54,817 nt of DNA from NCBI GenBank assembly GCA_003427395.1, contig BFEA01000009.1, forward strand, positions 5,965,890 through 6,020,706. Direction: 5' to 3'. A program made the position numbers and the translations under genes. The notes under the pieces are model-generated. The model had not been told where the DNA came from. It saw only the letters and a program-made list of their open reading frames with translations, and ran no database searches. This document shows, in pieces, positions 1 through 54,817 of the stretch; position 1 is the first letter of the stretch, and each line of letters starts with the position of its first letter. The stretch comes from Chara braunii. Its lineage: Eukaryota; Plantae; Charophyceae.

Positions 1-1139
1 GGGTTAGTAGAGGGAGAGGGGAGAAGGGAGTGATACCTGGCCCTTGGTGTCTCCAAGGGCACAAGGTACACCAAGACCAGGAGGGTCTTGGTCTTTGCTG
101 CAGCGGCCAGTTGGAGGAGAGAGGGGGCTGAGATCTTGATCAACCCCCAGCAGCACTCCTGCAAATGTGTAGATGTAGGGTCTTCTTTGTGAGCAGGCCC
201 TCCGCACTGTAGAGCAGCCCCCTAAGCAGGGGGGTCTTCAGCCACGTGCGCAGCCAGCAGCAGCCACTTGGGGCCGGGGGGGGGGGGGGGGGGGGGGGGG
301 GCAAATAGCCAGCACGGCACCTCTTCAACACGAGTGTGCCGTGCTACTCAGCCATGGACACACTGTGGCGAGTGTGTTATGAGACTGCTTACGCACACGC
401 ATGGCTCCAGCAGTGCCTGGGTTCAAACCCCAACAGCAGCAGTTGCATGCCGGATCTTGATAATATAAATTCGAGAGCGGGGCGGGACGGGGCAACGGGG
501 CAGCGTGGGCGCGTGGCGCGCGCGCGCATGTGGTGGCCTTGGCCTTGGCGCGCACACGTCGTGATGCAGCTTCCTTTTTCGCCACGTGGACCTCTCCAGC
601 TGCAGCACCTTTTCCCGCTTTTTTTGCCCGAAAACGCCCCAAAAACAGCCAAAAACCCGACTGTCGGGTTTTGCAGTATTTCGCTGCTGTGCGGTGTGGT
701 GGGTGGGGGCGGGGACCGTTCCTGCTCCGATACCAATGTAGCGGACCCACCAGCTGTGGTGCTCCGCTAGTGACAAAGATGGAAATGGAGGAAGAAGGGG
801 GGAGCAAGATGGCACAACGCAGCTCCCCACGCAGGACTCCAACGCACGTACTCCAAAATGTGCAAGTAAGGAATGAGACTGAAAACATACAATGGCTGGG
901 GTATACCCCAGCAGACTGACGGGACTGGACTGGACTGGCGGGTACCGACAGAGGTACCGGCCTGGACTGGCCTACCCCGAATATAACACAGGCCTGTGAG
1001 AACAGGCCAAGGGGCTGGTCTCACAGGCCAACCTGAGGTGCGCTACACCTAGACTACCCTGCCCAACATTATTGCAGTACATAAGTTTTTTTTTTTTCCT
1101 TTTTCTTTCACGCGCGAGCAAAAGAAAACTAAGATTTAT

Positions 1140-1200
1140 GGGATTCGCCGACCTTGGGTCACACCACCGATTTCTTCGGGGACAGACCAGTACATTGTAA
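1140..1200 (-). repeat. Copy of a dispersed non-coding repeat (related to 13400-13480 and 48063-48150)
   Basis: The reverse complement ATTACAATGTACTGGTCTGTCCCCGAAG...CAAGGTCGGC matches ATTACGATATACTGGTCTATCCCCGAAG...CAAGGTCGGC at ~13412 and a more diverged copy at ~48074. Confidence 0.6.
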
Positions 1201-2199
1201 TCCCTCCCCCCCCNNNNNNNNNNNNNNNNNNNNNNNNNNNNNNNNNNNNNNNNNNNNNNNNNNNNNNNNNNNNNNNNNNNNNNNNNNNNNNNNNNNNNNN
1301 NNNNNNNNNNNNNNNNNNNNNNNNNNNNNNNNNNNNNNNNNNNNNNNNNNNNNNNNNNNNNNNNNNNNNNNNNNNNNNNNNNNNNNNNNNNNNNNNNNNN
1401 NNNNNNNNNNNNNNNNNNNNNNNNNNNNNNNNNNNNNNNNNNNNNNNNNNNNNNNNNNNNNNNNNNNNNNNNNNNNNNNNNNNNNNNNNNNNNNNNNNNN
1501 NNNNNNNNNNNTTTTGGTTCCCTTTAGTTTGGACTTGTAGCAGGTTTGTTTGATGGGTACTGTTGTGTTTCTTTTGGTTCCCTTTAGTTTGTTTGGCGTT
1601 TTTGGCCTTGTGGGAAATGCTAGATCAGCGGTCTGGTCTTGGCCATTCTGCTACTGGGCTAAAATTCCCAAGGCGGATTTTCTCATCTCGGGGCATACTG
1701 ACACAGACCGATAGCCTAGGCACTAATATTGAAGCGCAAAGTTACCTGTCCAGGGGAAGAGGCGCTTGAGGCCCATGTCGGTTAGGCCTGGGCTCGCGAC
1801 GCCCTCGCCGATGACAGGACAATGGGGCACATCCTCGCCCTCGATAATCCCCAGGTATCTCGAAGTTTCAGGAACGCGAGGGGGGAGGTACTCAACCTTA
1901 GTTCCAAGAGGGATAAAGAAGGCGGGAAGACCAGTTTACTCGAAGGACCTAAGATTGCGTATGAAGGAGGAGTTCGACTATCGAGGGACCAAGGACGACA
2001 TCTAAAAGACGAAAGTTGCATCGACTGAAGTATGCCCGAGGCTCTCTGGGAAGTATAATATCGACACATGCTCGCTATGTCTTAAAACCACAATGACTTT
2101 ATTTATGCGATGCAAGAGGCAAGTCATTTTTGGGGTAATTTTGTTATTTAACATCTTAGTTTTGTTTTTGTGTGGGTTAATTGCTTAGAATTTTATGAT

Positions 2200-4707
2200 G
2201 GCTCTGCTTAATGCCCCCTCTTCAAGTTCGAGTCATACGGACTACATCAACCCACAAACAGACGATGGAAAACAATGAATCAGAAAACTATTATCGAAGT
2301 GCTTCCAGGAAGGAACTCTTCCAAGTGGAATCACACCTCGAATAGTAGAATCTGGTGAGGATTATGTACGAGTGATAGTTGGTGAAAAAATGTGTGTTGT
2401 TGAATCAGACTGGTTAATGGATCATGCGGCCTCAATCTTCTTTGACGAGGATGTCTTTAACCTTTCGGTGAAGGTAAAAAATATAATAGTTTAGATGTAT
2501 GAGAACGCATGGGCGGCCGCTGGAGCTCAAGATGCCGCCCTGATTAGAGGAACTTTCTGTAATGAAGGTCACAACCTAGCCACTTATGTGGCGTCCGTTA
2601 AACAACTTGAAATTAGGGATTGGATGTTAGGGAAAGGGGGGGGAACGATGTAACTGGATGGTCAACATATGGTTTGACATTCAAACGGTGGATGAACATT
2701 CATCAACTACAAGAATGGAAGGATGCTCTGCGTCAAATGTATTTTTGGATTCGTTGTATGGAGGTCCTAGTTGCTATACTGGGCCTCTTGAAGGGAGTGA
2801 TGGAAGATGCCTTCGGACCAATCATCAAGGATCACCTGGCTTACAAAAAATACTTGGAAATTAACCTAAGGAGGTTTGGGGTCGTCAAAATTGAAGTTGT
2901 ATGTGTCGATACATCATGGTGCCAGCTATGTCGACGTCACTTCCATAAGGAAACTGGCGATGACTGTCCGGCTAAACAAAAGAACAAGTCATGTGCAAAG
3001 ACGGGCGGTAAGGAAGATAATAAATCTGGGAGTCGGAGAGACGACGGGAAGGAAGGAGAAGGAAAAGGCAAGAAGGATGATGAGACGAAGAAAGAGGAAG
3101 GAAAAGCAGAAAGACGGGGGGAGAAATGAGTGAAAGGCACCAGAAAAAATGAGAAGAAGGACAAAAAAGGGGGAAGGGTTGATGACCCAAGGGGAAAAGA
3201 GATTGGATTTCATCCCACAGAGAAACCGTTCTTCTATAAGGAGGGGGTCTTAGGTGACAAAGAGAAAGGGAACAGATTAGAAGGGGAGGGAAAGCAAAGA
3301 GAAGAGGAGGAGGAGAAGAGTAGGGTGGAGGAAGAGAAGAGACGGGTGGAGGAAGCAAGGATTAGAAGCGAGGAAGAGAAGAAGAGGGAGGAGGAGGCGA
3401 AAATGATAGACAATAAGAAAAAAAAAGTAAGCAAAAAGGTGGTTGAGAAGGAAGATGTACCCATGGAAAAAAATCCCCCTCCTCGTACCTCCCCGGTGAA
3501 GAAATCAGAGGTCAATGCCATTAAGATCCAGGACTCATAGTAAAATCGGAAGGAGGAAGCAAAGTCCCCTTTGATAAAAGGAAAAAAGGGAGGAAATAAA
3601 AAAGGAAACATATCCATCTTTAAATTTTTAGGCATGATGACTTTCTCACCGTTTGTTTTTCATGATCTAATCACACAAAGGAAGGAAATAAAGAAAGGGA
3701 AAGCTAAAATGGATAATCCGCAAATGAGTGAGCAGGTTACCAAAGAAGGTAAGCAGATCCTGAACCCCTCAAAAGTCCGTAAAGAATTAAATTCCTTATA
3801 TGATGAAACTCTCTCAGATAACGAATTTCTTCTTTTGAGTAAAAGGAAGGAAATCTCATTTAAGGGATATTAATCAAAAGAAGAAGAGGCATGGAGAGGC
3901 GGAGGCTTACTAGAGGAGGACCTGGATTGCACTATCCCAAGGCTATTCCAGGAAAGGGGGATAAATTTTGAAATAGGGAATGATATTTCTACTCCTTGCA
4001 AGAAAGCGCGAATAAATGAAAATGAGGCAGTTCCTACAAGGGGGGTCCAAGATAAGGGTTAGTTCATAGCTCTACAACTTGTTGGCCAGTCCGCTTAAAA
4101 AACGAGAACACAATCAGAGAGGACAACAACGAAATTTTGCATCCTTGCGCCTTCGATGGCCACCCTGGACAAAACATACAAACAGGCAGAGCAGGTCAAG
4201 GATTTTTTTATCCCCCTGATCTGTTCTGATTCCAGTGAGGGTCTGAAGATATTTATATATAAAGATGAAGAGGCCCACCTGAGCATGCCCATGATGGTTA
4301 TGCCAGCGGCTCCCTCAGAAGCCCGTGCCTTGAAAATGACAAGTAGGCAAGTATTTCACAACAGTGGCTGTTGTGTGACTATGGGTATCTCATCTTTCAC
4401 GTCTGGGTTTGAATTGTGGGGCTTGAAGAATGGGTACTGGTACCCGCTTCAGGACTTCGTAGCTCCTAAGTTAGAGGTGTTGTCTAATATCAACATGTTA
4501 CCTGGTCTTTCAACAACGGTCATTCATGACTGGCTAAGCAGAAGAGATGTTATTCCTACGATAACGAAGAAGAGATTTCGATCGTTTGTTAATACAACAA
4601 GGTATTTTGCTGATATTAGAAAGTCGTATGTAGAGGTCCAGGCAGATGGTACTCCAGCGGCAATGAACGAAAACCCGCATCCAACAAAAAAGCAACATGG
4701 ACCATAA
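2200..4707 (+). pseudogene. Decayed LINE (L1-like) ORF1 region
   Basis: Broken ORFs (2620-3129, 3130-3540, 3571-3873, 4156-4707) lie directly upstream of an APE/RT ORF2. They include a zinc-knuckle-like CQLCRRHFH...C followed by a long K/E-rich tract. The 5' boundary is approximate. Confidence 0.6.
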
Positions 4708-4709
4708 CA

Positions 4710-7360
4710 ATGCTCTTGCCCAATAGAGTGCGCATTGCAAGTTGGAATGTCAAAGACCTAGGGATACTAATAATCGTTATAAGAGACAATGTCTACTTTC
4801 GTGGATACACTGGGAGACTTTGCAAATCATGTGTTTACAAGAAACAAAACTAGACTTCAGGAAAACACAAGGAGAAGTTGATTGGTGGAGGGGCCCCCAG
4901 TTTTGGGCCCCAGATGATGGAACGAAGGGAGAAACTGCTATTCTTTTACAAAAGGACTTCAAGTTAGAACACCTGATCCTGGACTCATACATTGATCCAG
5001 GGGGGAGAATGGTTTGAATCAAATTGGCTTTGGAAGATGAGGATTTGGCAGTAGTGTTAATCTACACTCCCACAAACTATATTAGACCGAACAAAGTTAT
5101 TTTTCACACTGTCAGCATTTATTCCGGATACAAAAAATTTGGTTATATTAAGAGATTGGAATATAATCTTAGATCCAGGATTAAATTAACTGGTGTGTTC
5201 TTTACTTAAAGTAGATTCTTCGCTGCTATTGTCCTTTATGGATTCTCATAGTCTGGTTGACACTTTTCGATTTTTTAACCCAAACGATCATGGTTGAACC
5301 TGACATGATCCTAAACCATCCCTAAGGACTCCAATCCCTAGGAGGAAACTCGATTTCATAATGGCAAGAGGTACGCTCTGGGACATATACTGTTCTTCAT
5401 AACTCAGGGTGTCTGACCTCTCATGCCATTATCCGATCCTTATTGATGTAATTTCAAAAGATTTTGTTTTAAAGGAAAGACCTCCATTCACATTAAATAC
5501 AAATAATTTGAAAATAAGGGCATTCCACAGTGGGTTCCCTCCCAAATGGAGGGCTGGAACAAAGCTAAGGACATGTTTGAGGATGAAGGAATGTGGGCAG
5601 ACGTAGAAATACATATCATTAGAGCCGCATTGATAGAATTATCCAGAACGAAAGTTGCCCACAAGAATTGGAAGGAAAAAAAGTTGCATAGATTGATTGA
5701 GGAGGCAGAGTCACAAATGGGGACTGACCTTTTCACCGACTACTTTTGGTCCAGAAAAATGAAACTCGCTCTGACAGGGTTGGGGGAAATAGAAGTTCAG
5801 AAACAGTCGGAGAGATTAACATGGTTAAAACTTAGGGGGATTATTGGTTATGACAAAATAATCAAACCAATATTTCGATCACTGATCTTACGTCACACAA
5901 AACCCCTCCTCAAAGAATTAGTTTATCATTTTGCCTTGAATGCTCCAGTGTATGTGGATACAGTGGACTTGTGCCACTATGCACTATAATATTTCAGAGA
6001 AATAGTGGCCACCAGACACCCTTTCGACCAATTCAGTACCGACCTTTTAAAAGTATCAAACTTCTAGGACAGATAAAGAATACAGATTAACGGCTAAATA
6101 AAAGATCAATTGGGTACTCCCCTGATAGAGACTGAACTTTCCTATGCAGTCAAAAGCACGACTAGACACCCTTCGCGCCATTTCTAAGTGATATTTATAA
6201 CAGGGCACTCTCGACAGAGAGAGTACTTCCAAAAGGTTTTGTGAAAGGGGTAATATCCCTCCCTTATAACAAAGTAAACAAAAAGAAGGTCAGAAACTAT
6301 AGGCCAATTTCAGTATTGAACGTAGCCTACAAGATTCTGGTTAAGCCATTACGATTATTTGATTTTCTTTCGGACTTAGTGGGTTGGGAACAAGGGGCCT
6401 TTGTTAAAGGCTGTTCAATTTTTTAGAATATTTTAACAACAATACAGACCTTAGAAATCATTGGGAGAGAAAATAGAGGTGTGGTTGTGCTTATCCTAGA
6501 TATGGAGACGACATATGATAACGTAGGGTGAACATTTGTATCTACCACCCTCACCAAAATGGGATTTGGGAAAGGGTTTTGCACATGGATCAATGCGATG
6601 TATTCCCAAACCACTTCGTCAGTAATTGTGAATGAGAGACTTTTCTGGGAATTTCAACTGACACGTTCTCTTCGGCAGGTTTGCCCTCTAGCCCCTTTGC
6701 TTTTTGTTTTGCAGCTAAAAATTTTACTAGATAATATTACATACAATCCTAAAATCATCGACGTACGTCTCCTACCCTCCTTGGAATGGAAGGAAGGGGC
6801 AATGACAAATGATCTTATTATTGCTTGTGAGAATAATAGGACAACACTAAAAGAACTTAGATCAATCATAAATAGTTATTACGTATTTGTTCAAAGCATC
6901 AATAAATTGACATAAATTTATGTTTTTTCTGCCGGATACATTTGCCCTTAAGGTAGGTTGGGGTCTGCGTCAGATTTTTACGGAGAATTCGGAACGCTTT
7001 TTGGGTATTCATGTGTTGCTTGGCGACCACTCAAAATCTCAGGACCTTATCCTATCGGGGAAGGTGGAAGGTCGTATCGGTAACTAGCAAAAAAATCACA
7101 AACTTTTCCTATTTGGTAGGGCCTTGGTAATTTCAGTGGCTGCGTTCTCCCTTCTATGGTACCCCCTTACTATTATTCGCGTGGGGGATGAAGCTTACAC
7201 ATAAATCAAGAGACATGCTGCTAGATATTTATGGAAACCCGGAGTCGTGGAAGAGGATGGTTACATGGCCAAGGTAGCCTGGGATGTCATCGCCCTTCCA
7301 AGGACGGAGGACGGTCCGGGAATACTGAATCCTAAACATTAGAACATGACCCTTCTATTC
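4710..7360 (+). pseudogene. Decayed L1-clade LINE ORF2 (AP endonuclease + reverse transcriptase)
   Basis: APE motifs CLQETKL, RKLDFI and SDLSCHYPI. RT motifs NYRPISVLNVAYKIL, QGAFVKG, GFGKGFCTWINAMYS and LRQVCPLAPLLF. C-terminal KVAWDVIALP. Many stops and frameshifts. Confidence 0.9.
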
Positions 7361-9420
7361 TAACGAAGTGGCGAAACTCCTTATTACCTTACAGGCTAAA
7401 TCTAAGAAGTAATTCGGTACTCCCGTGGGGTACATATCATCAACGACTAATAAAAACAAAGGTAGTAAGAGACTCCCGTGGGGCTCTCCTATCACAGATC
7501 TGACCAGACTCGGAAGGGAATTCAGTACTCATCGTGTGAGTACACAAACTCCTAAGTTTGGGACGATCTGTCCGATTTCCCGTGGGATTCGGCATACCTT
7601 TTGGATCATCTACAATGCTTAGGCAAGGTAGGTGAATGGTCAGGGCAACTTAACCAACTTGAAGAATTGTTTTGACTAATCTCTTACGTATCGAACTTGT
7701 AGTAGAATAACTTCCGGAAGGGTTATCCCAATACTTGTTTGATTTGGGAATCGACTAACGGGGGGAAGGAATGAGGTGATTGTGTTTGGACAGTAGAGGG
7801 ATACTCCCGGGTGAGTAACCTTACTACTTGTTTGGGTATGACTGATGGATGGTATAAATAAGTACTAACGATATATCTATTTAACATTGAAGCAGGATAT
7901 AGGAGGCTCTTGTGGGGTCATCCTATTGCTTGTTTGACTCTATCTTAACAGTTCTAATAAGATATTCCAGCAAAGAGAGGATCTGGTGTTTGCCTGAGGT
8001 TACTAACTTAATCCTAGCTCGTATGACTCTGAGAAAGTAGTAGGGTGACTTCCGTGGGGTCATCCTATTACACTTTTTGAGGATAGGCTGGGTTTTAATC
8101 AAGGAGTAATAGGAGGCTTCCGTGAAGACCACCTATTACTAACTTGAATTTCGTATTGATGGATCTAGAATGTTTTCTGAATGTTGGGTCAAGTGTTGAG
8201 ATGCTTCGACAAGGCCTTCTCAACTACTTGTTGTAACTAATAAAAGGATACTCCCTTGTGAGTTATCCCGTCGCTTGCACAAGATTGCTTGAACTGTTTG
8301 ATTGCATGAGGACTGCACAGACTTTGAAAAGTGGTTGAGTGTTCCTGTGGAACTACTCGACTACTTATTTGACTAACCGTTTTGTCTGGAATTGATCGAG
8401 TAGTGGAAGATTCCCGGGTGAATCAACCTACGACTTGCGTATGTCAGGAAAAAAAGAAGAGAAAGGAAAAGTCGAGTGTTTCAGCGCGAGTGACTCCAAA
8501 GGTCCTAAAAAGAAGCAGAATAAGAGGCAAATACCGTAGAGACAAAAAATTAGAAAAGAAGAAGTTCCGCGTAGCCTCGATTCATTAATAAACTCCTAAG
8601 GGAGAAACCGCCACTGACCTGAGTTGATCTCAGCTAGACTACCGCATAAGCACCAAAGGGTGTGCTTATCCGCAAGAGAAAGAAATACAAGGAATGAGAG
8701 TAGGGGAAATATGAGTTCCCTAAAACAACTTATAACATAGGCAAGAGACTCCTTGGACAAAAGGAGGAAGAGTGACAGACGACTTAGGCTAGGTAGAAGC
8801 TAGGGGGTTAAACTTTGGGATGTTGATCCCAAAGCTCACAGACCAGATCCAAAGGTTTGACCCTTAGATATCAATATGTGGGAATCGAATGGGGGTGTTG
8901 AATCTTTGTTGACCTGTGTGTGTGCAGGTCCCTGTTTTTATCTACTGCAATTGAAGGAGAAGTCATACAAAGAGGACTCAATTTTTCTGTTATCTCTCAA
9001 TAACAGGTCGGTCGTTGTCGATTTAACTTTTCCCCCTTTGACTTGATACCCACGTCTAAAGTCAAACCCTTGTGGTCAGTAAACTGTCACATGTGGTCAT
9101 TGCCTAAATGGTCATAGTCACTCTCAAGGGTCCTTTGAAGAAATGTGAGGGGGTTGGGCTTGCAATCTCAGGAAAGATAAAGTTGTCATATATGGTTTGA
9201 AAGTGAGGGACAATGTTTGAGATGTGGATTGATGATTGACGCCGTTAGTGCATGACATATGAACTGTCTTTGCATAATTCTGTGCAAGTCTGTTTTGTTC
9301 ATGGGTTTGGATTGAACTAGGATTGATCTCGTGAAGAGTATTGGACACATAACACTTGTGAAAGTGGGAAGGGTTCCCAGCGGTAATACCTTCATATTCA
9401 TTATCGGTCTTATATAACTT
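7361..9420. mobile_element. Non-coding TE-like segment (possible solo LTR) truncating the first LINE
   Basis: LINE coding similarity stops abruptly at ~7360. The segment has no credible ORF and carries a recurring ACTCCCGTGGG/TTCCGTGGG-like motif. Canonical TG...CA ends are not clearly seen. Confidence 0.3.
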
Positions 9421-9890
9421 TTATACTATTTGGTGATCAGTCATATGTTAAGTAGAATTGAATGTCCTTGGTAGTGACATGGTCTGATTGGTACTTTGAT
9501 CATAGTGGTTAGAAGAATCATATGTTTTGGGAGCAAAAACGAAAATAGACAACCTTCTAAAAAGTTCGGCCTGAATATCTAACGGGTCAGTCATAGGCGT
9601 CTTACCACGCATGTGGGCCGGTAGCTCAGCAGGGATACGCCTACCTAAGGGTGGTGATAGCGCCTTGGGTAGAGGTAAGTTGTACCTCGCGACGTCCCGA
9701 CCTGTCGCAGGGCGTCGTGAGAGGTATAGCACGCGCGCACGGTCGGAGTGGTGACTGGTTCTTTTCAGAAAAAAACATCCTGCGTGACACGACCGTGAGG
9801 TTCAGCGCTCCACATCAGGGTGCGGGATTGCCGCGCACGACAGCGCGCCCGTACTTGGCGCAGGGAGGGCGACAGGTTCAGGCTTCCTCC

Positions 9891-10025
9891 TTCAATGGAG
9901 GAGCCCACATCGAAGGATCAAACGCAACATCGCTATGAATGGTCGGCTGCCACAGCCAGTTATCCCTGTGGTAACTTTTCCGACTCCTCTAGCTTCAAGT
10001 CCCGAAACGCTAAAGGATCGATAGG
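9891..10025 (-). pseudogene. Diverged fragment of cytosolic 28S/25S LSU rRNA (3' domain)
   Basis: The plus strand ACATCGAAGGATCAAA...GGCTGCCACAGCCAGTTATCCCTGTGGTAACTTTTC...CTCTAGCTTC...TAAAGGATCGATAGG is the reverse complement of a highly conserved eukaryotic LSU segment, with substitutions and small deletions. Confidence 0.85.
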
Positions 10026-10470
10026 TGTCCTTACCTAAGCGCCAACAACAAGAGGTTCGGGCGCACTGTTAATTGTTGCAACCCGTTTCCTAAAACAAAC
10101 GGGCGCAACAAACTGCACTACGACAAAGAGGTGGGGGAAATCTAACAGAAGAAAAACGAAAATCAGAAAATCTAAGAAAATCTAAAAGGAATCTAACAAA
10201 AAAAAAAAAAAAAAAAAAAAACCCTTGCCTCATGTTGCACCTGCTGCCCGTTTCTCCAAACGAACTCGCGCAGTTTCTTGAAAACGAGTGAGGGAGGCGA
10301 ACTGTGTGGCCGCGTATATTTTCATGTTCTGGTTGTAGATCCATTCGATTTTGCTCATCATAACGATGGAAGTACTGTGAGGACAACCGCCGGGGAGAAC
10401 ACTTTTTGTCCTCTCTCTCTCTCTCTCTCACACACACACATACACACACACACATTCACACACACACACA

Positions 10471-10505
<35 letters not shown>

Positions 10506-10669
10506 ATATAAGTCGAGTAATGTGTATAGTTCAATGTTCTAGAGGTAGATTCATTCAATTTTGCTTATCCCCTTGATAGAACTCAGCCCGTTCGTCTAAA
10601 CGAACGGACAACCAAATAAGCCCCACGAACCGAAGAGGACGGGAGTCACCCAAATTTCACCGGTCGGCA

Positions 10670-13131
10670 AATCTCTCCATCTTTCGTCATTAGAGCAGTA
10701 TTTGCATTAGTAGATGACTTCTCCATCATCTCAGATAATTCAGTAACATCTATATCAACTCTAGAGGAATGCCTATCTGCTTATAAGGAGGCCTCTTAAG
10801 TGAAGGTGAGTTGCCAAACATCTGTAGCACTCACCTCACAGGGGCAACCCCTCACGTTAGACTTGGGCATACCAGTCAAATCCCAAACAGACTTCGAGAG
10901 ATACCTGGGCATCTAGGTATCCTTCGGTAACTGTTCCGGTATACAAGACATGATAGTGGACAATAGAATCAGAGACGCGTGCTCCACATGGTCCAAAGCC
11001 ATGTTTCTTTCCCTTTTTGGTCGTGCTATGGTAATTAATACCTTCATTTCATCAAAAATATGGTAAATCCTTTCAATCAGAACACTCTCACCCTTTACAG
11101 CAGCTAATATTCGCAGACGTTTATCTCGTTGGCTTTAGAAAGGCAAGTCTGAAGCCCAGCGTTTCTCAACAAAGTAAGTTGGGACAAAATTACTGAGAAA
11201 CAGAAATCAGGGGGACTAGGGGTCCTTGACCTACAAGACCAGAGCATAGCTCTCATGGCAAAATGGTCAGTGAGAGCTCTCTTAGCCACCGAACTTCAAC
11301 CATGGATAATTCTATTGCAATACACTCTGGCCCGGGATTGGGGATTATCCAACCCAGACGCTGACTGGCAAGCACTGCTCATGCGCCCATTCACCTCTCG
11401 CACTACCAGTAGCACTTTGACCCCCATCCTCAAAGAATGAGGCAAGTTGATCCCTCAACTGCTGGAACCCTCGAACACAAAATTAAAATTTCTCAATTCT
11501 AGTCTTTTTGAAAAACCTTCCATCAAAGATTCAACTGGTATCCCATTCTTAGTTGCTAAGTCCCCTGGTAATTCAAGACTTAAATGGATGTAGAAAGGGA
11601 TGTGGCTGATTCCCCACATCTGGAAGGAGGATGAACTCAGATGGAAAACTGAAGATGAGATCAGAGAGACTCTCCTAGGATTACGACAAATGGGATTATA
11701 CCGCTCCGTTTTGATATCTACCGTGACCATACCTACATCATGGTGCAAAACTCTTTCCGATCACGTGGCGAAATTCAGCGAGCAGCAATGGTTCAAGTGT
11801 CCGGATAGGGCCAATCTACTTTTTAGAATTGAGAAGATTGGAGAGGACAATACCATCGAGGCCTCGGGATGGACCCCCAAGGACAACAGACTTCAGCAAA
11901 TTGAGGACCCTCATAGCATCTTGCCAGAAAATATGCAGGAAGTACGAGTGCAACACAAGAAGACCTACCAGGGAATGCCCTCCTTCTAGCTACTTATGCA
12001 GACCATACTTGTACACGAATGGAAGGTAGACGTCTTCATGTATGGATGGCATATCACAGACCGAACAAGGGGGGTGACCAAAGTTTCTATTACAGATTAC
12101 TCTGCTAGGATGGGATACAGTTTCCAATCCAACCCAAATGCCCTGCAGGTCAATCTGTCACTCAGATGGCAGTAGAGGATGCCTTCCTTGAGCCTGGATC
12201 CACTACCGTCCAAGTGGCTACTTTTCTTTATCCATATGACTTTTTCTACACTCGAGACCAAAGTAGGAGGACCTCAATGGTTACACCTGCACAGTTGTGT
12301 CCCCACGACTATATGGTGCTCAGAGAAAGGTATGCAACTCTCTGCTCTTTGTGAAGCTTGTCCCACCCCTTGTCTAGAAGATTGGCTACGCCTCTGGTGA
12401 GAGTGCGTCATTGCAAGGTGCTTCTGGGAGTTTTTGGACAACTTGTGGTATAAAGCTTACGGTAAGAAAGGTGTCTGGGACAAAAACTTTATTATCATTA
12501 GTAGAACCAACAAAAACCACTAATCTGATCAGATTACCACCCGAGTACAAATTTTCAGAGTGAGAGTTTTCAAGGTTATTTAGATGGTTCAAAGAGACAG
12601 ACGGTTACCTTAATCTCATCGATTTATTTCAATTTCAGACAGGCAATGAGATCCGACATTATGGCGGACTGGTTCCACACCAAGAGGAAGCACCTCATGG
12701 CTGATGCAGCCAGAGATATTTTTACCACCAGATGGTCTACACAGTACAAATGGGTTGGTTTCTCAGAAGGAACCATACTTTTTTACTCGGACCTGCTATG
12801 GGACCCACCAACAACTTGAACTAGGTCTAGATTAAGTCTTTCCATTTGGCAGCCCCAGGGCTGAGAGGGCCTATAAAGGGGGAACTTTTGCGACAAAGAC
12901 ATGCTCCGCTACTCATTAAAGTTATATGTTTCGGGTTCACGCTCTACACCCAAAACATTCTACTAGGAAGAACATTATTTTTCGACGAGGAACACTGGAC
13001 CCGGTTTCCATGAGCTTACAGTTGGGTAAAGGCCCGAGCATGTCTTGTACCGGGTTGCATTATCGGGGTGTGTTTCCGAGACCCTCTCTTTCTTATGGAA
13101 TGAAACTCACTTTTGTTTAAAAAAAAAAAAA
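10670..13131 (+). mobile_element. 5'-truncated decayed L1-type LINE (RT C-terminus, ORF2 tail, 3' UTR, poly-A)
   Basis: RYLGI, LSLFGRAMVIN and KVSWDKITEKQKSGGLGVLDL...ALMAKW motifs, with an A-tract at ~13119-13131. It overlaps in homology with the first LINE, so it is a separate copy. Confidence 0.75.
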
Positions 13132-13768
13132 ACGAAAAGGGAAGGAACAAAATCTAAGCGAAATATTTTTAAAAAAATCGAAAGAAATCTAAAAAAGAAA
13201 TTATGAAAGAAAAACTAAAAACTTACCTTCAGGATGGAAACGGTCGTCCGTGAAACGGACGCTTGCTGTCTTTCATAGGAACTCTAAGTCCCCGTTAGTT
13301 GTCAAAGTGTCATCTGACGCTCTGCGTTCTAGTTTTTTTTTTTTTTTTTTTTTTTGGGGGGGGGGGGGTCCTGTTGGCTTAAACCACTAGTACCTCTGCC
13401 AGTGTTGGAAAATTACGATATACTGGTCTATCCCCGAAGTTAGCGGGGATCCGAGCAAGGTCGGCAAGTATTCCCAACACGGGAAAAAAAAAAGTTGTTT
13501 ATTATTTTTTGTCGTGGCGGTTTTTTGAGAGGTTTGGACCCGTGTTCGTTCCCCGATAGTGGCCGTGTAGTGGAAACGCTACCGGTCCTGTTTGGGAGGC
13601 TCATGGGGTCGCAGGTCGGTCGGTCCTCGGTGGGCGGATGTCCGTTCGGCCCACGAATCTTCACGACCGTTTTTGGGGGCGACCGACGCCGACTTTTGTG
13701 GTCCCCGTCTAGGCCTCTCGTCCGGCTGCCATCGCATCTCTCCCCCCCCCCTCTCTCTCTCTCTCTCT

Positions 13769-13937
13769 CCTTGGTTGATCCATCGACAGTAGGCGAGGAA
13801 AACCCTCGTTCGTCGGGATATCGCGGTGAGTCACTCTCTCTCTCTCTCTCTCTCCCTCTCTCTCACTCTTCCTCTCTCCTTGGTTGATTCGTCGACAGTA
13901 GGTGAGGAAAAACCTCGTTCGTCGGGATATCGCGGTG

Positions 13938-13941
<4 letters not shown>
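13769..13941 (+). repeat. Two direct copies of a ~64-bp unit separated by (CT)n
   Basis: CCTTGGTTGAT..TCGACAGTAGG.GAGGAAAA.CCTCGTTCGTCGGGATATCGCGGTGAGTC at 13769 and 13878. Confidence 0.8.
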
Positions 13942-13969
<28 letters not shown>

Positions 13970-13973
<4 letters not shown>

Positions 13974-14097
13974 CTGACTACCCCTAATTTCTCCCAACTG
14001 GTCGGATGAAAGCGCCGGCTGATTCCTCCTTAGACAAGTTTTCTACAGGTCAATTTCCCGGTATTAGGGCGACCGACTGGCCCTCGGTCGCCCGATA
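13970..14097 (-). repeat. Remnant of 3' LTR (first 128 bp)
   Basis: Matches 33416-33543 with two differences by eye (CCGGCT/CCGGCC and GATA/GACA). It ends at a (CT)n tract. Confidence 0.9.
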
Positions 14098-14579
14098 AAC
14101 AAGCACTGACCTCCTCTCGACGCCCCCGTCGAGCCCGCTCCGCTAAGATTAGACGAAACGTACCAGGTTTAAGTGGACCACTCGCGCTCTACGCAAGTGC
14201 CTCCTCTTGTCTGTCTGCCGTCTGGTTTTCTCAGGAACTCGGGGGCTGAGAGGGTGCTTCTTCCCTCTCTTATGTCGCGGTCATTCGGATTTTGGTGCCG
14301 GAGTAACCCTTTGCTTCTTTCTCCGTAGGGGAGCTCGTGCGACAGCTGTGTCCCCCTTTCTGATGCGGACTTTCCTCTTAGGCCTTTGTAGAACAAAAAC
14401 CCATTTTCTTTTCTTACCTAGCGTTAGGCCCTTCACTTTCCTGGTTTCTACTCTCTTCCTCTTCCTTGAACTCTCACCTATGTCGAACCGTCTTGGTGGT
14501 CCTTCGTCCACTATCTTAACTTTACCCTTTCCTTTAGGATTTAACGGTCTTAGCGCAGGAGTGGGGTCTCCCTTGACGT

Positions 14580-14730
14580 AAACAACTTCAGTCTAGCTTC
14601 TGCCACATGATCTTTCCACTTTGACCCATCTAGCTCAGCGATCATGTAAGCTCCCCAGCTTAACACACCAACTACACGATAGGGTCCCATCTATCTGTTA
14701 GCTAGTTTTCCGGTCCATATTCTTTCCAAG
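14580..14730 (-). pseudogene. Integrase C-terminal GPY/F remnant
   Basis: Minus-strand translation gives ERIWTGKLANR*MGPYRVV, then a frameshift, then WGAYMIAELDGSKWKDHVAEARLK. Confidence 0.75.
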
Positions 14731-15080
14731 GCGCGTTCTTCGCCCCTGAAATCCTCTCTACAGTATAGTCATAAAGTCGAATCCTGATCAGCCATCGTGC
14801 GATCGTAGGATCCGTCAGACTAAAGTCCTTCTGTAGGACTGAAGCTACGGCTGTAAGGTCTACCCTAAGAACGAATCGTCTCCCGTATATGTAATGCCTA
14901 AAGGTATCTAAGCACCGTAGAACAACCAACACCTCCTTCTTAAACTGACTGTAGTTTCGTTCTGCAGTGTTGAGTGTTCGACTCTCGAACCTCAATAGCC
15001 TCTCTTTGCCTTCGACATCCTTTTGAGAGAGCAATCCCCCAACCGAACATGGTCCAGCATCCGTAGATACTATGAACGGT
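14731..15080 (-). pseudogene. Gypsy RNase H domain
   Basis: FIVSTDAG, RFESRTLNTAERNYSQFKKE, YIYGRRFVLRVD and ARWLIRIRLYDYTVERISGAKN. Confidence 0.9.
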
Positions 15081-16250
15081 CAGGCTGTTTCGTCCTCAAA
15101 GAATGGCACACCCAGAATTTTTCCGCCTTCCTTAAATTCTTCCTTGAGGGACCGCACTGCTAACTCTTGAGGAGAATCCCAGTAGAACTTCTCAGTCTTT
15201 CTAAGAAGTGTGCGCAGAGGTTCCGCCTTTTCCGCATATCCTCGTATAAAAATCCGCCAATAACCAACAACCCCTAAAAACTGGCGAACTTCAGTTGCGC
15301 TGTGCAATGGAGTCGGCCAATTCAACAACTTCTCCAGCTTCCCAGAGTCGGGTCGTCGACCTTTCGCATCGCATATAAACCCTAAAATTTTAATCGTCAA
15401 TACGGCCCATCGACGCTTTGTCCTGCTAACCATCAGGTTAGCATCATCTAGCTGTTCCAAAACAGCGTAAATGTCCGTCAGGTGTTGCTCTACGAACCTC
15501 CTGACGCCAGGAGCGACTTCCATCTCATCTTTCAACACCGGCCCTTTTATCGGAAAGTCGTCGAGGAAAACCTCTACTTTATCAGGGATAAAGTCTTTCA
15601 GAACCGCTACCATGGCTCTCTGAAAAACTGCTACTCCATTGGTCCATCCCATCGGAACCACCATCATCTGCACTAATCCGAGCGGCGTGTGACTGCTACT
15701 CCATTGGTCCATCCCATCGGAACCACCATCATCTGCACTAATCCGAGCGGCGTGTGCATGGCTGTGAGATGCCTATCTCTCGGATCTAATGGTATCTCGT
15801 CATATCCTGAAAATAAATCGCAGACAAAATAAATCGATCTGCCTGCCGCTTCTTCTGCTAGCAGATCAGCGTGCGGTACCGAGCCTACATCCCGAATCGT
15901 CACAGCGTTGACCTTCTGAAGGTCTTGAATCCACTGAATCTTTGCGTTAGGTTTCCTTAAGAAGAACCATCTGTTTGCATAAGCGTTGTCACAAGGCTCA
16001 GCTACGTGTGACGCCATCTTCTCTTTGAGAAAGGAGATCACCTCTTCCTTCTCTTTCTGAGCAAACTTCCACCCTGCATCATTCCACGGCGTATGCGGAA
16101 TCGTGTAGATTATTGCCGGCTTAGCATACCTAGGATCAATCCTTCCTCTCTCCGCGTCACTAAACGCTATGGCTTTGTCGCAAGACCTAAGGACTTTCAA
16201 CACTCGCTCTTTTTCCGGTTCAATCAGATTCCCATCGCCTATGTTCATCT
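15080..16250 (-). pseudogene. Gypsy reverse transcriptase + connection domain
   Basis: IQDLQKVN, CDLFSGYDEI, PMGWTNG, VFLDDF (YxDD equivalent) and EVRQFLGVVGYWRIFI. Frameshifted by a 65-bp duplication. Confidence 0.95.
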
Positions 16251-16649
16251 CCTCTATCCTCTTTTCTGTCAGCCATTGCGGCTCCTTCCTCTTCTTCTCT
16301 TTAATCTCTCTAGCGATCTCTTCTTCAGATACTCCATCATACGCGGATCGCTCTCGTGCTACAGCCGCCAGCTTAACCTTCTGGGCTACTGTCTTGTGTC
16401 TCTTTGGTCGCCCCCCGTAGGGGGCTGTGCCCTTAAAAAAGACACAGATATCATCCCTCCGAATTCCTTATTTTCCGCCTTAGGATAGGCGTTTCTCCCT
16501 ACACGTACGCGAGTCCCTAAATCCTCAACTTCGACTATACGACCTTCTTTTTCTGTAAGTAGGTGCCCATACTTCTTTTCGCGAAAGCTCAGGGACTGAC
16601 TCGCAAGGGGAACTGGTATGCGGCCCTTTTTAGCGAGAACCGCTCTGTT

Positions 16650-17050
16650 CCTCGGGTCACGAGGCTCTACCGTCTCCATCATAATCCGCCCACCGTCTGG
16701 GCGCTTGATGGAAAGCATCTGGCTTCCATCCAGTCGTTCTATAGTAACGGCATGGACGTGACTCAGCCATGTCCGCCCCAATAATAACTCTGCGCTGCAA
16801 TCTCGAACCGCGAAAACAGGCATCGTCACTCTCAGGCGTTCGACCTCAATTGCAGCCTTGTGGCAAACCCCGGTGACCTTTTGCTTTCTTCCATCGACGG
16901 TCTCTATCTCAAATTTGAATTACTTATTAAGATCTAATCCCAATCGGATAGCCAGACCCTCATCGATGATAACAGCCTCGCTGCCGTTATCAATTATTGC
17001 ATGAAGAACTATTTCGTCATTGAGGGTACTCTGTATTGTCCCGCTGCCCA
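16650..17050 (-). pseudogene. Retropepsin aspartic protease
   Basis: AIIDNGSEAVII catalytic motif at ~16990, and downstream ELLLGRTWL. Confidence 0.85.
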
Positions 17051-17599
17051 GGATATAAAACTTGTCAGGGGGCACCCCTTCTATCCTATCTAAGAACACC
17101 GTCGCTGCACGATCCGCCTTGGCGACCACACTTGATACAGCAACAGTGGGTATCTCCTCCTGTTTGGTCGCCATTTGGACCTCGTCGCTCAGGGGAATAC
17201 GTGTCTTACGTGTAATCATGTGCAATTCATCCCGTGTCGGCCTCGAGGCCGCTAAATACTCTAGGATCGTGCACTGCATAGGCTGCCTGAGAGCGCATCT
17301 AAAAGGTTCGACCGTGTCTATGTCATCCAGAGTACTCTTCATCGTGAACTTTCTCGCCCCACGTTTGCATGGGGAAACTATAACTTCTTTTCCTTCAATC
17401 CTTTGTCCATCCTTCTCTGCCATTACGTAATCAGTGTCAGCCTTCTTGGAGGAGGAAGCCCTGGCGGACTTGGTCGCTGCCACCCGTATGGGCGTCATAG
17501 GACTCTCCTCATCCGAAGACAGACTCAGTCTCACGCTTTGGGTTCTCGCAACCCCTTTACCCTTGTTCGGTACTACTCGTCTAGCTTCCACATTCACCT

Positions 17600-19486
17600 T
17601 CATTGAAAGAAACATCGATACATCGTCGAGGTTATCCGCCCACTTGACGTACTTGCGATCATCAAGTACAACAAGCCCCTCATCTATTGCCCGTTTGACA
17701 TCAGGGCAATCTTTCTTGAGGTGATAATCTCCCCTGCAATAGATACAGGAGTTCCTAGGGGTAGGGGGTCGTTCCTCCGCGGACCTAATCGTTGGTCGTC
17801 TCGCATCCTGGTTAGATGGCCCAGGAGATCTAGGGTAGTTTGGGGACTTGGGATACCCTGGCGACACGGGATATCCTCCCCTCTTATACTGCCCCCGTGA
17901 CTCTTCTCTACGATCACCTCTCCCTGTCCGCTCATAACCGCTTCGATACCCATCTCGGCGGTCCTTATCCGACTCCCATCGACCGCTGGAGCCCTCTCTA
18001 TCCCTCGAGTTAAAGTTGCTCGGGCTTCGGTACCCCTTGGCATTTCCACCGTATCTGGGACTGCGAGGGTACTGGTCTCCGGGACTGCGCGGATACTGGT
18101 CGGCTCTGTCTCCTCGACTGTAAGAATCTCCCCCTCGGTACCCATCACGCTAGCGGTCTCTGTCTATGGTATCATCCCGACGCCTCCTCTCTTCGTCCTC
18201 TCTACGTCTCCGATCGTCTTCTTCTCTGCGCCTTCGATCCTCTTCATCCCTACGTCTACGATCATCCTCGTCTCTATGCCGGCGCTCATCCTCATCTCTT
18301 TCCCTCGCGTGATAGTCGGCCAGTGTACGGGGGTTATGGTCTTCGACGCTTCTCCATGGGACAGTATTGCGGCGATCCCATCGTAAGAAATAAGGTGACC
18401 CGGGTTTATCCCAGTATGTAGTTCCGACCTTCGTTTCAAAATTTGCCAATTGCCTTGTCATTGCCTTCATCTTCTCTTGCATCTCTTCTATGATAGCATC
18501 ATTATCCTTTGACCGTAGGGGTCCATCTCTATCCATCATATAACGTCGCTCTGACCAAGGTTTGTCATTGAAATCTGGGCACCTGTCGGTCCCGTATTCC
18601 CGATAGAGGGAAAAATCCCGGCGTTGCATGCCTTTCCAGAGTAAGTCCTTGTAGTCATCTGCCTCAGCCTTCATGGCCAACTTGAGCAATGCAGTGAATT
18701 CTAGCTTATCGTGAGGCGTCTCTCTCAGCACTGCCCGAAGGCGCAGAAACTTTCGCCCTCTCCTTGGGTTAGCTGCTCCAAGTCCCGGATAGAATACTTA
18801 ACATCTTCTAGTTTGTAGAGTTCGTACAGATTGACTTTATAAGTAGCCCATCACCTATCTTTAGGCCGAGCGTCTTTAATCTCTTGACTCAAGCTTGGGT
18901 TCACATTAAATAAGAAGTTGTCTATAATCTCATCCTCTGTCCACTAACTTCGGTATGCGTGCAACTCCCCCTTTTCGATATATTCGGTGATACCACACCC
19001 TTTGAAAACAGGTGGTCTGGTATCCAACTCTGAGGGCTGATGCGAGATGATGACTCTGTCCCTCGCCTCATATGGCAGAGGGTGCGATTCCCCTGTCTCG
19101 GGATAAAAAACCCGTCTGCCCATGGCATCTCTCTCTCTATCTCTCCAAAGCTGCTCTCTAATAAACTGTTCCCTCCAGTCTTCTCCTCCCAGGTAGGCCC
19201 TCTCTTCTCTACGCTCGTACATAGATGAGCGTTGAATAAATGATTCACGCCGAAAACTTGGTGGTTCGGTCTGAATCTCAACCCGCTCTACCGGAGCTGC
19301 TCTGTTGGGCTCGGTGACGACAGCAGGTGCCATCACCTCGGGCTCGCCATCATCCGGTTGCTCTACGCACCTCAGTGGGGCGTTCTGTCGAAGACGCTCT
19401 TTGAGGTCTCACAGAGCCCGGTCCGGCGATGCTCGATACACCACCTGTTCCTCGTCTGGATGTTGCCCCATTGTATCAGATTCCAT
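17600..19486 (-). pseudogene. Gag (capsid-like region, R/D/E low-complexity tract, CCHC zinc knuckle)
   Basis: An ATG at 19486 is in frame with ORF 18944-19336 (RPPVFKGCGITEYI). CIYCRGDYHLKKDC zinc knuckle at ~17706-17747. Several premature stops. Confidence 0.8.
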
Positions 19487-19525
19487 ATACTTCCCCCTCT
19501 TTTGATTTAGCGGTTCAGCACCGAT

Positions 19526-19672
19526 AGCCTGAACCTATGAATGAATCCGCAGCCCGGACCTATGAAAGTATCTGCAGCCCGGACCTATAAAAGAATCCGC
19601 AGCCCGGACCTATGAAAGTATCCGCAGCCCGGACCTATAAAAGAGTCCGCAGCCCGGACCTATGAAAGTATC
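19526..19672. repeat. 25-bp tandem repeat, ~6 copies, alternating A/B variants
   Basis: AGCCCGGACCTATGAAAGTATCCGC alternates with AGCCCGGACCTATAAAAGAATCCGC. Confidence 0.95.
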
Positions 19673-19987
19673 AATCACTCGTCTGTGACCGCTCTCAGGA
19701 TCGCAACAAGTCTCCCAGCCTCGTCTCGTATCTCATGCTCACCCTCGATACCAAAAATCCCTTAGTCAAAATAAAGTTTTCCCTCCTGCTCTTCTATGCA
19801 ACGAACACCTCTCCTAATCTCTATGACTCCGGCTTCTGATGTCCTCACTCTCCTACAAATCCCTGTCGCGATCCCCATCAACTCTTCTCGAGTACGAGAT
19901 CTCAGGTATTCCCGTATACCAACAGACACTCTAAGCGCTAGATCGCTTAACCCATGATGTACAACGCGAGTTCCTGCCCGCGGGTAA

Positions 19988-21013
19988 TCACCCCCTACGA
20001 CCATCAAACTTAAAGTATCGAAGTGCTAAGCCAACCACTGCCTCATTGCTTCTCCCTCGAACCACCTGACGCGGTACAGGAGGTCTGGGTAACCCCTGAA
20101 AGAGCGTAATCCGGGTGTCCTAGATTACCTCCTTACCTAGCGCCAGGAGCCTATCCCGCTCATTCTCAACGACTTCTTCCGAGCACTCCCAACATCGACT
20201 GTAAATCAAATCGCCTTCTCGTTCAACTAGGAGGTAAATCCTAACATCATACACCTCAACTGCAAAGAACCGAACGGTGATAATATAAAAACGTATCTGC
20301 TCCCATCCGCTGTCCACCAACTCGTATGTCACTACTTCGTACGGAATCACTTCTCTCCTACCCAAGGAGCTTAACCTCTCGCAAATTTTCGCTAACACCT
20401 CGTCCGAAGGTCTGTTTCCTGCAAGAAATCTCTCTCTCCTGGCCTCTAGCTCTCACTCTGAGACGGTCGCATCTTTACTCATTCGCGCATCCTATTCATC
20501 CTTAATGGTCTTTTTGAGCTTGCCGTCAGTCTTGACTGTCCGAGCGAGTCTCACTACTGCCTCCCATCTGTTCTGCTCTAGCCCTTGGTATGGAACAGGC
20601 GGCCTAGGCAGACCGTCAAAGACAGTGATGTCGTCGCAGACCTCCACAGTCTTTCCCAAACTTCTGAGCCTCTTTTCCTCTTTTCTCAACACCCAAGCAG
20701 CCCGTCTCCAAGTCCTTCCGTATATACAGAACTCTTCCCTTTCTCTAGGCAGATATATACCGACGTGGTATACCCCAAAATCATGAAACCGCACGGTTAT
20801 AATATAGTATTGATTGCACTCGATCCCACTGTTCTGCACCTGATACTTGATCACTTCATACGGGAAGATCTCTCGCCCGCCCAAATCGCTTAATTCCCTA
20901 AGTACTTTCTCGTGTTCAATTTCGTAAGGACCTCCCCAAACTCCAAATCTCTGTCTCCTTTCGCTAGCTCTGCCTCTGGTAATGGCATCTCTCGCCCATG
21001 AGGTGTTTAACAC
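19988..21013 (-). pseudogene. Accessory ORF of the retrotransposon: two tandem paralogous ~160-aa domains, unknown function
   Basis: ORFs 20492-21013 and 20120-20398 are in the same frame and align (LSDLGGREIFPYEV/LSSLGRREVIPYEV, YIITVRF, GLPRPPVP, EAVVxLA). Confidence 0.7.
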
Positions 21014-22632
21014 TCCGCTGCGATTAGTGTCAGGGCTAGCAGGACTCTGTCAATGGATTCCTCCAAAAACGTATAGAATGTCTCAAAATCGTTTATATCC
21101 CTAAAGTCTTCAATATCTGATAGAGTCTGAAGGTACTCATTCCAATACCGATTGTGTGCCTGGAGTATTCTGAGAACCAAACTTTCTCCTATGATCTCCT
21201 CCAGATCTCTAGCTTCCTCTGCTTCATCCTCCAGGAGCCTCTTGACCTCCCTAGAAGTCTCTCGCCAGACCCTATTTAGAGGTGGCGCGTCAAAAGGGGT
21301 AACGTGCAGCGAATAGTTGATCAAGCACGCACTCTCTTCCCCTACCCAGAGTCCGGTCACTCGCGCCTTCCGTATGGCTCGTCGAGTGTTCTCCGCCTCT
21401 TCTATCACAGTTAATTTCTCGCGATGGACCAGTTGTATGACAACACAAGCGGTTTGCCCATTCAACCTTCCTGTTATACGCATATCACATTTCTCACTAC
21501 TCGTCCTCTTCTATCCCCGTCCTGACGTTCCCTCACCTTTCGTCTCCCTCTCCGATGTCACTGCTTCAGACACCTCGTCTGCTCTCCCGGTCGTTTCGAG
21601 CAAGCCCTCTCGCTCCTGACTAATATGAACTCTCCCTTTCACATTTTCCAGAAAATCAAGCATCCACCTCACGAAAAATTCTCTATCTTCCCTCGAAAGT
21701 CTTTGCAACGCCTTCGTTGCCGCTTCTATCTTACGCAACTCGCTCTCACTCTTTTTCGGTACACAATCCTGGATCTTGACGCCAAGCTCTCTGCCTAGTT
21801 TTACTACTGGTTTAATAATCTGATCATCGACTCTCTTTTTCCTTTCTTCCAGATCCTCCATCACCTACAACCCATCTTTCTTGTTCTCATGAACCTCCTA
21901 TCACATATTGCTCCTAGCTTCTGAGGGTGTCTCGTCCCTTATTATCTCCAAGCGCACCCTTCCTTTAACGCACACGATCACCTCATAAACCACCCAACTC
22001 TGTACTGTCAACTCCCTCAGTGCTCCTAGTCTTTGCTCCCGTATGACATCTTCTACGAGTTCTTTGAACTCGTTGTCCGACAATTCTTCCTCTATGCTCA
22101 CTCTTAAGAGGATCTGTAGGGTCTTCTTGTCACACGTTAATTGCCTAGAGACAACCCGAGCGTAGGGAAGACGTCGCCGAGGAGAGGGACTACTCGTCTC
22201 AGTTCCTCGAGTAGCTACTCGGGGGTTCCTCTCACTCACGCTCCTCCAGGACTCGGCCCCTCTGCGGTCCCACCAAAGTGAATAAGAGGCTCGAGGTCTA
22301 TATCGATACAGTTGCTGCTCGTGTTTCGTCATGACAGGGTAATCATACTCTACTCCTGGCCTCCGCTACCGTCTCATCGAAGAACAACTCAGCGCGTAGG
22401 TACCCTGCTGACCACACCATCACTCATAAGTTATCTTGGTCTGAAACGTGACACATTCGAGAACTCCCGGTCTATATTCTCGGATAAATTCCCTGGCTTG
22501 CAGAAAACTCTCCTGCTCTGTTAGGATGTCGTCTATGTGAGCTCTAAGTAGGACTGTAATCGTGAAGCCCTCGTTCACTAATTGCCTCCTCACACTCACC
22601 CCCGTAATCGTCCGACTTGGCATCTCCTCCAC
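21007..22632 (-). pseudogene. Accessory ORF of the retrotransposon (~540 codons in one frame, interrupted by TGA/TAG), unknown function
   Basis: ORFs 22420-22632, 21901-22332, 21511-21864 and 21007-21483 share one reading frame. Some segments are charged and coiled-coil-like. Confidence 0.55.
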
Positions 22633-25600
22633 TAGCTATGCCCAAACAGGTATCTCAGGTCCTCCAGCCCGATGAACTTGTCTTCTGCGCGTCTTCGACA
22701 ATAGTGAATCAAATCTGCAGGTTTTAGGCAGTCTATCCAGGAGGTAGCATCTAACAAGTCTCTCTCGATCTCCTTACCATGAGGTCCCCACCTTACGCAA
22801 ATTGAGTAATATGCTTCTAGGAATTGACGCTCTAGTCCCCGTAAGAACGCGTGCTGAGTGTGGTCGGCCGCTTTCGTCAACCAGTCCACGCCTCTGTAAG
22901 TTTGTTCTATAACAAACTCAGGTAACACCATCCGCCAGCTCCCTAGAGGATGGTAAATCTGTGGAGGAGAACCGATCACAATTCTCGTGGTAAAAGGCCT
23001 ACTTCCAACGGCGCTAAGCAGTTGTCTTCTCACTATTGTCTCTGCTAAAATCTCATATTTCCACCAGATCCTGCTAACGCCTACAAGGGTCAGGCCTATC
23101 TCTATATCTTTCTCCTTATCAAACACAAGATATCCTATACCCTTCACCTGCCGGGGAGACCCCTGGTCCTCCGTAATCACTGTCCACAAGAAGACCCCTC
23201 TCGCCAGCCAAGTACCGAAATGTCGGATCGGCACCCAATTTCCTACCTCTAAGCGCACCGGAAGCGGAACGTTATACCCCAGCGCTGTCTCTCTTGGCCC
23301 TATGAAATCTATCTCTCTACGAGCCTCTGACCCTCGTGTCACTATATACGTCACCCATATGTCCCAATCGCTCCTCATTACCGCATGTCGCTCAACCCTT
23401 GCCACTCCAATTCTCTCCGACACACTCGATCTTACGACACCACTACCTTCTCAGACAACTCTACCGGTTAGGCTCAAGACAATCGAGTAGGTGTTGTGCA
23501 CTCTCCCGACAGCTCCATGGAAGTATATGGTAAACTCGACATATCTCTGGCCTCTCCGTATCTCCAGAGCGTGCTCGATCATAAGTCCGGCGCGCAACGT
23601 CATCCATCGCCTCTTCTTCCCAGCCGCCTGTCTTATCTCGTCGTAAGGAGAGAGTCACTCTCAGTGTGTCCCTGTCTGCCATCCCTACCTGTCCTTTGTC
23701 TAAAGTTTGTCCCCGTGTTTACTAACCGACCTCCCTTTACTCCCCTCTCTAAGCTAGACCCGGATATACCCTGCTTCTAGCTGTCTCGCGCATCAGGCAT
23801 ATCCTCATCTCCGTCCTCGTCTAACCTCCGTCCCCATGGGATATCCTCCTGTCCCTCGGCCTGAAGGAGGTGTCCCCAGCCGTCCTCCTGCAGCGCCTCT
23901 CCACCTATCTGCTCCCGACGATCCTCTGTCACCAGCTCTCCCCAGCCCTGGTCCTGCTCTCCCCAAGGCTCTATCTCTCCAACAGTCTCCCACTCTCTAT
24001 CGTCAGCGTACCAGCCGAGCTCCTTCCTATCTGGATATATACTCTGGTAATGCTCCTCCAACTCCCAGATAGAGATGAGGGGAGTGGGTTTGTCACTGGG
24101 AGTCTCACTAAAGAGCCGTCCGACTCCCTCCAAGCTATCTACAGGTCTCTGGACCTCCCTCTCCAAGGCTAGCCAGAACTCTAAGGGCTGATGGGGGTAG
24201 AAGGAGTCCTGGTCTCCTGTGGGCGCTAGAGCTCGTATGAACTCTATAAGCTGAAGTCCTCTCTCCCCTATGAGCGGCCCTCCGATAAACTGAGCGTACT
24301 CAACCCAATCCTGGTCAGCCAGTCCTCTCCTGAATCCACCTAACTCAATACTGGCTGAATACGTCTCTGCAATGTGACTGAGGCCCCAGAGTTCCTCTAC
24401 CACAAATACAGGGAGTCCCACCCTCACTCGTACCGAGGGGAGGGGAAAAACTCCCCCGATCTGGAGGGTCGTCCTCGACTCGCCGATCGGATCGTGCAGT
24501 CCCTCTCTATCTGCACGGAGGCTATCTACCATCTGAGATAGGATCAACCTAACCTCCAGCTCACAGGACCAGAAACCATGCACCAAACCCTCAAAATAGG
24601 TCGTGGCACTTACCGATCGTGAATAGTAAATATGTCCTACGACCTCTATGCTCGTAGTCCCAGGTGCCCGCCAGCGCTGAGCATCCTGCTGAAATGTCTC
24701 CACCGCATACACCCACAGGTGCACGTCCTGCCCCAACCGTATGGATCTCCAAGCCGAATGGAGCCAGGGCCCAGCCACGCTCCTCGCTGGCAGATCGAAC
24801 TCTACTACGTCGGGCTCCACTGTCTCAGGCGGTCTGGGCCATCTGGCACTGTCGATCGCGAGCTCCACTCTATCTGCCTCCTCTACCATCGAATTTCCTA
24901 TAGCTACTGGTTGTCGTCAATCACAGCCTCTCTCGGTAGCCACCACTAGCTCTCCTCATCCGGACACCACCTCCTAGGTCCGGACGGCGACTCCTATCCT
25001 GGGGAAGTGAGCGTCGGTGGCGTCGATCTCCTCGTCGTCAGTCTCCCCCTCCGAGTCGACCCAGTCTGGCTTCCAAGTGCCCTCGTCGTCCTCACGCTCC
25101 CACCCCTCGTCGTCGAACTCGTCCTCGACGCGGTATGGTGGAAGACCTATGGACTGGTAATAATCTGTCAACTGATACTCAGGTATCAGTGTCCTAAACT
25201 CGTCACTCCACCAGCTCCACCAGTCATCCAAAAGAGGAGGCCTATGCACGTAACGCTCTCGGGTCCCGCTCGGAGTTCCCGGTCCAGCAAATCCCAAGTG
25301 TAAGAAGGAATTCCCCACAGGGGATCCTCGTCTGGCGCAATCGAACGGATCAGCTCCACGAGCTGGATCCTCTCGTCACCCCAACGAGGTCCGGCTGTTA
25401 CTAAGGAATAGTAGATGCAATGGGTGTCAAACTCGTCTCTCGAAAGACGCTCGAGCTCCCTAACCTCAAGATAAACCTCTACTATACCTCCTATCCCGCC
25501 GAAGACGGAGTCCACCACGAACGCTGGTACGATCGTCCTCAACCAAGTCCCTGCGTGCGGGAAGAACCCGTCGTCCGCTACAACAAGCTCTCCGTTAATG

Positions 25601-25995
25601 TGCAAGTGGGGTCTCCCGTGAAACAGGGTCAGCGGGTCCTGCCCGTCGTCCGTACGGAAGGCCTCGACCTCCGCCTGCAACAGTCGCTCCGCGGCGCAGA
25701 GGATGTCGCTCTCTCCCGACGTGGCAAGACTCAAGACAACCCCTTTGGTTGTCTCTGAATCCAGGTATAAATGCCCTCACACTAAACCTCTCCCGAGACT
25801 GCTATGGATCTCCCTACGCAACCACAACCAAGCACCTGGGGACACGATGATGGATCTCCAACTAACCTGTCCGTCCCATGCGGTCGGTCGGGACGGGAGC
25901 GTGAACTCCACTAGGCCTCCCTCTATGAGTTCCGGGGGCTCTATTTCTCATGCACGACCGGCTTCGTATGCCTCTATGGCTTCGGATGGCATCAT
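22632..25995 (-). pseudogene. Accessory coding region with three paralogous ~300-370-aa units, unknown function
   Basis: Units at ~25995-24974, 24889-23777 and ~23680-22632 share VEFxLP, WRSI, GH[LI]Y, PxFV[VI], GP..G and L[IV]E.IR.[LI]AP motifs; the third unit shares only some of them. Confidence 0.7.
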
Positions 25996-26242
25996 CCGAG
26001 TTGCTGTCGGGTGTAGGGGTAGTCCTATCGCGCCTGAAAAGGGGTATAATCCTAAGAAAATTTTGGCAGGGCTCCGCCTCCCCCTGTAGGGATGGGGTTT
26101 GGGAGGTGATCCCTAAGTAAGCGCTACCTAGCTACGTCCAAACTGACATCTATCTTTACCCTGACATCTATAAGGCAGAATCCCTAGCTTGAATTGAGCT
26201 AACGAGCCTCCTATTCAAGTTCCCTCGAATAGTAGGCACGTA

Positions 26243-26742
26243 CACAATTCGAGAGAAACCTGCTCTCGGCGCTCCCGCGCACGCTCTCAGCGCGCAGGGG
26301 CTGCCAACAACTTAAGAACCTACGAAATACTAAACTGGAACTCTTTCCCCAAATTTTTCGAACTTTTTTTTATTTTTAAGGAATTTTAATAGTTTAATTT
26401 AACAAAAATTCAAAATTAGTCTCAAAATTTGAGGTACTTTGGTCCTAGAATTCAAGGATGGTTAAAAATGTCAGAGGAAATCAGTCTCGAATTGCACAAT
26501 TCGAGAGAAACCTGCTCTCGGCGCTCCCGCACGCGCTCTCTGCCCGCAGGGGCTGCCAACAACTTAAGAACCTACGAAATACGAAACTGAAACTCTTTCC
26601 CCGAATTTTTCGAACTGTTTTTTATTTTTAAGGAATTTTAATAGTTTAATTTAACAAAAATTCAAAATTAGTCTCAAAATTTGAGGTACTTTAGTCCTAG
26701 AATTCAAAGATGGTTAAAAATGTCAGAGGAAATCAGTCTCGA
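26243..26742. repeat. Tandem duplication (~250 bp x2) in the AT-rich leader of the Gypsy element
   Basis: CACAATTCGAGAGAAACCTGCTCTCGGCG...GAAATCAGTCTCGAATT occurs at ~26243 and ~26495. Confidence 0.9.
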
Positions 26743-28184
26743 ATTTCCCTCGATTTCTCGACCTTTCCAAGGATTTTTACTGAATTTTTTTAAAAATAAT
26801 TCGCAAAAATACAATCAAAACTTGAGAAAATCCTTTTACCTCACCCGACCTTTAGAGAACTTAATTTTTTTACCCTTAGTAACTTCCCTTTTGTCTTTCT
26901 TCCTTATCTCTACCCTTTTCTAGAATTTTTTATATTTATCAAAATTGAATTAGAATTTTTTTTTTAAAAGGTAGAAATAATTTTTCTTTTTTTGTCCCTC
27001 TCCGTTAAGAGAGGTTTCTCTTATTAGTAACTCTGTTTCCTTTATTTATTTTTAATTAAAGTAATTTTTATGAATTTAGAAACTTTTTGGCAGCACTTCG
27101 CCTCCCCCCGTTGGGATGGGGTTCGGGCGAAGCCCTCAACAAACACTAAGAGATGCAGAAAATGATGAAAAATAATCCAAAAGATATAAACGTATTTTAC
27201 AAAATTTTTAATTATTTTTTTAATAATTTATATCCTTTTAAATAGCAGTATATTCAAAATTTTGACAAAATTTTCAAAATTTTCGGCAGCGATCCGTCTT
27301 CCCACGCGGGGATGAAGTCTGGGGCAGTCGTCCCTTAATCCACTGTCCGAAGAACCCGGAAAAGCGAACTTCAAACAATTATAAACGAAAAATTGCTATT
27401 TTAATAAATTTTTACTAATTTTTATCGATAAATATTTAAAATTATAGAGAAATACAAGGTTTTAAGCTTTCGCAATCATTTAGTTTTACTATAAGCTTTG
27501 GGGTTGCATTCGCCCCCTAAACCCTTAGTTAGGGTTTCTCTTAATTAGGGTTTAAGTTTCCTGCGCGCGTTCGCGCGCCCACCACAAACCCCCGTTTATC
27601 TTTAAAAAAAAAAAAATTGAACCCTTATAAACTCAAAAGGAAATCCTATCGGATTACTTTTGGTAACTGCCTTTGTTTTAATTTTAAATAAAATTACAAA
27701 AAAAATCAATTATTCCTTTGTTTTTCTTTCTTTTCTTATCTGTACGTCCCTGCCGTCAACCCAAACAGCGTCCGTATTTCCCGCTCAAAATGTCGGGAAA
27801 AGAACAAGGACCAACTTTGGTCCCAGCGGGTTTCTCCAGATTTTTCTTCTTCCAACAGAAAATTAATAAAAACCAAAATTCGTTATTCTCGAATTTAAAA
27901 TTGAAAAATTAAAAAAAAAACAATATCTCTCCTTTTCACCGTTAGAATTTCTCAAAAAACATATCAAAATGTTCGCCTCGTCGAGAGGACGAACTTTGTT
28001 CCCTACGAAGTTTTCACGAAAATGCGCGGATGATGAGATATTTGAAAAAAACTGCATTTGAAATTAATAAAGATTAGAAAATATCCACTAATCAAACTAA
28101 TTAAAACTGATCACCTCATGGCTAATCAGCCACGGCACCCCCGTTAATTGGGGAAGGCCGAGGCCTTGGGGGTGTTGTTCCCCT

Positions 28185-28201
28185 TCCCGGCAACGGCGCC
28201 A
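28185..28201 (-). promoter_or_regulatory. Primer-binding site complementary to the tRNA-Asp 3' end
   Basis: The minus strand reads CA-ACTT-TGGCGCCGTTGCCGGGA. This is complementary to the plant tRNA-Asp(GUC) 3' end ...CCCGGCAACGGCGCCA and is the PBS typical of Athila-type elements. Confidence 0.9.
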
Positions 28202-28205
28202 AAGT

Positions 28206-28773
28206 TGTGAGGAAACCCGGGGAGGGGAACCTACAGCTCGCTGAAGCCAGGGGCAATGCCGCCTGTCACTCGGCGCGCCCACTTCCGAGGTCCTCAGCGG
28301 CAGATAGGGTGTTGGGACTTATTATCGTCTGTTACCCCTGCTCGCAGAAGCACTTTAATCTAGCGTTATCAGATCATAATTCTCTTGAGTAATTTGATGT
28401 AGATTGAGCCTGATCATGAGGGTTGACTGTTTTGCCTCTAAGACAAATCACTCAAAAAAAATAAGTTCGATTTTAAAAGGGAGAGTGCACCAATCAGGCG
28501 AATCGATTTCCAGAGAATAAACAGTCCCTTCAGCATGCTTAATTACCAGTATGCCATGAAGCCAAATCAGCAGGCTCGGCCAGGTAGTTAATGGGTCAAT
28601 CAACGGGTCCTACTTACAGAAAGGGAATAGTTCATTCCACACACTCGATTTGCAGAGAGCCAGTGGTACTGATGATCTCCTGCCAGCAGCAGGGGTTGGT
28701 CCTACTCTCTCTTTCTATCTCTCTCCCTTCCGCTGCTCTCTCTCTCTCTGTTCTCTCGCTGTTCTCTCTCTTT

Positions 28774-28857
<84 letters not shown>

Positions 28858-28972
28858 NNNNNNNNNNNNNNNNNNNNNNNNNNNNNNNNNNNNNNNNNNN
28901 NNNNNNNNNNNNNNNNNNNNNNNNNNNNNNNNNNNNNNNNNNNNNNNNNNNNNNNNNNNNNNNNNNNNNNNN

Positions 28973-29061
<89 letters not shown>

Positions 29062-32000
29062 CTCTCTATCTATCTCTCCCCCGCAGTTCTTTCCATCTCT
29101 CTTCTATCAACTCTAACTTCTTCGCTGCCCCGTGTTTCCAAGTCCTCAGCCATGTTACTACTGCCTCTCCACTTCACACAGGATGAACCTGCCCGTGATT
29201 AAGGCCAGGAGCACGGGATTTTAGAAGTGTCTCATTTCCCCATACTTGTTGAGTTACCGTGCATTCAAAAGAATTGCGACCGCATGATCTCCTGGCATTA
29301 TGTTCATTCGATCGCAAAATCAAGATCCGTACGGTCAGAATTTGCGTTTTCAAGTCCTCTTTGAGAGTGTGGGGTCTGATCTACAATTGGTGCTGGCTGC
29401 GTAGGATGCCGGTCAACGTTTCGTCATCATATCATATTGGTATGCAAAAAAAGAATCAGTCCAACTTAACACATTCATCGGAAAAACTTTTCAGAGGAGA
29501 TGTTCATACTTTGTTTGACCTTTGATGGTTGCTCTCTCTGAATTCGACAGAACTAGATCAGAGAGTAGGATGAAGATCTGCACACGCCACTTTACTGTTT
29601 AATTTTTCCTCACCCATACGGCTCTCCCTCTCTGCACTCTCCCTCTCACACTCTGCGCATTCTCTCACACTCTGCGTATTCTCTCTCTCCCACACTCTCT
29701 CTCAGCCTGCTCCCCCTTGCGCGTAGGTTCCCAGTCTCGTCACTACCACTCACTCACGACGCAAGTCCCGTTTCACAATGATCCTCGCGAGCATGTGTGA
29801 GCCTTTCTCTCTCTCTCCCTGCATGTGTATTGCCTGTCTCTCTCCCTGTGTGTGTGTTTCGTGAATCTTTCTCTCCTTCTCTCTCTCTCTCTATATGTAA
29901 GGAGGCTTTTTACACTTGTTGTGTGATCGCATCAACCCTTCTCATGTGTCGCGGCCACTTTCACGTGCTGGTCGTTATACAGTGTCCATAAATGTGTTCA
30001 TGCAGTGGCAGTAAAAAAAAAAAAAATATTCAACTCTCTTTTACTTCGTGCATGCAGAGTGCTGAAACGGCCAGATCAACCCCCGCTTTTCTCCAAGTAG
30101 GAGGGCCGATGAGACGGACAGATTAGCGCCCAGTCTCCACCATGTATCTCAACCGCTTTAGAGGATAGATTAATGTCAAATACTCATCATGTGTTCGAAC
30201 AGCAACAACAACGAAGTTAACCCCCCCTGTTTTCCTCCGAGTATAAAGAGTGGTGGAACGAGCAGATCAGCGCCCGGTCTCTACCATGTATCTGGGCCTG
30301 CCTTAGAGGGTAGGGTCGGAGCTCATATTCTGCATAGTTTATCAACCGAAGGTCTAAACGTATTTGTGCCGCTTCTGAGAACAGATTTAAAGCTCCAAAC
30401 CTGGGAATCATGCCGTGGGCATACCACGCCCCGAATGCTAGAAGTATCTGTCGGGTTTTGAGGGCAGACTCAAAGCTCTTAATCGGAGTGGAATGCAACG
30501 AGCACATCAGACCCGAAAACTGAATGCTCAAAAATCATAATCGAAAGAGTGTACTGCGGGGACATCAGGTCCGAAAATTGAATGTATCTGCCCTGCTTTG
30601 GGGGCAGGTTCAAAGTTCATAATGAGAAGAGTGTACTTCGGGCTTATCAGGCCCGAAAACTGAATGTATCTACCCCGTTTTTTAGGGGAAATTCATAACT
30701 CTTCTCGAAAGTGTGCTGCGAACATATCAAGCCAACAATCTGTAAGTATTTGTCCCGTTTTAGAGGGCGAATTTGAAACTCATACTCCGAAGACTATGAA
30801 ATGGACAGATTTGAAACTCGTCTTATGAGGGGTATGCTGCGGCACATTACTCGCAAAAATCTGAATACAGTTGACCACTTTCGAGGGCGAATTCAGAGCA
30901 CGCTCCTTGAGAGTATGCTACGGCATATTACACACAAAATCCGCATACACTTGACCGCTTCTAAGCACGGATTCCGAACTCACATTCTAAAAAAAAAACT
31001 GCGGAACCGATATAACAGGTACTCACCCAAAACTCGGCATCAGCTCCATTAGACGACACATCCTTACCGATTCAGACGGCGTCACCAAGAGTCCGTCAAC
31101 CTTTCACCTGCGACTACATTCAACAGGCATTCGTTGCCTCCCTAATCATCGCTTGTAACGGGCAGCAAAAGCCTCGAACGGCAGACGAGCGACTCTAACC
31201 TTGACAGAGCTCCCATAGCACGTTGTTCTAGTGTACCCTTCTCTCGAGGGACGAACTCTCCCATTCATGCAGTGCACAACAGAACACTGTCTTCTCCCTG
31301 ATTCTCTCATCCGCTTCCGTTCCCCCGTCGATTTGTCGAATACCAGCAGCGCACATCAGGTGCTCTGTGTCCCCCTCTTGGCCACTGTTCGCACCTCTTC
31401 AGTCATCGTCAAGAGAGGGCTCCGCACACCTGGCACGTTTCCTCCTCCTGTTCCGAACTGGGCTGCCATGGGGGCGGGGTACACCTGGCAAGCTTTCCCC
31501 CCGAGTCACTCCCGTTCGAATCCCTTTCCATGTCAACGGGTCTCTCATATATGCAGTAGCTACCCTGGGCATGGCGTTCAGTGGACCAGAAGCACCTGAG
31601 AAAAATGCCGGCCGACAGGCCTGTAAACCTGGTGCCAACGGCATTCCGGGATTTACTAGCGGTACCAGTACTTCGGGTAACCAGTACTGGACATGGCCCT
31701 CAGTAGACCAGAGGCACCGAGAAAACGTAGGCCCATAGGCTCGAAAACCTGGTACCAATCGCATTGTGGGATTTACTTGCGGTACAAGTACTTCGCGCCA
31801 GGTCAAAGGTACCAGTCGAAAACACAACAGCAGTACCCGAAAACGATACCAGATCTCCACTACAGTACCAACAGCAACCCTGGGACAGTACCAGGAACAA
31901 ACAGTATCGCAGGTCATCCGCGTCACGGCCCAGGATCGACGTTAATAGGCTCGGTGTTCTGGATACCGTGGCTGCTCTGAGCCATCAATCGCAGCAGTTC

Positions 32001-33543
32001 AATGAGATGCACCGTACAATGAAACAAGTACCGTTCCAACACCGTGTCTGTCCCATACAATTTTCGGGGCTGAAAATTCCCAGTCCGAACTGCAGCAGCC
32101 TCAAACTGGATTGGAGATCCGTATTCGAAAGTACCATCGCCGAATCCATCGGTACCATGCCAACCCCGAACCAATATCAAGCGCGCAACACGTAGAATAT
32201 CGTCAAGTGCCGTAGTGCAGCGAAAATTTCGAGCCTGGCTCGAACCTGAGTGTCGTGCCTTTATACCGAAACTCAACCCATGCCGACGTCAAGGTAGTAC
32301 CACCCTGAAGATGGCAGCCGTACTGAACACGACAATAGTTTGTCAACCTTAAAAAGGCTCCGAACCGTAAAATAATTATCGTAGTCGCGTCGAAGCTGAG
32401 ATAGATTGCCATGGTGGTCCCGAACCTGAAAACGAGTTACCAAGGTCGTCCCTAACCCTGATGAAACATTCCGGAGTAGTCGTTCTGAACCTAATAATAA
32501 AACACCCCGATGTGCCCGAACCTGAAGCACGCCGAAGCCGAACTCGTGCTGCCCGGCGGTAATAATTCCGAACCTGTCCCGAGCCATTCGTGTCGAACCG
32601 AAGCGGTGATCACACCGACGCAAAAGGGTCGTGGAGCGCAATTAAACAACATAGCGGCAACGCCCCGCGTCCGTCAATCCCGCACTCATATCACACAGGT
32701 TACGGTAAAGTTAGAAATCAGGGAAATCAGGTAAGCCATGCGTACAAATCCCAATCTTCGCCATATAGCGGAAATCATCAGAATTGAAGTAAATGAATAA
32801 TCGGGGGTTAATTCCGACCGCGGATAAATGTAGTAAAATTACGCCCATCAGTTATTAATCATGGTTTTCCTTCATTCTTATTATTTTTATTTACTTTTCT
32901 TATTTCCTAATTTTTTTATCGAAAATAACAAAAATAGAGGCAATCTTGCCAAAAATAAATTCCGATGGCATTCAATGAAGCGTTGAAAATCCTTGGTTTC
33001 CCTTTTCTTTTTATTGTTTTCGAATTTTTTTCATACATTTAATTCTATTATCAAAAATGTCGATAATAGAGGGCGACCCTATTAAAATTCAAATATCAAA
33101 TAATTTGAATAAATTGGAAAATATCCCGTTTTTCTCTCCTCTTTTGTTGTCTTTAATTTCTTTTCTCATTCTTAATTTTAATATTAAATTTTATTAAATG
33201 TGGGGCTCCCTCCTCGCGTCCATGGGACACTGTGGAAGGGCCTCGTCAAGGCTCATCCTGAGTTAAAAGCCCCGCGGCCAGTCGTTGTCGGGACAGGCCT
33301 AGAGCGAGCGGAAAGGAGGTAGTAAGTAAGGTAACTGTGAGGGCGGCGAAGCGGTAACCCCCTTCGCCATTTCTCTAGGGCTAGTCCTGGCGGTTGACAC
33401 ATCCGAAATTAGGGGTGATCTGACTACCCCTAATTTCTCCCAACTGGTCGGATGAAAGCGCCGGCCGATTCCTCCTTAGACAAGTTTTCTACAGGTCAAT
33501 TTCCCGGTATTAGGGCGACCGACTGGCCCTCGGTCGCCCGACA
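28206..33543 (-). repeat. 5' LTR, ~5.3 kb
   Basis: Bounded by TG...CA (TGTGAGG at 28206; CCCGACA at 33543). One end abuts the PBS and the other is duplicated at 14097. It contains (CT)n, an N-gap and internal repeats. Confidence 0.8.
30400..31030. repeat. Degenerate ~78-bp tandem repeat inside the LTR
   Basis: Recurrent CATCAGGCCCGAAAACTGAATGTATCTG..CGTTTT.AGGGCAGA.TCAAA..TCATAATCG..AGAGT.TACTGCGG units. Confidence 0.65.
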
Positions 33544-34558
33544 GCGCTTTTACTGACTCATCAAAAGGTTGATCCCCGACAGTGTGTCCGGGATGTTAAT
33601 ATCTGATGGATAAGGACTCACCACATCGCCCCAAGTAAGCGACAACCGTGAGAAAAGTGGTCGACTTTACTCACACAAACCATGCAATCCTTGCAGANNN
33701 NNNNNNNNNNNNNNNNNNNNNNNNNNNNNNNNNNNNNNNNNNNNNNNNNNNNNNNNNNNNNNNNNNNNNNNNNNNNNNNNNNNNNNNNNNNNNNNNNNNN
33801 NNNNNNNNNNNNNNNNNNNNNNNNNNNNNNNNNNNNNNNNNNNNNNNNNNNNNNNNNNNNNNNNNNNNNNNNNNNNNNNNNNNNNNNNNNNNNNNNNNNN
33901 NNNNNNNNNNNNNNNNNNNNNNNNNNNNNNNNNNNNNNNNNNNNNNNNNNNNNNNNNNNNNNNNNNNNNNNNNNNNNNNNNNNNNNNNNNNNNNNNNNNN
34001 NNNNNNNNNNNNNNNNNNNNNNNNNNNNNNNNNNNNNNNNNNNNNNNNNNNNNNNNNNNNNNNNNNNNNNNNNNNNNNNNNNNNNNNNNNNNNNNNNNNN
34101 NNNNNNNNNNNNNNNNNNNNNNNNNNNNNNNNNNNNNNNNNNNNNNNNNNNNNNNNNNNNNNNNNNNNNNNNNNNNNNNNNNNNNNNNNNNNNNNNNNNN
34201 NNNNNNNNNNNNNNNNNNNNNNNNNNNNNNNNNNNNNNNNNNNNNNNNNNNNNNNNNNNNNNNNNNNNNNNNNNNNNNNNNNNNNNNNNNNNNNNNNNNN
34301 NNNNNNNNNNNNNNNNNNNNNNNNNNNNNNNNNNNNNNNNNNNNNNNNNNNNNNNNNNNNNNNNNNNNNNNNNNNNNTTTCCTCGGACGTTCATCGACGC
34401 ATCAGGAGGTTGAACCCCGACAGTCTGCCGATGATGCATTTGACTGATGGATAAGGACTCACCACATCGCCCAGAGTTAGCGATACCCTTGAGAAAAGTG
34501 GTCGACTTTACTCACACCAACCTTGCTGTCCTAACAGAATGTGTGCATGTATGTATGT

Positions 34559-34602
<44 letters not shown>

Positions 34603-34786
34603 TTTTGGGCGATGTGGTGTGAGTGAAGTCGACCGTTCTCAGGGGGTTCGCCAACTCTGGGCGATGTGGTGAGTCCTTATCCATCAGTCAAATGCGTCCT
34701 GGGCAAACAGTCAGGGTTCGACCTCCAAATGAGTCAATGGAAGTCAGACGAAACAGTCTCGTAAAGTCATGCTTTTTTTTTTTTTC

Positions 34787-34818
<32 letters not shown>

Positions 34819-34923
34819 GGTATCGCTAGCTCTGGGCGATATGCATCTTGGGCAGATTGTCGGGGTTCAATCTCCTGATGAGTCCGGTAAAAGTCCGACG
34901 AAACAGTCTGGTACAGTCATGCT
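33544..34923. mobile_element. Cluster of ~170-nt hammerhead-containing repeats (retrozyme-like): two minus-strand and two plus-strand copies
   Basis: Shared body GTGTGAGTAAAGTCGACC...GGGCGATGTGGTGAGTCCTTATCCATCAG followed by a hammerhead motif. Copies at 33544-33697(-), 34378-34538(-), 34607-34772(+) and 34818-34923(+, internally deleted body). Confidence 0.8.
34853..34910 (+). ncRNA. Type III hammerhead ribozyme, intact catalytic core
   Basis: Stem III CAGAUUGU/ACAGUCUG; GUC cleavage triplet (C34861); stem I GGGG-UUCAA-UCUC; CUGAUGA; stem II GUC(C)GG-UAAAAGU-CCGAC; GAAAC. Confidence 0.85.
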
Positions 34924-35424
34924 TTGTTTTTTTTTGTTTAGCGAATATGACACCATACACACACACACTGCCTTTTACATTATAATGCAACTGTTGACGT
35001 CAGCAGACAACGAAGCACTTGAAGATGTCAGCGATTCCAGTGCAGGGAAACCAATTCGAGGTACTTGCCCTCATATCATCATCATCATCATCATCATCCT
35101 CTCTCTCGCTCTCGATTCTCAAAAGTTATGCCTGAGGCTGGACTTGTGGCCGGAAGCATCAAGTGGACCGAAGGAGGCCGTGCCTCAGTTGCAGGGGATG
35201 AGAGTCGTTCGGTTGGGCTTTCCAAATGAGTGTGGGTAAGGCGCTGCGACTCTTGCACAGGGCCTGCATTTCATGAAAGACATAAAAAACCGTGGAAAAA
35301 CCTTTGCTGCATTGGCCCAGGTTCCCTCTTGGGAGTTGTTTGCCACCAGGCCTGAATATTATTTCTCACATGTCTGAATGTTGATTCATTGACCCTGTGT
35401 GTTTTGAACCCCTGACCCGTGTTT

Positions 35425-36173
35425 TGGTTGACAGATTGATTTATTGAAGTATCGATTGATTGATTGATCGATTGATTGATTTATCGATTCATTGGTTGAT
35501 CAATTGGTTGATTTATCGATTGATTGGTTGATTTATTGATTGATTGGTTGACAGGATGGTTGATAGATTGATTGATTGATTTATCAAATGATTGATTGAC
35601 TGAGTGATTGATTGATTGAAAGTCCGACTGATTGATTCACTGATTGGCCGATTGAATGACTGACAGATTCATCGATCGACCGACAGTTTGAATCGATCGA
35701 CTAACAAATAGACTAATTGATAGATTGATTGAGTAATTCACTGACTGACGAACTGACTTATTGATTGATTGATTGACTAACTTATCGATGGACTGACCGA
35801 TTGGTCGATTGAGTGACTGACTGATTCAATGATCGACCAACTGATTGACTGATTGATTGCTGGATTGATCAGTTGATTATTTTGTCGATTAATAGGTTCG
35901 TCAATTGATTGGTCGATTGAGTGACTTACTGATTCATTGATCGACCAACTGATTGAATGATTGAATGATTGAATGATTGAATGGTTGAATGATTGAATGA
36001 TTGAATGATTGAAGGATTGAATGATTGAATGATTGAATGATCGAATGATCGAATGATTGAATGACTGATCGATTGGTCGATTGACTGACTGACTGATTCA
36101 TTGATCGACTGAACGATGGAATGATTGAATGACCAACTTACTGACTAATTGATCGATTGAATGATTGATTGAC

Positions 36174-36233
<60 letters not shown>

Positions 36234-36553
36234 CGATTAATTTGTTGATTGATTGATTGACTGATCGACCGAATTGGTTGTTTGATCCATTGGTCGATTG
36301 ATTGACTTACTTGTTCATTGATCGGCTGACTGATTGGATCGATGGACTGACTTATTGATTCATTGATTGACGAACTAATTAAATGATTGATTGATTGAAT
36401 TATTGAATGACTGAATGATTGAACGATCGAATGATTGAATAATTAAATGACCGACTGACTGATTCGGTAAATTGATTGACTGGATCATTAACTGATCTAT
36501 TGATCGATTGACTTATTCATGGATTGATTGATTGATTGATTGATTCATTGACA

Positions 36554-36608
<55 letters not shown>

Positions 36609-36825
36609 CAATTGGTCGATTGAGTGACTCACTTATTCATTGAATGACTTAATGACTTAATGATTGAATGATTGAATGATTGAATAATTGAATGACCGAC
36701 TTAATGATTCGATAGATCGATTGACTGAATCATTGACTGATTTAATGATCAATGGATTAATTGATTGATTGAATGATTGATTGAATGATTGATTGATTGA
36801 TTGATTGATTAATTAATTAATTGAC

Positions 36826-36874
<49 letters not shown>

Positions 36875-36962
36875 AGTTGGTTGATAGATTGATTGACTGA
36901 TCGATTGGTCAATTGAGTGACTCATTGATTCATTGATCGACCGAATAATTGATAGATTGATG

Positions 36963-37023
<61 letters not shown>

Positions 37024-38549
37024 GTTGGTTGGTTGGTTGATAGATTGATTGGTTGATTGGTTGATTGGTGGATTGATTGATTGACTGAGTGATTCATTGA
37101 TCGAAAGACCGACTAATTGATCGATGAACTGACTGATTGGGTCGATGGACTGAATGGCTGATTCATTGATTGACAAACTAATTGAATGATTGATTGATTG
37201 AATAACAGACTGGGTGATTCAGTACATCGATTGACTGACTGATTGACTAACTGATTAATAAATTCATTCATTTTAATTTTCATTGTTGTCGATTGATGAA
37301 CTGATGTTTTCAACCCTGACCTGTGTTTTGGATGCTGAATGTTGTATATGACGGGTGTGTGTAGTTGTCGGCTGCTGCACCGTACAACTGTCGAGTATGG
37401 GTTGACCGATTAACTGATTGATTGACAAACTGATAGATAGATTGATTAATTAATTGATTGATTCATTGATTATTCAGATTTATTGATTGTATGATAGTTC
37501 AACTGATTGATTGACAAAGTGATAGACTGATGCATTGATATATCGACTGAATGACTGTGTTTCATCGTTGTTGGGTCCTGAACCGTAAAAGTGTCGTATA
37601 TGGACTGACTGATTGACTATTTGAATAACTAACTTAATGATAGATTGATTGATTCATTGATTGATTCATGGATTGATTGATTGTTTGATTGTTTGACTGA
37701 TTGATTGACAGACTAATAGACTACTAGAATGATTGAATAACATATTGACTAATTGACATAATGATTGACTGATTGATATATTGAAACAGTGACCGAGTGA
37801 GTGATTGACTGATTGGAGGACTGATTGACTCACTGGTCTTGGCAGTTGAATGTTGTCTGTCACGGGTCTGTGTAGTTGTCGGGTCCTGATCCGTGTAGTT
37901 GTAGAGTATAAACTAAGTGACTGACTGATTGATTGACTGATTGACTGGTCGATTGACTGACCGATTGACTGACCGATTGACTGATCGATGGACTGACTGA
38001 TTGATCGATGGACTGACCGATTGATTGTTTGACTGATTGATTTACAGACAAATAGATTGATTGATTTTTATATTGACTGACTGACTGACTGATTGACTCA
38101 TTTAATGATTGTTACACTAACTGCGTGATTGATTGATTGATTGATGGATTGACTAATCGCTTAGTCAATCACAAGGCTGATTGATTGACTAATTGAGTGA
38201 TTCATTGATTGACGGACTGATTGAATTATCGACTGGATGATAGACTGATTGATTGATTGATTGACCGATGGACTGACTAACTAACTGACCGATTGACTGA
38301 TTGATCGACAGTTTGATCGATGGACCGATTGATTGCTCAATTCACTGACTGGCAGATTCATTAATCGACCGAATGATTGAATGATTGACTGATTATTAGA
38401 TTGATTGATTGACTGATTGATCAATTGATTGATGGACCGACTGATTGCTCGAATCACTGACTGACTGATTCATTGATCGACCGAATGATTGAATGATTGA
38501 CTAATTGATAGATTGATTGATTTCTTGACCCTGTATGTTTTGAAACCTT

Positions 38550-38616
<67 letters not shown>

Positions 38617-38770
38617 GACCTATGTTTTGGTATAGAGGTTGATGGACTGACACACTGACAGAGTTATTGAATGATCGATTGACGGACCGATCGATTGGAT
38701 TGTTGGCTGTCGAGATCGGTTGCAGATCGATTGATTGATTGATCGGTCAAGACTGTGGAGTGATTGATTG
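35425..38770. repeat. Degenerate (GATT/GACT)n tetranucleotide satellite, ~3.3 kb
   Basis: Continuous TGAT/TGAC units with (TGAATGAT)n sub-arrays and recurrent longer blocks such as ATTGGTCGATTGAGTGACT. Confidence 0.95.
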
Positions 38771-38788
38771 GTCAATTTAGAAATTTGG

Positions 38789-38851
<63 letters not shown>

Positions 38852-38977
38852 CTGAGTGTCGCGACGATGGATGTCAAATTCAACGTCATAGTTGTCGTTT
38901 CGATGTTGAACATGACATCCATGACAACGACAACAGAATTATATACACGATTACAACGTAACTATAAACGACCACCT

Positions 38978-39038
<61 letters not shown>

Positions 39039-39204
39039 GAGAGAGAGGGAGAGAGAGAGAGAGAGAAAGAGAGAGAGTGAGAGAGAGAGAGAGTGAGAGA
39101 GAGAGAGAGAGATTGTACCATGCACTTTGCACAATCAATCGGCGGGAAGACATAATGTCATCTGCTACGTCGTTTTGTTGAACACAGCGGGCATGGATAA
39201 GACA

Positions 39205-39283
<79 letters not shown>

Positions 39284-39290
39284 ACAATCG
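38550..39290. repeat. Cluster of (CA)n and (GA)n microsatellites
   Basis: Long pure dinucleotide runs at ~38551, 38792, 38983 and 39207. Confidence 0.95.
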
Positions 39291-42263
39291 GAGGTCGGAA
39301 CGCGATGGCGGCAATGGCAAACGTCGTCGTCCGTCCGTCGGTTAAGGTGCGGACAACCACCTCCCTCCAATCCACGCTACCGGTCACCGGTGAACTGACA
39401 TGTCCCTCGGAGGGGGGAAAATATCTTAAAAAAAAAAAAAAAAAAAAAAAAGGCCACGGAACATGACACCAACCACAGGGAACCCGCCCAAACGTGTGTC
39501 CGTTCGTTGGACCGTACCGGAGGATGAATAGGCCACAAGTGGAAATGTAACCTTTTCCAAAAATGAAAAAAACAAAAGTCAAATTCGAAAGTACCGCGGG
39601 ACACAGGCTCGGCAAATTCGGCGCGCACTGTAATTCAGGGTCAGCAAAAAACGGCTCGAAGGTACTGGTGGCTTAAAGCCAACGACCACGTCCACATGCA
39701 TGGCTTTCAAGCCCCCCTCAAAAAAATGCAGAGTTCGATCCCTCTGGGGATCGAAAAAAAAAATGGAACTATTTCTCGATTTATGCGTGTCATCCTTGCG
39801 CATACTAGTCTACAGATCCGCACGGAGAATTTTAGTCGCGCGATCTTTGAAATTTGACCGCGCTGGATCTGTTCAGACCCTTAGGGCTGCTTCCCAAAAG
39901 GAGCTAACACCAATAGGGTACCGTCGAGCTCGAGTCCAGCGCCACTTGGTGATAGCTTGATGCTGTAACCTACCGGGCTAGTTCGTTTTCATGTAAGCTA
40001 AACTCGCAACTCTTCTATTTAAAAAGTTGTTGCCCAGTAGGTCACCCAACTTTGGGACTCGACGGCCCCAATCTGCCTCACCTAACCAAACGACCGTCAC
40101 CCCATCATCTAACCGGCTGGAGCTTAGCCCGGTAGGCCCGATAATTCACCCCTTTAGTCGCTAATCCGACTTCGGACCCTGGACGAAGTCAAATTTCACG
40201 GCGTGGAAAAACATAGGCCTCTTATTCCTCTCGAGTTGAAACCCCATATTTGGCGCGTCCCTCTTTTATATGCCTACTTAGGCCCTGAATCGCGCGACTG
40301 CCATTATTTTAAGTAGGATACGTTTAACTTTGACATTCTCATGCCTGCGCACTTTTGCGGCATCGACAAAAGTGAAGCACTAGCAGTTACTGTCGTTACT
40401 CTCAGACGCCACAAACGTTTTGACTAAGTTCAAAAAAATTGAGTCTCTCAATCATAGGTTAGGTATTAATAAACTCTTAGCAAACGTTAGTCTCACCAAG
40501 TCCTCAAATTCAACAAAAAGGTCAGATAGCGGTCGACATTGAAAAAGTCTGAGTAGATACCTTTGTAATGGTGTCTTCTTCGACACCGTTCGGGCCGAAC
40601 CTTTGGCTAGGGGGTCCCGAATGTTTGAGTATTCGGGTTTGGGCGTTCAACCGAAACTGAACGCCGACTACCTTGGCAAAAACAATAAGCTCATGGTTGT
40701 TCAAATAAAACAACAATAACTATTGTTAAAAAAATGCGAATAGTAACACAAAAAATGCAGTTCCAACAACAATAATAACGGATGTTGCAACAACAACTTT
40801 TTCACTAACAATTGCAGCAAAATCCGACTTATTAGTTTACTCGTGTAACAATTGCAACACCAACAACAACATTATGGTCTCTCGTACAACATAATATGTC
40901 AATAAGGGAACAACAAAATCTAAGGTTGCGGAAAGAAACGAAGGAGTTACTCGCAAAATCATTGTAAAAAGAGAAAGAACAACTTAGGTTGAAGCAAGGA
41001 AGATATGGATTGGGATGACGGTGGAAATGAGGACGATCGGATGAGTTCCACCCATCCGAGTCGGGAATCTGGTAATGGGTTGGGGAAGGATCGTGATATC
41101 CAGAATCCGTGTTTAAGGAGAGGTAGAGAGACGAAGAACAACATGGACGACCAATAATGATTTAGGAAGAAGTTGAAAAAAAAATGGTAACGGGTCGAAG
41201 GGAAATGAGACTTTAAAGAATTAATAAGGAAACATACAAGTGAAATAAATAACATAGGTTAGTTATGAATTAGAAAAAAAGTAACATACATATGAAGAAG
41301 ATTACCAGTTGGCTATTCATAAGCAAACTATCCCCAAAAGGGACCTTGCTCTAAGACAACATACCCTCGATGCATTGGGAGAGAATTATAAGGAGGATTA
41401 TTAGTAAGTATGAATAAGTAATCAACTAATTTCACAAATGAGAAAAAAATACATTTAAGTCGAGAGAAGTTTCATACTAACGGACAAAAAACGAAGACTA
41501 TATATATAAAATCCCTGACTGTCTTCTTCATGAAGGAGACCAGTAGAACAAAGGCAATAAAAAAACAAACAATGAGAGTCGAAACCGTATTCTCTTACAC
41601 CCTTCCGGTTGGGCCTATTGCTTGAACTAACTTAGGAACAATCAACAAGCTTGAAACATCACAAGACAGATAAAGAAAAAAAAAAAAAATCCTAAGAAGG
41701 AATAAGAAAGGAAAGCATGAAATTTGAGGAAGCGCATAATGACAATAATTGTTTAAAAAAATAATAATAATAACGAGAAGATGAACTATTTTCGTCTCTA
41801 CATTCGACACATAAGTATTATCTTTCAAAAACAGTCACCCAAGAGACAATGGATTATATGACTTATTCAAAAGGTTGTGCATTACTCAAATTATGAGATG
41901 CTCCAAGTACAGGAGTAATATCGCTGGAGACTTGGAAGGATGGAAAAAAACTAGAGCAATTATTTCCAAGCCTAAGGGACTCGTCGGAGCAACAAGACAA
42001 AAGATGAACGAATCAAGGGGCTTTGATGGTAATATATTTAAAGCTTCAACTGAAAGGAATATGAAAAGTTAATGACAAACCACTCATCACTAACATGCCT
42101 AACACTAAAGTTATTTTAGAGACAACCACAAACAAAATAATCCTTATTCGGTAATCATCGTATATGCAGCTTTTAGCTTCAATTATGATTGTGGGCGATG
42201 CAAATGATGAGCGAGATGATGTCACTCACCTCATTAGTTTTGAGGATAATATTACGTAAATAG

Positions 42264-44269
42264 TTAGGCTACCAAAGTGGCCCGGAACCAATTTCTCAGT
42301 CAGGCCAAAACAAATATACAAATAAAATTATTCTTTATTTATAGGCTACCAACTGGGTCGCCCGTGTCATCCTATTTTTTCGGACGGCTTGACCGTGCAA
42401 AGACCAGGGAAGGTCCGGGAGATAGTTAACAACTGACACTATTTACAGGTCACTTTCAGCGGCTTAAGGTCCCCATCTAATGGCTGGATGGAGGTACTTG
42501 AAACCCCTTTCATAAGCTTCAGCCACTTCAGCGGTTTCAGGTCCCCACCTGAAAGTCCTGAAATGACCTGAAGTGGTCGAAGCTTCTGAAAGGGGTTTTA
42601 GGTACCCCCATCCAAATGGGGGCAACCGAAACCCCTTTCAAAAGCTTCAGCCACTTCAACGGTTTCAGGTCCCCACTTGCAATTCCTGAAATGACCTGAA
42701 GTGGCTGAAGCTTCTGAAAGGGGTTTCAGGTACCCCCATCCAACCATTTGAATAGGGGTATCTGAAACCCCAAAAGCTTCACCCACTTCAGCGGTTTCAG
42801 GTCCCCATCTGAAATTCCTGAAATGACATGAAGTGGCCGAAGCTTCTGAAAGGGGTTTCAGGTACCCCCATCGAAATGGTTGGATGGGGGTACCCGAAAC
42901 TCCTTTCATAAGTTTTATCCACTTCAGCGGTTTCAGGTTTCCACCTGAAATTATTGAAATGACCTGAAGTGGTTGAAGCTTCCGAAAGGGGTTTCAGCTA
43001 CCCTCATCCAAATGGTTGGACGGGGGTACCCAAAACCCCTTTCAGAAGCTTCGGCCACTTCAGCGGTTTCAGGTCCCCACCTGAAATTCCTGAAATTCCT
43101 GAAATGCCTTGAAATGGCTGAAGCTTCCGAAAGGGGTTTCAGGTACCCCCATCCAAATGGTTGGATGGGGTACCAAAACCCCCCTTTCATAAGTTTCGGC
43201 CACTTCAACAGTTTCAGGTCCCTACCTGAAATTCCTGAAATGACCTGAAGTGGTTGAAGCTTCTGAAATGGGTTTCAGGTACCCCCATCCAAATGGTTGG
43301 TTGAATGGGGGTACCTGAAACCCCTTTCAGAAGCTTCAGCCACTTCAGCGGTTTCATGTCCCTACCTAAAATTCCTGAAATGACCTGAAGTGGTTGAAGC
43401 TTCTGAAAGAGGTTCCAGGTACCCCCATCCAACCATTTGGATATGGGTACCTGAAACCCCTTTCAGAAGCTTCAGCCACTTCAGGTCATTACGGCGGTTT
43501 CAGGTCCCTGGCTGAAATTTCTGAAATGGGCTGAAGTGGCTGAAAAAAGAGGCAGCAAAAAAAAAAAAACATAAAACTTGTCCTCCAAACCACCCGAAAC
43601 TTCTGAAATGACTTGAAGTTCCTTCAGGCCATTTCGGCGGTTTCATACCACTTCATAATTTTTTATTCTGAAATTTCACGTGGTCATTAACCATTAGTGG
43701 AAGATCATAGCAAAAAAAAAAAAAAACAATAAAAAAAATTTTAAAAATATATATTATGCAGAAAAATAAACTGAACAATTTTTGGCTCAGAGTTACATCA
43801 AAATTCTGTAGCAGATTTATAATACAAAATCAAGTTAAAACCTTATTTTTTTATTTTTTTATTGTTTTAATTTTATTTACTCTTTATTTATTTTTTGCTT
43901 GGCAAGACAACTTGAAGTGGCATCGGGTCACTCTGACAGCCTAGGTTTATCTTGTATTTGGTAAAAAGTTCGAAGTGACCATGCGGCAAACGTTGTTTAA
44001 TTTATTTTTTTGCATAACGTAAGTTTTTTTTTAATTTTTCTAGATTATGAGTCGGGCCGCGCGGGGCATCTTATTTTCCTGAACGGCCCGACCGTGTAAG
44101 GCCAAGGAAAGGTTATAGCAAAGCAAAAAAAAAAAAAAAAAAAAAATCTAAAAAATCTAAAAAAGAACTATGTTATGCAGAAAAATAAAATGAACAATTT
44201 CTGCCTCAGGGTCACATTGAAATTCTTTATTTAATTAAAATAAAATATATATATATATACTATTTGACG

Positions 44270-44338
<69 letters not shown>

Positions 44339-44392
44339 ATTCTTTTTTTGTCGGGCCAGGCAACTGACCCCGGGTCACTCTGGTAGCCTAGG
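42264..44392. mobile_element. Foldback-type non-autonomous DNA transposon remnant
   Basis: Inverted end motifs TAGGCTACCAAAGTGGCCCGG (42264) and CCGGGTCACTCTGGTAGCCTA (44370). It also has repeated subterminal blocks and an internal palindromic array. No TSD identified. Confidence 0.5.
42465..43545. repeat. Palindromic tandem array, ~136-bp unit x ~8
   Basis: Unit = GAAACCCCTTTCAGAAGCTTCAGCCACTTCAG...CTGAAGTGGCTGAAGCTTCTGAAAGGGGTTTC + AGGTACCCCCATCCAA-ATGG-TTGGATGGGGGTACCT. Confidence 0.95.
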
Positions 44393-46279
44393 AATTTTTA
44401 TTTATTTATTTATTTATTTATTTTTTTGGGGGGGGGGGGAGAGACCTTCTCTGGTACTAGCATGGTCGGCCTGCCCGGGAAAATGAGGTGACCAGGGATG
44501 TGTAACTGGTGACCTAGGTAAATAAAAGGGGAAAAAAGGAGAAAATAACCAACTAGGGAGGAAAAAAATGAACACATTTGCACATGATTATGTATATTAG
44601 GGCGTAGCCACAACAAGAAGATGACAAGTCTTGCGAAACTTTTCCTCCACCGTGTTCCCCAAGGTCCCTAATAGTTTCCTCTCTGCTAGAGTCATAACGA
44701 ACTGATGAAAGCAAATTTCAAGTTGGTAAATAAAAGCTCTAAATATAAATGGTTTTACTCGAACCATAAACTCTAAAGAAATATAAATATAGAGAATTAT
44801 AAAGGAAAGGGACCTAGGAGGAATATATGGTTTGCATACAAAAAAAGACATATTTATGCACGTACCCCCATTTGAAGCGAAAAACAAAAGCTAGGGCCCT
44901 ATATCTCGTTTTCAGCCCATACAAGATCATCGACCTTCTGAAGGGTATTGGTAGCAATATGGTTACCACCCATATCATCAAGATTGACCTCCATCTCCCA
45001 TGACTATGATAAATCACAATGAAAATCGATATGGTTACGAACACCTATTGCAAGGAAGGAGGTGACAATAAACATTGTATGTGGGTTAAGTTACGCTATA
45101 GAATAAACATACTCCCTTCATGGTTTGTACCCCATTGATATATCTCTCATCTTGATGATATACTTTAACATGATGTTGGATTCGATGATTGAAAGAAAAT
45201 TCACATCACATTAGAAAAAAGTGAAACACCTCAACACAAGTTTGACTCTTGATATTGTCATTTTAATAAGGTTCATGATTATATTCCTCTTGCATAACAC
45301 ATATTAAATATTCGGTTGATTGGTTCAATGAGGGGGTGGTGAAACAAAAAACATTGTAAAAAAAAAGAATCATTAACCATATATAAAAAAAAAGTTATGA
45401 TGAAAGATTTAATAAATTGAATGGCGGAATGAGGAAAAAAATTGAACAAACACCTTAATGGCTAACAAACCCACAACAAACTATAGATAGTTAGGAACTA
45501 TATAAAGTATCCAGCTCCAGTTGTGTAGGTTTATATTTGTGAGCATGATATTTTATTTCGTATTCGATCATTGCTATTGTTCTTTAATACACTCGAACAA
45601 GCGAAGTTTTGTATAAAATATGGTTCAAACTGATGATTTATTTCACCTTAAATTTAAAATTTTCCCCACATAGTACTTTTATATTGTGCTCCACGTGAAG
45701 ACACAACCTGGAGGATACTTCAACACTTTAATTATAACTCACACCCTTAGGTTGGGCCGACTTGAGATGTTGTGACGGAGTTGGAGCCGCCCTGCAATCA
45801 AGATTTGCGACATGGGTGCACTCAATAATTCCTTGCATTATAGAAGTTGCTGCATATAGAAATCCGTATTCCTAGGCTCTTCAACGTCCGTATAAATAAT
45901 CTTAAAAAATTATTCGATTTATCCTTAAAATTAAAATAATGTCATTTCTCGACCCCTCACATCCTTGATTCATCGATCACATAAAAACATATATCTTGGT
46001 TGTATATATTCATAAATCCCGTCTTTGAAATGCAAAAAGTAAAAAAAAAAAAATTGTCTTATAGATACACTTGCAGTGTCAATTTGCAAAATGATCATGA
46101 ATATCAAAGTAAAATATGAAAAAAAAAACCACTATAGTATATTTGGTAAAATAAAAAATAATTTCTTGCTCGAGTAAATTTTTTTATGTTGAATTTTTTT
46201 AATTAGGAATGCGTAGCAACTTTACCTTTATGCGTGTGCTTAGGAGTCGGAAAACAAGGGTTTTCCGAGTCCGCACCAC

Positions 46280-46285
46280 TATGAG

Positions 46286-46336
<51 letters not shown>

Positions 46337-46440
46337 CATGACCGTCTCTCTTCCTCTCTCTCCCTCTCGACAAAAAATATGGTGGTGTTTCTTCCCATGT
46401 TGTAGTCGTTCATTCATTCTCATTGTGCATATTATCCGTT

Positions 46441-46509
<69 letters not shown>

Positions 46510-47098
46510 CCCATGATTGTCGCTCTCCCTTTCTCTCTCTCGCTCTCAAAAAAAAATGTGGTGGTGTTTCTTCCCATGTTATAGCCGGTCATTCATTCTC
46601 ATTGTGCATACTATCTATTTATCCCTGATTCTCGCAGGTGGACGACATGCAAAATGAAAATGAATCTTTCGCTAAACATGGGAAGATCACCCTTATAAAA
46701 TGGTGATGTATTTTTCCATCTTCTAGCGGAAGATTGATTTTCATTTTGGATGTCGTCCACCTATTGGGATAGGGGATCAATGGACGACATATGAAACATA
46801 AATGAATCTTACGCAATAATATGAAAAGAAACACCTCTATATTTTTTATATACAACAGACAAAAAACATGAAGGTATATCTTCCCAGGTACTATAGGAAT
46901 ATTCATTTTCATTTTGCATGCCATCCACCTGCCGGGATTGATAATATGTGGACACAAAACGAGCAAAATGAGAACGGATCTTTTACTAAACCTTGGGAAG
47001 ATACACCGCTATATTTATTGTCTTTTGTTCATGTGGTGAGTAGTGGATCGAGATGCATGGGCATCGCCTTTTTTTTTCTTCTCCCTCTCTCTCTCCTT

Positions 47099-47170
<72 letters not shown>

Positions 47171-47490
47171 GAGGATGAGAAGATTGAGGTCGGAGATGAA
47201 ATAACTTATGAAGACGGAGCTTGGGAGCCCAACGTGAAAGTTTCAACTTTCTTTCGCTAACCCTTGAGGAAGATACACCGCCATATTTCTTGTTTTTTAC
47301 GCATGTGGTGTGACTAGTGGAGCGTGGTCCATGAATATCGTTTTTTTTTCCCCTCTCTCTCTCTCTCACACGCACACACACACAGGTGGAGGAAACCTTG
47401 AAGGAATGGCGAGAGAGGAGGAGGTCAAGATTGGAGATGGAGAAACTTACCAGGACGGAGCTTTTGAACCCAACGTGAAAGTTTGAATTT
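46280..47490. repeat. Complex direct/inverted repeat block interleaved with (GA)n and (CA)n
   Basis: GGTGGTGTTTCTTCCCATGTT...CATTCTCATTGTGCATA occurs twice. Its inverse GGAAGATACACCGC occurs twice. GACGGAGCTT..GA.CCCAACGTGAAAGTTT occurs twice. Confidence 0.7.
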
Positions 47491-48037
47491 AGAGTCCCAG
47501 ATTGTCGCGCCTAGGGCTTGGGTATTCTACAAAGTTGTCTGCTAGGTGGGCAGGACAAACCGGGTAAGACACGGTGCAACCAACTGACCTAGCTCAACTG
47601 TTACACCGTTGACCTGTTGAAATACACACCTAAGTTCAAACTTCACTGGAAGCAAATAAATAATTAGGGCTCTCATTTTACTTTTCATTTTACTTTTCAT
47701 TTTACCTTAATTTTACCTCCTCATTTTATATGCACCACGAGGTCAGTAGATGGTGGGTAGGGCTGGGTTTCGGAGGGATTCTCCATCGGTGGCCCCCTCC
47801 ACACCAGGCCACACCTCAGGGCAGGAAGGGATGTTATAATCCGGACATGGGACGCTGTACCCGGTTTCCAGCACTGTGGTGTCAGACTCAATGGTGAAAA
47901 AGAGAAAGATGTATCTAAGGGACGCTGGACCCGGTTTCCAGCAGGTGAGGCTCCCCACCAATAGATGGAGCGGCCCACCAGACAAAGCCTCAATCCCGGT
48001 GGTTCTCTTACCACCACTGGGATAGAGGTTTTGCACA

Positions 48038-48780
48038 GGCCTTAAACCTCCAGTACCTTCGCCAGTGTTAAGAAATTACGATGTCTTGACCAGTACCCGA
48101 ACTTTTCGGGGTGGGACACCTGATCGGCAATGTCCCATAAATCTGAATTTTATAGTGATGAAAAAAAGGGGAAAAAAAAATGCTTTCTCTACTGCAATGA
48201 TATCGGGCTGGGTAGTCCAGGAGCCCGTGCTCACAATCTTCCTCCACAGAATGCACCTTACAGGTAAGGCGGTCACATTCTGAATGTTACTGTTTTCTTT
48301 TATTGTTGGTCGTGTGTTTTTTATGAGTCCCCTGTCCGTGAATTGCTCAAGCTGTCCATGATCTGCTCAAACTGTGTTTTGTCAGAGGACTGTAAGGCTC
48401 ATCACACTAGCACTTAGGGAAATGTATCTAGCCATTTTCACGGTCGGATCCATGTGCCCGTTTTTTCCCCCTTGTATTCTCTTTTTGGAATCTGACAACC
48501 TGGCCAAGAGGTTGAGATGCCCTCATTGAGGGCACACTCACACTACCACTTCCAAGAATGTATACAACTGCAATCATGGCCAAAACTTTGTTTTCTTTTT
48601 TTTTTTATATTCTTTTCTGAGGTTCACGGCCGCAAATTTTCTTCTTCTTTTTTTATTTTTTTTATTCTTTCTGTAAGAGCACCAGAAAGAAAACGAAGTG
48701 GTACCCAGGCTTGGCAAAACTCAGAGCGCAGTGAAATTCAGGGTCGGCAAAAACAGGCTCGGAGGTACTGGTGGTTTGAA
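48038..48780. mobile_element. MITE-like element bounded by the inverted AAACCACCAGTACCTCCG motif
   Basis: GGCCTTAAACCTCCAGTACCTTCG at 48038 and CGGAGGTACTGGTGGTTTGAA ending at 48780. The same motifs occur at 13376 and 39656-39680. Confidence 0.5.
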
Positions 48781-48891
48781 AAAAAAAAAAGGGCTGGTCA
48801 GCTCAATCATGATACCTCAAGGCTGTTGCCCTTTTTGAAAAGCGAGATTTGAGAGGGAAAAAAAAATAAAACTCTTTTGGGACTTCTGTTC

Positions 48892-49180
48892 AAATTGGAA
48901 AGGAAAAGTTTTTAAGCCGTCCCGCCATGAAACCTTTGTATTCATTTCCTCTCAAATGAAGCAAAAAGTGTCGCGGCCCCCAGAACGACTTTTGGCTCCA
49001 TTTTTGCACCCTGTAAAACACTTCCCTGTCATTTTTGCACAGCGGGCATTATTGGCCCAGCCAGGGTGCAAAAATGATAGCAAAAGTCATTTTGGGGCCT
49101 GTGACACTTTTTGCCTTGTTTGGAGGGAAATGAATACAAAGGTTTCGTGACGGGGAGGTTTTATAACTTTTCCCAAATTG
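48892..49180. mobile_element. Long inverted repeat / MITE (~120-bp arms)
   Basis: GAAACCTTTGTATTCATTTCC...GCAAAAAGTGTC...CATTTTTGCACCCTG is mirrored by CAGGGTGCAAAAATG...GACACTTTTTGC...GGAAATGAATACAAAGGTTTC. Confidence 0.8.
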
Positions 49181-50280
49181 GGGCCAAGTCCCACTAGCAG
49201 CGTTGAGCTACCTCAACACCCGAATCTGGAAGCTGGACGTGTTTGTGGAGACATGCAGTTCAGGAAACTCGACACCATTTCTGCACATATCGGCAAAAAC
49301 GTCCAGATTCAGGCGTTGAGGTACCTCAACGCTGCTAGTGGGACGTCGCCCCTGCACAAGGATGAGACACATATATATAGGAAAAAACCAAAAACAAAGA
49401 AAAAACAGTGTGCAGGCCCAGGCCCGAACGGAGAGGTGTAGATTGCAATCTTGGCCTCTGCCTGACAGGGCATGTCGGAAATTACGTAGGCCAAAAGAGC
49501 GTTCTGCTCTACCTACATCTTTTCGGGGCAATTTCGCATGTATCTCGACTTTGAGGGGTATAACGCAAAGTTTACCTTTATTCTTTTTTCCTTTTCTTTT
49601 CTTTTTGATGGAAATTTCAGAGGGGACGAACGTGGACGCATCAGCAAAACAGCTGTTCGATCGGACGTTAACCATTCCATCTAACGGTCCCGTCTACAAA
49701 GCTTTCTCAGAGGGCAGGGGAACCAAGGGCCTCGCTGCACTACCCTGTACTCTCGACATGCACAAACAATAAAAATATTGGCGGTGTATCTTTCCATATT
49801 CTAGCAGAAGATTCGCTCTCGTTTTGCACATTTCGAGAGTAGTGCAGCGAGGCCCCAACTCAGCGGTAACAGGTTTACCCAAAGCTGCCATTTTGTTCCG
49901 TAGACCAGACCCGGGATCGAGTCCCACTTGCATAACGTCCGCTGATAAGATCGACGGTCTGGATCTCTTAGACCGTCAGAGTGGGACCTGGCCAGAGGAT
50001 TCGCGAGCTTGGGGGAGAGGACTGTAGCGGCTCGATTTTCCTGCGCGCACGTGATCGGGAAATGGTCTAGATTCATCATTTGAAACTCCTATACCCTACC
50101 CTAAACTCTGCAGCAGGAAGGCAGGACTTGTCGGGTGGGGTGTGGGGGGTAACAAATCAGGTGCTCCGGCACATGATGCTTCTTTTCGGGGGCAAGGTCC
50201 CACTTGCATGGATTACGAGAAACTGGCCGTTGATCTTTGTTATCTACGGTCAATCTCGCTTAATTCGTGCAAGCGGGACC

Positions 50281-50390
50281 TACCATCCTCCCCCGAACAT
50301 AACGCACCCTGAAAATGAATGTATACAAGCTATATTTCCGGCCAGGTTATAGACAAAATAAGGGTGCGTGGTGTTCGGGGGAAGACAGTA
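50281..50390. mobile_element. 110-bp Tc1/mariner-type MITE
   Basis: TA-CCATCCTCCCCCGAACATAACGCACCCT ... AGGGTGCGTGGTGTTCGGGGGAAGACAG-TA: imperfect ~28-bp TIRs with TA at both ends. Confidence 0.65.
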
Positions 50391-51081
50391 GCCCCGGGAA
50401 GCTCAAGCGCCACACGGGATGATGGATCGTTGTTGGGCCGTGTCGGGGGGGTGTTTTGGGGTCGGCCGGCGGCGGGCGAGCACTAGGCACACACTCTCAC
50501 ACCCGGACTTCGCCGACTGACCTCTGCACGCAGTTGCCGTCAGATGCATCCGTCCTGGCCGTAATTGCGGTCAGGTTCATTCGAAAGGTGCTCGTGTGAG
50601 TATACCCTAAGCATGGTTTGGTTGATTGACACCATAGCCGCCAGGGGCCTCAACGCACGGACAGATGTTGATCCGCCGTCATGAGCATCCATTTCGTGCA
50701 ATTTGGTGCAATTTGGTGTTGCTAGCGGCCTCCGGCGGCGGGCCGTGTGTAGCTGACTGTTCGGACTGGAAAGGAGGGGAGGGGGGAGCGGGGTTGGGGG
50801 GTGTTATCGCCGTGCTGGTTTCCCGACCTACCGGTAGCTGGTGCTGCAGGACTGGGGTTGAGTTTGAACTGGGGGAAAAGACAGGAGGGTTTTGTGGGTG
50901 GTACTTCCCTCCGCTCTCTCTCTCTTCTGCTTGTGTCGTGGGAGCCATTGTGGTGAACGGAGATCGAGAGAGGAGGAGGAGCAGGAAAAGGCACACCTGC
51001 TGACGACGGTGATCCGGGTGGGTGCGAGATTTGCAGTTCGGCTTGTTGAAGATCGTGTGAGCTGATCGTTGCGTCGCGGCG

Positions 51082-52664
51082 ATGGAGAACAAAGATAGCG
51101 AGAAGAAGAAGAAGAAAAGAGAGAAAGGTGAGGAAGGAGGAGGAGGAGCCGTTGTGGCTATGGATGTGGATGGGAGACAGGATGTGGCCGGTGTTATCGC
51201 GTCCATTCAGTCCGCTACCGAATTCTTCATCAAGCCTAGCCCGACCCCGACGCTCGACACGTCGAAATGGCCGATCTTGCTGAAGAATTACGACAAACTG
51301 AATGTCCGTACAGGTCATTACACCCCGATCCCGACGGGCCACTCTCCGCTGAAGAGGCCGCTGTACGACTATGTCCGCTATGGCGTTATCAATCTCGACA
51401 AGCCGGCCAATCCGTCTTCCCACGAGGTGGTGGCCTGGATCCGACGTATTCTGAGAGTAGACAAGACGGGACACAGCGGCACGCTCGATCCCAAGGTCAC
51501 TGGAAGCTTGGTCGTTTGCGTTGACCGAGCGACAAGGCTGGTCAAGGCTCAGCAAGGGGCGGGGAAGGAGTACGTATGCGTAGCCAGGCTGCACAGCGAA
51601 ATCGACGGCGTGCAGAAGGTAGCGAGAGCCATCGAGACCTTAACGGGAGCGCTGTTTCAGCGCCCACCGTTGATCTCCGCCGTCAAACGACAGCTCAGGA
51701 TCCGCACGATCTACCAGAGCAAGCTGCTGGAGTACGATCAAGCGCGGCACTTAGTCGTTTTCTGGGTGTCCTGTGAGGCGGGGACGTACATACGAACGCT
51801 CTGTGTGCATTTAGGTCTTCTGCTTGGCGTCGGCGGGCATATGCAGGAGCTCCGGCGCGTGAGAACGGGGATCTTAGGCGAAAATGACAACCTTGTGACT
51901 ATGCATGATATCCTGGATGCTCAATGGACGTACGACAACTATAAGGACGAATCCTATTTGAGAAGGGCAATTATGCCCCTTGAGGTGTTGCTGACAAGCT
52001 ATAAGCGCATTGTGGTGAAAGATAGTGCTGTGAACGCCATCTGTTATGGGGCTAAGCTCATGATTCCCGGCTTGTTGAGGTATGAGTCGGGCATAGAGGT
52101 AGGGGAGGAGGTTGTGATGATGACCACCAAGGGAGAGGCCGTCGCTTTGGGAATCGCCCAGATGACGACGGCGGTGATGGCCACGTGTGATCACGGGGTC
52201 GTGGCGAAGATCAAGCGCGTGGTGATGGAACGGGATACCTACCCGCGGCGATGGGGTCTGGGGCCGACGTCGATGAAGAAGAAGCAGATGATCTCGGAGG
52301 GGTTGTTGGACAAATACGGAAAGCCGAACGAGAAGACGCCGAAAGAATGGTTACGAAATGTTGTTGACGTCAGTTCTGTGCCAGTTGGCGGGCTGTCGGA
52401 ACTGGAGCGGATTGCCGCGGAGGCGGCGGGGGGAGGACACGTGGTGTCTCCGACGGCGGTGGTAGAGAAGGTTAAGGTCAAGGAAGAAGCAGACTATGAA
52501 ATGGGGGAGGGGAAGAAGGAGAAGAAGAAGAAGAAGAAGGAGGAGGAGGAGGAGGAGAATTGCCCGAAGATGGAGGACGAGGAAGACGGGGATAGAAAGA
52601 AGAAAAAGAAGGAAAAGAAACCAAAGGAGGAGGACGATGAAGTGGATGTTAGCGACGAGGAGGA

Positions 52665-52695
<31 letters not shown>

Positions 52696-52854
52696 AACAA
52701 GGGAGAAGAAGATGGACAAGAGGAGGCTCAGGAGAGGGAAGGAAAGCGGAAGAAGGATAGGGGATCGAGTCCCGCAGCCAGCGACGGAGAGACGGTTCAG
52801 CCAAAGAAGAAGAAAAAGAAGAAGACGAAGGGAGATCAGGAAGAGGAGGACTAG
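51082..52854 (+). CDS. CBF5: H/ACA snoRNP pseudouridine synthase (dyskerin/NAP57/Cbf5), 590 aa, single exon
   Basis: DKCLD region ([20 protein letters not shown]), [13 protein letters not shown], catalytic [26 protein letters not shown] domain ([19 protein letters not shown]) and a K/E-rich C-terminal tail. The ORF is uninterrupted. Confidence 0.98.
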
Positions 52855-53446
52855 TGGAGAGTAGTTGAACCGTCTTCAGATTTAGGGAGAGAGAGAGAGA
52901 GAGAGAGAGAGCGGGGGGGAAGGGGAGGGTTCAGTGGGAGGAAGATAGAGTTGGAAGCAAGCGACGGATGATGTCAAACTCCACCTTCCTCCCTCCTCCT
53001 TCCTCCTTCCACCTCCCTCCTCTCGTCTCGTAGCTGGGATAAATAGAAGAGGTAGCTGGTCGTGGCAAATCTGACATTTGCTGCGCGTGATTGCGGTCGT
53101 CCGCCGCCGCCGCCGCCGCCCGTCGCCGATGCCTAATCAAAGCGCGCCGAAGAGGGATGAGCTTTGTCCACGTCAGCAGCGTGATCGTCCGCCTACATGC
53201 AGGCATAGTAGGAGAACAAATACCAAATGACGAAGATTAGGTCGTGAACAACTAGCAGATCCTCAAGGTCTGAAGGCCTTAATTAACTGACGAAAAGCAG
53301 AAGAGACGGTGTAACAGAGGGTGGGAGAGAAGCAAAAAGAGTGGTGGGGTGTGTGATCTCTCGCATCAAGGGTTGCGCAGCTGGGAAGGGTGAGTTTTCT
53401 CATGCAGAGGAGGCTTTGTCATACTCGCCGGTGTTCGTTTCCGGTT

Positions 53447-53540
<94 letters not shown>

Positions 53541-53958
53541 TGTTCCTTTCGTGACAAGCAGTAGGGATGGACGGCGAGATGAGTAAGCACGGGCTCTTCG
53601 TCGAGATGTTTGTTGAAATAGGGCTGCTGCTGCTGCTATTGATTTTTTGGCAAGCTCAATTGGTAATCATGTAAGGCGGATTTTGCGGTTCTTCCATCTT
53701 CAAGAAACGTGGAGTTGAAGGACGTTCTACTGATTCATGGTTTTGTAAGAAGACGATTGCTGGCATATTCTCTGCAGGTCTCCCTGCTCGCCGTCCTTAA
53801 AAGTTTTGGCCTTTGCTGTGTCACTACGGATGTACAATTCAACGTGGAGTCTGCGGGAGATGCGCACTGCAGATCCTCCTTGAGACTCTGCTTCCACACG
53901 GAGAGAGAGAGCGAGAGAGTGTAGGTGAGAGAGAGCAGGTGAGACAGTGTGTGTATGT

Positions 53959-54023
<65 letters not shown>

Positions 54024-54817
54024 GTATATAGCATTGGGAGAAGGGAGGTGAGGACGTTGTTTTGCGAGAGCCTGTAGAGACGACGATGGCCGGTTGGATT
54101 GACAGACGACGCTATAGGCTTGGTTTGAGAGCCTGTAGAGACGAGCCTGTAGGAGAGAGACGACGCTATATGCCTGGGTTGAGAGGAGGTGAACTGAGCG
54201 TTGTGAGTGCTTGACATGTAGGTGCAGCATTTTTGTACGTCTCGCAGATTTCTGTTGTTTTTCTTGTTTTATTTTTAAAAATGTCAAAAATGTGTTTTCA
54301 CTTCTTCCTAATTGGGACGTTTCGTCGTCCTGTATGCCCTACGTTTTCTCGACATCCTTTTTTCCCCTCTTGTGTGAATACACCTCATCCTCTTTTTTCT
54401 TTCCTCCATCTAATCCTTCTCTCTCTCTCTCTCTCTCTCTTTTCCGCACTTGCTATATAGTCCGTCCTTCCTTTTTTTTTTTGGGTTCCGAAGGCCTCCC
54501 ATTTCTACCTGCGTGTGATTTTTTTTTTTTTTTTTTTTTTTTTGGTAGGGTGATCACAACTGTCTATATTCTTCTCTCCACCTCTATTTGTTTTACCTTC
54601 CACTTACCTACTCCTAAGACTATCTAGAGAGGACCCCTGCAAGCATAGTTTTCCTCTCTCTGTGAAGGGGAGATTTCATGTTGCCCCTTGCCCCTAATGG
54701 TTAGGGTATAGGGTTGGGGCCGCCAGTGGGGGTCTGGCTAACACAAAGACCGAGACCTGCCAGTAGCTGTGCCTCCCTTTCTCATCGTCCCCCACCCTTC
54801 ATCGAGTAGCAGCAGAG

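Follow-up and report, generated by a model that had tools for sequence, protein, structure and literature searches.

Plant Gypsy retrotransposons commonly carry extra open reading frames (ORFs), as a rule only one or two in each, with a function that is called an open question (PMC6317226, PMC7264820). Ogre elements are giant, have long terminal repeats (LTRs) of close to 5 kb, and code for additional protein on the sense strand ahead of gag, with a Gag-protease ORF that is apart from reverse transcriptase (RT) (PMC6317226, PMC6431247, PMC4408406), and Athila/Calypso elements are described with a tRNA-Asp primer binding site (PBS) and a long LTR and leader (PMC2844528). A Ylt1-like Gypsy lineage is reported from fungi (PMC2864245), and Burro, a giant planarian Gypsy element, has much extra coding capacity with recognizable domains in one polyprotein of ∼5,000 amino acids (PMC6431247). 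Outside the Gypsy elements, caulimoviruses transcribe a polycistronic 35S RNA from which close ORFs are translated by reinitiation, with spliced RNA for downstream ORFs (PMC5902531), and the VANC and KIU proteins of VANDAL Mutator elements are transposon-encoded, diversifying accessory proteins located beside short noncoding repeats (PMC13317346).

The element described here lies on the minus strand of the window, by which we mean the whole 54,817-nucleotide stretch of Chara braunii DNA that was analyzed. It is a Ty3/Gypsy LTR retrotransposon with an LTR, a PBS, and the order gag-protease (PR)-RT-RNase H (RH)-integrase (INT), although the integrase core is deleted and only a C-terminal scrap follows RH; Pfam recognizes protease, RT, and RNase H, all on the minus strand. 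The ∼5.3-kb 5′ LTR (28205 to 33542) begins with TG and ends with CA four bases ahead of the PBS, which alone places its 3′ end, and its first 127 nt recur with two differences at 14096 to 13970; these 127 nt are all that is present of the 3′ LTR (13970 to 14096) before it is cut off. The 5′ LTR also contains an N gap and microsatellites, and may include a nested insert. The first 16 bases of the PBS (28183 to 28200) are those of the FIDEL PBS, which is printed as complementary to tRNA-Asp. The leader (25996 to 28182; ∼2.2 kb) is AT-rich and strongly AUG-poor and includes a 252-nt tandem pair. Directly ahead of the gag start are six 25-nt units (19523 to 19672; six pattern matches versus 0.11 expected), each with a U-rich run, an acceptor-like YAG/G, and a small hairpin (folding z, −2.1), and these units may act as splice acceptors.

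The gag-protease ORF (16386 to 19486) codes for a CCHC knuckle and matches PF13975 (E = 5.6e-8); in the window copy it is interrupted by six stops and shifts frame near 18720, and it terminates at the same place as the annotated Chara protein P0009. A slippery heptamer (16440 to 16434) is followed 8 nt downstream by a hairpin, the two spanning 16410 to 16440 (hairpin region z, −3.7, matched by none of 200 shuffles), and a −1 frameshift is predicted to carry Gag-PR into RT. The frame changes at the same place in L001, a distant relative and the only real match in scans for RT relatives; a further match, L002, is to a bacterial deaminase-like frame and was dismissed as chance. RT and RNase H (14735 to 16467; PF00078 and PF17917, E = 1.4e-23) have one stop, and a 65-nt duplication is present at 15627 to 15756. 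The integrase C-terminal scrap (14550 to 14690) matches PF22938 at E = 0.0039, under the family cutoff, and Pfam finds no integrase core in the window copy. All that is seen between pol and the 3′ LTR is a basic frame of 103 codons that Pfam does not match, and the window copy is deleted nearby. An Rfam search of 13000 to 33600 gave no match. The window copy is dead.

Between the PBS at 28200 and the gag ATG at 19486 is a block (19676 to 25995, minus strand) that is real coding sequence belonging to the element family, and the earlier note was right to place a multigene accessory block on the sense strand here. Nine stop-to-stop frames of at least 100 codons cover 78% of the block, whereas 1,000 dinucleotide shuffles average 7% and never exceed 37%. 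The antisense strand is also over-open (54% versus 29% in shuffles, reached by 11 of 1,000), and all homology found in the block is on the sense strand. Codon usage is like that of the element's own gag-pol. The ORFs are as unrecognizable as originally described, with no meaningful score against Pfam, PHROG, or NCBIfam families. The block very probably consists of about ten separate short sense ORFs (A to I, with D as D1 and D2) of 94 to 370 codons, mostly 8 to 39 nt apart (successive spacings from A to I are 84, 94, 8, 10, 39, 27, 18, 9, and −17 nt).

All of these ORFs are encoded on the minus strand. ORF A (24974 to 25995; ∼340 codons, two stops, and one frameshift near 25229) and ORF B (23777 to 24889; 370 codons, intact) have acidic tails (net −40 for B) and form the A/B/C family with ORF C (22632 to 23682; ∼350 codons, one internal stop), whose start and early frameshift position are uncertain and in which the last 200 residues form a distant version of the A/B domain (hhalign versus A3, the A/B profile: probability 72%, E = 3.5e-5, 128 columns). 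The ORF A tail sits in a far more abundant repeat, with a depth of 2,200 to 13,000. ORF D1 (22343 to 22623; ∼94 codons, with a one-base frameshift near 22422 in the window copy) is a paralogue of the C-terminal domain of D2 (21901 to 22332; 143 codons, intact), in which an N-terminal segment of 28 to 30 residues common with Gag precedes the D domain; three stops follow within 39 nt downstream of D2. ORF E (21511 to 21861; 116 codons) is intact and charged, and its frame is favored by the codon model; ORF F (21007 to 21483; 158 codons) is also intact, with codon model scores of +13.7 versus −9.1 and −18.9, and the E/F boundary is the least certain of the set. ORFs G (20492 to 20988; ∼165 codons) and H (19988 to 20482; 164 codons, two internal stops) are paralogues, and G has a frameshift near 20960, where sister contigs show an indel. 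ORF I (19675 to 20004; 109 codons, one internal stop; codon model +3.0 versus −4.3 and −13.2) begins 17 nt before H ends, has no homologue found, and is the weakest of the set. Decay accounts for just some six stops and four frameshifts in the block, and most of the frame-junction stops are real gene ends.

Part of the block arose through old duplications (A/B/C, D1/D2, and G/H), whose third codon positions are near random, and the internal paralogues that were suspected earlier are borne out. A and B are 28% identical over 252 amino acids and G and H are 45% identical end to end over 161 amino acids, both far above 100 shuffles, and both halves of D1 align with D2 above 500 shuffles. The motif common to D2 and Gag is 50% identical (score of 82 versus a shuffle maximum of 46), with a third-position identity of 0.36. 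Identities at codon positions 1, 2, and 3 are 0.57, 0.68, and 0.34 for G/H, 0.53, 0.61, and 0.28 for D1/D2, and 0.52, 0.76, and 0.15 for A/B, in alignments picked by protein similarity, and they show constraint at the protein level rather than the neutrality that would speak against the earlier note. Nine of 16 majority-different sites in D2 are synonymous; the two of eight in E are neutral-like, as are the 11 synonymous sites among the 36 best-supported differences between the block and sister contigs. Window A and window B each cluster in a tree with their own type from other loci, and an A+B clade is rejected (p-AU = 7e-90). A single domain common to all ORFs was considered and rejected, as the D/I, D/F, D/C, G-H/C, G-H/A-B, and G-H/D comparisons are not significant.

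The block is not a one-off insertion absent from sister copies: 2,145 to 2,277 contigs per DNA run fall on it, most of them <95% alike, and they cover 30 of 30 bins. Each single contig covers part of the block and none the whole, and the order of ORFs in other full-length copies is thus not read from them. Sister contigs lose similarity at 24969-70, 23682, 22343 (10 contigs; the D1 end), and 21898 (6 contigs; the D2 end), positions that coincide with proposed ORF ends or are no more than 5 nt from them. None of seven tested stops is among the 26 sites where the sister-contig majority differs from the window; the ORF E stop is absent from these sites but is near the edge of the compared stretch, and with a 62% majority threshold a stop that only a subgroup has inherited can go unnoticed. 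Contig joints and loose ends suggest that block content varies between copies.

Among ORFs A to F, which the sequence search covered, only A and B have annotated C. braunii homologues, which are 46 to 59% identical with start and stop matching. ORF B has eight (52 to 59% identical), with the same start Met in six and an end within three residues in all eight. The start Met of A is common to P0009 and P0012, both of which read through, and its end residue is common to P0014. In P0009, an A homologue (55% and 72% identical to window A) is joined in the same order to a Gag/protease 63% identical to that of the window element, and in P0014, an A homologue is joined to the protease of another family. 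No annotated homologue was found for ORF C (searched at near lengths) or ORFs D to F (searched at shorter lengths). All seven matches among 1.84 billion representatives are from Chara, and that search gave no homologue outside Chara; metagenome and viral scans yielded no relative of the A/B family, and the ESM Atlas no usable match for B or G. A match to a described transposon ORF, which would also weigh against the earlier note, was not found, and a literature search whose scope excluded the Chara genome paper and its supplements returned no paper describing these ORFs.

An AlphaFold model of the A family, with two domains modeled together, predicts a folded domain (pLDDT of 72, pTM of 0.71). 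With this model, Foldseek finds no matches at an E value of 0.001 in PDB or BFVD, and a VIA search of 48,161 chains has a best Z of 4.4 and none at Z 5, where 7 to 8 is typical for unmatched models; the absent fold match does not prove a new fold. Only one segment in the block proteins, in A, is hydrophobic enough (KD19, 1.77), and a membrane or Env-like role thus looks unlikely.

AUG triplets are depleted in the leader (7 versus 21.3 in shuffles) and in A and B (16 versus 30.6), with none of 300 shuffles as low in either case, and in C to I (53 versus 65.2; 3 of 300 as low), whereas gag-pol is above shuffles (109 versus 84.9). This depletion fits serial translation by scanning and reinitiation; leaky scanning by itself would not suffice, given the 69 sense AUGs left in the block. 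A crude pattern scan, one that gives hits within ORFs as well, places a donor-like site at 26839 in the leader and three acceptor-like sites in the last 100 nt before ORF A, and these sites may be used. RNA reads are few, with two (<90% alike) on the whole block in run X5, and two in X6 and none in X7 on 951 bases of it; this null result is weak because no control gene was compared.

Our preferred reading, offered tentatively and at somewhat below even confidence, is a cassette of small orphan genes that is translated serially and counters silencing. The element family very probably carries about ten such genes between the PBS and gag, and we give an even chance to their being read in series from one LTR-driven RNA. 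Ribosomes would scan the AUG-poor leader and start at A, and leaky scanning, together with reinitiation over the short gaps, would bring them to the later ORFs. Because gag-pol follows ten ORFs and is 8.7 kb from the PBS, it would probably be reached by splicing and made from a spliced RNA using the acceptor-like repeats before gag, with RT made by −1 frameshifting from Gag-PR. The block proteins would keep the element RNA and DNA from being silenced, a role that is possible but leans toward doubtful and that we guess at by analogy with other soluble, fast-diversifying transposon and virus accessory proteins. More doubtful still is a virus-like polycistronic operon of ten genes expressed by reinitiation, one perhaps being its own reinitiation factor and at least one having an undescribed fold, with which a 25-kb element of a charophyte alga is armed against silencing. 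There are precedents, in that TAV drives reinitiation in caulimoviruses (PMC5902531), VANC is anti-silencing (PMC13317346), and SART1 uses reinitiation (PMC10275272); among the block ORFs, no homologue of TAV or of an RNA-binding family was found.

Other readings of the block differ as to its structure and origin. The earlier note saw three or four long genes that decay has interrupted; this, or a decayed polyprotein, we consider highly improbable. D2, E, and F are indeed in one frame, G and H likewise, the E/F stop is near the edge of the sister comparison, and 22632 to 21007 and 21013 to 19988 are one frame each, but neither is a single gene: coding shifts to a different frame at 22420 to 22343 (paralogy with the D2 end; codon model +1.6 versus −5.2 for the frame first proposed), so that D1 ends out of frame ahead of D2, D2 is followed by its cluster of stops, G and H align throughout their lengths, and the annotation has A and B as distinct proteins whose ends match those of the window ORFs. 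The excess of TAG and TGA once attributed to C-to-T decay carries no weight, because 19 of 21 stops on the proposed path are of these types versus 259 of the 299 stop triplets counted over the three frames together (P = 0.45). It is also quite unlikely that the block was captured from an unknown virus or another mobile element, was fixed in the family long ago, and now hitchhikes, self-expressed and of little use to the Gypsy element. GC steps sharply from 0.38 to 0.58 at the block 5′ edge, and both the abundant repeat around the A tail and the foreign protease in P0014 are compatible with capture, but no repeats or target duplication mark an insert, codon usage follows gag-pol, D2 has its motif in common with the element's Gag, and no viral or metagenomic relative was found.

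As to function, the block proteins could be particle or ribonucleoprotein cofactors that assemble with Gag or that chaperone, export, or package the unusually long (>20 kb) genomic RNA. The D2-Gag motif, the recurrence of levivirus coat proteins among weak Foldseek matches, and the precedent of Cer1, an LTR element whose accessory protein CERV acts in export (PMC10309623), all point this way, but the coat matches have E values of 0.17 or worse and TM scores of ∼0.2, with none among the best 50 in either VIA run, A and B are strongly acidic, and ten genes exceed a particle's needs, making this rather unlikely. We regard it as very unlikely that A, B, and C derive by decay from a SUMO protease with the Ulp1/SENP (CE-clan) fold and now bind SUMO-like marks or shield them, after the manner of KIU and VANC in Mutator elements, even though plant MULEs carry Ulp1 domains (PMC13317346). 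CE-clan proteases account for 7 of the 50 wide VIA matches listed and have the longest alignments (121 to 139 residues; best 1euv, Z of 4.1, root mean square deviation [RMSD] of 5.0), and SENP5 heads the second run (Z of 3.8, RMSD of 4.9, 126 aligned); across these matches, Z is 3.3 to 4.1 and RMSD is 4.7 to 5.8. However, a Z near 4 is below that typical for unmatched models and is equaled by GNAT matches, invariant and near-invariant columns of 15 sequences include no His or Cys and hence no His-Asp-Cys triad, and the A-family profile finds no PDB sequences at an E value of 10 and no Peptidase_C48 match. Chara has plasmodesmata, and some block proteins might move the element from cell to cell through them in the manner of plant virus movement proteins. 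This idea has been proposed for plant Env-like ORFs (PMC7264820), but with no movement-protein family match, a single BFVD movement-protein match at an E value of 0.51, and hydrophobic segments almost absent, it has a very slim chance of being correct.

Returning to the described systems, the comparison with Ogre, which the earlier note drew for the extra ORF ahead of gag, is a loose one. The giant size, the extra sense coding before gag, LTRs near 5 kb, and a Gag-protease ORF apart from RT are shared, but the Ogre (Tat) features that could be tested here are lacking. Ogre has one or two extra ORFs and the Chara element about ten orphan ORFs; the Ogre 5′ extra ORF often has the plant mobile domain PF10536 (57% of Ogres), for which neither any ORF nor 15 family members have a Pfam match. 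The ∼274-bp intron between Gag-PR and RT described for Ogre is lacking, as the two ORFs overlap in the Chara element, with a −1 slippery site and hairpin, and L001 has the same frame change. Ogre has an added RNase H, and the region between RH and INT is deleted in the window copy; TatI and TatII have an extra RNase H between protease and RT, where Pfam finds none in the Chara element, and L001 has the same layout. The Chara RNase H keeps Asp, Glu, and Asp at what we take to be the expected motif positions. The native catalytic core is described as degenerate in Ogre/Tat (PMC4408406), and the charophyte host is also unlike that of Ogre.

Likeness to Athila/Calypso is by the tRNA-Asp PBS and the long LTR and leader, and the Athila extra ORF is Env-like and follows pol, whereas those of the Chara element precede gag. 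The RT and RNase H motifs presumably resemble those of the Ylt1-like lineage, for which the description (PMC2864245) mentions no 5′ gene cassette and which is reported from fungi rather than a charophyte. Burro codes for one polyprotein with known domains, in contrast to many small separate orphan genes ahead of gag. Comparison with caulimoviruses is of the "works like" kind only, both being reverse-transcribing with closely spaced ORFs; homologues of TAV/P6, movement, and coat proteins were not found (Pfam for all ORFs, BFVD for the A-family model only), and the Chara element is an LTR element with a PBS. VANC and KIU belong to a DNA transposon and have no sequence match to the block, where the hint of an Ulp1-like fold is weak.

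By these results, 14 or more of the "hypothetical proteins" in the Chara annotation are retrotransposon accessory genes or chimeras and not host genes, and because intact natural A and B copies are present in the C. braunii annotation, their function, fold, and reinitiation are directly testable. About ten extra ORFs kept one after another ahead of gag, some of them old paralogue pairs, are more than is usual for a plant Gypsy element, and such an arrangement requires unusual translation both for these ORFs and for gag.

A Ty3/Gypsy element on the minus strand carries, at 19676-25995, an accessory block that is real and shared across its family: a cassette of some ten orphan genes. An earlier note on this DNA had collapsed it into three or four long genes, but A and B share their ends with homologues, and G and H align end to end. 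ORF A (25995-24974; all ORFs are on the minus strand) begins at the same Met as P0009 and P0012, two annotated Chara braunii protein models that read through both of its stops and its frameshift, and ends at the same residue as a third, P0014. ORF B (24889-23777) shares its Met start with six of its eight annotated homologues (identity, 52 to 59%) and its end, within 3 residues, with all eight. The A/B domain occurs a third time, as a distant copy, in ORF C (23682-22632; E 3.5e-5). D1 (22623-22343), whose last 25 codons lie in a frame other than that first proposed, is paralogous to the second half of D2 (22332-21901), and both end alike; G (20988-20492) and H (20482-19988) are 45% alike, and E (21861-21511), F (21483-21007), and I (20004-19675) are singletons.

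From C onward, the ORFs are separated by 8 to 39 nt or overlap shortly. Similarity of contigs from sister copies breaks at 24969-70, 23682, 22343, and 21898, no more than 5 nt from proposed ORF ends. None of seven stop codons tested coincides with any of the 26 sites, all of those listed in 21490-22440, at which at least 62% of sister depth differs (majority-different sites); two of the seven lie near the edges of that stretch, and E/F is therefore the least certain boundary. The window copy of the block carries about 6 stops and 4 frameshifts in its roughly 2,000 codons, similar to gag-pol. The excess of TAG and TGA, earlier read as decay, matches background composition (19 of 21 stops, versus 259 of 299 overall).

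Nine sense frames of at least 100 codons cover 78% of 19676-25995, versus a mean of 7% in shuffles (0/1,000 as high). Under a codon model trained on gag-pol of this element, the proposed frame scores best in each of the 13 coding segments scored between A and I, in several by a small margin, and the first 14 codons of C are left undecided; since the AT-rich leader also scores positive, the model is informative only as a contrast between frames. On the antisense strand of the block, open frame likewise exceeds that of shuffles (54% versus 29%; 11/1,000 reach 54%), and no homology was found there.

The one-off insertion that would have spoken against a cassette is contradicted by sister copies, with depth in 30 of 30 bins. 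Three DNA runs, from two samples of one study, gave 2,145 to 2,277 contigs on the block at ≥80%, most of them <95% alike; no single contig spans the block, and sister presence is thus known bin by bin rather than as full gene order. The acidic tail region of ORF A (24876-25323) has a summed contig depth of 2,200 to 13,000, versus 70 to 1,700 in the rest of the block; this piece sits in a far more abundant repeat. All named homologues are from Chara braunii, which points to Chara as the source of the window, as are all seven matches of a B profile among 1.84 billion representatives, six of which are A-type or more distant. P0009 joins an A homologue to a Gag/protease 63% identical to that of the window element, linking A at a second locus to an element of this kind. 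In P0009, P0014, and P0005, accessory ORFs are fused to Gag/protease or to other sequence; these models are probably artifacts of annotation across elements.

Paralogues within the window keep codon positions 1 and 2, with position 3 near random: identities at positions 1/2/3 are 0.57/0.68/0.34 for G/H, 0.53/0.61/0.28 for D1/D2, and 0.52/0.76/0.15 for A/B, in alignments chosen by protein likeness, a choice favoring kept positions 1 and 2. On the same scale, the reverse transcriptase (RT) of L001, a distant relative, scores 0.76/0.83/0.45 against that of the window. In a 17-row tree, window A groups with A types (99/98) and window B with B types (84/95), and a topology forcing the two together is rejected; the A/B duplication thus predates the subfamily split, and both genes were kept. 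Synonymous changes make up 9 of 16 majority-different sites in D2 (P 0.03 versus 0.30) and only 2 of 8 in E. Across the block, 11 of the 36 best-supported coding sites are synonymous, a neutral-like proportion, as expected if these sites are the window copy's own decay.

The 5' LTR begins with TG at 33542 (-), and its first 127 nt recur with two differences at 14096-13970 (-), the stump of the 3' LTR. The stump abuts a 109-nt tandem pair and CT microsatellites (13970-13737), which seem to be the end of a different repeat that truncated or replaced the 3' LTR. The first 16 bases of the PBS at 28200 (-) match the tRNA-Asp PBS printed for FIDEL (PMC2844528), and gag starts 8.7 kb downstream at 19486 (-), followed by protease, RT, and RNase H. 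The integrase core is absent and gag-pol has 7 internal stops among its 1,572 codons, so this copy is dead. Behind an integrase scrap, a basic 103-codon frame (14592-14281, -) is preferred by the codon model, has no Pfam match, and may represent either a 3' accessory ORF or the tail of integrase. Elsewhere in the window, an uninterrupted 597-codon frame at 51061-52854 (+) with dyskerin/Cbf5 domains (DKCLD, TruB, and PUA) is a host gene or retrocopy. Decayed frames at 4000-7000 (+), three pieces of which have no Pfam match, carry a motif resembling that of a LINE reverse transcriptase. At 35434-38522 and 42471-43544 lie long, degenerate arrays of GATT and a 136-nt unit repeated in tandem about 7.5 times.

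Sense AUGs are scarce in the leader (7 versus 21.3 in shuffles) and in A plus B (16 versus 30.6), mildly short in C to I (53 versus 65.2), and more frequent than expected in gag-pol; no such shortage is seen on the antisense strands of leader and block. We infer an expression scheme in which ribosomes would scan through the AUG-poor leader and then read the ORFs serially by leaky scanning and reinitiation, since AUG scarcity and short ORF gaps fit it; TAV-aided reinitiation in caulimoviruses (PMC5902531) and reinitiation in SART1 (PMC10275272) are models for such reading. Lying behind ten ORFs, gag needs another route. Six 25-nt units, each with a U-rich run and YAG|G, directly precede the gag AUG, and because of these and a donor-like site at 26839, gag-pol may be translated from an RNA spliced from that site to one of the units. 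Alternatively, the units, which form small hairpins as well, might serve as a signal for packaging or internal entry. With gag-pol translated from the putative spliced RNA, RT would be reached by a -1 frameshift downstream of protease: at 16440-16410 (-), RT overlaps Gag-protease in the -1 frame, a hairpin lies 8 nt beyond a slippery heptamer with a U-run, and L001 (655-700), only 69% alike in RT, switches frame at the same place. Frameshifting after rather than before protease is unusual among Gypsy elements. The RNA runs gave no support for expression of the block (two reads on it in X5; on part of it, two in X6 and none in X7), with no control gene for comparison. A 42-nt leader motif, possibly a promoter or RNA signal, occurs at 27126-27085 and 26102-26061 (-), the latter copy lying 65 nt upstream of ORF A; the motif's folds are not significant.

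No block ORF has a Pfam, PHROG, or NCBIfam family, the A-family profile has no PDB sequence match, and the ESM Atlas has no neighbor for B or G. The AlphaFold model of the A family (15 sequences; pLDDT 72, pTM 0.71) is rich in beta strands over its N-terminal half and helical after it, and has no matches in Foldseek at E 0.001 or in VIA at Z 5. SENP/Ulp1 proteases and GNAT acetyltransferases recur among weak structural matches, as do levivirus coats in Foldseek only, and none stands out; neither His nor Cys is conserved in the A family. A and B have acidic C-terminal tails, and the sole segment hydrophobic enough for a membrane is in A. D2 starts with a 28- to 30-residue motif present also in Gag (18407-18324), a hint that the two may have a common partner. 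By analogy with VANC (PMC13317346) and other soluble accessory proteins of transposable elements (PMC9289625, PMC10309623), counter-silencing or RNA protection is the likeliest role of the block, tentatively proposed; that its proteins are particle or RNP cofactors ranks below this and seems rather unlikely.

The RT of the element is, in our impression, Ylt1-like. The Ylt1 lineage is treated in PMC2864245. Extra ORFs of at least 250 codons, mostly unrelated orphans, are reported in 3,372 plant Gypsy elements (PMC6317226), and a review treats mainly 3' ORFs (PMC7264820). Chara is not mentioned in the available portion of PMC13468544, and a search of literature other than the paper on the Chara genome, with its supplementary files, found no description of the block ORFs. 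Ogre elements carry one or two extra ORFs (PMC6431247). The window element works like Ogre in layout, yet is without the Ogre features testable here.

Follow-up and report, generated by a model that had tools for sequence, protein, structure and literature searches.

Four hammerhead-bearing units and the state of their ribozymes

The window (the whole stretch of Chara braunii DNA that was analyzed, 54.8 kb) holds a giant Gypsy-type retroelement and a single clear host gene, an intronless dyskerin/CBF5 gene at 51082-52854 (+) that encodes 590 aa with DKCLD, TruB_N, TruB_C_2 and PUA domains. The dyskerin ORF maps to contig BFEA01000009.1 of NCBI assembly GCA_003427395.1, and every homologue retrieved for an ORF of the window carries the name Chara braunii. 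Four homologous units, here called A to D, lie within 33545-34935 (Table 1). BLAST and alignment found them at the coordinates given in a first-pass annotation of this DNA and found no similar sequence elsewhere in the window. Pairwise identity among the units is 69-86%. Read along the plus strand, the order is A (-), a gap of 680 N, B (-), (TG)27, C (+), (CA)14.5 and D (+), and the spacer from C to D consists of T13, CC and (AC)n.

Table 1. Coordinates of the hammerhead-bearing units, the adjacent Gypsy-type element and the features between them
Feature	Position	Strand	Remarks
Giant Gypsy-type element	13970-33544	-	bounded by 126-129-nt repeats, 99% identical
5' LTR start of giant Gypsy element	33416..33544	-	first 126-129 nt; truncates unit A
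Unit A	33545..33697	-	TCTG at gap edge, body, ribozyme helix I, core UUGAUGA 33558-33564, 5' half of helix II
Unit A would-be cleavage site	between 33578 and 33577	-	
Assembly gap	33698..34377		680 N, length merely estimated; between same-strand B and A
Unit B	34378..34538	-	fullest copy, from TCTG beside imperfect (CA)n to GAAA at gap; core CUGAUGC 34399-34405; 11.1 mutated
Unit B would-be cleavage site	between 34419 and 34418	-	
(TG)27 microsatellite	34540..34593		between 5' ends of B (-) and C (+), head-to-head (TRF)
Unit C	34603..34785	+	core CAAAUGA 34726-34732; GAAAC 34750-34754; ~22-nt tail; T13 34773-34785
(CA)14.5 microsatellite	34787..34815		between C and D (TRF)
Unit D	34818..34935	+	complete ribozyme, tail, T9 34927-34935; then ~21 nt and (CA)5
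Complete type III hammerhead of D	34853..34910	+	Rfam RF00008 and fold

The units had been described as lacking an ORF, LTR or PBS, and this is borne out: the listed ORFs that cross the gap consist of translated N, and since the units are non-coding the gap puts no reading frame at stake. A hairpin proposed for the body (ATCGCT/GGCGAT, ACCAC/GTGGT) was also seen, in the minimum free energy (MFE) fold of unit B. Whole-unit folds are not more stable than those of shuffled sequences (z -0.5 and +0.7), and in the context of the whole unit the ribozyme fold is not the MFE structure. A central segment of 29 nt is identical in A (33619-33647, -), B (34459-34487, -) and C (34659-34687, +), despite an overall identity of only ~70-77% among these three copies, which points to constraint on that segment in the source elements. 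It may represent an alternative inactive fold or a protein-binding site. The segment contains CAUCAG, able to pair with the ribozyme core CUGAUG, and is the part of the unit best covered by RNA reads.

According to the first-pass annotation each unit ends in a hammerhead. The four core heptamers are exactly as it listed them, but the motif is complete in D only, the other three being truncated or mutated in the core. D has an open-ended helix III of 8 bp (34853-34860 with 34903-34910), the cleavage triplet GUC (34859-34861, predicted cut between 34861 and 34862), a helix I whose 5 bp close a loop of 3 nt, the core CUGAUGA (34875-34881), a helix II of 3+2 bp with one bulged C, and GAAA (34900-34903). 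D thus shows the CUGANGA...GAAA core, the NUH triplet and the three helices of a hammerhead, with I and II loop-closed and III open, and the open helix III makes it type III. The Rfam model RF00008 (Hammerhead_3) scores 36.1 bits on D, below the gathering score of 48.5, with an E-value of 1.3e-5 over 2 kb and 3.7e-4 over the whole window. At gathering thresholds Rfam gave zero matches in the window, and scans by E-value of the window and of three further Chara loci (L002-L004) gave no further hammerhead. The MFE structure of the isolated 59 nt of D approximates the hammerhead three-way junction, at -15.8 kcal/mol. By core, triplet and fold, the motif of D is a sound type III hammerhead, of which cleavage itself is a prediction.

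Unit A stops inside helix II, and it lacks the 3' half of this helix and the GAAA because it ends at 33545 against the edge of the Gypsy LTR. In B the core carries A9>C and the 10.1-11.1 pair is lost, the gap starting directly after GAAA, and in C, besides two changes in the core, the base of helix I is mismatched and helix II is poor. To judge from these sequences, one ribozyme (D) is intact and three (A, B and C) are dead, and the copies appear to be decaying relics. Across six ribozyme sequences (the four here and two from another locus) there are zero compensatory pairs, not better than in shuffles, and the ribozyme register is supported trivially at most by this test; with no covariation, core identity and the RNA reads are what speaks for the motif.

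Ends of the units, the assembly gap and the Gypsy insertion

Units C and D have a common 3' end, consisting of GAAACAG, a tail of ~22 nt and a run of T (13 in C, 9 in D). Their 5' ends are staggered, at ~27 in C and ~56 in D when counted in unit positions from the start of B (position 1), where TCTG adjoins an imperfect (CA)n. Unit D has a 26-nt internal deletion besides its 5' truncation, and on the 5' side of C 13 nt of an internal segment occur a second time, joined at a microhomology of GTGGTG, so that this junction looks like a template switch. All assembled unit junctions abut (CA)n or (TG)n, and B and C form a head-to-head inverted pair, with (TG)n between their 5' ends. A fixed 3' end, staggered 5' ends and a template-switch-like junction would together be the signature of cDNA primed at the target site from the 3' end of a linear RNA. 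Since each of the four copies reaches beyond the cleavage site on its upstream side, their templates were not cut at this ribozyme.

The first-pass annotation had instead proposed head-to-tail tandem monomers, on the grounds that the sequence after GAAACAG resembles the start of the unit body. No tandem with the period of the unit is assembled (TRF), and the resemblance proved weak: local alignments of the two tails against the two heads gave shuffle p values of 0.02-0.36 and chose two competing registers, CATG.TTTG or GTAAAGTC. The tail matches the post-ribozyme sequence of a sister family found in another Chara locus at least about as well as it matches the unit head (17/25 with one gap, in a hand alignment with the first ~25 nt after the hammerhead of that (TA)n-targeted family in L002). 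On this evidence the tail looks like a conserved 3' module and not like the start of a next monomer.

It is possible that the gap hides more monomers, as had also been proposed. Its edges, GAAA on the side of B and TCTG on the side of A, are 3 nt apart in unit phase, so that only CAG is lacking for the junction that C and D show, and by our own estimate two independent contig ends would match in phase to this degree with a chance of ~4%. The same match is also expected if a microsatellite fills the gap, as the 5' TCTG of B itself abuts (CA)n.

The LTR stretch that truncates unit A is 99% identical to 13970-14098 and 84% identical to an LTR start in another Chara locus (L004:2661-2727), where a related element carries the same accessory ORF 7.3 kb downstream of this point. 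Between the two repeats in the window lie minus-strand ORFs with reverse-transcriptase matches (at 15080-16248) and 14 kb of homology to other giant elements, and position 33544 is therefore the outer edge of a Gypsy 5' LTR. The region also contains long ORFs without Pfam domains, with homologues only among Chara braunii proteins. Going by the sequence of this junction, the Gypsy element is inserted into copy A after the arrival of A and is hence the younger of the two, which is the relative date that the locus offers. Its 3' LTR appears to be truncated after ~129 bp, and no target site duplication (TSD) of the insertion was seen by eye (GCGCT vs CTCTC).

Within the 5' region of the Gypsy element there is a direct tandem duplication of 251 bp (26243-26745, 96% identity). 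In the L004 locus a eukaryotic LSU rRNA fragment (812-1079, -; model positions 675-954) scores 66.7 bits, above gathering, and lies upstream of the Gypsy LTR start; a weak match to a eukaryotic LSU rRNA fragment is also found in the window (9987-10025, -; 23.6 bits). Directly left of the Gypsy repeat, 13737-13970 comprises two tandem units of ~107 bp split by (CT)n. These were considered as decayed or permuted hammerhead halves, or as the missing 3' part of A, on a likeness seen by eye, and were rejected since neither Rfam nor the covariance model supports it.

Related elements and transcripts

Nine other Chara loci (L001-L009, 213 kb, mostly giant Gypsy), retrieved via the Gypsy and dyskerin proteins, contain no copy of the unit family, and no Penelope-like ORF was found in these loci or in the window, 268 kb altogether. 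A covariance model built from the six ribozymes returned only its training sequences over the same 268 kb. Exact-pattern scans for the conserved body segment gave no match in metagenome contigs (29 nt) or in prokaryote genome contigs (24 nt). With no further copy in the Chara loci, the anatomy of the family rests on the four copies and the reads. One of the nine loci (L002:1300-2900) carries a stack of the second short element family mentioned above. Its hammerhead, ~80% similar to that of D, stands at the 5' end and is followed by a body of ~90 nt; several of its copies are 5'-truncated, one starting near the cleavage site. Given this similarity, the ribozyme module is common to more than one family.

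Transcripts were sought in one raw oligo-dT run, of which ~6% was searched with a 171-nt reference of unit C. In total 235 reads match this reference at 80% identity or more: 2 at 99% or above, 11 at 95-99%, 68 at 90-95% and 154 below 90%. To go by the 13 reads that reach 95%, the RNA would come from the species of the window or a close relative. Many diverged members of the family are present in poly(A)+ RNA. Mate directions are about equal and most reads run on into sequence unlike C, their loose ends revealing sub-families with other 5' parts on the same central segment. It is possible that the unit RNA stems in part from passive read-through transcription or from DNA carry-over.

The reads restore the core that is dead in unit C: 34727 is changed from A to T in 44/44 reads and 34728 from A to G in 37/44, which gives CUGAUGA. 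They also change A to G at 34713, at the base of the helix I of C, and four further read-majority changes produce a perfect helix II of 5 bp, the read-majority ribozyme having an energy of -18.4 kcal/mol in the hammerhead fold. No back-joined junctions, circular or tandem, were found in the reads over unit C, a weak result given oligo-dT priming, a depth of ~45 over the ribozyme and a 171-nt reference. Nor was there a pile-up of read ends between 34712 and 34713 in this same library, which is blind to small non-adenylated circles. No sequencing run shared more than 5% of the words of the stretch, and three such runs in the form of Logan contigs contained nothing of unit C and had probably been picked up through microsatellite words.

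Relation to known retroelements and remaining features of the window

The copies, their states and flanks and the family RNA, as observed, are in our view best explained (with a probability of roughly 0.6) if the units are non-autonomous passengers, or heavily 5'-truncated 3' ends, of hammerhead-bearing Chlamys-type Penelope-like elements (PLEs). The locus would then hold four old insertions of a short (~200 nt) non-coding retroelement in (CA)n repeats. We infer a Penelope-like partner, target-primed copying and a role for the ribozyme along the following lines. The RNA of the element would be composed of the conserved central segment, the type III hammerhead and a U-rich tail of ~22 nt. A Penelope-like reverse transcriptase/endonuclease (RT/EN) would nick (CA)n microsatellites and prime cDNA at the 3' tail of this RNA, and incomplete copying together with template switching would leave 5'-truncated copies in inverted or adjacent clusters. 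The hammerhead may serve to trim longer or multimeric transcripts between GUC and G, and copy A would later have been split by the giant Gypsy insertion.

In Craig et al. (2021, PMC8557442), Chlamys PLEs, which are of the N-terminal EN+ type, are reported at very high copy number in C. braunii, and two Chlamys-type subclades of this species carry canonical hammerheads, one of them called 3'-HHR. The paper also describes how insertion at (CA)n and (C)n obscures TSDs, and attributes to PLEs a tail of 30-40 bp, frequent 5' truncation, partial tandems and, at the 5' end, an inverted copy that is 5'-truncated. The units at our locus resemble these families (Chlamys-2_cBra and PLE-X-like, as portrayed there) in their species, in a canonical hammerhead near the 3' end, in (CA)n insertion that hides TSDs, in 5' truncation together with an inverted neighbour that is itself 5'-truncated, and in the short tail that follows the repeat. 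Here these traits take the form of the (CA)n/(TG)n junctions, the common 3' end of C and D with variable 5' truncation, and the inverted neighbours B and C. They differ in being ~200 nt long, without an RT/EN ORF in the unit or nearby, and in ending in a T run, which that paper does not describe; its text names no type for the hammerheads of the published families.

Non-autonomous Chlamys elements of Chlamydomonas (e.g. MRC1) are further relatives in kind. According to Craig et al. (2021, PMC8557442), they are short non-coding passengers, often multicopy head-to-tail, whose 3' ends are common with those of autonomous Chlamys families; they belong to another alga, and no hammerhead is reported for them. 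The first-pass annotation had considered that the copies might be only termini of an already described Penelope element. Their anatomy comes close to the Chlamys hallmarks, while the link to a described element is by hallmark and not by sequence.

Several observations run against a Chlamys origin. The 3' T run, not reported for Chlamys, would also fit a Pol III terminator; no PLE ORF is present in the 268 kb; the gap edges are 3 nt apart, as at a direct tandem junction; compensatory covariation is absent among the ribozymes; and every copy continues upstream of the cleavage site.

The first-pass annotation took the units for a candidate minimal retrozyme or circular RNA element. As short non-coding elements with a type III hammerhead they are retrozyme-like in a broad sense, but no assembled tandem, no fold more stable than shuffles, and no back-joined junctions or cleavage ends in the reads were found. 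A true non-LTR retrozyme of type III would form head-to-tail arrays (one of them in the gap) and self-cleaved monomers of ~170-200 nt, closed into circles by tRNA ligase and copied by rolling-circle reverse transcription, as do animal retrozymes of 170-400 nt (PMC7229834). We regard this as unlikely. Units A and B are co-oriented and start with TCTG, the same four letters that follow directly on GAAACAG in C and D, but C and D end in a T run and a microsatellite and not in a next monomer, the similarity of head and tail is weak and in two registers, and no tandem is assembled. The phase match of the gap edges (~4% by chance) would favour an array, but it arises equally from a microsatellite-filled gap. 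Family RNA with an intact core is present, although the reads, with the weakness due to oligo-dT priming, low depth and the 171-nt reference, include neither back-joined junctions nor ends at the cleavage site. The stagger of the 5' truncations is indicative of a linear template whose 3' end is fixed, and the unit folds are not more stable than shuffles. Still somewhat less probable is an active system in which the gap is a tandem array, monomers of ~200 nt are circularised and PLE machinery copies the circles into (CA)n.

Metazoan non-LTR retrozymes (Cervera & de la Pena 2020, PMC7229834; Li et al. 2026, 10.64898/2026.07.22.740005) are likewise short (170-400 nt) and non-coding, with a hammerhead and without LTR, PBS or PPT. 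They coexist with PLEs and are proposed to be PLE-derived, as are the units here, and it has recently been argued that they are non-autonomous PLE derivatives (bioRxiv 10.64898/2026.07.22.740005). They possess type I hammerheads, tandem multimers and highly self-paired circRNAs (PMC7229834; 10.64898/2026.07.22.740005), whereas the units from this streptophyte alga are of type III, with no assembled tandem, ordinary fold stability and no evidence of circles in the reads. With the LTR retrozymes of plants (Cervera et al. 2016, PMC4918200) the units have in common a type III hammerhead, the lack of coding capacity and the green lineage. Those elements have two LTRs of ~300-400 bp, each with a hammerhead, a tRNA-Met PBS, a PPT and 4-bp TSDs, and give rise to a circle of 600-800 nt that is mobilised by Ty3/Gypsy (PMC4918200). 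At our units there are no flanking direct LTRs, and PBS, PPT and a 4-bp TSD were not seen in the unit or at its edges; while Gypsy mobilises the plant LTR retrozymes, the adjacent Gypsy element here merely interrupts copy A. The combination of a type III ribozyme with a non-LTR context, which the first-pass annotation did not recognise, is real.

The T runs of C (13) and D (9), which a Chlamys origin leaves unexplained, are what a Pol III terminator would look like, and could indicate a Pol III-transcribed, SINE-like element with a chance hammerhead, mobilised by a LINE, whose head-to-head pair arose by twin priming. Although 5' truncation and inversion also occur with LINE machinery, and there are weak U6-like matches in the window, we consider such an origin improbable: ARAGORN found no tRNA-like part, convincing A or B boxes were not seen by eye, a poly(A) or LINE-type tail is absent, and both (CA)n targeting and the hammerhead are reported for C. 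braunii Chlamys PLEs (PMC8557442). A reading of the body and helix I as Pol III A and B boxes was tried and rejected, being no more than a resemblance by eye. Local DNA duplication or inversion of one old insertion, without repeated retrotransposition at the site, would suit four copies within 1.4 kb with similar pairwise identities (69-86%), but is very improbable, since 5' ends and microsatellite junctions differ from copy to copy while the 3' end is common, and since diverged relatives in the RNA reads indicate a dispersed family.

Overall, we take the locus to be a decaying cluster of microsatellite-targeted insertions and not a demonstrated tandem or circular-RNA system. Its pairing of a type III ribozyme with insertion of a PLE-like, non-LTR kind, in a streptophyte alga, represents a variation on known kinds. 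Hammerhead-bearing PLEs of Chara braunii are already published; in the literature we found no report of short non-coding type III-hammerhead passengers that target microsatellites. If the units are PLE-dependent and retrozyme-like, a ribozyme of plant type would stand in a PLE, non-LTR context in those algae that are most closely related to land plants, and this would bear on the origin of plant retrozymes and of viroid-like hammerheads. Were the reading as an active circular system true, the family would be a living intermediate, standing between animal retrozymes (type I, PLE-linked) and those of land plants (type III, with LTRs). The locus itself adds only a decayed example, and its value lies in the intact ribozyme of D with an adjacent natural dead-core control in C.

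The rest of the window contains further repeats. A degenerate satellite of 3.1 kb derived from (GATT)n, 64-70% self-similar, lies ~500 nt to the right of D (35424-38529). At 42458-43544 and 46283-46623 there are tandem palindromic units of ~130-170 bp that on both strands give matches to many miRNA-precursor models of plants, none of which reaches gathering (best MIR9486, 57.7 bits vs 100); these arrays are probably MITE-like hairpin repeats. Partial U6 snRNA-like sequences, below the threshold of 44 bits, were found at 39758-39803 (-, 29.9 bits) and 49344-49397 (+, 19.7 bits), and also in the L002 locus (2263-2310, -, 25.4 bits). The stretches 39598-39677 and 48700-48780 are 81% alike.

Follow-up and report, generated by a model that had tools for sequence, protein, structure and literature searches.

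The alga Chara braunii carries a short non-coding repeat of very high copy number that lands in (CA)n microsatellites and contains a type III hammerhead ribozyme motif. One copy of this repeat, here called copy B, retains the complete catalytic core of the motif. It lies in a stretch of 54,817 nucleotides of contig BFEA01000009.1 (assembly GCA_003427395.1), which was analysed as a whole and is referred to below as the window. The hammerhead of copy B is probably a relic in a decayed and silent copy of this very abundant retroelement, and the element itself most likely stems from a Chlamys-type Penelope-like element, either as its 3' module (the pseudo-LTR or tail region) or as a short derivative that is non-autonomous. 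An earlier sequence-only reading had proposed a genomic self-cleaving RNA in a probable algal genome. The genome is indeed algal; a dedicated gene for a self-cleaving RNA gives way to a decayed copy of a retroelement.

The hammerhead motif of copy B

The letters of the 58-nt motif are those quoted in the sequence-only reading. C3, U4, G5, A6, G8, A9, G12, A13, A14 and C17 are all canonical, as are the pairs A15.1-U16.1 and G10.1-C11.1, and both loops are present, with UCA (or UUCAA) as loop 1 and UAAAAGU as loop 2. In hammerheads, tertiary contacts between the two loops confer activity at low Mg2+. The claim that every conserved core nucleotide is in place thus holds for copy B, by its letters as well as by its alignment to the Rfam model Hammerhead_3. 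The three pairable stems with an open stem III were also described correctly, since helix III is open over 8 bp and helices I and II are capped by their loops. The word "intact" fits the core only. The helices are impaired, with two G.U pairs among the five of stem I and a bulge in stem II.

Assignment to type III is borne out by two descriptions of the motif. The Hammerhead_3 model (RF00008) aligns with copy B over its full length (model positions 1-54) at 36.1 bits, with an E value of 2.7e-6 in a search of 401 nt and of 3.7e-4 when the whole window is compared with all 4227 families. The score falls below the gathering score of 48.5 bits. For this reason a default Rfam scan of the window is blank, and the match appears under an E-value threshold. 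Our own strict type III descriptor (UH, helix I of at least 4 bp, CUGANGA, a helix II closed by G-C, GAAA, and helix III of at least 5 bp) finds copy B as its sole match in the window and finds nothing in 300 dinucleotide shuffles. The bare core pattern CTGATGA...GAAA occurs in the window at chance level (1 found, 1.74 expected), so it is the full descriptor and the covariance model that make the motif significant. On the strength of these two results, the motif is taken as real rather than a product of chance. Both the Rfam scan and the descriptor place it on one strand only of the window.

The minimum-free-energy (MFE) structure of the isolated motif is a three-way junction of -14.5 kcal/mol (z -1.0), in which stem I is shifted by one nucleotide and C3 is paired. 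The hammerhead fold proper reaches -11.7 kcal/mol, against that MFE of -14.5. A family-majority version was obtained by placing the majority letters of the reads described below into copy B by coordinate and refolding the result. Its hammerhead fold has -20.4 kcal/mol, near its MFE of -20.8, and the hammerhead fold of copy B is 8.7 kcal/mol weaker than that of the majority version. The thermodynamic z-scores (-1.0 and -0.6) speak neither for nor against a hammerhead motif.

Architecture of the locus

The hammerhead of copy B is part of a non-coding repeat of about 140-210 nt, four copies of which lie within 1.4 kb. Their coordinates, together with those of the motif and of the surrounding microsatellites, are given in Table 1.

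Table 1. Hammerhead motif of copy B, repeat copies and neighbouring sequences in the window (a dot marks features given without strand)
Feature	Position	Strand	Remarks
Type III hammerhead motif of copy B	34853-34910	+	58 nt
Helix III	34853-34860 with 34903-34910	+	8 bp, open, one G.U (34857/34906)
C17	34861	+	predicted cut between 34861 and 34862
Helix I hairpin	34862-34874	+	GGGGU/AUCUC, 5 bp including two G.U; loop UCA
Core CUGAUGA	34875-34881	+	
Helix II hairpin	34882-34899	+	GUC[C]GG/CCGAC, 3+2 bp, bulged C34885; loop UAAAAGU
GAA	34900-34902	+	
Copy B	34816-34954	+	core intact; from the alignment of the repeat copies
Copy A	34615-34785	+	core dead, CAAAUGA (U4A, G5A); stems II and III broken
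Copy C	34378-34533	-	core CUGAUGC (A9C), also C11.1G; 3' end lost in assembly gap
Copy D	33555-33697	-	core UUGAUGA (C3U); unrelated DNA replaces the sequence after loop 2
(TG)27	34540-34593	.	(CA)n on the strand of copy C; between the 5' ends of copies C and A
(CA)14.5	34787-34815	.	between copies A and B
Short (CA)n	34958-34968	.	3' of copy B
Assembly gap, 680 N	33698-34377	.	hides the 3' end of copy C and the 5' end of copy D

The cluster has the layout [D<-C](TG)n[A->B], tandem as well as inverted, and is embedded in (CA)n. Copies A and B form a direct tandem with a spacing of 150 nt. Copy C stands head-to-head with copy A across the (TG)27 tract, which is the microsatellite host of the insertions, and copy D shares the orientation of copy C, from which the assembly gap separates it. 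Every visible end of a copy adjoins (CA)n on the element's own strand. The hammerhead core is kept in one of the four copies, B, and the other three carry inactivating core changes.

Copy B is truncated at its 5' end and internally deleted. It starts directly 3' of (CA)14, and 26 nt present in copies A, C and D are missing between 34840 and 34841. Downstream of the hammerhead follow GGTACAGTCATGC, a T-rich run (34923-34939), the tail AGCGAATATGACACC (34940-34954) and then (CA)n up to 34968. The tail region of about 30 nt, made up of the T-rich run and AGCGAATATGACACC, is found in copy B only among the four copies; copy A lacks it and ends in GTCATGC followed by T13. The hammerhead lies about 45-100 nt from the 3' end of the element.

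Apart from the Gypsy element, whose reverse transcriptase (15080-16245) is the only one in the window, no open reading frame for a reverse transcriptase or a GIY-YIG endonuclease was detected in the 54,817 nt. Copy B can therefore be at most a truncated or non-autonomous copy. Comparison of the translated open frame of the repeat with a protein collection yielded six candidates, none of them significant.

Two other repeats lie close to the cluster. A separate fragment of very high copy number occupies 34984-35029, about 30 nt downstream of copy B; its summed contig depth in DNA is about 32,000, it is found in RNA too, and it has consistent flanks of its own in the loose ends of reads. Further downstream, 35434-39286 holds a degenerate array of about 3 kb derived from (GATT)n/(TGAT)n, with higher-order periods of 36 and 112 nt, followed by long (AC)32, (GA)28, (AG)65 and (AC)42 tracts.

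The family in public DNA reads

A 245-nt stretch of the window containing one repeat unit was used as a query against one DNA run, with a likeness of at least 80%. The family of copy B is hugely repeated in C. braunii. Summed over contigs, depth reaches 2,500-3,700 in the 5' half of the hammerhead, 44,000-78,000 in 34888-34923, and 10,000-18,000 in the tail of copy B into (CA)n. In the deepest part lie GAAA, GGTACAGTCATGC and the 3' strands of helices II and III. Part of the step in depth at 34885 is due to the extra C of copy B, which most relatives lack, so that they are clipped at this point. The ends cut off in this way read ...AGACTGTCGGGGTTCAACCTCCTGATGAGT, which means that the relatives carry the 5' half of the hammerhead as well. 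The tail is likewise common to the family, as loose ends behind 34929 and depth up to 34968 indicate, and the family's loose ends run into (CA)n.

The majority letters of the reads restore the helices that are weakened in copy B. A majority C at 34857 turns the G.U of helix III into C-G, another at 34871 turns a G.U of helix I into G-C, and the absence of the bulged C34885 leaves a clean helix II of 5 bp. The loop and flank positions 34889, 34912 and 34926 differ too. In all, copy B departs from the majority at about six positions over about 88 nt and is a mildly decayed copy of the family.

Among the minor read variants, G34863A and A34870G are compatible with pairing, and G34862A (4%) and the rare G34865T break a pair. 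C34884T (15%) and G34897A (12%) concern the partners 10.3 and 11.3. In the RNA reads C34884T is confined to one read-orientation class, in which G34897A is over-represented too. This points to a compensatory change from C-G to U-A in one subfamily. None of the variants listed, from which 39 weaker ones are excluded, reaches 5% in CUGAUGA, GAAA or C17, among matches conditioned on likeness to copy B, so that this conservation of the core is partly forced by the 80% threshold.

These observations also bear on the idea that the motif resembles a hammerhead by chance or convergence and is, for instance, part of a tRNA-derived Pol III SINE (its T-arm/B-box region) with a T-run as terminator. Stem I (GGGGTTCAA[T/C]CTCC) does resemble a tRNA T-arm/B box, a T13 run lies 3' of copy A, and the z-scores are unremarkable. 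Such a look-alike is nonetheless extremely improbable given the whole-window E value and the shuffles, all 300 of which fail to match; the majority letters moreover strengthen the helices of a hammerhead, and the family has a conserved tail beyond the T-run that a Pol III transcript would lack. A tRNA-derived SINE was also sought directly and rejected, as the repeat has no tRNA-like head, ARAGORN predicts 0 genes, and Rfam finds no tRNA in 34600-35000 even at an E value of 10.

Expression and cleavage

RNA of the family is present in three oligo-dT RNA-seq runs, with 452, 1128 and 700 matching reads in samples of 6-13% of each run. Reads at least 99% like the locus of copy B number 0, 3 and 1, respectively, and copy B is therefore essentially silent. 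No pile of read starts occurs at 34862 in the three runs; the depth there (15-40) comes from relatives, and oligo-dT libraries are ill-suited to ribozyme ends. No joints between units were seen in the RNA reads, for which the query held one unit only. A pile of read ends in one orientation is found at 34871, 10 nt 3' of the predicted cut (9 of 39, 16 of 74 and 7 of 34 in the three runs). The mismatch T34871C between copy B and the family probably creates this pile as an alignment edge.

The intact core nucleotides of copy B, its three helices that can still form, and the fact that its two transitions away from the family letters leave G.U pairs might suggest a working, locus-specific ribozyme, which would process a local transcript and be either domesticated or still active. 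The near absence of its own reads and of a start pile at 34862 makes this very unlikely, as does its setting, with no gene nearby and with flanks made of microsatellites and other repeats. Energetically, the hammerhead fold falls short of the majority version by the margin given above, and folding favours the shifted stem I, in which C3 is sequestered. The core could also have been preserved by chance: about six differences over about 88 nt, with about 14 essential positions, would leave a clean core in about one-third of copies, and one in four is observed here.

The DNA loose-end consensus (AGACTGTC before GGGG) and all four copies in the window read through the cleavage site, so the RNA templates of the (CA)n subfamily were mostly uncut or religated. 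Another pattern is seen in a sister hammerhead family at L007:1240-2860 (BFEA01000024.1), where at least eight truncated copies in both orientations lie in (TA)n. Directly behind the microsatellite, two of them open with GGGTTCAGCC and GTTCAGCC. These starts fall 1-3 nt into helix I, where the 3' product of self-cleavage would begin, and they lend indirect support to cleavage in vivo.

The sister family was met in 213 kb of further C. braunii DNA (L006-L014), reached via eight paralogues of an accessory open reading frame of the Gypsy element and via dyskerin. Of the repeats considered here, these 213 kb hold only the (TA)n stack of the sister family (L007) and one 3' fragment (L012); they contain no autonomous copy of the element and no hammerhead at the gathering score.

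Affiliation of the element

Hammerheads in the Penelope-like elements of Chara are already published. Craig et al. (2021) described Penelope-like elements of the Chlamys clade in C. braunii, at very high copy number and genome-wide (PMC8557442). Two of the three Chara types have canonical hammerheads (Chlamys-2_cBra and the PLE-X type), one of them a "3'-HHR" (PMC8557442). Penelope-like elements are further characterised by 5' truncation, by partial tandems that form pseudo-LTRs, by an adjacent inverted and 5'-truncated copy, and by a tail of 30-40 bp at one end only, to which the Chlamys elements add a bias for insertion into (CA)n (PMC8557442).

These traits are all visible at the locus, and the element is for this reason read as a Penelope-like 3' module or derivative. 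The partial direct tandems and the adjacent inverted, 5'-truncated copy appear as [D<-C](TG)27[A->B], and the (CA)n bias is seen both in the ends of the copies and in the loose ends of the family in reads. The resemblance to the Chlamys-2_cBra and PLE-X elements, judged by their description, extends to the species, the canonical hammerhead near the 3' end, the genome-wide high copy number, the 5' truncation, the partial tandem with an inverted copy, the short one-sided tail and the (CA)n bias. Unlike those elements, the locus has no open reading frame for RT/GIY-YIG or for a gag-like protein, and its copies measure only 140-210 nt. We infer the Penelope-like parentage of the family from this architecture and from the literature.

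The ribozyme of active source copies would act on tandem or read-through transcripts, cutting them after C17. The cut would leave the RNA with a defined 5' end, ahead of its target-primed reverse transcription into a microsatellite, and a short derivative would be mobilised by the reverse transcriptase of Chlamys-type Penelope-like elements. Here we infer both cleavage in vivo in the source copies and the role of the cut. At the locus of copy B itself, likely nothing happens; its core would have survived by chance, with weakened helices and no expression.

Alternatively, the family could be a non-LTR retrozyme, whose tandem units are cut, ligated to small circular RNAs and copied by whatever reverse transcriptase is available, from a LINE or a Gypsy element; it would then have no particular link to Penelope-like elements. 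Its short units (150-nt spacing from A to B) arranged as direct tandems without an open reading frame would fit, as would the genomic copies that read through the cut site, as if from a religated circle or a multimer, the RNA of the family in three runs, and the like size range of metazoan non-LTR retrozymes (PMC7761336). We regard this alternative as unlikely. The arrays here comprise two units only, one of them dead, the RNA shows no joints (with one unit as the query), and integration of the Penelope-like kind would fit the head-to-head inversion, the (CA)n bias and the tail at one end only. An affiliation with retrozymes of the metazoan type, whose type I hammerheads lie in multi-copy head-to-tail arrays that give rise to circular RNA, is set aside because the hammerhead has type III topology and the arrays here have two units. 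The alternative may even collapse into the Penelope-like reading, as a 2026 preprint proposes that animal non-LTR retrozymes derive from Penelope pseudo-LTRs (10.64898/2026.07.22.740005). A combined version, in which the short type III elements of Chara are true non-LTR retrozymes that form small circular RNAs and are mobilised by the reverse transcriptase of Chlamys Penelope-like elements, is conceivable and is given a low probability.

Comparison with other hammerhead elements

The Penelope-like reading leaves the topology of the ribozyme as a point of difference. Canonical Penelope-like hammerheads are minimal type I motifs without a stable helix III (PMC6155905), whereas the family of copy B has a full type III motif. 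Type III topology is otherwise tied to the LTR retrozymes of flowering plants and to circular RNAs that infect plants (PMC7761336). With plant LTR retrozymes the Chara repeat shares this topology, its non-coding and non-autonomous nature and a streptophyte host (PMC4918200, PMC7761336). Those elements, known from flowering plants, have LTRs of about 350 bp that each carry a hammerhead, a PBS and a PPT, a non-coding core of 600-1000 nt, a 4-bp TSD, a circular RNA of 600-1000 nt, and mobilisation by Gypsy; the Chara units, in contrast, are inserted into microsatellites. A plant LTR retrozyme is ruled out at the locus, where LTRs, PBS and PPT are absent, the units measure 140-210 nt at a spacing of 150 nt, and the flanks are (CA)n.

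Metazoan non-LTR retrozymes and the hammerheads of Penelope pseudo-LTRs resemble the Chara repeat as non-coding tandem units of 150-300 nt without LTR, PBS or PPT (PMC7229834). Both have hammerheads of type I, often minimal motifs in which a weak helix III acts as a dimer, whereas that of Chara is a type III motif competent as a monomer, with a helix III of 8 bp. Viroid-like RNAs are autonomous circular replicons with hammerheads in both polarities and are not encoded in host DNA. Avsunviroidae or a viroid-like satellite RNA as the source of the motif are ruled out by its presence in a nuclear assembly and, at very high copy number, in DNA runs, with one hammerhead polarity.

Among the short retroelements, Sm-alpha of Schistosoma is a non-autonomous SINE-like element of high copy number with a type I hammerhead and a tRNA-like Pol III promoter. 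The Chara repeat is likewise a short, high-copy hammerhead retroelement; unlike Sm-alpha, no tRNA-like head was detected in it.

A pattern scan of metagenomes produced five contigs with hammerheads, all of them unrelated to the Chara element. Type III hammerheads occur there in JAEIGA010125117 (L003:1230-1264), JAEIGA010265262 (L004:2073-2107) and JAEIGA010052218 (L005:1121-1155 and 2024-2082), in each case 50-100 nt upstream of successive long open reading frames (235-673 aa) with no Pfam match. The one at L005:2024-2082 is above the Rfam gathering score, and the other three come from the pattern scan only. The layout recalls the ribozyme-led open reading frames recently described from RNA viruses (PMC13725137).

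Other features of the window and of the further DNA

The giant Gypsy element in the window has a 369-aa accessory open reading frame (23777-24886, minus strand). Eight C. braunii paralogues share 52-59% identity and have no Pfam domains; for most of them, a gag-aspartic-protease gene follows 2.4-4.8 kb downstream. An intronless gene for the dyskerin/CBF5 pseudouridine synthase of 590 aa (51082-52854, plus strand; DKCLD, TruB_N, TruB_C_2 and PUA domains) is annotated identically in GCA_003427395.1.

Several fragments of structural RNAs are scattered over the sequences. A U6 snRNA-like fragment at 39758-39803 (minus strand) scores 29.9 bits, under the gathering score of 44; a full U6 of 85 bits, at L014:1491-1588, has a further copy of the giant Gypsy family next to it. 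Outside rDNA, large-subunit rRNA is represented by 39 nt at 9987-10025 (minus strand; model positions 2764-2802, 23.6 bits) and 268 nt at L009:812-1079 (minus strand; model positions 675-954, 66.7 bits, above gathering). Long hairpins at 42502-43431, 46281-46562 and 52861-53025 match plant miRNA precursors on both strands, well under the gathering scores, and look like remnants of inverted-repeat transposons rather than miRNA genes.

Significance

The locus of copy B itself is a relic of very little significance. The interest lies in its family, which combines a complete, monomer-type (type III) hammerhead with very high copy number and a microsatellite-targeting retroelement of Penelope-like style, in a streptophyte alga close to the land plants. 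Where land-plant LTR retrozymes and viroid-like RNAs acquired their type III hammerheads is still open (PMC7761336). Should cleavage and circularisation prove true in Chara, the family would bear on the origin of the hammerheads of plant retrozymes and viroids. If the Chara elements are true non-LTR retrozymes mobilised by the reverse transcriptase of Chlamys elements, they would connect, in evolutionary terms, the hammerheads associated with Penelope elements to the type III motifs of LTR retrozymes in land plants and of viroid-like RNAs.
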